64,000 bases of DNA from Macrostomum lignano (taxonomy: Eukaryota), in contig NIVC01003311.1 of NCBI GenBank assembly GCA_002269645.1, positions 40,535 through 104,534 of the forward strand. The letters run 5' to 3'. The notes beneath the pieces were generated by a model. The model had not been told where the DNA came from. It saw only the letters and a program-made list of their open reading frames with translations, and searched no databases. A program made the translations under genes and the position numbers. Of this stretch, positions 1 through 64,000 are shown piece after piece. Within the stretch, counting starts at the first letter, position 1; every line of letters begins with the position of its first letter.

Positions 1-255
1 GTGTGGGATTCTCAGTGCGTGATTCTCAGTGTGTGATTCTCATTGTGTGATTCTCATTGTGGGATTCTCAGTGCGTGATTCTCATTGTGTGGTTCTCAGT
101 GTGTGATTTTCAGTGTGGGATTCCCAGTGTGTGATTCTCAGTGTGTGATTCCCAGTGTGGGATTCTCGGTGTGGGATTCTTAGTGTGTGATTCTCAGTGT
201 GGTTCTCAGTGTGGTTTTTCGGTTTGGGATTCTCAGTGTGTGATTCTCAGTGTGT
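1..255. repeat. Degenerate ~14-bp minisatellite (GATTCTCAGTGTGT), truncated by the window start
   Basis: Direct inspection of tandem units. Confidence 0.9.
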
Positions 256-396
256 GTCACGTATTCCTACGGTGATTGTCAGTAGATATTTTAGTGTGAA
301 TTTTTTTTTCAATTTCATGCAAATCTCCAACATAAAATTTGATTTCCCGAAAGAAGAAGCCTGCAGATAAATAAACAAATATAATTTCGCAGCAAT

Positions 397-3300
397 ATGG
401 AAGCCGCTAGCCTGTGCACAATGGCCACCTGTGTGCTCAACCAATGGTCCATGGATTTTGCCGGTAATAAGCGCAGAATATTATCGAGTATTATCGAAGC
501 TAAACGACTTGGAGCATCTTATCGACTTGGCCCTGAGCTGGAGATCACCGGCTACGGTTGTTCTGACCATTTCTACGAAGGTGACACCTTTCTGCATAGT
601 TGGCAGGTGTTAAGGGATCTGCTAATTGATCCGGCTACTAGGGATATTGTCTGCGATGTTGGCATGCCTGTGAGGCATCTCGGCGTGGCCTACAATTGTC
701 GGGTTGTGTTTCTCAACGGTCAGGTGCTGCTCATTCGACCGAAAACTCGAATGGCTGACGATGGAAATTACAGGTTATTAGTTAGTGTTTGTGATTTGAA
801 GCAATCAGACCCTCCCTGAAGTTTGTGATTTGAAGCAATCAGACCCTCCCTGAAGTTTGTGATTTGAAGCGATCAGACCCTCCCTGAAGTTTGTGATTTG
901 TAGTGACCAGACCCCTGAAGTATCTGAATAGAAGCGATCAGACCCTCCCTGAAGTATCTGAATAGAAGCGATCAGACCCTCCCTGAAGTATCTGAATAGA
1001 AGCGATCAGACCCTCCCTGAAGTATCTGAATAGAAGCGATTAGACCCTACCTGAAGTAGTGAAGTATCTAAATAGAAGCGACTAGACCCTACCTGAAGTA
1101 TCTAAACAGAAGCGATCAGACCCTCCCTGAAGTATTTGAATAGAAGCGATCAAACCCTCCCTGAAGTATCTGAATAGAAGCGATCAGACCCTCCCTGAAG
1201 TATCTGAATAGAAGCGATTAGACCCTACCTGAATTATCTGAATAGAAGCGACCAGACCCTCCGTGAAGTATCTAAATAGAAGCGATCAAACCCTCCCTGA
1301 AGTATCTAAATAGAAGCGACCAGACCCTCCCTGAAGTATCTGAATAGAAGCGATCAGACCCTCCCTGAATTATTTGAATAGAAGCGATCAAACCCTCCCT
1401 GAAGTATCTGAGTTTATCTTTTAATAGTTAGAAAAATATATGAGCCTCCATGAGCAGTGCTATAATACATTAATTATCAGGGGTTTAGAAGTCAGTAAAT
1501 ACCATACCCACCCGCAGGGAATCCCGCTGGTTCTCCCGTTGGACAAAACGCGGCGAAATTGACAAAACTTTCCAGCTGCCAGACTTGATTGAGTCGGCCA
1601 TTGGCCAATCCACTGCTCCGTTTGGCGACGCTGTGCTGGCATTTCGCGATGCCAGTCTGGGTTTTGAAACTTGCGAAGAGATTTGGACAATCGGATCCAG
1701 TCATATCGATCTGTTTCTGAATGGTGTTGACATTGTGGTGAACAGCTCGGGTAGCTATCACCAGCTGAGAAAGCTCAATCGCCGGGTAGATCTAATCTCT
1801 AGCTGTACTAATAAAGCTGGTGGATTGTATCTGTACTCTAATCTGAGAGGCTGTGATGGCGAACGAGTTTATTACGACGGTTCCGCTTTGGTTGCTATGA
1901 ACGGCAGGTTGGTAGCTCAGAGTCGGCAATTCGCTTTAGAAGAAGTCGAAGTCACTTCGGCCACTGTTGACTTGGAAGAGATTCGCAACTATAGGCAGGC
2001 CAACCGGTCACACTGCCAGCAGAGCGCTGAGGCACCCGCATTGACTCGAATTGCTGTGCCGCAGTGGCGTCTGTGCCGCCAAGATGTGGCTGCGGCCTGT
2101 CAGGTGGGTGAGATGGTGAGATAGGTACTTGAGATTGCGGTGAGATAGATACGTGAGATTGGGGTGAGATAGATACGTGAGATTGGGGTGAGATAGATAC
2201 GTGAGATTGGGGTGAGATAGATACTTGAGATTGGGGTGAGATAGATGCTTGAGATTGGGGTGGGATATATACTAGAGATTGGGGTGAGATAGATACGTGA
2301 GATTAGGGTGAGATAGATGCTTGAGATTGGGGTGAGATAGATACGTGAGATTAGGGTGAGATAGATACTAGAGATTGGGGTGAGATAGATGCTTGAGATT
2401 GGGGTGAGATAGATGCTTGAGATTGGGTGAGATAGATACTAGAGATTGGGGTGAGATAGATACTTAAGATTGGGGTGAGATAGATACGTGAGATTAGGGT
2501 AAGATAGATACGTGAGATTGGGGTGAGATAGATACGTGAGATTGAGGTGAGATAGATACGTGAGATTGGGGTGAAATAGATGCTTGAGATTGGGGTGGGA
2601 TATATACGTGAGATTGAGGTGAGATAGATACTAGAGATTGGGGTGAGATAGATGCTTGAGATTGGGGTGGGATAGATACTAGAGATTGGGGTGAGATAGA
2701 TACTAGAGATTGGGGTGAGATAGATGCTTGAGATTGGGGTGGGATAGATACTAGAGATTGGGGTGAGATAGATACTAGAGATTGGGGTGAGATAGATGCT
2801 TGAGATTGGGGTGAGATAGATACGTGAGATTGGGGTGAGATAGATACTAGAGATTGGGGTGAGATAGATACTAGAGACTGAAGTGAGATAGATACTAGAG
2901 ATTAGGGTGAGATAGATCCTAGAGATTGGTGTGAGATAGATGCTTGAGATTGGGTGAGATAGATACTAGAGATTGGGGTGAGATAGATGCTTGAGATTGG
3001 GGTGAGATAGATGCTTGAGATTGGGTGAGATAGATAATTGAGATTGGGGTGAGATAGATAATTGAGATTGGGGTGAGATAGATGCTTGAGATTGGGTGAG
3101 ATAGATACTAGAGATTGGGTGAGATAGATACTAGAGATTGGGGTGAGATAGATAATTGAGATTAGGGTGAGATAGATACTAGAGATTGGGGTGAGATAGA
3201 TGCTTGAGATTGGGGTGAGATAGATGCTTGAGATTGGGGTGAGATAGATACTAGAGATTGGGGTGAGATAGATGCTTGAGATTGGGTGAGATAGATAATT

Positions 3301-6300
3301 GAGATTGGGGTGAGATAGATACTAGAGATTGGTGTGAGATAGATGCTTGAGATTGGGTGAGATAGATACTAGAGATTGGGGTGAGATAGATGCTTGAGAT
3401 TGGGGTGAGATAGATGCTTGAGATTGGGTGAGATAGATGCTTGAGATTGGGGTGAGATAGATACTAGAGATTGGGGTGAGATAGATACTAGAGATTGGGG
3501 TGAGATAGATACGTGAGATTGGGGTGAGATAGATACTAGAGATTGGGGTGAGATAGATACGTGAGATTAGGGTGAGATAGATACGTGAGATTAGGGTGAG
3601 ATAGATAACTAGAGATTGGGGTGAGATAGATGCTTGAGATTGGGGTGGGATATATACGTGAGATTAGGGTGAGATAGATACTAGAGATTGGGGTGAGATA
3701 GATACTAGAGATTGGGGTGAGATAGATGCTTGAGATTGGGGTGGGATAGATACTTGAGATTGGAGTGAGATAGATGCTTGAGATTGGGATGAGATAGATG
3801 CTTGAGATTGGGTAAAATAGATACTTGAGATTGGGGTGAGATAGATGCTTGAGATTGGGTGAAATAGATACTTGAGATTAGGGTGAGATAGATACTTGAG
3901 ATTGGGGTGAGATAGATACTAGAGATTAAGGTGATATAGATACTTGAGACTGGGGTGAGATAGATGCTTGAGATTGGGTGAAATAGATACTTGAGACTGG
4001 GGTGAGATTGATACTAGAGATTAGGGTGAGAAAGATACTAGAGACTGGGGTGAGATTGATACTAGAGATTAGGGTGAGATAGATACTTGAGACTGGGGTG
4101 AGATACTAGAGATACTAGATACTAGATATTAAGGCGAGATAGATACTTTGCATGTAAGACGGAGGAAAAGCGTCAAACGTGTAATAGTGTGTATTTAAGC
4201 TCACATTAATTCTCGAAAATACCAGTTCTAATAGTTAGAAATTTTTGTTTCAACTTACCAACGGCAGAGCACCAACCTACCAATGGAGCCCCGCTATCAC
4301 ACGCCGGAAGAGGAAATCGCCCTGGGCCCAGCCTGCTGGCTGTGGGATTATCTCAGACGAAGCGGTCAGTCAGGCTATTTTCTTCCCCTAAGCGGAGGCA
4401 TTGACAGTACGGCCACTTCGTGTCTTGTCTACAGCATGTCTGTACAGGTGTTCGAGTCTGTTCAGTCCGGCTGTCAAGAGGTAATATAGTTACTTGGCTA
4501 AGAATTCTGAAACTTGCGCGTACTGTTTTCTAAGAATACTGAAACTTGCGCGCAATGTTTTTTTTAAGAATACTGATGCGCGCCCTGTTTTCTAAGAATA
4601 CTGAAACTTGCGCGCAATGTTTTTTTTAAGAATACTGATGCGCGCCCTGTTTTCTAAGAATACTGAAACTTGCGCGCAATGTTTTTTTTAAGAATACTGA
4701 TGCGCGCCCTGTTTTCTAAGAATACTGAAACTTGCGCGCAATGTTTTTTTTAAGAATACTGATGCGCGCCCTGTTTTCTAAGAATACTGAAACTTGCGCG
4801 CAATGTTTTTTTTAAGAATACTGATGCGCGCCCTGTTTTCTAAGAATACTGAAACTTGCGCGCAATGTTTTTTTTAAGAATACTGATGCGCGCCCTGTTT
4901 TCTAAGAATACTGAAACTTGCGCGCAATGTTTTTTTTAAGAATACTGATGCGCGCCCTGTTTTCTAAGAATACTGAAACTTGCGCGCAATGTTTTTTTTA
5001 AGAATACTGATGCGCGCCCTGTTTTCTAAGAATACTGAAACTTGCGCGCAATGTTTTTTTTAAGAATACTGATGCGCGCCCTGTTTTCTAAGAATACTGA
5101 AACTTGCGCGCAATGTTTTTTTTAAGAATACTGATGCGCGCCCTGTTTTCTAAGAATACTAAATCTTGCGCGCAATGTTTTTTTTAAGAATACTGATGCG
5201 CGCCCTGTTTTCTAAGAATACTGAAACTTGCGCGCAATGTTTTTTTTTAAGAATACTGATGCGCGCCCTGTTTTCTAAGAATACTGAAACTTGCGCGCAA
5301 TGTTTTTTTTTAAGAATACTGATGCGCGCCCTGTTTTCTAAGAATACTGAAACTTGCGCGCAATGTTTTTTTTAAGAATACTGATGCGCGCCCTGTTTTC
5401 TAAGAATACTGAAACTTGCGCGCAATGTTTTTTTTAAGAATACTGATGCGCGCCCTGTTTTCTAAGAATACTAAATCTTGCGCGCAATGTTTCTAAGAAA
5501 ACAAACTTCTGCGCATTGTTTTCTAAGAAAACTGAAACTTGCGCGCAATGATTTCTAAGAATACTGAAACTTGCGCGCAATGATTTCTAAGAATACTGAA
5601 ACTTAAGCGCATTGTTTTCTAAGAATACTGAAACTTGCGCGCCCTGTTTTCTAATAAGAATACTAAATCTTGCGCGCAATGTTTCTAAGAAAACAAACTT
5701 CTGCGCATTGTTTTCTAAGAAAATTCTATAGCTATATTAGCTATTATATAGCTAATATAGTTACTTGGCTAAGAATTCTGAAACTTGCGCGCAATGATTT
5801 CTAAAAATACTGAAACTTGAGCGCACTGTTTTCTGAGAATACTAAAATTCGCGCACACTGTTTTCCAAGAAAACTGAAACTGCGCATTGTTTTCTAAGAA
5901 TACTGAAACTTGCGCGCACTGTTTTCTAAGAATACTAGATCTTGCGCGCACTGTTGCATACCAGAACGAGTTTCATAAAATTTCTTCATTTAAATAAAAT
6001 TCCAGGTGCTGCAAGACCTTCGCAGAATAGTTCGCGATCCTCAGTTCCTACCCGGCTCGCCGCAGGACATTTGCTCGCGCCTGTTCACCACCTGCTATAT
6101 GGGCTCCGAGAACAGCTCGAGTGAGACTAGACAGCGAGCTGAACAACTGGCTAAGGAGATTGGAGCAAGTCATCTGGCTTTGAGGATTGATGCTGCGGTA
6201 TATATAGACTTTTGTATAGTTTATCCCATTTTTTATTATTCCAAATCCCATAAATGAGGATAATCCAATTTTGGATCCTAAGAGTCCCAATACATAATTG

Positions 6301-9300
6301 CTGGAAATAATTTAATCTCCGATATAAAAAATCCTCATTTATGATTTAATGGGATAAATCGATTTCCAATCTCAAAAATCCCAATTTGTGATTTGATGGG
6401 ATAAATCGATTTCTAATCACAAAAATCCCCATTTGTGATTTGATGGGATAAATCGATTTCCAATCTCAAAAATCCCAATTTGTGATTTGATGGGATAAAT
6501 CGATTTCTAATCACAAAAATCCCCATTTGTGATTTGATGGGATAAATCGATTTCTAATCACAAAAATCCCCATTTGTGATTTGATGGGATAAATCGATTT
6601 CCAATCTCAAAAATCCCAATTTGTGATTTGATGGGATAAATCGATTTCTAATCACAAAAATCCCCATTTGTGATTTGATGGGATAAATCGATTTCCAATC
6701 TCAAAAATCCCAATTTGTGATTTGATGGGATAAATCGATTTCTAATCACAAAAATCCCCATTTGTGATTTGATGGGATAAATCGATTTCTAATCACAAAA
6801 ATCCCCATTTGTGATTTGATGGGATAAATCGATTTCCAATCCCAAAAATCCCCATTTGTGATTTGATGGGAAAAATGGATTTCCAATCTCAGAAATCCCC
6901 AATTATGATTTGATCGGATTAATCGATTTTCGATCCCCTAAAATCCCCAATCATGATTTGATGGGGTAGTTAAAATCCCTTATCCCTGCCCAAATCCAGG
7001 TATCGGCCCTGGTAGCCATATTCGTTGCCTGCACCGGTTTGCAACCGAAATTTCGAGCTCACGGTGGCAGCGCCCAGGAAAATCTGGCATTACAGAATGT
7101 GCAAGCTCGGGTTCGAATGGTGCTGGCCTATCTATTTGCTCAGCTGGTGCTGCTGGCAAGGTGAGCGCGGTGAACTTTGGACTTTTGGAGAGATTTGGAA
7201 TAAGAATGGGATCTTGAGAGAGATTTGGGATGAGAATGGGATCTTGGGAGAAATTTAGGATAAGAATGGGATCTTGGGAGAGATTTAGGATGAGAATGGG
7301 ATCTCGGGAAAGATTTGGGATGAGAATGAGATCTGGGGAGACATTTAGGATAAGAATAGGATCTTGGGAGAGATTTGTGATGAGAATGTGATCTCGGGAG
7401 AGATTTGGGATGAGAATGGGATCTCGGGAGAGATTTGGGATAAGAATGAGATCTTAGGAGAGATTTGGGATGAGAATGAGATCTTAGGAGAGATTTGGGA
7501 TAAGAATGAGATCTTAGGAGAGATTTGGGATAAGAATGGGATCTTGGGAGAGATTTGGGATGAGAATGAGATCTTAGGAGAGATTTGGGATAAGAATGAG
7601 ATCTTAGGAGAGATTTGGGATAAGAATGGGATCTTGGGAGAGATTTGGGATGAGAATGGGATCTCGGGAGAGATTTGGGATGAGAATGGGATCTTGAGAG
7701 AGATTTGGGATGAGAATGGGATCTCGGGAGAGATTTGGGATGAGAATGGGATCTTGAGAGAGATTTGGGATGAGAATGGGATCTCGGGAGAGATTTGGGA
7801 TGAGAATGGGATCTTGAGAGAGATTTGTGATAAGAATGGGATCTCAGGAGAGATTTGGAATGAGAATGGAATCTGGGAAGAGATTTTAAAGAATCTTTCT
7901 AAGATATTTCTTAGATATTTCTAACAATGTTAAGCTGCATGATGACCTGAGGGATAAAAGTTCTCCATGTTTTCCCCACAGAGGCCTGACAGGCAACCTG
8001 TTGGTGCTGGGCAGCGCCAATCTTGACGAAGGCCTACGCGGCTACATGACAAAATACGACTGCTCTAGTGCCGATGTTAATCCCATCGGAGGGATTAGTA
8101 AATCCGATTTAAGATCATTTATCCGCTATTCGATGCGTAGGCACGGAATTAGCATTCTGGGAGAGATTTTCTCAGCTCCGCCTACGGCTGAGTTAGAGCC
8201 ACTGGCCGCTAATGGGCAGCTGGCCCAGACTGATGAAGTTGACATGGGTATGACCTACGATGAGCTGTCAGCATATGGCAGATTGCGCAAACTTGACAAG
8301 TGCGGCCCGGTTGCCATGTTCCTGCGCCTGCGGCGTCTGTGGCCTCAGCATTCCGCCAAAGTTGTGGCCGATAAAGTGAAGCATTTTTTTCGATCTTATT
8401 CGATTAACCGGCACAAAGTGACTGTGCTGACTCCGTCCTATCATGCAGAGGCTTATAATATTGATGATAACCGGTTCGATCATCGGCAGTTTCTTTACAA
8501 TGTCAACTGGCCTTGGCAGTTTCAACAGATTGATCAACTAGTTGACCAGATGGCCGGTTGCGAACCCGTGTTGACTACTGATAAAGTGAGTGTGAGTAGT
8601 AAGCTTGCATGTTTTTTATGTAGATGAGGGAATGTTAATTGGCTAGCCAAGTAACCAGGTAACCAAGTAACCGGGTAACCAAGTAACCGGGTAACCAAGT
8701 AACCGGGTAACCAAGTAGCCGGGTAACCAGGCAACTAAGTAACCAAGTAACCGGGTAACCAAGTAACCGGGTAACCAAGTAACCGGGTAACCAAGTAACC
8801 GGGTAACCAAGTAACCGGATAACCAAGTAACCGGGTAACCAAGTAACCGGGTAACCAAGTAACCGGGTAACCAAGTAGCTGGGTAACCAGGCAACTAAGT
8901 AACCAAGTAACCGGGTAACCAAGTAACCGGGTAACCAAGTAACCGGGTAACCAAGTAGCCGGGTAACCAGGCAACTAAGTAACCAAGTAACCGGGTAACC
9001 AAGTAACCGGGTAACCAAGTAACCGGGTAACCAAGTAACCGGGTAACCAAGTAACAGGGTAACCAAGTAACCGGGTAACCAAGTAACCGGGTAACCAAGT
9101 AACCGGGTAACCAAGTAACCGGGTAACCAAGTAACCGGGTAACCAAGTAACCGGGTAACCAAGTAGCCGGGTAACCAGGCAACTAAGTAACCAAGTAACC
9201 GGGTAACCAAGTAACCGGGTAACCAAGTAATCAGGTAACCAGGCAACTAAGTAACCAGCTATAACCAGGTAACCAGATAGCCAGGTAACCAAGGAACCAG

Positions 9301-10477
9301 GTAACTTAGTAAATTTTAACAGTTTTTCCATAAATATCTAACCAGATGGAGCTTGGTCATCCGGAATCGAGCAATCGTGCTGGAGGTACTGGCGCTGGCA
9401 ACAGCGGCTCAACGTACACGACAACAGGAACGGTTGATAAAATACAGACTAATGATACTACTGGAAGTAAAAAGAGCGTTCTGAGTAGCAGCGTGGGATA
9501 TCAGGTAAGAAATATCAGATAATTTTGGAGTTGGCAGTCACTGAATGCAAATCCCAAGTGAAGTGCAAAGAATATGTTCAGTTAAATTTCAATTTGGGCT
9601 TTAGAGGTTACTGAGGTCATTGAGTGTCGCTAAAAAGGATTGGGTTTTTAGAGGTCATTTATACATCAAAAGGGATTTTTAAAGGTCGCTGACTGGCACT
9701 AAATAATTGGGTTATAGGTCACTTAGGGTCACTAGAAGTTACTGCATGTAACTTAGAATCTGGTTAAAGGTCACTTAAGGTCACTAGAGGTCACTGAATG
9801 TCACTTAAAGAATCGGGTTAAAGATCATTTAAGGTCACTGGAGGTCACTTAAGAATTGGTTTAAAGGTCACTAGAGGTCACTTAAGAATCGGTTTAAAGG
9901 TCACTTAAGCTCTAGAGGTCACTGAAGGTCACTAGAGGTCACTGAAGGTCACTAGAGGTCACCGGAGATCACTGAATGTTATCGTAAGCTTCCAAGCTAA
10001 CTTAATCCCAAAAAACTTGCAATTCTCCCCCCCCCCTCCCAACAGGGGTGCGTTCGCCTCCTTGCCCAGATCGGCAGGCAGCGGGCCACCTGGCGCGGTG
10101 GCATCGCGTCCACCCCGATTCCGCCTGTAGAATCCGCCGCAGCCAAAATCCTGGCCTCCGGTAACCTCGCCGCTGCACGTCGCCGGCCTCAACAACAACA
10201 GCAGCAACTGCAGGGCCGGATTGGAAAGCGGACTTCGCCGCTGGCAGTTAAAGCTAATAATGATTCTGGTCGATGCCGACACAGGAATCAGTCGAATAGA
10301 GCCGCTAGCAAGGTGCAGCAGCTTGGCAATGTTGAACAGGCGCCTATAGTTGCTAGGCTGACTCTGTCTCCTAGAGGTTGTCGAGTTGTGCAGCAGCAGC
10401 AGCAGCATCAGGAGCCGGATGAGCCAACTGGTCATCGTCGCTTTCCTGCTCCAAGAATGAGGCTTGCAATTCCTTGA
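397..10477 (+). CDS. NADSYN1: Glutamine-dependent NAD(+) synthetase, 8 exons: 397-773, 1518-2103, 4268-4480, 6006-6197, 7000-7160, 7982-8585, 9346-9504, 10046-10477 (907 aa as spliced; exons 7-8 less certain)
   Basis: Nitrilase/glutaminase triad motifs GPELEITGY (E), RPK (K) and ETCEEIW (C). NYR|ESRWF is joined across intron 1. Synthetase motifs: [114 protein letters not shown] and [12 protein letters not shown]. All junctions are GT-AG and phase-compatible. Without the 8586 donor the frame stops at 8627. Confidence 0.95.
790..1410. repeat. 34-bp minisatellite in NADSYN1 intron 1
   Basis: Unit GAAGTATCTGAATAGAAGCGATCAGACCCTCCCT; period seen 961 to 995. Confidence 0.95.
2112..4145. repeat. 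~24-bp G-rich minisatellite in NADSYN1 intron 2
   Basis: Unit GAGATTGGGGTGAGATAGATAC(TA/GT). Confidence 0.97.
4500..5950. repeat. 62-bp dimeric (34+28) minisatellite in NADSYN1 intron 3
   Basis: AAGAATACTGAAACTTGCGCGCAATGTTTTTTTT plus AAGAATACTGATGCGCGCCCTGTTTTCT. Confidence 0.95.
6340..6960. repeat. 47-bp minisatellite in NADSYN1 intron 4
   Basis: Unit ATTTGTGATTTGATGGGATAAATCGATTTCTAATCACAAAAATCCCC. Confidence 0.95.
7185..7890. repeat. 30-bp minisatellite in NADSYN1 intron 5
   Basis: Unit GGGATGAGAATGGGATCTTGGGAGAGATTT; explains the 10-aa periodic ORF at 7364. Confidence 0.95.
8645..9305. repeat. 16-bp minisatellite in NADSYN1 intron 6
   Basis: Unit GTAACCAAGTAACCGG. Confidence 0.95.
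9600..9975. repeat. Degenerate ~10-bp repeat (AGGTCACT core) in NADSYN1 intron 7
   Basis: Recurrent GGTCACTAGA/GGTCACTGAA/GGTCACTTAA units. Confidence 0.85.
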
Positions 10478-11254
10478 ATGCCAGGTGTTAGTCCTGTATA
10501 GTTTTTAAACTAATGAGATGACGAGGCCTGTCTGTCATAGTTACTCCCGCCGTTTACCCACCTGATCGTGTCAACCAAGTTAGTTAGTTTTCTCTTGATA
10601 TTAATCACTTTTTAACACCAGTTTTCTCTATAGAAAATATTTTTATTCATCTATCTAGTTTTAGATAGCTTTTTAACTTTTAAAAATCTTCATTCGTTTT
10701 CATTCTAGTTAGTGAATATGACCTTTTGACTGTTAAATTAGCTATATTTGGCTTTCTTTTTTCACTTTGAATCGATTCGCGTTACTTGTTACTTACAGTA
10801 GAATGCAGTATCAAATTGTTTTTATTCGTCCTTTTGAGCTCGTAGATTTGATCCTGTTCTTGCGTCTAATTTATACCTTCTGTCTTTAGCTAAATATACA
10901 GAAAATCAAAGTTAACGGCTTATTTTGATCTTTCGTCATTTAATTAGGTCAGTAGAAAGAATCCGTTGAGAAGCATGCCTTGGTTGGGATTCTGAGTAGG
11001 GTAGCAACTTAGCGGTGAACGAGTCTGACTCTAGCGCTACAACCTTCGCCATGGTGTCTTGCACCCTGGCGCACTTTAAGCGACAATTGCCACACAACCG
11101 GCGTGAGGCATTGACTCCCCTGAGCAGGCACACATGTGCGCGGATACGTACGCAGTCATACGCACAGGCACACACTCACACAGGAGTGTACATCGGCCCT
11201 AACTTTATCATTGAGGTTGTACAACCGAGATTGCAATTTAGCCCCCAAATTAAT

Positions 11255-11310
11255 GAGACTGCACTTGGAATCGAGCCTGGGCCGCTGGCACATCAGAGCA
11301 CCGCGCTGGA
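11255..11310 (-). mobile_element. Possible tRNA-derived SINE head fragment
   Basis: Minus strand reads AGCGCGGTGCTCTGATGTGCCAGCGGCCCAGGCTCGATTCC, with a B-box-like GGCTCGATTCC at 11267-11277. No complete A-box or cloverleaf is visible. Confidence 0.3.
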
Positions 11311-11562
11311 ACAAAAGAAAGAAATATTTCAGCTGCTAGTTTGAATAATCAGTTTTGCTTAATATAGTTAATTTTTCATCTTTTTTGTCATTTCTGACAG
11401 ACCAGTGCCATGTAGTTCGCTCCCACTTACTGATTGATCTTGTCTTCCCTTCCATATTTTGGGCTGAGTTGATCAAATCACTTCTTTTACGCTTCAAAAG
11501 AAGAAAAAGCCTGCATTGCTTGCAAAAAAGATTGATTAAGCATAAAAGAAGCAGAGCAGACA

Positions 11563-13959
11563 ATGGCCCTGCCGCCAATGAATCACTATCGACAGGGCAT
11601 GGGCCTCGGCATGAGCGGCGGAGGCGCCGGTGTCGGTATGGGCGGCGTCGGCAGCATCGGCGGTGGCATGGGCGGCACCCTCGGCCGTAAGCGAGTCCAA
11701 GTCAGCTACGTGATTCGCGATGAAATTGAAAAGTACAATCGATTCGGCGTGAACTCGTTGCAGTTCGACCCCGTACAGAACCGCCTGTTCACAGCCGGTC
11801 GGGATAGCATAATTCGGATCTATAATACCGCCAATCCCGATGAGCCTTACCTGCAGTCTATGGAGCATCACACAGACTGGGTTAATGACATTGTACTCTG
11901 TTGCAGTAGAAAAAATCTCATCAGCTGTTCCTCCGATACTACAGTGAAAGTTTGGAATAGTTCCAGAGGCTTCTGCATGTCAACATTGCGCACGCACAAA
12001 GACTACGTGCGAGCGCTTGCTTATGCTAAGCACAAAGAGTTAGTAGCTTCAGCCGGACTGGATAAAGCAATCTACATTTGGGATGTGAATGTTTTAACAG
12101 CATTAACTGCCAGTAATAACACTGTTACTACTAGTAGTCTAGCTGGTAATAAAGACAGTATTTACAGTCTGGCAATGAACCATAGCGCCACAATGATTGT
12201 GTCAGGTAGTACAGAGAATGTCTTGCGAATCTGGGATCCCAGATCCTGTCAGAAGCAGTGCAAACTTCGCGGTCACACTGACAATGTTCGCGCGATTGTA
12301 ATTAGCAATGACGGCTCTAGGATATTGAGCGGCTCCTCTGACGGCACTATTAAGCTGTGGTCTGTGGGGGAGCAGCGCTGTATATGGACCTTTTATGGCC
12401 ATACTGCAGGCGTCTGGACTTTGCAGGCCAACGAAGCCTTCAATACGTTGTACTCTTCGGGCAAGGATGCTCAAGTCTTGGCTTGGGATCTCGTCGATAA
12501 TCAGAAGCCCTGCCGGCTAATCTGTCAGGAGGACTGTCCGGTGCTGAAGGTGCTGCTAGTTGAAGAGGCTCAACAGCCGCATTTGTGGATATCAACAACT
12601 AATACCAATGTGAAGCGCTGGCCATTGCCTTCATTACCGTTCCAGCATAGCCAGCACGTTTCTAACCGTCAGAATCAACATCCGGCTATGACGTCATCGA
12701 CTAATAACGCTTCCGGCAACGCTGTTGGTCAAACAACTGCCGCATTCTCAGATCTCACCAATTCTTCAGCCTCTGGCTCGGCATCTGCGTCCGCCTCTGC
12801 ATCCGCCGCCGCCTCTCCCGATGGCGACAAAACGCCGCCTTCACTTCCGCCTCCTCCTATGCCGCCGCCGCCTCCGCCTTTGCAGCAGCCGCAGCAGCCG
12901 CCTCTATCGCCAAAACCGAATTTCTGCATCACTGGCGGCAGCTGTATTCGTCAATATCATATTAGCAACGATAAACGCTTCCTTTTAACTAAAGATTCCA
13001 ACGATTGCGTTGCACTGTACGATGTAGTGCTAGTCCGCAAACTGCAGGACCTTCCTCCGGGTAGTTTTGATCAGCGAGTGGCCGATATGACAGCTAAGAG
13101 AGTCTTTGTACCCAGCTGGTTCTCCGTTGACTTGAAAACTGGCCTACCAATGATTCATCTGGAAGAGCAGGACTGCTTTAGCGCCTGGGTCAGTCAGAGA
13201 GACAGCGGCATAGCTGTTGACAGTCTGCCGAGAGAACCGCAAGTGGCTGGCGGGGTGGCACAACCAGATTCAAAGATCAACTACGGCGGTTTAGTACTAC
13301 AAGCCCTGTTTGAGCACTGGCCACCTACTCGAGTGCGCAAAGAGGACGGCGGATACACCAGGGCTAACATGTACTTCTCTGTGCCTCAGCACACGCCGGT
13401 AGTGCTAAGCGAGTCAACTGGGAGGACTCTGTTCCGACTGCTGGTTAGAGACAGCGGGGGTGAATCGGAGAACTCAATTCTCAACGAGACAGTGCCAGCA
13501 TGGATTACAGACATTCTAATCGAAAAGAATCTGCCAAAGTACATCAAAATCTCTTTCTATTTAAATCCATATCCGTCGTCTAGCGTGAAAAGTTTACGCA
13601 AAGATCGACTTAGTGCCAACGATATGCTGCAGATACGCAAAGTGGCGGAGCACGTTGTAGAGATGTGGCGCACTGAGAGCTTGCCACCAGGGGCGCCGCC
13701 GCCCCCGCTCCCCTATCATCAGCAGCAGCAGCAGCAGCCGCCTCCGCACTCCACGAATCAAGCAGCTTCATCTGATGCGGCTACAGGCGATCAGCAGCAG
13801 AAACCGGCTGAAGAATTAGTCGAAATTCTTATTAACGATACGGTCTTGGATCCTAATATGGACCTGAGAACAGCCAAGCATTTCTATTGGAAGAGTGGCG
13901 GCGATCTAGTTCTGTTCTTTCGGCGTAGGGACGATCGGAAACACGCTAACCGGAAGTGA
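11563..13959 (+). CDS. WDR48: WD repeat-containing protein 48 (USP1-associated factor 1), single exon, 798 aa
   Basis: [55 protein letters not shown] and [12 protein letters not shown]40 blades. Ancillary-domain motifs [21 protein letters not shown] and [16 protein letters not shown]-terminal SUMO-like domain [23 protein letters not shown]. Confidence 0.97.
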
Positions 13960-13996
13960 AGAGCAAAGTAGATTATCTTAAACGCGTCTACGGTTC

Positions 13997-14002
13997 AATA
14001 AA
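13997..14002 (+). terminator. Putative polyadenylation signal for WDR48
   Basis: AATAAA 38 nt after the stop codon, followed by T-rich sequence. Confidence 0.45.
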
Positions 14003-14264
14003 TATAAATTTATAAATTGTTTCTTCAACTCAGCTATAGTCAAACTGTTTGAATCACTATGCGTTGTTTAGCTAAAAGGAATCAGACACAAACACTTATC
14101 ATTAAGCCTGTATTGTACGCGTCTATTTGTCATTTTTAATGCAAACGAACGTTATGACTTATAGTTAGCTTAGTTTCTACCTTATTGCCACATTTTCACT
14201 AGTTTTAATATATTCAATTATAATTTGCTAGCGCCTTGTTCAACATTAGGTGAACTGTATCTAA

Positions 14265-14525
14265 AGTAACTATGGTAATTTAAAGTATCTTCGGCTATTC
14301 TAAAGTGTCTAAGGGAAATTCTAAAGTGTCCATGGCAATTCTAAAGTGTCTATGGCAATTCTAAAGTGTCTATGGCAATTCTAAAGTGTCTATGGCAATT
14401 CTAAAGTGTCTATGGCAACTCTAAAGTGTCTATGGCAACTCTAAAGTGTCTATGGCAATTCTAAAGTGTCTATGGCAACTCTAAAGTGTCTATGGCAACT
14501 CTAAAGTGTCTATGGCAATTCTAAA
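14265..14525. repeat. 20-bp minisatellite, intergenic
   Basis: Unit CTAAAGTGTCTATGGCAA(T/C)T. Confidence 0.95.
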
Positions 14526-15445
14526 ACATCTAGAGTGCTTTTCAGTACTACTGGGGCGATTCTAAAGTACCCGAAGAGATATTTCACGATGCCTCATAAA
14601 TTAGTTTGTAATGCTACATGATAAAGTAACGAAGTGACTGATTTATTTCTTGAAACATTAATTTATTATATTTATATTGATTCTTATACTTAAAATAGCA
14701 CTTATTTTCATTTCATACAATTCAGTATATTATAGTTTATAATTTTTAAAAAAATCGTGTTTTTTTAATAAAGCATATAAAGCTGTGATGAATGCCTAAT
14801 ACAATAATTTATTTAATTCATTTCTTATAGCAAATTAACAAGTCCGCTCCGTCACGACTCTCGTGCATCATTCTGTTTTGTTTTTTAAGCTGCCAGAAAT
14901 GATTAGTTGAAAAAATTGGCCACTGTCAAAAAGTATTCATCTATTTCACCTGAATATAATAATTATTCAATTAACTACTACTGATTTCTATTACTATGAG
15001 TAGTCTCGTCTGTTTCCAAAGGCAACCTTATATCTTCCACACTTAATATGCTAATTTTATTGCTAGGCGAATTAATTCATCAGCTTATTAGTTTTTTCAT
15101 TAGCTATAAAATTTCAATGAAAATAATTATTATTTGTATGCATATATTTAATGATTAACTTCAACAGTTGTGCGCGATGCTTTGATATGAACTATTTTCA
15201 TTTTTACTTCCTGTTTCTCCTGTGTCCAGACTTGAACTGTAATTCAATATTTCAACAAGCCTGTAAACGTTATTATTATTCGCGTACAATATTGAAATTG
15301 TCTCTAAGTTTGCGTAATTTTTTTTGCTGCAAGACTCGAAATATAACTGACATTGCCATACACATTGACTGCATAGCCCAACACAAGCAGCTGTTTGATC
15401 TGCCTTTTTATGCATAACTGCTTAGTTTACTCCGTTTGCTTGATA

Positions 15446-16060
<615 letters not shown>

Positions 16061-16151
16061 CTTCTCCGCACACAGCTTTAATTGTCAAAGCCCAACTATC
16101 AGGCGTTATGTTTTTGACTTGAGCACCAACGCCACTGCTCAATCACCGTTG

Positions 16152-17754
16152 ATGTGGCCGCACCTTCTGTCGCGCGTCGGCCTTCCGTGCGCCGCTCTTG
16201 GCGCCGCTGCCGCAGCTCTGGTGTCGCAGTCGCACAGCTCGCCTTCTCCATCCCAGTCCGATGGTCGATCAGACTGCAGCTCGAATCGTTTCTGTAAGCC
16301 GCTGCTGGCTGGTGCAGCCTCCGCTGCCACTGCCGCACCTTTGACTGCGGCCGCTCCGATCTACATCAACCCGCTGCCCAGTGTTGACGCCTCTCCGGAC
16401 TCTCTGCATAGCAACCTGCGCTGCTGCGGCCCCGCTGTGCCGGTCAGCGGAGCCAAATGGAACCGGAACTGGGATGCTATGGAGGGCCAGGCTGGCAGTC
16501 AGGTGCGGCACATTGTGCTGATTAGGCACGGCAGGTACAGCCTGGCCAGCAGTCACCTGGACGATATGGGTAGGAAGCAGGTGAGTGGGATTTTAGGCTC
16601 CTAGTTGCTGGGCTACCGCCCTCCCAGATCCTCAATTGCTGGGCCAGCCTCCCAGATCTTCAGTTGCTGGGCCAGCCTCCCAGATCCTCAGTAGCTGGGC
16701 CAGCCTCCCAGATCCTCAATTGCTGGGCCAGCCTCCCAGATCCTCAGTTACTGGGCCAGCCTCCCAGATCCTCAGTTGCTGGGCCAGCCTCCCAGATCCT
16801 CAGTTGCTGGGCCAGCCTCCCAGATCCTCAGTTGCTGGGCCAGCCTCCCAGATCCCCAGTTGCAGGGCCAGCCTCCCAGATCCCCAGTTGCTGGGCCAGC
16901 CTCCCAGATCCTCAGTTGCTAGGCCAGCCTCCCAGATCCTCAGTTGCTAGGCCAGCCTCCCAGATCCCCAGTTGCTGAGCCAGCCTCCCAGATCCTCAGT
17001 TGCTGGGCCAGCCTCCCAGATCCCCAGTTGCTGGGCCACCCTCCCAGATCCTCAGTTGCTGGGCCAGCCTCCCAGATCCTCAGTTGCTGGGCCAGCCTCC
17101 CAGATCCTCAGTTGCTAGGCCAGCCTCCCAGATCCCCAGTTGCTGGGCCAGCCTCCCAGATCCCCAGTTGCCGAGGCGAGTTACGCGCACAGAATCCCAG
17201 ACTGACTGAGTGACTTTCTTTTTCAGGCCGACCTTCTCGGCATCCGCCTGGCCGAACTGCACGCCAAACACGGCATCGCTCGGCTGATGTCGTCAAATTC
17301 AACCCGAGCGGTGGAGACGTCGGAGCTGGCTATGCGGCACCTGCCCCACCTGAATGGCAAGCGCGCTGAGGACCCCATGCTGCGCGAGATCGGCTGCCCC
17401 TGCCCGCCAGAGCCGCCCATGAACAACTACAGAGCGGAGTACCGCTACCACGAAGGCTCTGCCTTGGCCGAGGCCGCCTTTCGTCGACATATTCATCGGT
17501 CAAGTCGAAGCGACGAAGCTCAAATAGTTGCCAACGGGGCCAAACTCGAAGTGATCGTTTGTCACGCCAACGTCATTCGATATTTCATCTGTCGAGCGTT
17601 GCAGTTCCCGCCGGAGGCCTGGCTTCGATTCTCATTGGATCATTGTTCGATTACTTGGCTGAGCATTTTCCCTAGCGGGGAGGTCTGCTTGAGATCATTT
17701 AGCGACTCCGGCTACTTGCCGAAGCGATGCGTCACCAGCATGAACGCTGACTGA
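16152..17754 (+). CDS. PGAM5: PGAM5-family mitochondrial Ser/Thr protein phosphatase, paralog A; exons 16152-16580 and 17227-17754 (318 aa)
   Basis: Hydrophobic N-terminus; WNRNWD (WDxNWD-like); LIRHG catalytic motif; TRAVET; LREIG; VCHANVIRYFICRALQFPPEAWLRFSL. Phase-0 intron CAG|GTGAGT...TTCAG|GCC. The start ATG is inferred. Confidence 0.92.
16598..17172. repeat. 28-bp minisatellite filling the PGAM5-A intron (~20 copies)
   Basis: Unit CAGTTGCTGGGCCAGCCTCCCAGATCC(T/C). Confidence 0.97.
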
Positions 17755-18339
17755 GATTTGACTGAGTGACTCTTGTGACTTTTTAACGTAATGCGACTGT
17801 TGAGTCACGTGAGTTGCAGAATCGTAAAACTAGTCGCAGAAAAAGTCATCATAGTTGCGAAATACGATTCTAATTCACAAGGTTAGCGCGGTGATTCTAC
17901 AACGCGACTTCAGCACGCCTCAGAAGCGCCCAGAGTCGTTTCAGTTTCAATTTGACCCTTAGGCGACTCTTTTGACGACTTTTTATATAGTCCTCAAAGA
18001 GTCCCTTCTTTCCTATTTCACCTGTGTTACCTGCAACGACTTTGGGACGCTTCTTGACCTAGGTACCGGTTCAATCGGGTCCGCATGGACAGGTGGAACG
18101 GGGAGTCAATTATAATTGGTCTATGTCTATGCAGTTTAACGTTCTTACATGTATGTTCTTTGTTGTTGTTTTTATAGTACGGCTTGTGCCATCGCGCTAA
18201 AAATAGTAATAATTTATAGCTATACTGTTCGCTTTTTGTTTCTTTAAATTTTTAAAAAGTTTTTGACTATTTGATGGGTAAAAACGATGGCTAACTGACT
18301 TCAAATATCCCTTTGTAGATCTTTTCCTATTGTTCAAAT

Positions 18340-19920
18340 ATCCCGTCTCAAAATCTCTTATAATGCTTAAAATCCCCCCCCTCAGAATTCTTCCATTTTT
18401 TATATATCCCTATCTCAGAATCTTCCTATAGTTAAAATATCCAGATCTCAGAATCTCCCAATTTTTTAAATATCCCCATCTCAGAATTTCCCCATTGCTG
18501 AAATATTCCAATTTTAGAATAGCCCTATAGTTAAAAATCCAGATCTCAGAATCTCCCCATTCTTAAAAATCCCAGTCTCAGACTCCACATTCTTAAGATA
18601 TCCCCATCTCAAAATCTCCCCATGGTTAAGATATCCCCTTCTCAGAATCTCCCCATTGTTTAAATACATCGTATCTCAGAATCTCCCAATTGTTGAAATA
18701 TCCCCATTTCAGAATCTCCCCATTGTTGAAATATCCCTATATCGGAATCTTCCCATCGTTAAAATATACCCATCTCAGAATCTCCCCATTGCTGAAATAT
18801 TCCAATTTTAGAATAGCCCTATAGTTAAAATATCCAGATCTCAGAATCTCCCCATTCCTAAAAAATCCAGTCTCAGACTCCACATTCTTAAGATATCCCC
18901 ATCTCAAAATCTCCCCATGGTTAAGATATCCCCTTCTCAGAATCTCCCCATTGTTTAAATACATCGTATCTCAGAATCTCCCAATTGTTGAAATATCCCC
19001 ATTTCAGAATCTCCCCATTGTTGAAATATCCCTATATCGGAATCTTCCCATCGTTAAAATATCCCCATCTCAGAATCTCCCCATTGCTGAAATATTCCAA
19101 TTTTAGAATAGCCCTATAGTTAAAATATCCAGATCTCAGAATCTCCCCATTCCTAAAAAATCCAGTCTCAGACTCCACATTCTTAAGATATCCCCATCTC
19201 AAAATCTCCCCATGGTTAAGATATCCCCTTCTCAGAATCTCCCCATTGTTTAAATACATCGTATCTCAGAATCTCCCAATTGTTGAAATATCCCCATTTC
19301 AGAATCTCCCCATTGTTGAAATATCCCTATATCGGAATCTTCCCATCGTTAAAATATTCCCATCTCAGAATTTCCCCATTGCTGAAATATTCCAATTTTA
19401 GAATAGCCCTATAGTTAAAATATCCAGATCTCAGAATCTCCCCATTCTTAAAAATCCCAGTCTCAGACTCCACATTCTTAAGATATCCCCATCTCAAAAT
19501 CTCCCCATGGTTAAGATATCCCCTTCTCAGAATCTCCCCATTGTTTAAATACATCGGATCTCAGAATCTCCCAATTGTTGAAATATCCCCATTTCAGAAT
19601 CTCCCCATTGTTGAAATATCCCTATATCGGAATCTTCCCATCGTTAAAATATTCCCATCTCAGAATTTCCCCATTGCTGAAATATTCCAATTTTAGAATA
19701 GCCCTATACCGGTAGTTAAAATATCCAGATCTCAGAATCTCCCCATTCCTAAAAAATCCAGTCTCAGACTCCACATTCTTAAGATATCCCCATCTCAAAA
19801 TCTCCCCATGGTTAAGATATCCCCTTCTCAGAATCTCCCAATTGTTGAAATATCCCCCATCTCAGAATCTCCCCATTGCTGAAATATCCCGATCTCAGAA
19901 TCTCCCCGTCTTAAAATATC
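18340..19920. repeat. 295-bp higher-order repeat built from ~33-bp subunits, between the PGAM5 paralogs
   Basis: Subunit TCAGAATCTCCCCATTGTTGAAATATCCCCATC; near-identical ORFs at 18737, 19032 and 19327 give a period of 295. Confidence 0.93.
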
Positions 19921-19996
19921 CCCCTCTCTCATACTCTTCCCATTCCTGAACTATCCCAGGTTCCTGGAAACTAACCAGCCAAATAAAATCGAATGC

Positions 19997-21683
19997 ATGT
20001 TGCCGAGTCGCCTGCTCGGCTTCGGCTTATCCTGCGCCGCTGTTGGCGCCGCTAGCGCCGCTCTGTACACCGAGTTGTCCTCGTCAGCGGCTTCGTCAGC
20101 GCCTGACAATAAACTGATGTCTGTCGCGGATCCCTCGGCACCAGCGGTCTACCTGCGCCCGGTGACCAGCGATCAGTTATTGAACAATCTTCGCTGCTGC
20201 GATCCAGTGCTACCCGGAACTAAATGGAACAATAATTGGGATAATAGACATTGGCGAACTACTGATAGTAGTAGTAGTAATAATAATAAAATCCGCAGTA
20301 TTATCCTGGTTAGGCACGGCAGGTTTCATCATTCCGATAGGCTGCTAGACGATCTGGGTAGACGCCAAGCTGAACAGCTGGGTAACCGCTTGGCCCAGCT
20401 GCACAGACGCTACGGTATTAGCAGGATTATTTCGTCTAGCGCGCCTAGAGCCGTGCAAACTGCGGAATTAGCTATGCGCTATCTGCCGAATAATTTGAAG
20501 AGACAAGAGTGCCACCTGTTGACTGAAGTTGGCTGGCCGTGTCCGCCTGAGCCGCCTGGGGCACATTTTGTGCCGGAGTTCTACTATCACGACAGGGCTG
20601 CCAGGGCTGAGGCAGCTTTCCGTCGGCATATTCATCGGGCTGATGACGATGCGGGAGAGTCCACCAATGAGCTGGAGGTCTGTGCTTGTGCTTGGATGAG
20701 GCTTATTTTTGCGTGGGGCTCGAGATGGGATCTTGCGGACAAGTCTTCATGGGATCTTGCGGACAAGTATCGATGGGATCTTGCGGACAAGTCTTGCTGG
20801 GATCTTGCGGACAAGTCTCAATGGGATCTTGCGGACAAGTCTTGATGGGATCTTGCGGACAAGTATCGATGGGATCTTGCGGACAAGTCTTGATGGGACC
20901 TTGCGGACAAGTATCGATGGGATCTTGCGGACAAGTCTTGATGGGATCTTGGGATAAGTATTGATGGGATCTTGCGGACAAGTCTCGATGGGATCTTGCG
21001 GACAAGTCTTGATGGGATCTTGCGGACAAGTCTTGATGGGATCTTGTGGGCACGTATCTATGGGATCTTGCGGACAAGTCCTGATGGGATCTTGCGGACA
21101 AGTCCTGATGGGATCTTGTGGACAAGTATCGATGGGATCTTGCGGACAAGTCTCAATGGGATCTTGCGGACAAGTCTCAATGGGATCTTGCGGACAAGTC
21201 TTGATGGGACCTTGCGGACAAGTATCGATGGGATCTTGCGGACAAGTCTTGATGGGATCTTGGGGATAAGTATTGATGGGATCTTGCGGACAAGTCTCGA
21301 TGGGATCTTGCGGACAAGTCTTGATGGAATCTTGCGGACAAGTCTCAATGGGATCTGGTGGACAAGTCTTTATTTATGGGATCTACAAGACAAGTCTTGA
21401 TGGGATCTTTTGGACACATTGCAACAGACGTAAAAGTGTACTGAAATAATCTTACAGCCAATTTAATCCTCAACTCAAGGTATTCGTCTGTCATCGCAAC
21501 ATCATACGCTACATGGTCTGTCGGGCTCTGCAGTTGCCGCCAGAAGCTTGGCTTCGCTTCTCGGTTGATCACTGCTCAATCACCTGGCTGGACCTGTACC
21601 CGGACGGCCGGGTCTGCCTGCGCTGCTTTGGCGACTCCGGACACGTGCCCGTTAGCCTGCTGTCTAAGGATAATGTGCGCTGA
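19997..21683 (+). CDS. PGAM5: PGAM5-family phosphatase, paralog B; exons 19997-20677 and 21480-21683 (294 aa)
   Basis: WNNNWD, LVRHG, PRAVQT, LTEVG and AEAAFRRHIHRA in exon 1. Exon 2 (absent from the ORF track) reads VFVCHRNIIRYMVCRALQLPPEAWLRFSVDHCSITWL...DSGHVP...VR*. Phase-0 intron GAG|GTCTGT...TCAAG|GTA. Confidence 0.9.
20720..21410. repeat. 24-bp minisatellite filling the PGAM5-B intron
   Basis: Unit GGGATCTTGCGGACAAGTCTTGAT. Confidence 0.97.
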
Positions 21684-21691
21684 TACTGCGC

Positions 21692-22395
<704 letters not shown>

Positions 22396-23650
22396 TATAT
22401 ATCTTTGCCTTAATTAATGTTAATTTGCTTGATTTTTTTTTCTCGTATGCATCTGTTCTCATAGTCTTTTTGTTTCTTCCTGACTGTCTTGGCGTCGATC
22501 TGTCTGTTTTTTTATTTTTCTACTGTCTCTGTGTCTGTAGCTGTTAGTTGTTCTGTCTGCTTGCTTCTGTCTGTCCACTTGCTCTATTTAAGCAACGAAA
22601 TGGCTTGTCAATCTCATTGTGTCAAACTGTGCCGTTTCATCTACCGCCATTCCAAATCAATTCTGATTTATGATGTTCTTCAAATTATTTTGTTTTATTC
22701 TCAAACTGCTATTCCTAATTTTGCTAGTTGCACTCATTTTTTAACTTTTTTCCGCACGTGTTACTTTATTTTTATTTTGCTACTTATGAGTAGTTGAGTA
22801 ACATTTTTAGCAATTTTTATTATATAAAGACTTCCAATTAGAGATCAATATTCACCTACTGCAACTGTGTAAACGGTTTATCGAAATCATGTTGATATGA
22901 AATCTCATTGTAGCCATAATTTATTATAAATATTTGTTTTGTTAAAATAATTTATTATAAAATATGTGAAAGAAATACTTATTAATTGGTGCTGATCAAA
23001 TCTTCGTAAAAAGCCTGTCATATACTGATATAATATTATAACTTAGCTTGTCTTGTTTGTAGACTGTTTGCTGTGTCTTAACTGACCAGAGTTATTCCAT
23101 TGATTTTTCTAAGTTTTCATGTCAAAGTTCATCTAATCGATCAATTTTTATTAAGAGGCTTTCTTATTGCGCCAAAACAGTTTTTTGTTATAATCAGGTT
23201 CCTTCCAGCTTGTCTGTGTCTGGACTGACAATGAATTCAATGCTCAGTTAAAAGTTATATTATTGAATTTAGATATACATATTGCATATACGATACGAGC
23301 TATATATTGATATATATTGTCAACTAAATTAATTTAGATTTTTATATTTTTATTATCCTTGATAGGATAGTAATCCAGTATTTCTTTTTGTTAAACAAAA
23401 ATTAAATTATAAATTCAATAGTAAAACTTGATTAGAAGTTAATAATATAGATAACAACTTTGAATTCCATCTTCGTTGAACTTTCACATTTGACCAATTC
23501 GCATGTCCTCTAGTTACGTGTTCGTTATTCGCTTTCTTTGTCTAGATTTCTCACCTAGAGTATTCCTACGCAGTTAATCATATAGTAAATTCCTTTCAAT
23601 TTATCCCCTATAAAACCTCCCCATTCACCAATTGACCTTCACGAGCTTGT

Positions 23651-26600
23651 ATGATAATTCAAATTGCGTTGACGCATTACTGGCACCAAAACAAATTCTA
23701 TTGCCGTATGGACCAAGAGCATCCGGATAATTACGCTCGCGAAGACCCGGCAGCTGAGCTTCATCTTCCATCGCCAAGGCAACAGCCGCCGCCTCCTCTG
23801 CCTCCTCCTCCTCTTGATCCCACAACATTCGCCTTGGCCATGTCTTGTACTGACTTGAGCCGTAGATTAGCTAATCAGTTTTCGGATGAACAGCATCAGC
23901 AGCAGCATCAACAAAGAGCTCAAGCTCAAGCTTACAAAGATGATGACTTAGAATCGTCTAGCGTTGAATTTGACGAACCAAATAGCAATCATAGACAGCA
24001 GAGGCTGCAGGACGACTTTGGCAATAATAGCGGCTCAGATGTTTCCGACATATCGAAGTCTGATCATAGCGCCAACGGCTTGCCTACTGACGAAAGCTTG
24101 AATCGTCTGCTAGAGAAATATAATCTCAGAGCTGGTGATGCCGCCAAACCGCTTACTGTTGGAGTTCACAACGGCAGCTCCAGTTATGATAATTGGCGCA
24201 CGTTCAGTACCACTGGTTACCAGGGACAGCGCGTTGGAAACGGCTCGGTTGTGTCTCCGGAGCATCCTCAACCACCGCCGCCACCGCCTCCGCCACCTGC
24301 TCAGGCTTCTCCAGCTCAGCAGAAACAACAAATTTCTGTGTACGACTATTTATCCGAAGAGACAAAACGCTATTTAAGTCAGGCAAAGTTTAACAGTTTA
24401 GAAGAAGATTTTGTTGAACGATCAACGGCCCAGGCTGCTGCTGTTACTGCGGCTGCTGCTACTTTTGCTTCGTCTGGGACGACAAGAAGTCCAAAGGCTT
24501 CTTATTCGTCACCTTCTGTGCAACAGCAGCAGCAGCAACAACAACAGCAACCGCAGTATTTCATCAACAAGTACATGGAGAACATTAAAACGATGGTATC
24601 GGATGCTTTAACTTTTCGACCAGTGTCTTCACCATCAACAACTGCTGCCGCTGCTGCTGCTGTTGCTTCTGATTCTTCAACTTTCAAACCGTCTAGAGAG
24701 AAATCAAAGGACCCGAAGCAGCGTCAGTTAACGTCTGGTTCAACGCGATCGCATAATAAACCGTCTGCTCCGACCGCTGTGCCAGACTGCACCGCTACAG
24801 TTGACGCGTCGACCTATTCGGTGCGTCAGCTGGACCCAGACGTGCATCGCTGGCTGAATAGTTTAAGTCTCCGAAATCCAGACAAATATGCCGCTCTGTT
24901 TGAGCGTCACGAAATCGATATGGAGAGTCTGTTGTTGCTTAATACCGAGGGTCAATTGCGTAAGCTTGGTGTTACAGCTATTGGTCCGATGACTAAGATG
25001 TTGCATTCAATTCGCGAGTTGAATAGCCAGAGAAATCGGAAACGGCCAGCTTCTGCTCCTCAGCAGGCTATGGCATCTGCTAGGCACCGACCTGAAGGTG
25101 TACCGCCCTTGCACCTGCACATGGCCAAAGTGGTGGAGCGTCAACAGAAGCAGAAACAATTGAAACAAAAGCAACAGCAACAACAGCAGGTCGCGGCGTC
25201 GCCTCAACCCTGGATTCCAGGTGGAGCCAGGGGTAGGCTTGATGCTAAACAGCAGCAAAAGCAGAAACAACAACAACAACAGCATCATCAACCGGCTTCA
25301 TCAAAGCCTGCAATCTCTGCAAAGAAGCCTGCTCAATCATCTCATCCAGTAACTTCGCCAACATCCAATCATCATCCTCTAATAAACAATAAACAGTTGG
25401 TCTCCCAAGCGGAGCGCGACATAGCCAAAGCTGCTCAGAAAGTGAAACAGAAAGAGCTGCGCGAGAAAGAGCAACTACTCGAAGAACGTCGCCAGCACAA
25501 CGAATGGCGTCAGCGTCGCGACGACATTCTCAGGCATCGCCGGCCAAATGCGCCGACACCATCGACCACACCGCGTACGCCTCGCAAAGATGTGCCCGCC
25601 AAGCAGGCAGCGGCTGTGTCAAAATCCAATTCGAACTCGCATTCAAAGGGTTCAACAACTGAGGACACTTCTGTGTCGGCATTTCGCAGTGAGATTAGCG
25701 AAATTGAAAGAAAAATAAGCGAACTGTTGAACGATAACGGTGGCTCGGGTCAAGCAGCTTCGTCTGGTAGTTTATCTGCCGCGGCCGGGGTTAGTCCTAA
25801 TATGCTGTTGGACTCCGTTGAAACGTTTCAAAAGCAACTGCGTCAACTGCAAAATCGTGTAGCCTCGCATCGGCAGCAGCAGCAGCAACAGCCGCAGCAT
25901 CAGTCGCAAAAGCAGCAATCTCCGCCGCAGAAAGAAGAAGTACGCGTGTCGCAAAGTGTCACGGCTAAGGCTGTTGGCTTTGAATTGCATAGCGGCAATG
26001 GGTAAGCATGGCTTTATAAGAAACTTGATGGCTTTTAGAAGTTGTCATTATGCTGCTACCTGGGGTTTTGGGCACTACAATAATGTAGTGGATGTGTCTA
26101 AAGTGGATGCTTCACTTGAAAAGCCAATCAAGCACTAATCTTAGCAATGGGTAGTGACCACGTTAATTTAAGCTTGTGCGCGATTGGAAGATGATGATTT
26201 GAGAAAGTCAGGGCGGCTGTGCACCCTGTGTGAGCGTGTGTATGAGTGCTTGTTTGCTGTGTACAGTATTGGCGCGCTCGCTCTCCAAAAACCCCAACTT
26301 TAACTCAGCGGCCCAGCTGCCAGTTCTTCATCGGATGCCGCCTCGGCAGCTGCTCAAAGACGCACCAGCTGGACTGTGGCAGCCGGATCGTACAAATTCA
26401 ACGAGAAAGAGCTCATCGGCGAGGGCACCCTGACGGCGGTGCATCGCGGCCGTCTAGATGGCGAAGTTGTCGCCGTGAAGCGTTTAAAATTGAAGCTGAG
26501 CTCGGACGAAGACCGGTCCTATCTAGCCGCCGAGGCCAACTTCCTGTGCGGCCTCCGGCACCCCAGACTTAGCCGGGTGCTTGGCTACTGTTTGCGCGGC

Positions 26601-27654
26601 CGATACCCGTTGCTATTCTGCGAATTAGCTCCCAGACGAAGCTTGTCGGATTACCTGCAGGCTGGCAGTAAAGTCGACCATGCCCTGTTTTATTGCTTAG
26701 GCCAAGATCTGGCCGATGCGTTGGAGTTTCTGCACTCGCAACGACCGCCACTACTGCACATGCGGCTGTGCAGCAGGAATGTACTGCTCGATGCCAAACT
26801 TCGTGGCCAGGTAGTTTATGTTTTAATAAAATTTTAAGTGTCACTTTGCGATTTAACTAATTAGATTACAAGGGAGTCTGAATAAGTCATAGTTACTCCC
26901 GCTCTTTACCCAGGTTTTATAATTAGATGACGAGGCAGTTTACGTGTCTAAAGAAGAGATAGTTACTCCCCTGTTTTCCTGATAAAGTCCTAACTATTAC
27001 AAACCGCAGATCTCCGATCTCGGCCTATCCAAGCTCCGTCATCAGGCTGGCCAATTGGCTCGCGAGGCTGGCAACGCCTCGGCGGCCTGGGCGCACCTGG
27101 CCTGGATGGCACCGGAGCTGCTCACAGCGGCCGAGTTCGGCCCGCCAGCCGATCTGTACAGCGCCGGCGTCCTGCTATGGGAGCTGCTGTCGGGCAGGCA
27201 GCCCTACTCCGGCCAGACCGCCTATTCTATCATCACGGCCAAGAAGTCCGGAGCCACCCTCGAGCTGCCGTCTGGTTGTCCGACCATTCTGTCCGACCTC
27301 CTGTCCAGACTGTGGGGATCTCCGGACAGTCGGCCGAATGCTAGCGATTTGAAATCGGCGCTTCGTTCGGCCTGTTTGCCCGGCCGGGCCTGGCCGGATT
27401 TGGTCCGACGGGCCGGCGTCACCGAGGCGGCACTGAGGGACCCCGGCGCCGTCCGACGCTTCCTGGCTAGCGCATGTCGACGGCCGTGTCTTGTCGATTT
27501 GTCGACTCCCGACGATGCGATTTCAGCATCGGCCTCTGGCAGCTTCTGGCTGGTGTCGGAGCCGCGACTGCCGGCTGAGCCTGCTGAGGCTGACGGCGGA
27601 TTTTCCGCGGAATTTCTGGCTGCAGTTGCTAGAGCAGCTCGTGGCGACGAGTAG
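23651..27654 (+). CDS. Low-complexity SAM-domain protein with C-terminal TKL-like (pseudo)kinase domain; exons 23651-26001, 26309-26810, 27010-27654 (about 1165 aa; alternative start 23708)
   Basis: SAM domain DVHRWLNSLSL...KYAALFERHEIDMESLLLL...QLRKLGVTAIGPMTKMLHSIREL at about 24838-25023. The phase-2 junction AATGG|GTAAG...CTCAG|C joins three track ORFs in frame. Kinase motifs: IGEGTLTAVHRG, VAVK, HMRLCSRNVLL, ISDLGLS, WMAPE and ADLYSAGVLLWELLSGRQPY. Confidence 0.8.
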
Positions 27655-27819
27655 TGTCTTTGTGAACGATTTTTGTAATGAAATGCTTTGCTTAGCTGGT
27701 CTAGGAAAGTGTCTTTAAATTTCTAAATATTTTCTGTCTATTATGAATTTTTTTCAAGTCCGTTGTGTTCCAAGAGCCTCAATTTTTATGTCTTGGTGAC
27801 GTAATCTTTGGTATCCGAT

Positions 27820-28360
27820 GAACTTTAAAAGTTGGTTTCTGATGACCTTGAAACGTCACTTCCTTTGACCTTGAAAGTTAGTGTCTGGTTACCTTGAAAC
27901 GTCATTTCCTATGGCCTTGAAAGTTTGTGTCTAATGACCTTGAAACTTCATTTCCTATGACCTTAAAAGTCTCATGACCTTGGAGCGTTATTCAATCGAT
28001 GACCTTGAAACGTTCGTGTCTGATGAACTTGAAATGTTAGTGTCTGAAGACCTTAAAAATGTTCGTGTCTGATGACGTTGAAACGTTATTGCCTGATGAC
28101 CTTGAAATTGAAATGTTAGTGTCTGATGACCTTAAAACTTCCATTTCCTATGACCTTGAAAGTTAGTGTCGGATGACCTTAAAACGTTATTTTCTTATGA
28201 CCTTGAAACATTATTGTCTAATGACCTTGAAATGTTATTGTCTGATGACCTCAAAAATTTAGTGTCTGACGACCTTAAAATGTTTGTGTCTGATGACCTT
28301 GAAACGTTATTGCCTGATGACCTTGAAATTTTAGCGTCTGATGACCTTGAATCCTTAGTG
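27820..28360. repeat. Degenerate ~24-bp minisatellite
   Basis: Core GATGACCTTGAAA(C/T)GTTA(G/T)TGTCT. Confidence 0.85.
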
Positions 28361-29299
28361 TCTTCACCTCAACGTTAACGTCTCAACGATTTATTCCATA
28401 CCCTTCCATACCTTGATCTAAGCCTACTGTCTATCAAAACTAAGGTAATTAAGCTTCTGACGTAGCAAAAGCCTTCACTAAACATTTTCGTTTGTTTCAA
28501 AAGCACAATATATTTGCGTCCAATAAAAAAACAAAGCAGGAAAATATTTGTATATTTGTTTATTTATTCATTTATTTATCATTTAAATACTCGTAATGTT
28601 TTCTACTATTTTTGTCCCCGGTACAAACACACAATTGGCGAGTTCCAAGCACCTTTTCTGCCTGAGATTTTAGCCTTTTCCCTGCAACCGCTAATTTGTG
28701 TACATTGCCAACCGCTAATTTTATCAATTGATCATTCCAATGCGTGTTTTTCATATTTTTTATTTTAAACTTTTACCGCTCGGATAGGCTGTTAAATAAA
28801 TAAAAACTTATAAATCGAATTTGCTAATTAAATTACTTTAAGTAGACGCAGTGTTTTCTAATCAAATAATTGCTTTTCATTCTCAATTAATTTGTCTAAT
28901 CCGTCCCAATGTTTTATTATTATTTTTTTCTATCATCTAAATAATTATACAACCATTTGTACATTAACATCATTACTACTGATACCTGTGTAAGTAGTAT
29001 ATTTATAGTGTTTTTTCTGTGTCACAAATTTTCAAAAAGTGGTTACAAAAAACCTACTCTGCAGAGCAGTACTTTGTGTAAAGCAATTTAGTCTATGCAT
29101 TATTTACGCATATACCAAAAAATACTTATAAGTAGTATTTATTTATTGCTTAAATTTCGTTGAGCTTTTTTCGTAGTAGCTGGCATTAAGGCGTGAATAA
29201 AATTGGCCCAATTTTTTTAAAAGCAGCAGCATCACTTGCCGCAATAATTACTTGTTGTTTCTTCTATTTTTCTCGTTTAGCAGCTTAGCCATTAATATG

Positions 29300-30070
29300 A
29301 GTGTACATAGTAGTACACGGGGTGTACATAGTGGCACATAGAGTGTACATAGTAGCACACGGAGTTTACATAGTGGCACACGGAGTGTACATAGTGGCAC
29401 ACGGAGTGTACATAGTGGCACACGGAGTGTACATAGTGGCACACGGAGTGTACATAGTGGCACACGGAGTGTACATAGTGGCAATAGAGTGTACATACTG
29501 GCACATAAGGTGTACATAGTGGCACATAGAGTGTACATACTGGCACATAGAGTGTACATACTGGCACTTAGAGTGTACATACTGGCACATAGAGTGTACA
29601 TACTGGCACGTAGAGTGTACATACTGGCACATAGAGTGTACATACTGGCACATAGAGTGTACATACTGGCGCACAGAGTGTACATAGTGGCACAGAGTGT
29701 ACAGTGGCACATAGAGTGTACATACTGGCACAGAGTGTACATACTGGCACATAGAGTGTACATACTGGCACATAGAGTGTACATACTGGCACATAGAGTG
29801 TACATACTGGCACATAGAGTGTACATACTGGCGCACAGAGTGTACATAGTGGCACAGAGTGTACATACTGGCACAGAGTGTACATACTGGCACATAGAGT
29901 GTACATACTGGCACATAGAGTGTACATACTGGCACATAGAGTGTACATACTGGCGCACAGAGTGTACATAGTGGAATATACTGTACATACTGGCGCACAG
30001 AGTGTACATAGTGGCACAGAGTGTACATGGTGTAATATAGTGTACATAGTGGCACAGAGTGTACATAGTG
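29300..30070. repeat. 21-bp minisatellite upstream of Drosha
   Basis: Unit GAGTGTACATA(C/G)TGGCACATA. Confidence 0.95.
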
Positions 30071-30230
30071 AAATATAGTCTATAGTGTAAATGCCTGAAG
30101 ATTAGAAATCCAAGAGTCGTCGGAGTAGGCCAAATTGCCTACAATTATTATCAAATAACTCACAAAGCTAATTATCTAAATAAAAACTAATTGCGCTAAT
30201 TATAGTTCTTTAAAATTATTTCTTGCATGC

Positions 30231-30298
30231 ATGAACGGCACGGGGGATGCGCCACCCGATCCTTCGGCGGCTGCTTGGGCCGCTTGGGCCTCCGCGCA

Positions 30299-30331
<33 letters not shown>

Positions 30332-33300
30332 GCAACAACAACAGGTACCGCCACCTCAACAACAACCCTCTGAGTCTCAAGCAAGCGGTACTCCGCTAGA
30401 CCAACAGCAGCAACAGCAGCCTCCTTTAACTAACGGCATGCCTCAATTGCCATCAATGATGTCCTACATGCTGCACGAGTTGTCCGCCGCTTATCATTCT
30501 CTGCGTAGCATGCAAAATCCTCAACAGCAGTTGGCTTCAATGTGGCTAAATCCTGCGCATCCGCCTACGCATCCGCCTACGCATCCGCCTACGCATCCGC
30601 CTACGCATCCGCCTACACATCCGACAACGCACCCGCCTACGAATCCGCCTACGAATCCGCCTATGCATCCGCCTACACATCCGCCTACATATCCGCCTAC
30701 ACATCCGCCTACACATCCGCCTACGCATCCGCCTACGCATCCGCCTACACATCCGCCTACACATCCGCCTGCGTATTCGAGCACATCTCCCTATCCCTAT
30801 GCTAGCTACGCGCCCCCCGCTGGGCCGAACTTGAGCTTCCCCGTGCCGCCTCCGCCGCCCCCGCCGCCGCCACCTCCGCCGTCGGCATCTTCAACCTGCC
30901 ACCAAGACTCCGGCCCCGTGCCTCTGATGGGCTTGAAGCCTCGCGCTAGTTTAAAATGGAATGCCGCTGAATTCGAATCGAAGTACGGCTGTGGCTCCTC
31001 CGCATCCTCTGCTGCCGAGTCTTCTTCGGCTGCAAAACTTTTTTCGACTCAATCGTCTTATCTGCAATCGTCTGCTTCTGCTTCTTGCTCTTCATCAAAA
31101 TCAACTGCTAGCGGCCGGCCTGGCAGCTTCCGAAATCCCTACTTTGCCGATCCCAACGTGAAAAAAGAATTAGCAGAGGAGCGGGAGCGAACTAATCCGG
31201 AGCTGTCTGTGCCGCAACCGGAGGCCAAGGTGATTTATGGTCCAATCGATTACCGTTACGCCAAGATCAACGCTAATTTACTGGTTGCCAAGCCGTCGCT
31301 AATAGCTTTAGAAGAGGAATTCGTGGAAGAAATTATGAAGCGTCGCGAACGCGCTCTGGTCGGTCAGCCTCGCTGGCGTCCGCTGGTTCGAAACGCCGCT
31401 GCAGAAGACGCCGCAGTCGCTGCAGCAGCTGCCGCTTCCGCCGACGCTGTCGACGCGGTCGAAGCCGACTCGGAGTCGTCATTATCTGACGGCGAAATTG
31501 TCGAATCCGAGGCTGTCCGTCAGCACCGAGCTCGGTTCAAGCTGGTCCGCCAGCGTCACCGGGCCAAGAAGCAGTACGACGATTTGAAAGCCAAAGGCAG
31601 AGTCGACCGACTGTCCGGTCTGAATGTCGATGGCATGTCCGAAGCGCAGCGACGCGAAATGGAGACGGCGGTGCGCAAGATTACAATTCGTACTCTGTGC
31701 CAACAACAAGAGGTTGAGCACAAGATGCGACATCCGCAGAAGCTCAATCCGCACCTGTGGTATAATGAGCCTGGCGAATTGAATGATGGGCCCAGGTGCT
31801 ACTGCAAACCGGAGTATCAGGTTGGTCTCTTCTGTGGGTTACAACTACTGCAGGATCTGACAACTTTTTGCTTTCTGCAGTTCTTGAATTTATCACTAAA
31901 ATCGTTTTCGTTTCTAGTGAGTGGGTCGTTTAAACTCATTCACCAATTGTTCCCCAACTCACCAATTATTCACCGATTCACTAATGATTCAACAACTCAC
32001 CAATTATTCATCGGTTTACCAACTCACCAATGATTCACCGATTCTCCAACTCATTAATGATTCACCGATTCACTAATGATTCACCAACTCACCAATGATT
32101 CACCGATTCTTCAACTCACCAATTATTCACCGATTTACCAGCTCACCAATGATTCACTAATTTACCAACTCACCAATGATTCACCGATTCTTCAACTCAC
32201 CAATTATTCACCGATTTACCAGCTCACCAATGATTCACCGATTTACCAACTCATTAATGATTCACCGATTCTCCAACTCACCAATTATTCACCGATTCAC
32301 CAACTCATTAATGATTCACCGATTCACCAACTCACCAATGATTCACCGGTTCACTAACTCACTAATGATTCAACAACTCACTAATGATTCACCAATTTAC
32401 CAACTCACCAATGATTCACCAATTCACCAGTGAGTTTATGCCATGCAACTCTTCTAATCTCTGAGTGTACTTACAAGGAAAACTCAACAAGACCCCATTC
32501 CACCCGCAGGTCGGCCCATCGCACTGCAAATACGAAGGCGAGTCGGCCATTCCCAAATGCGACCCGCATAGCAACAATCCCAACAAGCTTCATCACTATC
32601 GAATCTGCGTCCTGCCAAACACAAATTATTCCGCTAAGCAGCCTTCGGTTATAATGTACAAAAATCTCAAATACGAATTCGAAGGTTTCGGCTTATTGAG
32701 CCACTATAAACTTGACGATTTGCCACCGTGCAAATTCCATCGCTACAACATATTCTACAAGGTGCACTTGGTGCCGGAACCTCTGCCGCCAAATTTCACC
32801 GTCCGTTCGCTAGATTTGTTAAGCGACTTTGTCATGTACGAATTGTTGGAACTGCTTGACGAGACTCTCTATCCTTCGGGTGCTGATGAGGCCACGTCTT
32901 GTCGGTGTTTTCACCTTTATCCGAGATTCTCTCGTCGCGGACACGACGGCGCTTTGGAGCTGTTGCCAGCCTGGGCGATTCTGCAGCACCTGCTGGACAA
33001 TAGCGGCTTATTAATTGAGCCAGACTGTTTGGATAGCGTTCTTCGAATGTCAAAAGAGGAGTGGCGCAATTTTATTGATCAGTGGCGCGGCCAGTTAATC
33101 ACCTATCCAGGTAAGAAGCCGTCAACTATTCGAGTGGATCAAGTTGACAGATGCTCAGCAGCCGCTTCTGCAGCTTCATCAGACGGTCGGGACAAGCCAA
33201 CCTATCCGTATGTGATTCATATCACCCAGGTGCCGCTTAAATTCGGTTGGCAAGCCGAGAACACTTACCGGCGCACGCTGAAGTCCTACTTTCGCGAACA

Positions 33301-34663
33301 GTACATGATCGTGTTTAATCCACGGGTTGGCGCTGAGCAAAGAGAGAAGCTGCAGCATTTGCGCGAAAAAATGCGCGTTGTTGAGGAGGCGCCAGATAAG
33401 CGGCGCGAGGTGACGGTAGAGATGAGCGCTGAAGGCTTCCGGCGCACAGGTCTCAGACCGGATGTGACTCAGTTCGCCTTGTTGCTGCCGCACTTTCTGT
33501 CTTTCTGTCGACTTCACCGAAGCATCTCAGCCTTAGAGAGTCGCATTGGCTACGTCTTCAAGGACAAATCGCTGTTCCATCAGGCCATGACTCATCCGTC
33601 ATCGATTCGTTCCACTCTTGGCTTGAACTCTGATCACGTGCTCAACAGCATGCTGAATTGCGGTCCCCGGCTGTTAGAATACGGCGAAGTTCGAGAAATC
33701 CGCCAGGCAACAAGAAAGCACGGCTTAGCTTACACAGTCAACGTCATGTCCATGCTGCCAAGTATTTTAGAGAAGAAATCGCCAATATTTGGCAACGATC
33801 GACTCGAGTATCTTGGCGACGCGGTTGTTGAACTCATCGTTACTACTCACCTGTTCTATATCTTGCCGGAGGTTAGCGAAGGTCATCTTGACGCATTTCG
33901 TCAGTCATTGGTGATGAATGCCCACCTGGCCTTGCTGGCTAGGCGGCTGGGGCTGCACTGCTACCTGCAGTACGCGCACGGCATGGATTTCTATCTGGAT
34001 TCCACTTTTATGCACGCTTATTCCGATGCATTCGAAGCCTTCATGGCCGCTGTGTATTTGGATGGCGGCTTAGCTCTGGCTAATCGCATCTTTGCTGACG
34101 TCATGTGGGGCAGCGATCCGTCCTGTCTCCGGGTCTGGTGCACACCGCCGCCGCATCCCATCCAGCTGGAGTATCCTGACGGAGATCGGCACCTGTTGCC
34201 ACAGCATCCTAAGCTCAAGGTGCGTATAATAGTACTTCGATGCAGAAGTTTCCTCTGTCTCTCTCCCTTCAACTCTTGCAGTGTCTGAGATCTGTTATGG
34301 CTTGCTCAGGGTGGCTCAAGACACGTCCGCATATGCACACTCTGGCTTTTCAATCTGATTTGACAACTGTAGTTTCAAGGCTTGATTTTGTTGTGTAGGG
34401 AATTGTCTTAGGGTGAAATTTTTGTAGTTTAAGTTCAGAAAAGTGCGCCTGAGTAAAAACAACTGCAATTAAGAAGCTCCCTGTCTCATCTATGCAGGAA
34501 GGTTCGACCTTCAAATGAACCCTAGATTTGTAAATGGTTCTGTTGTTTCATTCATTGATCAAAAGCCTATGTGATATGTATTGTATATCTATTTGTCTGT
34601 CTTTCTTTCTGTCTGTCTGTCTGTCTTTTTGTATTTTTGTCTGTCTGCCTGTCTGTCTGTCTT

Positions 34664-34702
<39 letters not shown>

Positions 34703-34705
34703 GCC

Positions 34706-34742
<37 letters not shown>

Positions 34743-34746
34743 TAGT

Positions 34747-34780
<34 letters not shown>

Positions 34781-37700
34781 CTGTGTCTGTATGTCTCTCT
34801 TTATGTCTATCTTTGTGCCAGTGCATAGTTGTGCCATTCCGAGCAAGCCATGCTAGATACCAGAACTTATTAAACGTTTCGACAGCTCCCCTACCATCTT
34901 ATTAGACTAGCATGAAACTAATATTTCATAAAATGAGGATACAATTATGTAGCCTCACCAGCTTATCAGTTGACTACTACTCAGCCTTGCGCCTAAAAAA
35001 TGCTGCACATATTTGGCTTGCAGCCTGAGCACAGCGGCAATAAAATTTGGGTCCGCTTGGCTGCTGGAGTAAACTGACACGAGCGGTGCTTAGGCTGATC
35101 GACTGGTTTTCCTGCACCTTATAAACCTACCGCCCTGACAGTTAAAACATTTATTGAATTTACTATGTGCCGAGTAGACTACTTTGAGCTAGTATTATAA
35201 AATGAATGTTTTTTACTTTTATGTTATCGGAGCGTAATTATCTAATTCTCGGTTTTTTTAATTGTGGTAACTATTTTATGTTATCACTGGCTGATTGTGT
35301 CTGTATGAGTCTTATTGGTGTCTGTAATTGTCTGTATGAGTCTAGTTGGTGTCTGTAATTGTCTGTTTGTGTCTGTACGAGTCTCATTGGTGTCTGCAAT
35401 TGTCTGTATGAGTCTTATTGGTGTCTGTAATTGTCTGTATGAGTCTAGTTGGTGTCTGTAATTGTCTGTTTGTGTCTGTACGAGTCTCATTGGTGTCTGT
35501 AATCGTCTGTATGAGTCTTATTGGTGTCTGTAATTGTCTGTATGAGTCTAGTTGGTGTCTGTAATTGTCTGTTTGTGTCTGTACGAGTCTCATTGGTGTC
35601 TGCAATTGTCTGTATGAGTCTTATTGGTGTCTGTAATTGTCTGTATGAGTCTAGTTGGTGTCTGTAATTGTCTGTTTGTGTCTGTACGAGTCTCATTGGT
35701 GTCTGTAATCGTCTGTATGAGTCTTATTGGTGTCTGTAATTGTCTGTATGAGTCTAGTTGGTGTCTGTAATTGTCTGTTTGTGTCTGTACGAGTCTCATT
35801 GGTGTCTGTAATCGTCTGTATGAGTCTTATTGGTGTCTGTAATTGTCTGTATGAGTCTAGTTGGTGTCTGTAATTGTCTGTTTGTGTCTGTACGAGTCTC
35901 ATTGGTGTCTGTAATCGTCTGTATGAGCCTAGTTGTTGTCTGTAATTGTCTGTATGAGTCTAGTTGGTGTCTGTAATTGTCTGTTTGTGTCTGTACGAGT
36001 CTCATTGGTGTCTGTAATCGTCTGTATGAGTCTTATTGGTGTCTGTAATTGTCTGTATGAGTCTAGTTGGTGTCTGTAATTGTCTGTTTGTGTCTGTACG
36101 AGTCTCATTGGTGTCTGTAATCGTCTGTATGAGCCTAGTTGTTGTCTGTAATTGTCTGTATGAGTCTAGTTGGTGTCTGTAATTGTCTGTTTGTGTCTGT
36201 ACGAGTCTCATTGGTGTCTGTAATCGTCTGTATGAGTCTTATTGGTGTCTGTAATTGTCTGTATGAGTCTAGTTGGTGTCTGTAATTGTCTGTTTGTGTC
36301 TGTACGAGTCTCATTGGTGTCTGTAATTGTCTGTATGAGTCTTATTGGTGTCTGTAATTGTCTGTATGAGTCTAGTTGGTGTCTGTAATTGTCTGTTTGT
36401 GTCTGTACGAGTCTCATTGGTGTCTGTAATCGTCTGTATGAGTCTTATTGGTGTCTGTAATTGTCTGTATGAGTCTAGTTGGTGTCTGTAATTGTCTGTT
36501 TGTGTCTGTACGAGTCTCATTGGTGTCTGCAATTGTCTGTATGAGTCTTATTGGTGTCTGTAATTGTCTGTATGAGTCTAGTTGGTGTCTGTAATTGTCT
36601 GTTTGTGTCTGTACGAGTCTCATTGGTGTCTGTAATCGTCTGTATGAGCCTAGTTGTTGTCTGTAATTGTCTGTTTGTGTCTGTATGAGCCAGTCTATAT
36701 GGTTTCTGTAATTTTGCTTGTCTGTTTGTGTCTGTACGAATCTTGTTCGTTTTTGTAATTCTGTCTGCTTGTTTGTCTGTGTAAGTATAGTTTGTGTCTG
36801 AAATTCTGTATGTGTCTAGTTGTTGTCTGTATTTTGTCTGTAAGCCTATGTAAGTCCAGCTGTAAATTTGTAATTCTTTCTGTTTGTCTGTTTATAGGTG
36901 TAGCTATACTTATACTACTTTTCTGTAATTCTGTAATTTGTATTAAATCCCTTGCAATTTCTTTTTCAACCTTCAAATTCTTGTAATCTTCTGCCCCTTC
37001 TCTGCCAAAAACTGTCTAATCAACTTTGTGTTGAGCAGCAGCTTCAAAGCTCTCTTGCTACTTCATGCCAGGGTCTTCGCTAGTTAGCCAGTGCAGTTAT
37101 CAACTGATCTGTTTGAGAGACTGAATTTTATCGTTGCATCGCTTGTATGGGGATCTGCCTGGCTGCTAATGAGCTGCACTGATGTGAGTAAATTCAATCA
37201 AGCCTTCAAGACTCGCGCTCGTTAGAGACACTTTGACTAAATGAGTCCGGCTTCCTCCTGTAACTGACTGCCTGCTTTTTAGTAGATTTGCTGAGAATCT
37301 CTTCTGGAATAGTTTCCATGAAGTTCGTGGTGCACGCTGGATTTTCATTTCAGCTTTTAATTTGCCAGGGTTAACTGCTAATGTGTCGTCCTCAGTTGCT
37401 GGGCCAGCCTCCCAGATCCTCAGTTGCTGGGCCAGCCTCCCAGTTCCTCAGTTGCTGGGCCTGCCTCCCAGATCCCCAGTTGCTGGGCCAGCCCCCCAGA
37501 TCCTCAGTTGCTGGGCCAGCCTCCCAGATCCTCAGTTGCTGGGCCAGCCTCCCAGATCTTCAGTTGCTGGGCCAGCCTCCCAGATCCTCAGTTGCTGGGC
37601 CAGCCTCTCAGATCCTCAGTTGCTGGGCCAGCCTCCTAAGATCCCCAGTTGCAGGTCCAACATCACTACTGTTACCAGACGTTGAGAAAAAAGTCTCAAC

Positions 37701-38377
37701 AAACTCAAAATATAAACTTTTATCGACACAAAGATAAGCAAATCTATGTTGACATTTGCATGGTTTATACTCTTAGCTATTTCGAATCAGTTCGAATCTG
37801 TCAGTTCCCATGATAACCCGGGGATGTCCAACCCTATTTCCTATAAAATTGCATCCGATCCAAACCGGCGAAGGCGATAATTCCCTCAGGATATTGCCCG
37901 CCAACACTGTCTGCCGAAACCGTCCACGCCCTTCCCCCTTCCAGGCTCGATCTGTTTGTCCTCGCTTTGCTTGTAGCGAGGCAATCTCTCTCTCTCTCCC
38001 TCTCTCTCTAGCCGTCTTTCTGGTTTTCTGCCAATTCCCACATGGCTTTGCTGTTTCTATGAATGCCTCTGTGCAGCACTGCCTTCAATTATTTGTCTGT
38101 CTGTCTGTCGGTGCCCTTTTCCTCTCTTGTTTTCTAATATTATTGTTCGGGAATTGGTGAATTGTGGGGAAATGAAATGTTTTTTTTCTTTGTATCGGCT
38201 TCTGGTAGATTGATTGATTGACAGACAGACAGACGGACGGGAATAAGACAGAGTGATAAGCAGGTAAGGTATGTATAATTATATATAACTCAGCTGATAA
38301 GGTGAGACACACAGAGACAGACAGACATATAATAGACAGACAGGCAGACAGACCGACAGACAGACAGACAGACAGGC

Positions 38378-38410
<33 letters not shown>

Positions 38411-38479
38411 GGCAGGCAGACAGACAGACAGACAGGCAGGCAGACAGACAGATAGGCAGACAGACAGACAGACAGGTAA

Positions 38480-38548
<69 letters not shown>

Positions 38549-38657
38549 CGGACAGACGGACAGACAGGCAGACAGACAGACAGGCAGACAGACAGAAAGA
38601 CAGACAGACAGACAGACAGAATGACAGACAGACAGACAGACAGACAGACAGGCAGGC

Positions 38658-38688
<31 letters not shown>

Positions 38689-38766
38689 ATGACAGACAGA
38701 CAGACAGACAGACAGACAGGCAGGCAGACAGACAGACAGACGGACGGACAGACAGGCAGACAGACC

Positions 38767-38821
<55 letters not shown>

Positions 38822-38892
38822 GGACAGACAGACAGACAGACGGATAAACAGATAGACAGACAGACAGACAAACAGACACAGACAGACAGACC

Positions 38893-38950
<58 letters not shown>

Positions 38951-41900
38951 AAGACAGTCTAGCGAGTGTTTCACATCTTGTGAATAAACATTGCCTAGCA
39001 GTGCAATGAAGACAGCAGCATGCCTAAGCTCTCCCCGATGGGTTTCTCGCACAGCCGAGCTTATTTATAATTCTTTTCTTATTACTTTCCTCTGTTTCCA
39101 ATAATAGCTGGTTCCACTCGGCTCTCTTCCCTAATACCCATATTTACCATTCATTGCTAGCGGCTTATGTGGGACTTTTGGAGCCGATCATGCTGTAGAA
39201 AATGAAAAGAGCAGTTGAAGTTGGCGGCCTTAAATTGATCACGAAATGCTTTGGGAGCTGCTAATACTGGATTTATTGGTCTTTTTTGTGAGCGTGTCAT
39301 AAAAACTCTATTAGTGGTCTTCGAGGCCACACAGTATAATTCCCCTTGGGATTTACTTGTAAAATTGGCTTGGCTGAAGTCCTCTTTCCTAAGTTGTAAA
39401 AATATTGGAAACTTCTGTATTAATATCTCTGTTAATAGTAAAGACTTCTATAGCCATTGGCTCAGCTGACCCAGGCGGATTAGTCTGCCTTGGGAATTGG
39501 GAAAAGAATTAAGAGGATTAGGATTGGGATTAGAACCCGCTTGGAATTTGTTAGTCTACTATTTTTCCGTGAACCCTGTGCGACGTCACTCCACGCTGGG
39601 TTCCCTAGTGACTCCGCCGTGAAGCTTCTTGTCACTCGCTAACCAGCATTAAGCATTTCCAGCTTCCTAAATCTAAGCATTCTTGTTCACTAAGCATCAC
39701 TTAGATCACTCTAATAATGCAACCTTGTCACTCTAAGAAAGCATCCTTGTCACTCTAAGAAAGCATCCTTGTCACTCTAAGAAAGCAATCTTGTCACTCT
39801 GATGAAGCATCTTGTCACTCCAATAAAGCATCCTTGTCACTTCGAATAAATGACCCTTGTCAGTCTAATAATGAATCCTTGTCACTCTAAGAAAGCATCC
39901 TTGTCACTCTGATAAAGCATCCTTGTCACTCTAATAAAGCATCCTTGTCACTCTAAGAAAGCAATCTTGTCACTCTAAGAAAGCAATCTTGTCACTAATG
40001 AAACATCCTTGTCACTCTAATAAATCAACCTCGTCACTTTATTAAAGGCATCCTTGTCACTCCAATAAAGCATCCTTGTCACTTCGAATAAAGGACCCTT
40101 GTCACTCTAATAATGAATCCTTGTCACTCTAAGAAAGCATCCTTGTCACTCTGATAAAGCATCCTTGTCACTCTGATGAAGCATCCTTGTCACTCTGATA
40201 AAGCATCCTTGTCACTTCGAATAAAGGACCCTTGTCACTCTAATAATGAATCCTTGTCACTCTAAGAAAGCATCCTTGTCACTCTAAGAAAGCATCCTTG
40301 TCACTCTGATAAAGCATCTTGTCACTCCAATAAAGCATCCTTGTCACTTCGAATAAAGGACCCTTGTCACTCTAATAATGAATCCTTGTCACTCTAAGAA
40401 AGCATCCTTGTCACTCTGATAAAGCATCCTTGTCACTCTGATGAAGCATCCTTATCACTCTAATAAAGCATCCTTGTCACTCTGATGAAGCATCCTTGTC
40501 ACTCTGATGAAGCATCCTTATCACTCTAATAAAGCATCCTTGTCACTCTGATGAAGCATCCTTGTCACTCTGATGAAGCATCCTTGTCACTCTAATAAAG
40601 CATCCTTGTCACTCTAATAAAGCATCCTTGTCACTCTGATGAAGCATCCTTATCACTCTAATAAAGCATCCTTATCACTCTGATGAAGCATCCTTGTCAC
40701 TCTGATGAAGCATCCTTATCACTCTAATAAAGCATCCTTGTCACTCTGATGAAGCATCCTTGTCACTCTGATGAAGCATCCTTGTCACTCTAATAAAGCA
40801 TTCTTGTCACTCTGATGAAGCATCCTTGTCACTCTAATAAAGCATCCTTGTCACTCTGATGAAGCATCCTTATCACTCTAATAAAGCATCCTTATCACTC
40901 TGATGAAGCATCCTTGTCACTCTGATGAAGCATCCTTGTCACTCTAATAAAGCATCCTTGTCACTCTGATGAAGCATCCTTATCACTCTAATAAAGCATC
41001 CTTATCACTCTGATGAAGCATCCTTGTCACTCTGATGAAGCATCCTTGTCACTCTAATAAAGCATCCTTGTCACTCTGATGAAGCATCCTTATCACTCTA
41101 ATAAAGCATCCTTATCACTCTGATGAAGCATCCTTGTCACTCTGATGAAGCATCCTTGTCACTCTAAGAAAGCATCCTTGTCACTCTAATGAAGCAAGCT
41201 TGTCACTTCGAAAGAAGCAAACTCCTTGTTGTCACTGTAAACCGCAGAATCAGTCTTGACAATTCAATTTCGAACGGTGCTCAAATTCTGTCGCCATTCA
41301 TTCAATCAAACATTTGATGCGAAAATAATTTCAGAAACTCACTCGGTTGGAACGCCGAATCGGTATGGAATTTCAGCACATTCGTTTGCTTGCTCAGAGC
41401 TTGTCTTACACCAGACGGTTCAATCAGCTGACTCTGTGAGTTCCCTCGTTTTAGATTTTGCTTTGTCTTTTTGACTGCGTATTCTTGATATCTGTCTCCA
41501 TTCTATCCTATCCACCCCAATTATATCCTGTCTATCCCCATTCTATCTTGTCTATCCCCATTCTATCCTGTCTATCCCCATTCTATCCTGTCTATCCCCA
41601 TTCTATCCTGTCTATACCCATTCTATCCTGTCTATCCCCATTCTATCCTGTCTATCCCCATTCTATCCTGTCTATCCCCATTCTATCCTGTCTATCCCCA
41701 TTCTATCCTGTCTATCCCCATTCTATCCTGTCTATCCCCATTCTATCCTATCCACCCCAATTCTATCCTGTCTATCCCCATTCTATCCTATCCACCCCAA
41801 TTCTATCCTGTCTATCCCCATTCTATCCTGTCTATCCCCATTCTATCCTTTCCATCCTTATTCTATCATGTCTATCCCCGTTCTATCCTGTCTATCCCCA

Positions 41901-44900
41901 TTCTATCCTGTCTATCATCATACTATACTATCTACCCCCCATTCTATCCTGTCTATCCCCATTCTCTCCTGTCTATCCCCATTCTATCCTGTCTATCCCC
42001 ATTCTCTCCTGTCTATCCCCATTCTATCCTGTCTATCCCCATTCTATCCTGTCTATCCCCATTCTATCCTGTCTATCCCCATTCTATCCTGTCTATCCCC
42101 ATTCTATCCTATCCACCCCAATTCTATCCTGTCTATCCCCATTCTATCCTATCCACCCCAATTCTATCCTGTCTATCCCCATTCTATCCTGTCTATCCCC
42201 ATTCTATCCTTTCCATCCTTATTCTATCATGTCTATCCCCGTTCTATCCTGTCTATCCCCATTCTATCCTGTCTATCATCATACTATACTATCTACCCCC
42301 CATTCTATCCTGTCTATCCCCATTCTCTCCTGTCTATCCCCATTCTATCCTGTCTATCCCCATTCTCTCCTGTCTATCCCCATTCTATCCTGTCTATCCC
42401 CATTCTATCCTGTCTATCCCCATTCTATCCTGTCTATCCCCATTCTATACTATCTACCCCCATTCTCTCCTGTCTATCCCCATTCTCTCCTGTCTATCCC
42501 CATTCTATCTTGTCTATCCCCATTCTATCCTGTCTATCCCATTCTATCCTGTCCATCCCCATTTTATCCTGTCTATCCCCATTCTCTCCTGTCTATCCCC
42601 ATTCTATCCTGTCTATCCCCATTCTATCCTGTCTATCCCCATTCTATCCTGTCTATCCCCATTCTATCCTGTCTATCCCCATTCTATCCTGTCTATCCCC
42701 ATTCTATCCTGTCTATCCCCATTCTATCCTGTCTATCCCCATTCTATCCTGTCTATCCCCATTCTATCCTGTCTATCCCCATTCTATCCTGTCTATCCCC
42801 ATTCTATCCTGTCTATCCCCATTTTATCCTGTCTATCCCCATTCTATCCTGTCTATCCCCATTTTATCCTGTCTATCCCCATTCTATCCTGTCTATCTCC
42901 ATTCTATCCTGTCTATCCCCATTCTATCCTGTCTATCCCCATTTTATCCTGTCTATCCCCATTCTATCCTGTCTATCCCCATTCTATCCTGTCTATCTCC
43001 ATTCTATCCTGTCTATCCCATTCTATCCTGTCCATCCCCATTCTATCCTTTCTATCCCCATTCTACTCTGTCTGTCCCCATTCTATCCCATCTATATTCA
43101 GTCTATCCTATCTTTATTTCTATCTATCTGTCTCCATTATATCCTATCTAGCCCCTGAAAATCACCCCGAGTCAATTAAGAATTTCCCTCAGCTAAATAA
43201 GAATCGCCCTCAGCTAAATCAGAATCGCCCTCAGCTAAATCAGAATCGCCCTCAGCTAAATCAGAATCGCCCTCAGCTAAATTAGAAACACAATCAGCTA
43301 AATTAGAATCGCCCTCAGCTACATTAGAATCGCCCTGAGCTAAATTTGAATCGCCCTCAGCTTGATTAGAATCGCCCTCAGCTACATTAGAATCGCCCTG
43401 AGCTAAATTTGAATCGCCCTCAGCTAAATGAGAATCGCCCTCAGCTAAATGAGAATCGCCCTCAGCTAAGTTAGAATCGCCCTCAGATAAGTTTGAATCG
43501 CCCTCAGCTAAATCTGAATCGCCCTCAGCTAAATCAGAATCGCCCTAAGCTAAATCAGAATCGCCCTAAGCTAAATCAGAATCGCCCTCAGCTAAATCAG
43601 AACCGCCCTCAGCTAAATCAGAATCGCCCTAAGCTAAATCAGAATCGCCCTAAGCTAAATCAGAATCGCCCTCAGCTAAATCAGAATCGCCCTCAGCTAA
43701 ATCAGAATCGCCCTAAGCTAAATCAGAATCGCCCTCAGCTAAAATAAATTAAAACCTCTCGTACTCCAAAATCCTCCAGTGGCAACAACCAGCGCCTCGA
43801 GCACCTTGGCGACACACTGCTCAAGTTCGTGACCACCGACTACCTGTTCAAGCACTTCCCATATCACCACGAGGGCCACCTGTCAATCCTGCGGAACACC
43901 ATGGCCAACAAGTACACCCAGGGCCAGGTGTGCCGCGACCTCGGCCTCACCGAGTTCATCATCGAGGACACCCCGGCCGCACCGTCAGCCCTTCTATCAT
44001 TGGACGCCGATTCGAAGATCTTCGCCGACGTGCTTGAATCCTTTGTCGGAGCAGTCTTTGTGGACAAAGATCTCACCTGGGTAGAGCGACTCTGCCAGGT
44101 GTGCTTCTTTCCCCGCCTAGTTGAGTTCATTCTCACTCAGGAATGGAACGATCCGAAGTCGAAGCTGCAGCAGTGCTGTTTGACTCTCCGCGATCGGGAC
44201 AGCAAGCCGGAACTAGCCCGCTACGTGCTGGACAGCTGCACCGGGGGCAGCAACAATCGTTGCTTTCGAATCTCGGTCTATTTTCGCAACGTTAAACTTG
44301 GCGAAGGCTCCGGCAAGTCGGTGAAGGTGGCGCAGATGAACGCCGCCAAGAACGCCCTGCAGCAGAATCAGGACAGCTTCCCGGTGCTGCAGTTCCATCA
44401 GCAGGTCATTGAGCAGCGCTACTCGCCCTCTCTGCGAGCCAGCATGCTGGCTAAGGTCTACGATAACGACGCCGCCTTGGTGACCGCTTTCACCCATGTG
44501 GACGGTGACACGCCGCTCTATCAGGAGACCGACGGAGGCGACTTGGACGATGTCGGAGAGGCCAGCTTTGATGACGAGGAAGAGGCTGCGGATGCTGATA
44601 AAGATTCCTCAGTTGATGGCGTCGGTGACACAACAACGGCGGCTACCGCCTCTGCGACCAACGCGACAGTCGAGGACAACATGATGCTGGAGATCACCGA
44701 TGATGATGATGATGATGATGAGGCGGATGACAAATCCGACTCCTCCACCAGCTCGTCATCAGCTTCAGCATCTGATACAGATGAGGCTGGCAGCCACCGA
44801 AAGCAGTTGCGACTTGTTAGAAAACGGAAGCTGAATAGCATGCAAGACGATGATGGAGATGATGATGGAGATGCTGGTAACGGCAAAGGCCGGCAGCCCA

Positions 44901-44938
44901 CCGGCACTCTGCTGGATTTGTTCAAGGACAAGCTGTGA
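30231..44938 (+). CDS. DROSHA: Drosha (class 2 RNase III), exons 30231-31820, 32510-34219, 41335-41435, 43780-44938 (1519 aa)
   Basis: [17 protein letters not shown] central domain, YEFEGF and TGLRPDV. RIIIDa [14 protein letters not shown]...DAFEAF; RIIIDb NQRLEHLGD...[10 protein letters not shown]; ds[17 protein letters not shown]. The 101-nt exon 3 ([34 protein letters not shown]) supplies the conserved IRLLAxA segment with correct phases. Confidence 0.96.
30558..30773 (+). repeat. Coding 12-bp tandem repeat (18 x HPPT-like) in Drosha exon 1
   Basis: CATCCGCCTAC(G/A) units, in frame. Confidence 0.93.
31940..32430. repeat. 27-bp minisatellite in Drosha intron 1
   Basis: Unit CAACTCACCAATGATTCACCGATT+3 nt; 9-aa periodic ORFs. 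Confidence 0.92.
34595..34790. repeat. (TCTG)n microsatellite in Drosha intron 2
   Basis: Direct inspection. Confidence 0.93.
35295..36700. repeat. 103-bp higher-order repeat (31+31+41-bp subunits) in Drosha intron 2
   Basis: Subunit TTGGTGTCTGTAATTGTCTGTATGAGTCT; ORF spacing of 103 (35487, 35590, 35693). Confidence 0.95.
37389..37652. repeat. Second copy of the 28-bp PGAM5-A intron minisatellite (~9 units) in Drosha intron 2
   Basis: Same unit CAGTTGCTGGGCCAGCCTCCCAGATCCT, same orientation. Confidence 0.96.
38330..38950. repeat. (GACA)n/(GATA)n compound microsatellite in Drosha intron 2
   Basis: Direct inspection. Confidence 0.96.
39700..41215. repeat. 22-bp minisatellite in Drosha intron 2
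   Basis: Unit CCTTGTCACTCT(AATA/GATG)AAGCAT. Confidence 0.96.
41495..43150. repeat. 20-bp C-rich minisatellite in Drosha intron 3
   Basis: Unit CTATCCTGTCTATCCCCATT. Confidence 0.96.
43190..43742. repeat. 21-bp minisatellite in Drosha intron 3
   Basis: Unit AATCAGAATCGCCCTCAGCTA. Confidence 0.95.
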
Positions 44939-45009
44939 CGCCTGCTGCTGCTGCCCGTGTCTTGCCGAACTCTTCAATAAGATTTGCGATGGGATTTGGT
45001 ATTAGTTAA

Positions 45010-45790
45010 CATTGTGTATGGGATGTATTAGCAATGTGTATGGGATCTGTTAGCGTTGTGTATGGGATCTATTAGAATCGTGTATGGGATGTATTAGCAA
45101 TGTGTATGGGATCTATTAGAATCGTGTATGGGATGTATTAGCAATGTGTATGGGATCTATTAGAATCGTGTATGGGATCTGTTAGCGTTGTGTATGGGAT
45201 CTATTAGAATCGTGTATGGGATCTGTTAGCATTGTGTATGGGATCTATTAGCAATGTGTATGGGATGTATTAGCAATGTGTATGGGATCTATTAGAATCG
45301 TGTATGGGATGTATTAGCAATGTGTATGGGATCTGTTAGCATCGTGTATGGGATCTGTTAGCAATGTGTATGGGATGTATTAGCAATGTGTATGGGATCT
45401 GTTAGCATCGTGTATGGGATCTGTTAGCAATGTGTATGGGATGTATTAGCAATGTGTATGGGATCTGTTAGCAATGTGTATGGGATCTATTAGCAATGTG
45501 TATGGGATCTGTTAGCAATGTGTATAGGATCTGTTAGCAATGTGTATGGGATCTGTTAGCAATGTGTATGGGATCTGTTAGCAATGTGTATGGGATCTGT
45601 TAGCAATGTGTATGGGATCTGTTAGCAATGTGTATGGGATCTGTTAGCAATGTGTATGGGATCTGTTAGCATTGTGTATGGGATCTGTTAGCAATGTGTA
45701 TGGGATCTATTAGCATCGTGTATGGGATCTGTTAGCAATGTGTATGGGATCTAATAGCGTTGTGTATGGGATGTATTAGCATGTGTATGG
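45010..45790. repeat. 22-bp minisatellite downstream of the Drosha stop codon
   Basis: Unit TGTGTATGGGATCTGTTAGCAA. Confidence 0.95.
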
Positions 45791-45809
45791 TATCTATTAG
45801 CGTTTATGA

Positions 45810-46125
45810 GATCTGGGATTATGTTGGGGTCTATAATCATAAAGTATGGGATTATGACGTGGTCTATGAGCATAGAGGATGGGATTATAATGGGATCTAT
45901 GTGCATAGAGGATGGGATTATAATGGGGTCTATGTGCATAAAGGAGATGGGATTCAAGGATGGGGTCTATGAGCATAGAGGATGGGATTATGATGGGTTC
46001 TATGTGCATAGAGGATGGGATTATGATGGGTTCTATGAGCATAGAGGATGGGATTATGATGGGTTCTATGATCATAGAGGATGGGATTCAAGGATGGGGT
46101 CTATGAGCATAGAGGATGGGATTAG
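45810..46125. repeat. 33-bp minisatellite adjoining the previous array
   Basis: Unit GAGCATAGAGGATGGGATTATGATGGGTTCTAT. Confidence 0.88.
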
Positions 46126-46546
46126 GATGTGTTCTAGACTTATTATGAATAAGGTGGCAATGTCAATTGATAATCTATTTATTCAAATTCACGATTGGCT
46201 CCCCGGTTGTTTATTGTATGAATTTTTATTCCTGAAAAAGTTCAAAGTACGAGGCTCGTGACAAACAATTCTTGTTACCTGTGCTGCACTAATTTAAACT
46301 GCTCTTCTGCTGTTATCCTGAAAACTGTTGACTTTATTACTGTGCCAGAGTATGTTTAACACCCTCCTATTTCGCTTGCAAGTAGTTAATATTGTTAGTA
46401 AACATTTTTAGCTCTGAAAGGCCACACAGGGTATTATTTATGGTATTAAATAAACTAATACTCTATGTTAATCTGTGCCGTTATGAATAATAAATAATTG
46501 TGGCTTCTTGATGTGTCACGTTTGTGTTTGGCACTTCTTTATGACA

Positions 46547-46558
46547 GATAGACAGAAT

Positions 46559-46594
<36 letters not shown>

Positions 46595-46669
46595 GTCACT
46601 AAGGCAGACAGACAGACAGACAGACAGTCACTAAGGCAGACAGACAGACAGACAGACAGTCACTAAGGC

Positions 46670-46729
<60 letters not shown>

Positions 46730-46765
46730 CGACAGACAGACAGACAGACAAACAGATAGACAGGC

Positions 46766-46822
<57 letters not shown>

Positions 46823-46836
46823 AACAGATAGACAGG

Positions 46837-46878
<42 letters not shown>

Positions 46879-46985
46879 AACAGATAGACAGGCAGACAGG
46901 CAGACAGACATACATACAGACACTAAGACAGACAGACACTAAGACAGACAGACAGGCAGACAGGCAGACAGACAGACAGACACTA

Positions 46986-47034
<49 letters not shown>

Positions 47035-47161
47035 GGCAGACAGACAGGCAGGCAGGCAGGCAGACAGACAGACAGACAGACAGACATACATACAGACACT
47101 AAGACAGACAGACACTAAGACAGACAGACAGGCAGACAGGCAGACAGACAGACAGACACTA

Positions 47162-47194
<33 letters not shown>

Positions 47195-47295
47195 GGCAGA
47201 CAGACAGGCAGGCAGGCAGACAGACAGACAGACAGACAGGCTGGCAGGCAGGCAGACAGACAGACAGGCAGGCAGGCAGGCAGACAGACAGGCAG
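46547..47295. repeat. (GACA)n microsatellite with CACTAAG interruptions
   Basis: Direct inspection. Confidence 0.96.
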
Positions 47296-47694
47296 ACGCA
47301 TCCAGATCCAGCCAGAGGGCATGGTTAGGCCGAGGCCTTCTACCTATCAGCAATACAATTAAATAGCGGTTGGTTTGTTCACCAATTAAAAACTGGAGTC
47401 ACTGCATTTCACTTTAACGTCAATATCAATTTTATGCTTGCTCAGCATCCAGCCAGTGGTTATTGATTGACACACTGACAGCCTGCTAGAACGATATTCA
47501 TATCAGTGCGAATTGAGCACTTCAGCTCTGCCGTTTGTATGCAGTTCGATTACTGGGTAAATGCTGATTAAACATTTTGATCTTCTCTGCAAGGTCATCT
47601 GTCACTCATTTTAATGCCTGCATGGCAGCTCTGTATTTTCCGCTGTCAGCGCCCACCCTGTGTGCTTAACTGGCGTGTCTGGCTCCCCTCTGGC

Positions 47695-48160
47695 CTCTTC
47701 TCTCACTCTCTCTGCCCTCTTCTCTCACTCTTTCTACCCTCTCTTCTCTCACTCTCTCTACCCTCTCTTCTCTCACTCTCTCTACCCTCTCTTCTCTCAC
47801 TCTCTCTACCCTCTCTTCTCTCACTCTCTCTACCCTCTCTTCTCTCACTCTCTCTGCCCTCTCTTCTCTCACTCTCTCTACCCTCTCTTCTCTCACTCTC
47901 TTTCCCCTCTTTAACCACTCTCCCCACTCTCCCCACTCTCCCCTCTCCCCACACTTCTCTTTCTGCCTACTCTCCCCTCTCCTCACTCTCCCACTATCCC
48001 TATCCTCCCACTCTCCCCTCTTCCATTCTCCCCACTTCCTCACTCCCCATTCCCCCCACTCCCCTCTCTCCCCAGTCTCTTCTCTCTCTCCACTATCCAC
48101 TCCCCACTCTCCTCGCTCCACCCTCTTCTCTCCCTGTCTCCCCTCTTTCCCGTCTCTGTT
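47695..48160. repeat. CT-rich 24-bp repeat grading into a polypyrimidine tract
   Basis: Unit CTCTCTACCCTCTCTTCTCTCACT. Confidence 0.9.
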
Positions 48161-48484
48161 CACATCACATCACACATCGCAGGTGCATTACTCCCCACCA
48201 GTTGCTACGGCAGTGACTAATTATAAACAAAAACAATTTCTGTTAGCTATTAGTATGACTTTCCAAGTCCTAAATCAGTAAGATGAAAAAGATCTCTCGC
48301 GCAAGTGAAAGTCGAAAGCATCAGAGAAATATTCCCTGTCAGACAAGACGCAAAGAAGACCCTAAGATTTCGTTAAATTACAGAACAGAACTGCAGTTAT
48401 GAACATCTACTAATTAGCTCTGTAACTGTAGGCCCATTCCACTTGCATGTGCAGCCGCCCTTTTTGTGAAAACCCATACCTAAC

Positions 48485-48486
<2 letters not shown>

Positions 48487-48520
<34 letters not shown>
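48487..48520. repeat. (GT)n microsatellite
   Basis: Direct inspection. Confidence 0.95.
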
Positions 48521-48524
<4 letters not shown>

Positions 48525-49709
48525 GCACGGGGCATTTGTTGGGCCATACGCATACAACGGGACCCGCGCTGTTGGGCCAAAAAAAATGTTGGGACTGTCC
48601 CATCAAGTCCGTCCAACACTTCCAAAAAACTTACAATAGCAGCTCAAAAAAATACTCTATGGATTCAGCTCGACAGCCTCTTTTTGATGGTGCAACTCAT
48701 TTTTAATAATTTTACTTTCTGAGTCCATAATTAAGCAAAAACTGGCGTCCCAATAATGAAAAATGATACAAAATTCGACCAAATCACTATTGGGACACTG
48801 AAATGGCTAATCTGCTCCCGTATATTTTTATTGGTTTTTTCTCATATTTTTACTAATAGTAGATTTCAAGCGCATTCATTTGCTGCAGTCTTTATTTCAA
48901 GACTTATATACATAGCATACATTAAATACATACAAAGCAAAGCATAGCAAAACACTTTTAAGGGTATTTTATTGTCAAAGGATGGTTCTGGATGGAGATA
49001 AACCTAAAGAAATGACAAGGGCTTACATGTACTTCTGACTGTGATGGGCATCAGTAGTACTCTACACGAACTAAATTGTTAGGACAGTGTTGCAGTGTTT
49101 AATACAACAGCCTACTCTTGTTAGGACTTGCTATTGACTGCTGCGTGCATTCGATATTCTATAAATTGTTGGGACTGTGTGCTACAGTGTCGTTTACAAT
49201 AGCCCACTTCTATTAGGACTTACCCCGTACATGTTAGGACTAAGCCCTACCCCCCTGTGTACATGGCTCCAATTTACCAGAGTCCCCTTGCTAGTTAAGT
49301 GTACATTTATTTTGGTCTATTATTGACGCCACCCCGCAAACTTACGGTAAACAAAATTGGCATGTACTCGCTATGCTGAAATCAATGGTCAACTCTGCCT
49401 CTGCCATGGCACCCGAGTCACCATGGTATGGAAAGAACAGCATGGAATGGCACAGCGATAAAAATGTAAGTGGTATTAAAAGAAATTGTCGGAAACAAGA
49501 AGCATTTATATTTAAATGCTATAAAAAATACTGCTCCTACTTATTTCTATCTCTACTTCAGGGATATCATCTTTGCTGAACTGTCATGTGGCGCAATTGC
49601 CAAAGGATCCGTCGACTTTAACCGGTAGGCTGTAAAAGCTTTGAGTAAAACTTGACATTTCGTCTGAATCCATTGACATTCAATAGCCTACGTGTCCAAC
49701 CACAAAAAT

Positions 49710-52700
49710 TATAAGTTTTTTACTTTTAACTCTCAGATTGGGTCTTAGCAGATTCTATAGCTATGCATGCAAGGGCCCCTCAGAGGAGATGCTTAAACAC
49801 TGCAGTGCATTTTTCCTAGCAATTATTGGGACACGAAGTGTTGGGCCACTGTGTGTGTGTGTCTAGTTTTTTCCGCATTTGTTAAGTCACCTAAAGAACT
49901 CAATTAATAAAGGGCTCCAGAACAAATTGATGGGCAAACGGATGACACACTGCACAGAGACTTGTTGGGACATATTAAAAACAGCTTATTTTAGAATGAG
50001 TACACTTTACTAAAGTAGAATGCTCCTACAGAAAGCTGCAAGCAAACTAGCATCTTCTGGAGCAGACATGCAGAGAAGAATGATTTTGTCGTCCTTGAAA
50101 TCACTAAATAGATATGCGAAATCGATCTTTTGCTAATCCCACCACAGGTTCCAGTGAAAAGAAGAAACGAAACCCATTGACTAAATTGGCAGTCGACTCA
50201 ATCGATGCCGACTGCAACGGACCTGTCAGCTTCGAACTCAGGAGAGCAGCTAATAGTCTACGAGAGTAATGCTAGATGCCAGAATGCTTCACAGCATCAA
50301 AGTCTTAAGCAGAAGCTTTAATGAAAGGTTAGTTCATGCTGTGGCTGCATTCGTTTTCGTGTCTAGAAGCGTTATAACTTTTTGTACTTTTAACTCTCAG
50401 ATCGGGTCTTAGCAGATTCTATAGCTATGCATGCAAGGGCCCCTCAGAGGAGATGCTTAAACACTGCAGTGCATTTTTCCTAGCAATTATTGGGACACGA
50501 AGTGTTGGGCCACTGTGTGTGTGTGTCTAGTTTTTTCCGCATTTGTTAAGTCACCTAAAGAACTCAATTAATAAAGGGCTCCAGAACAAATTGATGGGCA
50601 AACGGATGACACACTGCACAGAGACTTGTTGGGACATATTAAAAACAGCTTATTTTAGAATGGGTACACTTTACTAAAGTAGAATGCTCCTACAGAAAGC
50701 TGCAAGCAAACTAGCATCTTCTGGAGCTGACATGCAGAGAAGAATGATTTTGTCGTCCTTGAAATCACTAAATAGATATGCGAAATCGATCTTTTGCTAA
50801 TCCCACAACAGGTTCCAGTGAAAAGAAGAAACGAAACCCATTGACTAAATTGGCAGTCGACTCAATCGATGCCGACTGCAACGGACCTGTCAGCTTCGAA
50901 CTCAGGAGAGCAGCTAATAGTCTACGAGAGTAATGCTAGATGCCAGAATGCTTCACAGCATCAAAGTCTTTAAAGCAGAAGCTTCAATGAAAGGTTAGTT
51001 CATGCTGTGGCTGCATTCGTTTTCGTGTCTAGAAGCGTTATAACTTTTTGTACTTTTAACTCTCAGATCGGGTCTTAGCAGATTCTATAGCTATGCATGC
51101 AAGGGCCCCTCAGAGGAGATGCTTAAACACTGCAGTGCATTTTTCCTAGCAATTATTGGGACACGAAGTGTTGGGCCACTGTGTGTGTGTGTCTAGTTTT
51201 TTCCGCATTTGTTAAGTCACCTAAAGAACTCAATTAATAAAGGGCTCCAGAACAAATTGATGGGCAAACGGATGACACACTGCACAGAGACTTGTTGGGA
51301 CATATTAAAAACAGCTTATTTTAGAATGGTACACTTTACTAAAGTAGAATGCTCCTACAGAAAGCTGCAAGCAAACTAGCATCTTCTGGAGCAGACATGC
51401 AGAGAAGAATGATTTTGTCGTCCTTGAAATCACTAAATAGATATGCGAAATCGATCTTTTGCTAATCCCACCACAGGTTCCAGTGAAAAGAAGAAACGAA
51501 ACCCATTGACTAAATTGGCAGTCGACTCAATCGATGCCGACTGCAACGGACCTGTCAGCTTCGAACTCAGGAGAGCAGCTAATAGTCTACGAGAGTAATG
51601 CTAGATGCCAGAATGCTTCACAGCATCAAAGTCTTAAGCAGAAGCTTCAATGAAAGGTTAGTTCATGCTGTGGCTGCATTCGTTTTCGTGTCTAGAAGCG
51701 TTATAACTTTTTGTACTTTTAACTCTCAGATCGGGTCTTAGCAGATTCTATAGCTATGCATGCAAGGGCCCCTCAGAGGAGATGCTTAAACACTGCAGTG
51801 CATTTTTCCTAGCAATTATTGGGACACGAAGTGTTGGGCCACTGTGTGTGTGTGTCTAGTTTTTTCCGCATTTGTTAAGTCACCTAAAGAACTCAATTAA
51901 TAAAGGGCTCCAGAACAAATTGATGGGCAAACGGATGACACACTGCACAGAGACTTGTTGGGACATATTAAAAACAGCTTATTTTAGAATGGGTACACTT
52001 TACTAAAGTAGAATGCTCCTACAGAAAGCTGCAAGCAAACTAGCATCTTCTGGAGCTGACATGCAGAGAAGAATGATTTTGTCGTCCTTGAAATCACTAA
52101 ATAGATATGCGAAATCGATCTTTTGCTAATCCCACAACAGGTTCCAGTGAAAAGAAGAAACGAAACCCATTGACTAAATTGGCAGTCGACTCAATCGATG
52201 CCGACTGCAACGGACCTGTCAGCTTCGAACTCAGGAGAGCAGCTAATAGTCTACGAGAGTAATGCTAGATGCCAGAATGCTTCACAGCATCAAAGTCTTA
52301 AGCAGAAGCTTCAATGAAAGGTTAGTTCATGCTGTGGCTGCATTCGTTTTCGTGTCTAGAAGCGTTATAACTTTTTGTACTTTTAACTCTCAGATCGGGT
52401 CTTAGCAGATTCTATAGCTATGCATGCAAGGGCCCCTCAGAGGAGATGCTTAAACACTGCAGTGCATTTTTCCTAGCAATTATTGGGACACGAAGTGTTG
52501 GGCCACTGTGTGTGTGTGTCTAGTTTTTTCCGCATTTGTTAAGTCACCTAAAGAACTCAATTAATAAAGGGCTCCAGAACAAATTGATGGGCAAACGGAT
52601 GACACACTGCACAGAGACTTGTTGGGACATATTAAAAACAGCTTATTTTAGAATGGGTACACTTTACTAAAGTAGAATGCTCCTACAGAAAGCTGCAAGC

Positions 52701-55700
52701 AAACTAGCATCTTCTGGAGCTGACATGCAGAGAAGAATGATTTTGTCGTCCTTGAAATCACTAAATAGATATGCGAAATCGATCTTTTGCTAATCCCACC
52801 ACAGGTTCCAGTGAAAAGAAGAAACGAAACCCATTGACTAAATTGGCAGTCGACTCAATCGATGCCGACTGCAACGGACCTGTCAGCTTCGAACTCAGGA
52901 GAGCAGCTAATAGTCTACGAGAGTAATGCTAGATGCCAGAATGCTTCACAGCATCAAAGTCTTAAAGCAGAAGCTTCAATGAAAGGTTAGTTCATGCTGT
53001 GGCTGCATTCGTTTTCGTGTCTAGAAGCGTTATAACTTTTTGTACTTTTAACTCTCAGATCGGGTCTTAGCAGATTCTATAGCTATGCATGCAAGGGCCC
53101 CTCAGAGGAGATGCTTAAACACTGCAGTGCATTTTTCCTAGCAATTATTGGGACACGAAGTGTTGGGCCACTGTGTGTGTGTGTCTAGTTTTTTCCGCAT
53201 TTGTTAAGTCACCTAAAGAACTCAATTAATAAAGGGCTCCAGAACAAATTGATGGGCAAACGGATGACACACTGCACAGAGACTTGTTGGGACATATTAA
53301 AAACAGCTTATTTTAGAATGGGTACACTTTACTAAAGTAGAATGCTCCTACAGAAAGCTGCAAGCAAACTAGCATCTTCTGGAGCTGACATGCAGAGAAG
53401 AATGATTTTGTCGTCCTTGAAATCACTAAATAGATATGCGAAATCGATCTTTTGCTAATCCCACCACAGGTTCCAGTGAAAAGAAGAAACGAAACCCATT
53501 GACTAAATTGGCAGTCGACTCAATCGATGCCGACTGCAACGGACCTGTCAGCTTCGAACTCAGGAGAGCAGCTAATAGTCTACGAGAGTAATGCTAGATG
53601 CCAGAATGCTTCACAGCATCAAAGTCTTAAGCAGAAGCTTCAATGAAAGGTTAGTTCATGCTGTGGCTGCATTCGTTTTCGTGTCTAGAAGCGTTATAAC
53701 TTTTTGTACTTTTAACTCTCAGATCGGGTCTTAGCAGATTCTATAGCTATGCATGCAAGGGCCCCTCAGAGGAGATGCTTAAACACTGCAGTGCATTTTT
53801 CCTAGCAATTATTGGGACACGAAGTGTTGGGCCACTGTGTGTGTGTGTCTAGTTTTTTCCGCATTTGTTAAGTCACCTAAAGAACTCAATTAATAAAGGG
53901 CTCCAGAACAAATTGATGGGCAAACGGATGACACACTGCACAGAGACTTGTTGGGACATATTAAAAACAGCTTATTTTAGAATGGGTACACTTTACTAAA
54001 GTAGAATGCTCCTACAGAAAGCTGCAAGCAAACTAGCATCTTCTGGAGCTGACATGCAGAGAAGAATGATTTTGTCGTCCTTGAAATCACTAAATAGATA
54101 TGCGAAATCGATCTTTTGCTAATCCCACCACAGGTTCCAGTGAAAAGAAGAAACGAAACCCATTGACTAAATTGGCAGTCGACTCAATCGATGCCGACTG
54201 CAACGGACCTGTCAGCTTCGAACTCAGGAGAGCAGCTAATAGTCTACGAGAGTAATGCTAGATGCCAGAATGCTTCACAGCATCAAAGTCTTAAGCAGAA
54301 GCTTCAATGAAAGGTTAGTTCATGCTGTGGCTGCATTCGTTTTCGTGTCTAGAAGCGTTATAACTTTTTGTACTTTTAACTCTCAGATCGGGTCTTAGCA
54401 GATTCTATAGCTATGCATGCAAGGGCCCCTCAGAGGAGATGCTTAAACACTGCAGTGCATTTTTCCTAGCAATTATTGGGACACGAAGTGTTGGGCCACT
54501 GTGTGTGTGTGTCTAGTTTTTTCCGCATTTGTTAAGTCACCTAAAGAACTCAATTAATAAAGGGCTCCAGAACAAATTGATGGGCAAACGGATGACACAC
54601 TGCACAGAGACTTGTTGGGACATATTAAAAACAGCTTATTTTAGAATGGGTACACTTTACTAAAGTAGAATGCTCCTACAGAAAGCTGCAAGCAAACTAG
54701 CATCTTCTGGAGCTGACATGCAGAGAAGAATGATTTTGTCGTCCTTGAAATCACTAAATAGATATGCGAAATCGATCTTTTGCTAATCCCACCACAGGTT
54801 CCAGTGAAAAGAAGAAACGAAACCCATTGACTAAATTGGCAGTCGACTCAATCGATGCCGACTGCAACGGACCTGTCAGCTTCGAACTCAGGAGAGCAGC
54901 TAATAGTCTACGAGAGTAATGCTAGATGCCAGAATGCTTCACAGCATCAAAGTCTTAAGCAGAAGCTTCAATGAAAGGTTAGTTCATGCTGTGGCTGCAT
55001 TCGTTTTCGTGTCTAGAAGCGTTATAACTTTTTGTACTTTTAACTCTCAGATCGGGTCTTAGCAGATTCTATAGCTATGCATGCAAGGGCCCCTCAGAGG
55101 AGATGCTTAAACACTGCAGTGCATTTTTCCTAGCAATTATTGGGACACGAAGTGTTGGGCCACTGTGTGTGTGTGTCTAGTTTTTTCCGCATTTGTTAAG
55201 TCACCTAAAGAACTCAATTAATAAAGGGCTCCAGAACAAATTGATGGGCAAACGGATGACACACTGCACAGAGACTTGTTGGGACATATTAAAAACAGCT
55301 TATTTTAGAATGGGTACACTTTACTAAAGTAGAATGCTCCTACAGAAAGCTGCAAGCAAACTAGCATCTTCTGGAGCTGACATGCAGAGAAGAATGATTT
55401 TGTCGTCCTTGAAATCACTAAATAGATATGCGAAATCGATCTTTTGCTAATCCCACCACAGGTTCCAGTGAAAAGAAGAAACGAAACCCATTGACTAAAT
55501 TGGCAGTCGACTCAATCGATGCCGACTGCAACGGACCTGTCAGCTTCGAACTCAGGAGAGCAGCTAATAGTCTACGAGAGTAATGCTAGATGCCAGAATG
55601 CTTCACAGCATCAAAGTCTTAAGCAGAAGCTTCAATGAAAGGTTAGTTCATGCTGTGGCTGCATTCGTTTTCGTGTCTAGAAGCGTTATAACTTTTTGTA

Positions 55701-58700
55701 CTTTTAACTCTCAGATCGGGTCTTAGCAGATTCTATAGCTATGCATGCAAGGGCCCCTCAGAGGAGATGCTTAAACACTGCAGTGCATTTTTCCTAGCAA
55801 TTATTGGGACACGAAGTGTTGGGCCACTGTGTGTGTGTGTCTAGTTTTTTCCGCATTTGTTAAGTCACCTAAAGAACTCAATTAATAAAGGGCTCCAGAA
55901 CAAATTGATGGGCAAACGGATGACACACTGCACAGAGACTTGTTGGGACATATTAAAAACAGCTTATTTTAGAATGGGTACACTTTACTAAAGTAGAATG
56001 CTCCTACAGAAAGCTGCAAGCAAACTAGCATCTTCTGGAGCTGACATGCAGAGAAGAATGATTTTGTCGTCCTTGAAATCACTAAATAGATATGCGAAAT
56101 CGATCTTTTGCTAATCCCACCACAGGTTCCAGTGAAAAGAAGAAACGAAACCCATTGACTAAATTGGCAGTCGACTCAATCGATGCCGACTGCAACGGAC
56201 CTGTCAGCTTCGAACTCAGGAGAGCAGCTAATAGTCTACGAGAGTAATGCTAGATGCCAGAATGCTTCACAGCATCAAAGTCTTAAGCAGAAGCTTCAAT
56301 GAAAGGTTAGTTCATGCTGTGGCTGCATTCGTTTTCGTGTCTAGAAGCGTTATAACTTTTTGTACTTTTAACTCTCAGATCGGGTCTTAGCAGATTCTAT
56401 AGCTATGCATGCAAGGGCCCCTCAGAGGAGATGCTTAAACACTGCAGTGCATTTTTCCTAGCAATTATTGGGACACGAAGTGTTGGGCCACTGTGTGTGT
56501 GTCTAGTTTTTTCCGCATTTGTTAAGTCACCTAAAGAACTCAATTAATAAAGGGCTCCAGAACAAATTGATGGGCAAACGGATGACACACTGCACAGAGA
56601 CTTGTTGGGACATATTAAAAACAGCTTATTTTAGAATGGGTACACTTTACTAAAGTAGAATGCTCCTACAGAAAGCTGCAAGCAAACTAGCATCTTCTGG
56701 AGCTGACATGCAGAGAAGAATGATTTTGTCGTCCTTGAAATCACTAAATAGATATGCGAAATCGATCTTTTGCTAATCCCACCACAGGTTCCAGTGAAAA
56801 GAAGAAACGAAACCCATTGACTAAATTGGCAGTCGACTCAATCGATGCCGACTGCAACGGACCTGTCAGCTTCGAACTCAGGAGAGCAGCTAATAGTCTA
56901 CGAGAGTAATGCTAGATGCCAGAATGCTTCACAGCATCAAAGTCTTAAGCAGAAGCTTCAATGAAAGGTTAGTTCATGCTGTGGCTGCATTCGTTTTCGT
57001 GTCTAGAAGCGTTATAACTTTTTGTACTTTTAACTCTCAGATCGGGTCTTAGCAGATTCTATAGCTATGCATGCAAGGGCCCCTCAGAGGAGATGCTTAA
57101 ACACTGCAGTGCATTTTTCCTAGCAATTATTGGGACACGAAGTGTTGGGCCACTGTGTGTGTGTGTCTAGTTTTTTCCGCATTTGTTAAGTCACCTAAAG
57201 AACTCAATTAATAAAGGGCTCCAGAACAAATTGATGGGCAAACGGATGACACACTGCACAGAGACTTGTTGGGACATATTAAAAACAGCTTATTTTAGAA
57301 TGGGTACACTTTACTAAAGTAGAATGCTCCTACAGAAAGCTGCAAGCAAACTAGCATCTTCTGGAGCTGACATGCAGAGAAGAATGATTTTGTCGTCCTT
57401 GAAATCACTAAATAGATATGCGAAATCGATCTTTTGCTAATCCCACCACAGGTTCCAGTGAAAAGAAGAAACGAAACCCATTGACTAAATTGGCAGTCGA
57501 CTCAATCGATGCCGACTGCAACGGACCTGTCAGCTTCGAACTCAGGAGAGCAGCTAATAGTCTACGAGAGTAATGCTAGATGCCAGAATGCTTCACAGCA
57601 TCAAAGTCTTAAGCAGAAGCTTCAATGAAAGGTTAGTTCATGCTGTGGCTGCATTCGTTTTCGTGTCTAGAAGCGTTATAACTTTTTGTACTTTTAACTC
57701 TCAGATCGGGTCTTAGCAGATTCTATAGCTATGCATGCAAGGGCCCCTCAGAGGAGATGCTTAAACACTGCAGTGCATTTTTCCTAGCAATTATTGGGAC
57801 ACGAAGTGTTGGGCCACTGTGTGTGTGTGTCTAGTTTTTTCCGCATTTGTTAAGTCACCTAAAGAACTCAATTAATAAAGGGCTCCAGAACAAATTGATG
57901 GGCAAACGGATGACACACTGCACAGAGACTTGTTGGGACATATTAAAAACAGCTTATTTTAGAATGGGTACACTTTACTAAAGTAGAATGCTCCTACAGA
58001 AAGCTGCAAGCAAACTAGCATCTTCTGGAGCTGACATGCAGAGAAGAATGATTTTGTCGTCCTTGAAATCACTAAATAGATATGCGAAATCGATCTTTTG
58101 CTAATCCCACCACAGGTTCCAGTGAAAAGAAGAAACGAAACCCATTGACTAAATTGGCAGTCGACTCAATCGATGCCGACTGCAACGGACCTGTCAGCTT
58201 CGAACTCAGGAGAGCAGCTAATAGTCTACGAGAGTAATGCTAGATGCCAGAATGCTTCACAGCATCAAAGTCTTAAGCAGAAGCTTCAATGAAAGGTTAG
58301 TTCATGCTGTGGCTGCATTCGTTTTCGTGTCTAGAAGCGTTATAACTTTTTGTACTTTTAACTCTCAGATCGGGTCTTAGCAGATTCTATAGCTATGCAT
58401 GCAAGGGCCCCTCAGAGGAGATGCTTAAACACTGCAGTGCATTTTTCCTAGCAATTATTGGGACACGAAGTGTTGGGCCACTGTGTGTGTGTCTAGTTTT
58501 TTCCGCATTTGTTAAGTCACCTAAAGAACTCAATTAATAAAGGGCTCCAGAACAAATTGATGGGCAAACGGATGACACACTGCACAGAGACTTGTTGGGA
58601 CATATTAAAAACAGCTTATTTTAGAATGGGTACACTTTACTAAAGTAGAATGCTCCTACAGAAAGCTGCAAGCAAACTAGCATCTTCTGGAGCTGACATG

Positions 58701-61700
58701 CAGAGAAGAATGATTTTGTCGTCCTTGAAATCACTAAATAGATATGCGAAATCGATCTTTTGCTAATCCCACCACAGGTTCCAGTGAAAAGAAGAAACGA
58801 AACCCATTGACTAAATTGGCAGTCGACTCAATCGATGCCGACTGCAACGGACCTGTCAGCTTCGAACTCAGGAGAGCAGCTAATAGTCTACGAGAGTAAT
58901 GCTAGATGCCAGAATGCTTCACAGCATCAAAGTCTTAAGCAGAAGCTTCAATGAAAGGTTAGTTCATGCTGTGGCTGCATTCGTTTTCGTGTCTAGAAGC
59001 GTTATAACTTTTTGTACTTTTAACTCTCAGATCGGGTCTTAGCAGATTCTATAGCTATGCATGCAAGGGCCCCTCAGAGGAGATGCTTAAACACTGCAGT
59101 GCATTTTTCCTAGCAATTATTGGGACACGAAGTGTTGGGCCACTGTGTGTGTGTCTAGTTTTTTCCGCATTTGTTAAGTCACCTAAAGAACTCAATTAAT
59201 AAAGGGCTCCAGAACAAATTGATGGGCAAACGGATGACACACTGCACAGAGACTTGTTGGGACATATTAAAAACAGCTTATTTTAGAATGGGTACACTTT
59301 ACTAAAGTAGAATGCTCCTACAGAAAGCTGCAAGCAAACTAGCATCTTCTGGAGCTGACATGCAGAGAAGAATGATTTTGTCGTCCTTGAAATCACTAAA
59401 TAGATATGCGAAATCGATCTTTTGCTAATCCCACCACAGGTTCCAGTGAAAAGAAGAAACGAAACCCATTGACTAAATTGGCAGTCGACTCAATCGATGC
59501 CGACTGCAACGGACCTGTCAGCTTCGAACTCAGGAGAGCAGCTAATAGTCTACGAGAGTAATGCTAGATGCCAGAATGCTTCACAGCATCAAAGTCTTAA
59601 GCAGAAGCTTCAATGAAAGGTTAGTTCATGCTGTGGCTGCATTCGTTTTCGTGTCTAGAAGCGTTATAACTTTTTGTACTTTTAACTCTCAGATCGGGTC
59701 TTAGCAGATTCTATAGCTATGCATGCAAGGGCCCCTCAGAGGAGATGCTTAAACACTGCAGTGCATTTTTCCTAGCAATTATTGGGACACGAAGTGTTGG
59801 GCCACTGTGTGTGTGTGTCTAGTTTTTTCCGCATTTGTTAAGTCACCTAAAGAACTCAATTAATAAAGGGCTCCAGAACAAATTGATGGGCAAACGGATG
59901 ACACACTGCACAGAGACTTGTTGGGACATATTAAAAACAGCTTATTTTAGAATGGGTACACTTTACTAAAGTAGAATGCTCCTACAGAAAGCTGCAAGCA
60001 AACTAGCATCTTCTGGAGCTGACATGCAGAGAAGAATGATTTTGTCGTCCTTGAAATCACTAAATAGATATGCGAAATCGATCTTTTGCTAATCCCACCA
60101 CAGGTTCCAGTGAAAAGAAGAAACGAAACCCATTGACTAAATTGGCAGTCGACTCAATCGATGCCGACTGCAACGGACCTGTCAGCTTCGAACTCAGGAG
60201 AGCAGCTAATAGTCTACGAGAGTAATGCTAGATGCCAGAATGCTTCACAGCATCAAAGTCTTAAGCAGAAGCTTCAATGAAAGGTTAGTTCATGCTGTGG
60301 CTGCATTCGTTTTCGTGTCTAGAAGCGTTATAACTTTTTGTACTTTTAACTCTCAGATCGGGTCTTAGCAGATTCTATAGCTATGCATGCAAGGGCCCCT
60401 CAGAGGAGATGCTTAAACACTGCAGTGCATTTTTCCTAGCAATTATTGGGACACGAAGTGTTGGGCCACTGTGTGTGTGTGTCTAGTTTTTTCCGCATTT
60501 GTTAAGTCACCTAAAGAACTCAATTAATAAAGGGCTCCAGAACAAATTGATGGGCAAACGGATGACACACTGCACAGAGACTTGTTGGGACATATTAAAA
60601 ACAGCTTATTTTAGAATGGGTACACTTTACTAAAGTAGAATGCTCCTACAGAAAGCTGCAAGCAAACTAGCATCTTCTGGAGCTGACATGCAGAGAAGAA
60701 TGATTTTGTCGTCCTTGAAATCACTAAATAGATATGCGAAATCGATCTTTTGCTAATCCCACCACAGGTTCCAGTGAAAAGAAGAAACGAAACCCATTGA
60801 CTAAATTGGCAGTCGACTCAATCGATGCCGACTGCAACGGACCTGTCAGCTTCGAACTCAGGAGAGCAGCTAATAGTCTACGAGAGTAATGCTAGATGCC
60901 AGAATGCTTCACAGCATCAAAGTCTTAAGCAGAAGCTTCAATGAAAGGTTAGTTCATGCTGTGGCTGCATTCGTTTTCGTGTCTAGAAGCGTTATAACTT
61001 TTTGTACTTTTAACTCTCAGATCGGGTCTTAGCAGATTCTATAGCTATGCATGCAAGGGCCCCTCAGAGGAGATGCTTAAACACTGCAGTGCATTTTTCC
61101 TAGCAATTATTGGGACACGAAGTGTTGGGCCACTGTGTGTGTGTGTCTAGTTTTTTCCGCATTTGTTAAGTCACCTAAAGAACTCAATTAATAAAGGGCT
61201 CCAGAACAAATTGATGGGCAAACGGATGACACACTGCACAGAGACTTGTTGGGACATATTAAAAACAGCTTATTTTAGAATGGGTACACTTTACTAAAGT
61301 AGAATGCTCCTACAGAAAGCTGCAAGCAAACTAGCATCTTCTGGAGCTGACATGCAGAGAAGAATGATTTTGTCGTCCTTGAAATCACTAAATAGATATG
61401 CGAAATCGATCTTTTGCTAATCCCACCACAGGTTCCAGTGAAAAGAAGAAACGAAACCCATTGACTAAATTGGCAGTCGACTCAATCGATGCCGACTGCA
61501 ACGGACCTGTCAGCTTCGAACTCAGGAGAGCAGCTAATAGTCTACGAGAGTAATGCTAGATGCCAGAATGCTTCACAGCATCAAAGTCTTAAGCAGAAGC
61601 TTCAATGAAAGGTTAGTTCATGCTGTGGCTGCATTCGTTTTCGTGTCTAGAAGCGTTATAACTTTTTGTACTTTTAACTCTCAGATCGGGTCTTAGCAGA

Positions 61701-63551
61701 TTCTATAGCTATGCATGCAAGGGCCCCTCAGAGGAGATGCTTAAACACTGCAGTGCATTTTTCCTAGCAATTATTGGGACACGAAGTGTTGGGCCACTGT
61801 GTGTGTGTCTAGTTTTTTCCGCATTTGTTAAGTCACCTAAAGAACTCAATTAATAAAGGGCTCCAGAACAAATTGATGGGCAAACGGATGACACACTGCA
61901 CAGAGACTTGTTGGGACATATTAAAAACAGCTTATTTTAGAATGGGTACACTTTACTAAAGTAGAATGCTCCTACAGAAAGCTGCAAGCAAACTAGCATC
62001 TTCTGGAGCTGACATGCAGAGAAGAATGATTTTGTCGTCCTTGAAATCACTAAATAGATATGCGAAATCGATCTTTTGCTAATCCCACCACAGGTTCCAG
62101 TGAAAAGAAGAAACGAAACCCATTGACTAAATTGGCAGTCGACTCAATCGATGCCGACTGCAACGACCTGTCAGCTTCGAACTCAGGAGAGCAGCTAATA
62201 GTCTACGAGAGTAATGCTAGATGCCAGAATGCTTCACAGCATCAAAGTCTTAAGCAGAAGCTTCAATGAAAGGTTAGTTCATGCTGTGGCTGCATTCGTT
62301 TTCGTGTCTAGAAGCGTTATAACTTTTTGTACTTTTAACTCTCAGATCGGGTCTTAGCAGATTCTATAGCTATGCATGCAAGGGCCCCTCAGAGGAGATG
62401 CTTAAACACTGCAGTGCATTTTTCCTAGCAATTATTGGGACACGAAGTGTTGGGCCACTGTGTGTGTGTCTAGTTTTTTCCGCATTTGTTAAGTCACCTA
62501 AAGAACTCAATTAATAAAGGGCTCCAGAACAAATTGATGGGCAAACGGATGACACACTGCACAGAGACTTGTTGGGACATATTAAAAACAGCTTTTTTAG
62601 AATGGGTACACTTTACTAAAGTAGAATGCTCCTACAGAAAGCTGCAAGCAAACTAGCATCTTCTGGAGCTGACATGCAGAGAAGAATGATTTTGTCGTCC
62701 TTGAAATCACTAAATAGATATGCGAAATCGATCTTTTGCTAATCCCACCACAGGTTCCAGTGAAAAGAAGAAACGAAACCCATTGACTAAATTGGCAGTC
62801 GACTCAATCGATGCCGACTGCAACGGACCTGTCAGCTTCGAACTCAGGAGAGCAGCTAATAGTCTACGAGAGTAATGCTAGATGCCAGAATGCTTCACAG
62901 CATCAAAGTCTTAAGCAGAAGCTTCAATGAAAGGTTAGTTCATGCTGTGGCTGCATTCGTTTTCGTGTCTAGAAGCGTTATAACTTTTTGTACTTTTAAC
63001 TCTCAGATCGGGTCTTAGCAGATTCTATAGCTATGCATGCAAGGGCCCCTCAGAGGAGATGCTTAAACACTGCAGTGCATTTTTCCTAGCAATTATTGGG
63101 ACACGAAGTGTTGGGCCACTGTGTGTGTGTCTAGTTTTTTCCGCATTTGTTAAGTCACCTAAAGAACTCAATTAATAAAGGGCTCCAGAACAAATTGATG
63201 GGCAAACGGATGACACACTGCACAGAGACTTGTTGGGACATATTAAAAACAGCTTATTTTAGAATGGGTACACTTTACTAAAGTAGAATGCTCCTACAGA
63301 AAGCTGCAAGCAAACTAGCATCTTCTGGAGCTGACATGCAGAGAAGAATGATTTTGTCGTCCTTGAAATCACTAAATAGATATGCGAAATCGATCTTTTG
63401 CTAATCCCACCACAGGTTCCAGTGAAAAGAAGAAACGAAACCCATTGACTAAATTGGCAGTCGACTCAATCGATGCCGACTGCAACGGACCTGTCAGCTT
63501 CGAACTCAGGAGAGCAGCTAATAGTCTACGAGAGTAATGCTAGATGCCAGA
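49710..63551. repeat. Macrosatellite: ~21 near-identical tandem copies of a ~664-bp unit
   Basis: The anchor TTTTAACTCTCAG ends at 49736, 50400, 51066 ... 54386, 55050, 55714, 56378, 57040 ... 62345 and 63006 (period 661-666). The array stops at ...GCTAGATGCCAG near 63551. Confidence 0.98.
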
Positions 63552-64000
63552 GTGCTCTAAATAACGAGACTCCTGTTTTCTCACTCGACCGGAATTTGTT
63601 GTTTAATCTGCCTTAACTAATCTCTGCGTTTCAGTTTTTCAGTTTCACTGTCAATTTTAGGTTTTTTTCTAAGCGCAAGTGTAATTGAATTTTTATTCAT
63701 ATTAGTCAGGCATATTGCGTACAGCATTATAGCGTATTAGTAAAGGTAAAGGTAAATAGACTGCTTGTAACTAGTTTTTCCTTCATGTGGATTGGCTTTA
63801 ACGAACTTTTGTATTTCAAGTAATGCTGAATTCGCTGGACTGAGGACAATATAGTTACACGATGATATGCTATTCCTTCACTTTCAATAGATCATACTAT
63901 TAGTATGGGACGTGCTTTTTTATTTCAATGTATGCTTTTTTCATCATTTAAATGCTAAAAATACTTAATAGGTCATTGCACTGTGTGGTATGTGTGTGTT

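What the first reader, a model, noticed from the sequence alone, without database searches (positions are those of the whole stretch)
23651..27654. SAM domain fused to a C-terminal TKL-type pseudokinase
Three track ORFs join through phase-compatible introns into one ~1165-aa protein: a disordered Q/P/S-rich region, SAM, coiled coil, then kinase. The kinase keeps VAVK, DLG (for DFG) and APE. The catalytic loop is HMRLCSRN instead of HRDLxxxN, so the catalytic Asp is lost, and the Gly loop is degenerate (GEGTLT). That predicts a pseudokinase. SAM upstream of a kinase is known in fungal Ste11, whereas ZAK and Eph have the kinase first. I do not recognise this architecture in animals. It could be a polymerising signalling scaffold.
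Basis: partly seen in the sequence, partly recalled or inferred. Interest (0 to 1): 0.7.

Follow-up and report, generated by a model that had tools for sequence, protein, structure and literature searches.

The report
Flatworm SAM-domain dead kinase gene
This is a real, transcribed three-exon gene of the flatworm Macrostomum lignano that encodes a SAM domain followed by a probably inactive kinase; it is a degenerate member of an old, unstudied kinase family found in many marine invertebrates.

Summary
Three exons (23651/23708-26001, 26309-26810, 27010-27654, + strand) join in frame through GT-AG introns. They encode a 1165-aa protein (1146 aa from Met20) with a SAM domain (aa 396-457) and a TKL-type kinase domain (aa 815-1069). 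The product is identical to GenBank PAA52046.1 (Macrostomum lignano Mlig015150.g6), a model built from RNA-seq. Two further ~99% identical copies are annotated.

The catalytic loop is HMRLCSRN in all three copies. The catalytic Asp is Arg and the loop Lys is Cys, while Lys841, Glu859, Asn941, Asp954 (DLG) and APE are kept. A pseudokinase that can still bind ATP is therefore the best reading.

The claim that the architecture is absent from animals is wrong. An exhaustive search finds collinear relatives (SAM, helices, kinase) in molluscs, a brachiopod, echinoderms, a hemichordate and amphioxus. Malacostracan crustaceans and an ichthyosporean give kinase and tail matches, but Pfam detects no SAM in them. 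All are unnamed. Most keep HLD, so the loss is lineage-specific, and GEGxFS is the family's normal Gly loop.

The family also has a PBD/GBD-like segment after the kinase, which the flatworm keeps. It has a conserved C-terminal tail, which the flatworm has lost. Function is untested.

The parts
23651..26001 (+). Exon 1: N-terminal disordered Q/P/S-rich region, SAM domain and helical region. The ORF opens at ATG 23651, but the probable start codon is Met20 at 23708.
   Evidence: in-frame stop at 23633; annotated transcripts start at aa 12 or aa 17
24836..25021 (+). SAM domain (aa 396-457)
   Evidence: Pfam SAM_1 E 2.6e-12. 39% identical to the amphioxus relative's SAM, E 1e-14. Translation checked.
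25388..25534 (+). Long charged helix (aa 580-628) ending in RRDDILR. MAFFT places it on the family's conserved '...RDKMAAxH' helix.
   Evidence: AF2 helix with pLDDT 91-95. 49% charged residues, weak heptad pattern. Family alignment; the BLAST match for this segment is not significant.
25667..25732 (+). Heptad-regular helix (aa 673-694), a candidate coiled coil
   Evidence: AF2 helix with pLDDT 76-89. All a/d positions are V/F/I/I/I/L.
25796..25903 (+). Second helix (aa 716-751). It contains LLDSVETFQKQLRQLQ, which aligns with the family's 'LQKQL' helix.
26002..26308 (+). Intron 1 (GT...AG, splits codon 784 after its second base)
   Evidence: The junction peptide HSGNG|GPAAS is present in three GenBank products.
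26309..26810 (+). Exon 2: N-lobe and catalytic loop of the kinase domain
26757..26780 (+). Catalytic loop HMRLCSRN. R936 (26763-26765) replaces the catalytic Asp, C938 replaces the loop Lys, and N941 is kept.
   Evidence: Identical in all three annotated copies.
26811..27009 (+). Intron 2 (GT...AG, phase 0)
27010..27654 (+). Exon 3: DLG, APE, C-lobe, post-kinase segment, short tail and TAG stop (27652-27654)
27376..27474 (+). PBD/GBD-like segment after the kinase (aa 1074-1106, LPGRAWPDLVRRAGVTEAALRDPGAVRRFLASA)
   Evidence: A family profile built without the flatworm sequence matches it at E 1.8e-4. The family profile's four best PDB hits are WASP GBD chains and an Entamoeba PAK PBD. Pfam PBD positions 24-53 match below threshold in 5 of 14 members. 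Pfam finds no PBD in the flatworm segment scanned alone.

Best explanation
The locus is an intact, transcribed Macrostomum lignano gene (GenBank Mlig015150.g6; two more ~99% identical copies exist). It encodes a fast-evolving member of an old, uncharacterised holozoan family.

The family's layout is: disordered N-terminus, SAM domain, charged and heptad helices, a non-RD TKL kinase with an HLD catalytic loop, a PBD/GBD-like segment, a variable linker that is often proline-rich, and a conserved C-terminal tail.

In the flatworm the catalytic Asp has become Arg and the catalytic-loop Lys has become Cys. The juxta-kinase helix and the C-terminal tail are also gone. The ATP-contacting residues (K841, E859, N941, D954) and the kinase fold remain.

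The most likely working model is a nucleotide-binding but catalytically dead pseudokinase. It would act as a scaffold or allosteric switch and self-associate through its SAM domain and heptad helices. The PBD-like segment would serve as an intramolecular or partner-binding regulatory latch.

Shown: gene structure, domains, the substitutions, family membership and conservation of the copies. Inferred: loss of catalysis, ATP binding, oligomerisation and the regulatory role.
For: Gene model and its identity to an RNA-seq-derived annotation.

Three copies all carry HMRLCSRN. All indels between copies are multiples of three, and there are 11 synonymous versus 9 non-synonymous differences, a rough dN/dS of about 0.3.

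Domains. The kinase fold is modelled at pLDDT >90 and matches TK/TKL structures, with CTR1 at TM 0.91.

Family: in an exhaustive search of 1.84 billion representative proteins, every single-domain top hit (35-40% identity, alignment running past the kinase) belongs to one group. These hits come from Haliotis, Patella, Mytilus, Potamilus, Lingula, Antedon, Patiria, Ptychodera, Branchiostoma, crustaceans and Chromosphaera.

Pfam finds SAM in 10 of the 19 aligned proteins. The kinase (36% identity, E 3e-57) and SAM (39%, E 1e-14) matches to amphioxus are collinear.

Catalytic loop: HLD, HMD or HYD in 12 of 14 aligned members, against HMR in the flatworm. The flatworm is the longest branch, at 33% mean identity against 43-57% for the others.

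The SAM profile is closest to Caskin, BICC1, DGK-delta, ANKS3, tankyrase and Shank SAMs.

PBD-like segment.

Functional precedents for SAM plus TKL: PfTKL3 needs its SAM for activity and the SAM self-interacts (PMC2933843). PfpTKL is a SAM-bearing TKL pseudokinase that binds ATP, lacks catalysis and scaffolds partners (PMC6544628).
Against: - No activity, ATP-binding or oligomerisation data exist.
- Some kinases without the canonical Asp keep weak activity (for example HER3 and JAK2 JH2, from general knowledge).
- The copy-to-copy comparison has only 20 substitutions, so purifying selection is only weakly shown.
- Flatworm proteins evolve fast in general, so the long branch does not by itself prove relaxed constraint.
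- The SAM was modelled at low confidence because the alignment did not cover it.
- The PBD similarity is below Pfam's threshold, lacks the CRIB core, and Pfam does not detect it in the flatworm sequence alone.
- The three gene IDs do not occur in the held supplementary text of the germline/neoblast re-analysis paper, so no expression pattern is known.
Confidence: 0.7

Rival explanations
1. It is still an active kinase that uses a non-canonical catalytic arrangement, so 'pseudokinase' is a misnomer.
For: All nucleotide- and metal-binding residues (K841, E859, N941, D954) and APE are kept, and the fold is intact. The family is non-RD (HLD), so its catalytic loop is already unusual.
Against: The residue at the catalytic-base position is Arg, which is positively charged. 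The neighbouring Lys that contacts the gamma-phosphate is Cys. No nearby Asp or Glu could obviously substitute. Twelve of 14 relatives keep the Asp.
Confidence: 0.15
2. The gene is drifting towards loss. It would be a redundant leftover in a recently duplicated genome with no selected function.
For: M. lignano carries large recent duplications (PMC5730564). The protein has lost the catalytic Asp, the juxta-kinase helix and the conserved C-terminal tail, and it is the most divergent member.
Against: The 3.5-kb ORF is intact in three copies, every indel is in frame, and splice sites are canonical. The gene is in the transcript-based annotation. SAM, kinase-core and PBD-like residues remain recognisable at 36-39% identity to deuterostome relatives.
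Confidence: 0.08
3. It is two neighbouring genes (a SAM protein and a kinase) wrongly joined.
For: There is a 307-bp gap between the first two ORFs, and M. lignano has polycistronic transcription units that are cut by trans-splicing.
Against: The same joined product is annotated from transcripts at three loci. Splice phases fit. The same SAM-then-kinase order within one protein is conserved in distant phyla.
Confidence: 0.03
4. It belongs to an already named SAM-associated kinase family: KSR, MLK, ZAK or Ste11/MEKK.
For: The kinase and SAM profiles both hit ZAK/MAP3K20. MLKs have a CRIB after the kinase and KSR has an N-terminal CC-SAM plus a pseudokinase (general knowledge).
Against: Pfam finds no C1, SH3 or Ras-association domain. 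The domain order is the reverse of ZAK. RAF/KSR chains are not among the 60 best sequence matches. The kinase is TKL, not STE. The closest relatives form their own unnamed group.
Confidence: 0.04

Closest known systems
Unnamed invertebrate SAM-TKL kinases (e.g. Haliotis rubra XP_046561668.1, Branchiostoma floridae XP_035681333.1, Patiria miniata XP_038055741.1, Ptychodera flava XP_070553545.1, Lingula anatina XP_013405886.2)
   Same: The order SAM, helices, TKL kinase and PBD-like segment is the same. Identity is 33-36% over the kinase region in the family alignment (35-40% in the search hits) and 29-43% over the SAM. The Gly loop is GEGxF(S/T) and the WMAPE motif is shared.
   Different: Relatives have HLD and DFG, a juxta-kinase helix (HRKQIRxLExELxRL) and a conserved C-terminal tail ending in a Trp. 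The flatworm has HMR and DLG and lacks that helix and the tail. Lingula (VLE, GFG) and Lymnaea (HLN) have lost catalytic residues independently.
Plasmodium pTKL and TKL3 (SAM-bearing TKL proteins)
   Same: Both have a SAM upstream of a TKL domain. pTKL is a pseudokinase that binds ATP, lacks catalysis and scaffolds partners through its SAM. TKL3 activity depends on its self-interacting SAM (PMC6544628, PMC2933843).
   Different: They are apicomplexan proteins with MORN motifs and RVxF sites. No orthology was shown here and they were not among the top hits.
ZAK / MAP3K20 and the MLK family (TKL)
   Same: The kinase profile hits ZAK, DLK, MLK1/4 and TAK1, and ZAK's SAM matches at E 1.8e-5. MLKs carry a Cdc42/Rac-binding CRIB after the kinase (general knowledge), which is comparable in position to the PBD-like segment.
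   Different: ZAK has the kinase first and the SAM last. MLKs have an SH3 and a leucine zipper after the kinase. All are HRD kinases. No SH3 was found.
ACK1 / TNK2
   Same: An animal kinase with an N-terminal SAM before the kinase and a CRIB-type GTPase-binding element after it (general knowledge, not tested here).
   Different: ACK is a tyrosine kinase (HRDLAARN) with SH3, Mig6-homology and UBA regions. ACK structures were not among the 60 best matches.
PAK and WASP GTPase-binding domains (PBD/GBD)
   Same: The family's post-kinase segment FPPEWRxLFxxAGIPxEAxxD matches the part of the PBD that follows the CRIB motif. The top PDB hits are 2K42, 1EJ5 and 1CEE (WASP) and 4MIT (Entamoeba PAK). 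Pfam PBD positions 24-53 also match.
   Different: The CRIB core (ISxPxxFxHxxHVG) is absent. Scores are below Pfam's cut-off (18.8 against 21.3 bits). GTPase binding is untested.

Membership tests
Unnamed holozoan SAM-TKL kinase family | The kinase domain's closest relatives are family members, and the alignment extends past the kinase | tested here: met
   all single-stretch top hits (35-40% identity, query positions about 12-305) belong to the group; 36% identity over 297 aa to amphioxus, E 3e-57.
Unnamed holozoan SAM-TKL kinase family | SAM domain upstream of the kinase with the family signature (CDPxVxxWL...NEIDM...MGITAxG) | tested here: met
   (39% identity, E 1e-14, collinear with the kinase match)
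Unnamed holozoan SAM-TKL kinase family | HLD (non-RD) catalytic loop HLDLKSxN | tested here: not met
   the flatworm has HMRLCSRN. This is read as secondary loss, as in Lingula.
Unnamed holozoan SAM-TKL kinase family | PBD-like segment directly after the kinase | tested here: met
   a profile built without the flatworm sequence gives E 1.8e-4 over 39 columns. Part of that alignment overlaps the last kinase helix.
Unnamed holozoan SAM-TKL kinase family | Conserved C-terminal tail (LLxQKxxLRPV ... SIAEILKKAxxERRxAM ... WS) | tested here: not met
   hhalign probability 0.06%. The protein ends at RGDE with no terminal Trp.
Unnamed holozoan SAM-TKL kinase family | Conserved helices between the SAM and the kinase | tested here: inconclusive
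   MAFFT aligns two of the three helices. BLAST finds no significant match there.
Pseudokinase | Loss of at least one of the beta3 Lys, the catalytic-loop Asp or the DFG Asp | tested here: met
   the catalytic-loop Asp is Arg936. K841 and D954 are kept.
Pseudokinase | No phosphotransfer activity | not testable with these tools
   Needs an in vitro kinase assay.
TKL group | Kinase domain closest to TKL kinases | tested here: met
   CTR1, TNNI3K, ZAK, DLK, MLK1/4 and TAK1 rank highest, apart from a tandem EGFR construct whose score is summed over two domains.
KSR | C1 domain and a RAF-like kinase domain | tested here: not met
   no C1. RAF/KSR chains are not among the 60 best sequence matches.
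ZAK / MLK | Kinase first, then leucine zipper, then SAM (ZAK); or SH3, kinase, leucine zipper, CRIB (MLK) | tested here: not met
   the SAM lies 360 aa upstream of the kinase and there is no SH3.
Ste11 / MEKK | STE-group kinase domain | tested here: not met
   the top matches are TKL and TK kinases, with no STE kinase among the 60 best.
WASP-family nucleation-promoting factors | WH2 (V), central (C) and acidic-Trp (A) elements at the C-terminus | tested here: not met
   Flatworm: no tail. Family tail: no Pfam WH2, no WASP hit among PDB sequences, and hhalign against WASP/N-WASP/WAVE1 VCA gives probability 0.6%.

The most novel reading that the evidence does not exclude
The family as a whole may be a kinase fused to a WASP-like actin-regulatory module. 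After the kinase come a GBD-like segment, a proline-rich stretch in many members, and then an extreme C-terminus with three elements in WASP's V-C-A order and at similar spacing. These are an LLxQKxxLRPV motif (WH2-like), an amphipathic SIAEILKKAxxERRxAM helix (like the WASP C helix, which binds the GBD) and a Ser/Asp/Glu-rich end with an invariant Trp. If so, these proteins would couple phosphorylation, GTPase input and Arp2/3 or actin control in one chain. The flatworm protein would then be a version stripped of both outputs. Only the GBD-like part has statistical support. The V-C-A reading rests on motif resemblance and failed every profile test I could run.
Probability: 0.15. Interest if true: 0.85.

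Novelty: new variant of a known kind. Interest (0 to 1): 0.5.

Why it matters
The gene itself is already in GenBank as a hypothetical protein, so the locus is not new. What is new is its context. It belongs to a conserved SAM-TKL kinase family that reaches from an ichthyosporean to amphioxus. No vertebrate, insect or nematode protein appeared among the 18 relatives I identified, although absence from those groups was not tested. I could find no paper on the family.

That makes it a gap in kinome classification. The family has an unusual non-RD catalytic loop and a PAK/WASP-like regulatory segment. At least three lineages (Macrostomum, Lingula, Lymnaea) have independently lost catalytic residues, so it offers a natural series for studying how kinases turn into pseudokinases. 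M. lignano has RNAi and transgenesis (PMC5730564), so the dead version can be studied in vivo.

Tried and rejected
1. A word-index homology search with the full protein was swamped by poly-Q words and generic kinases. It returned only the self-hit and distant kinases.
2. The same tool with the family kinase profile added only four fragments, from Lottia, Tegillarca, Capitella and Saccoglossus. With the tail profile it returned a single 74-aa Mytilus fragment. I therefore could not map the taxonomic range or find other flatworm orthologues.
3. V-C-A hypothesis for the family tail: no Pfam WH2 hit, no WASP-family hit in PDB sequences, and hhalign against a PDB-verified WASP/N-WASP/WAVE1 VCA alignment gave probability 0.6%. 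It is kept only as a speculative reading.
4. My eyeballed match of the flatworm C-terminal helix (FSAEFLAAVARAAR) to the family's C-like helix is not supported.
5. AlphaFold2 of the flatworm tail alone gave low confidence (pLDDT 56, pTM 0.33), and Foldseek found nothing.
6. (profile against the flatworm tail) was circular because the profile contained the query. I repeated it without the query.
7. Literature searches by gene ID, by relatives' accessions and by keywords found nothing on the family. The three Mlig IDs are absent from the held supplementary text of the germline/neoblast re-analysis paper. The main texts of the Schistosoma and Fasciola kinome papers mention no SAM-bearing TKL.
8. 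KSR, MLK, ZAK, Ste11 and ACK membership were considered and rejected on domain content, domain order and kinase affinity.
Full report
**1. What is there**

The window is eukaryotic and rich in minisatellites.
- Exon 1 ends at 26001 and is followed by GTAAGC.
- Exon 2 runs 26309-26810, preceded by CTCAG and followed by GTAGTT.
- Exon 3 starts at 27010 after CCGCAG and ends with TAG at 27652-27654.

The joined CDS is 3498 nt and reads through in one frame, giving 1165 aa from the ATG at 23651. Pfam finds SAM_1 at aa 396-457 (E 2.6e-12) and a Tyr/Ser-Thr-type kinase domain at aa 817-1069 (E 2.7e-41).

**2. Identity and transcript support**

The protein is 99% identical to PAA61702.1, a hypothetical protein of the flatworm Macrostomum lignano. 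The 90% cluster holds three GenBank products: Mlig024048.g2, Mlig005584.g2 and Mlig015150.g6. The last is identical to the window's spliced product over all its 1154 residues.

These GenBank models were not predicted ab initio. They come from a genome-guided assembly of RNA-seq (StringTie/TACO) merged with a de novo transcriptome (PMC5730564).

All three annotated products are 5'-partial and start inside the ORF. With an in-frame stop at 23633, the start is either 23651 or, more likely, Met20 at 23708.

Comparing the window with the Mlig024048 locus gives 11 synonymous and 9 non-synonymous substitutions and only in-frame indels. This fits a maintained ORF, but the numbers are small.

**3. The kinase domain**

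Alignment to MLK4 and EGFR and to relatives shows the following:

| Element | Flatworm | Status |
|---|---|---|
| Gly loop | GEGTLT | family norm is GEGxFS |
| beta3 Lys | K841 | kept |
| alphaC Glu | E859 | kept |
| Catalytic loop | H934-M-R936-L-C938-S-R-N941 | Asp replaced by Arg, loop Lys replaced by Cys |
| DFG | D954-L-G | Asp kept |
| APE | present | kept |

Only the catalytic Asp and the adjacent loop Lys are lost, and the motif is the same in all three copies.

AlphaFold2 models the domain at pLDDT >90. Foldseek matches TK/TKL kinases, with CTR1 at TM 0.91.

By sequence, the best solved relatives are MLK4, MLK1, CTR1, SYK and TNNI3K for the flatworm protein. For the family profile they are CTR1, TNNI3K, ZAK, DLK and TAK1. 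The 'TKL-type' label is supported.

A pseudokinase that can probably still bind nucleotide is the best prediction. Activity itself cannot be tested here.

**4. The family**

An exhaustive phmmer search of 1.84 billion representative proteins with the kinase and tail gave 318,830 hits. Multi-kinase proteins top the list only because their scores are summed over domains. Every high-ranking single-domain hit aligned at 35-40% identity and past the end of the kinase domain.

These hits come from:
- gastropods and bivalves (Haliotis, Patella, Bulinus, Plakobranchus, Elysia, Lymnaea, Mytilus, Potamilus, Solemya)
- Lingula
- a crinoid and a sea star
- Ptychodera
- amphioxus
- malacostracan crustaceans (Macrobrachium, krill, Hyalella)
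- the ichthyosporean Chromosphaera

A later search added fragments from Lottia, Tegillarca, Capitella and Saccoglossus. All are 'uncharacterized' or carry automatic names such as 'drkD-like' or 'pakF-like'.

Ten of the 19 aligned proteins have a Pfam SAM upstream of the kinase. The others are fragments, crustacean models without the N-terminus, or the ichthyosporean, where Pfam sees no SAM. Against amphioxus, the flatworm protein gives two collinear matches: SAM (39% identity, E 1e-14) and kinase plus post-kinase segment (36%, E 3e-57).

It is a conserved architecture that nobody seems to have described.

**5. What is lineage-specific**

In the family the Gly loop is GEGxFS, and the catalytic loop is HLDLKSxN in 10 of 14 aligned members. 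Ptychodera has HMD and Chromosphaera has HYD. This is a non-RD kinase with the Asp intact.

The flatworm's GEGTLT is close to the family norm, and DLG is also found in Chromosphaera. The flatworm's Asp-to-Arg and Lys-to-Cys changes are derived. Lingula (VLELNTTH and GFG) and Lymnaea (HLN) have lost catalytic residues independently.

The flatworm sequence is the longest branch, at 33% mean identity. The other animals are at 49-57% and the ichthyosporean at 43%.

**6. Other conserved parts**

Between the SAM and the kinase the family has three conserved helices. MAFFT aligns the flatworm to two of them: the charged helix ending RRDDILRH and the LQKQL helix. The juxta-kinase helix is missing.

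AlphaFold2 predicts these as long helices at pLDDT 76-95. One has a perfect heptad pattern, and the longest is 49% charged. 'Coiled coil' is therefore only partly established.

Directly after the kinase the family has FPPEWRxLFxxAGIPxEAxxDxxSARxII. A profile of this segment finds, as its four best matches among 177,635 PDB sequences, three WASP GBD constructs and an Entamoeba PAK PBD (E 0.012-0.14). Pfam's PBD model matches positions 24-53 below threshold in 5 of 14 members.

The flatworm keeps this segment. A profile built without it gives E 1.8e-4, though Pfam alone does not detect it. The CRIB core is absent.

**7. The family's C-terminal tail**

All full-length relatives end with LLxQKxxLRPV, then PHPSQL, then SIAEILKKAxxERRxAM, then a Ser/Asp/Glu-rich stretch with an invariant Trp. 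A proline-rich run often lies upstream.

The order and spacing recall the V-C-A end of WASP-family proteins, and a GBD-like element in the same chain makes that attractive. However, Pfam WH2, a PDB profile search and hhalign against a PDB-verified VCA alignment all failed to support it.

The flatworm protein has no detectable tail. I report the WASP-like reading only as the most novel possibility that is not excluded.

**8. SAM domain**

The family SAM profile is closest to Caskin-1/2, BICC1, DGK-delta, ANKS3/6, tankyrase and Shank SAMs (E 1e-13 to 1e-6). By general knowledge these form head-to-tail polymers.

Experimental precedents for SAM plus TKL exist in Plasmodium. TKL3 needs its self-interacting SAM for activity (PMC2933843). 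pTKL is an ATP-binding, inactive, scaffolding pseudokinase (PMC6544628).

**9. Verdict**

The best model is a transcribed, maintained, catalytically dead and probably self-associating derivative of an undescribed SAM-TKL kinase family (confidence about 0.7).

It is not a member of KSR, MLK, ZAK, Ste11 or ACK. The locus is moderately interesting. The family, and above all its PBD-like segment and C-terminal tail, deserves a proper study.

Noticed in passing
window 49850-63600 (runs towards the end of the window): Tandem array of at least 21 nearly identical (about 100%) copies of a ~664-bp unit. It explains the flat base composition from 50 to 62 kb. Its nature (satellite or tandem gene array) is unknown.
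   Followed up: partly
window, many sites, e.g. 2115-4105, 4515-5684, 18381-19928, 35299-36682, 39692-41207, 41498-43113: Introns and intergenic DNA are packed with minisatellites (periods 4-295 bp, up to 80 or more copies). Several create long spurious ORFs and the extreme GC-skew values.
   Followed up: partly
window 27828-28363: A 24/48-bp tandem repeat lies just downstream of the gene's stop codon. It produces a spurious 70-aa ORF (28166-28378). This flank differs by 6.4% between the two gene copies, against 0.2-0.8% in the exons.
   Followed up: partly
window 11563-13959 (+); 17287-17754 and 19997-20845 (+); 30231-34288 and 43829-44938 (+): All neighbours lie on the same strand. They are a WD40 + DUF3337 protein, a histidine-phosphatase (His_Phos_1) gene just upstream, and a Drosha-like gene (two RNase III domains and a dsRBD) downstream with repeat-filled introns. 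The '.g2' and '.g6' suffixes suggest that the target is one gene within a multi-gene transcription unit.
   Followed up: partly
related proteins P0082 (Lingula anatina XP_013405886.2) and P0159 (Lymnaea stagnalis CAL1535237.1): Independent loss of catalytic residues in the same family. Lingula has VLELNTTH and GFG in place of HLDLKSxN and DFG. Lymnaea has HLNLNS.
   Followed up: partly
related proteins, last ~80 residues (e.g. P0066, P0072, P0081, P0046, P0096, P0108): Conserved C-terminal tail: LLxQKxxLRPV, then PHPSQL, then SIAEILKKAxxERRxAM, then an invariant Trp near the end, often after a poly-proline run. It resembles WASP-type V-C-A in order and spacing, but no profile test supported this.
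   Followed up: yes
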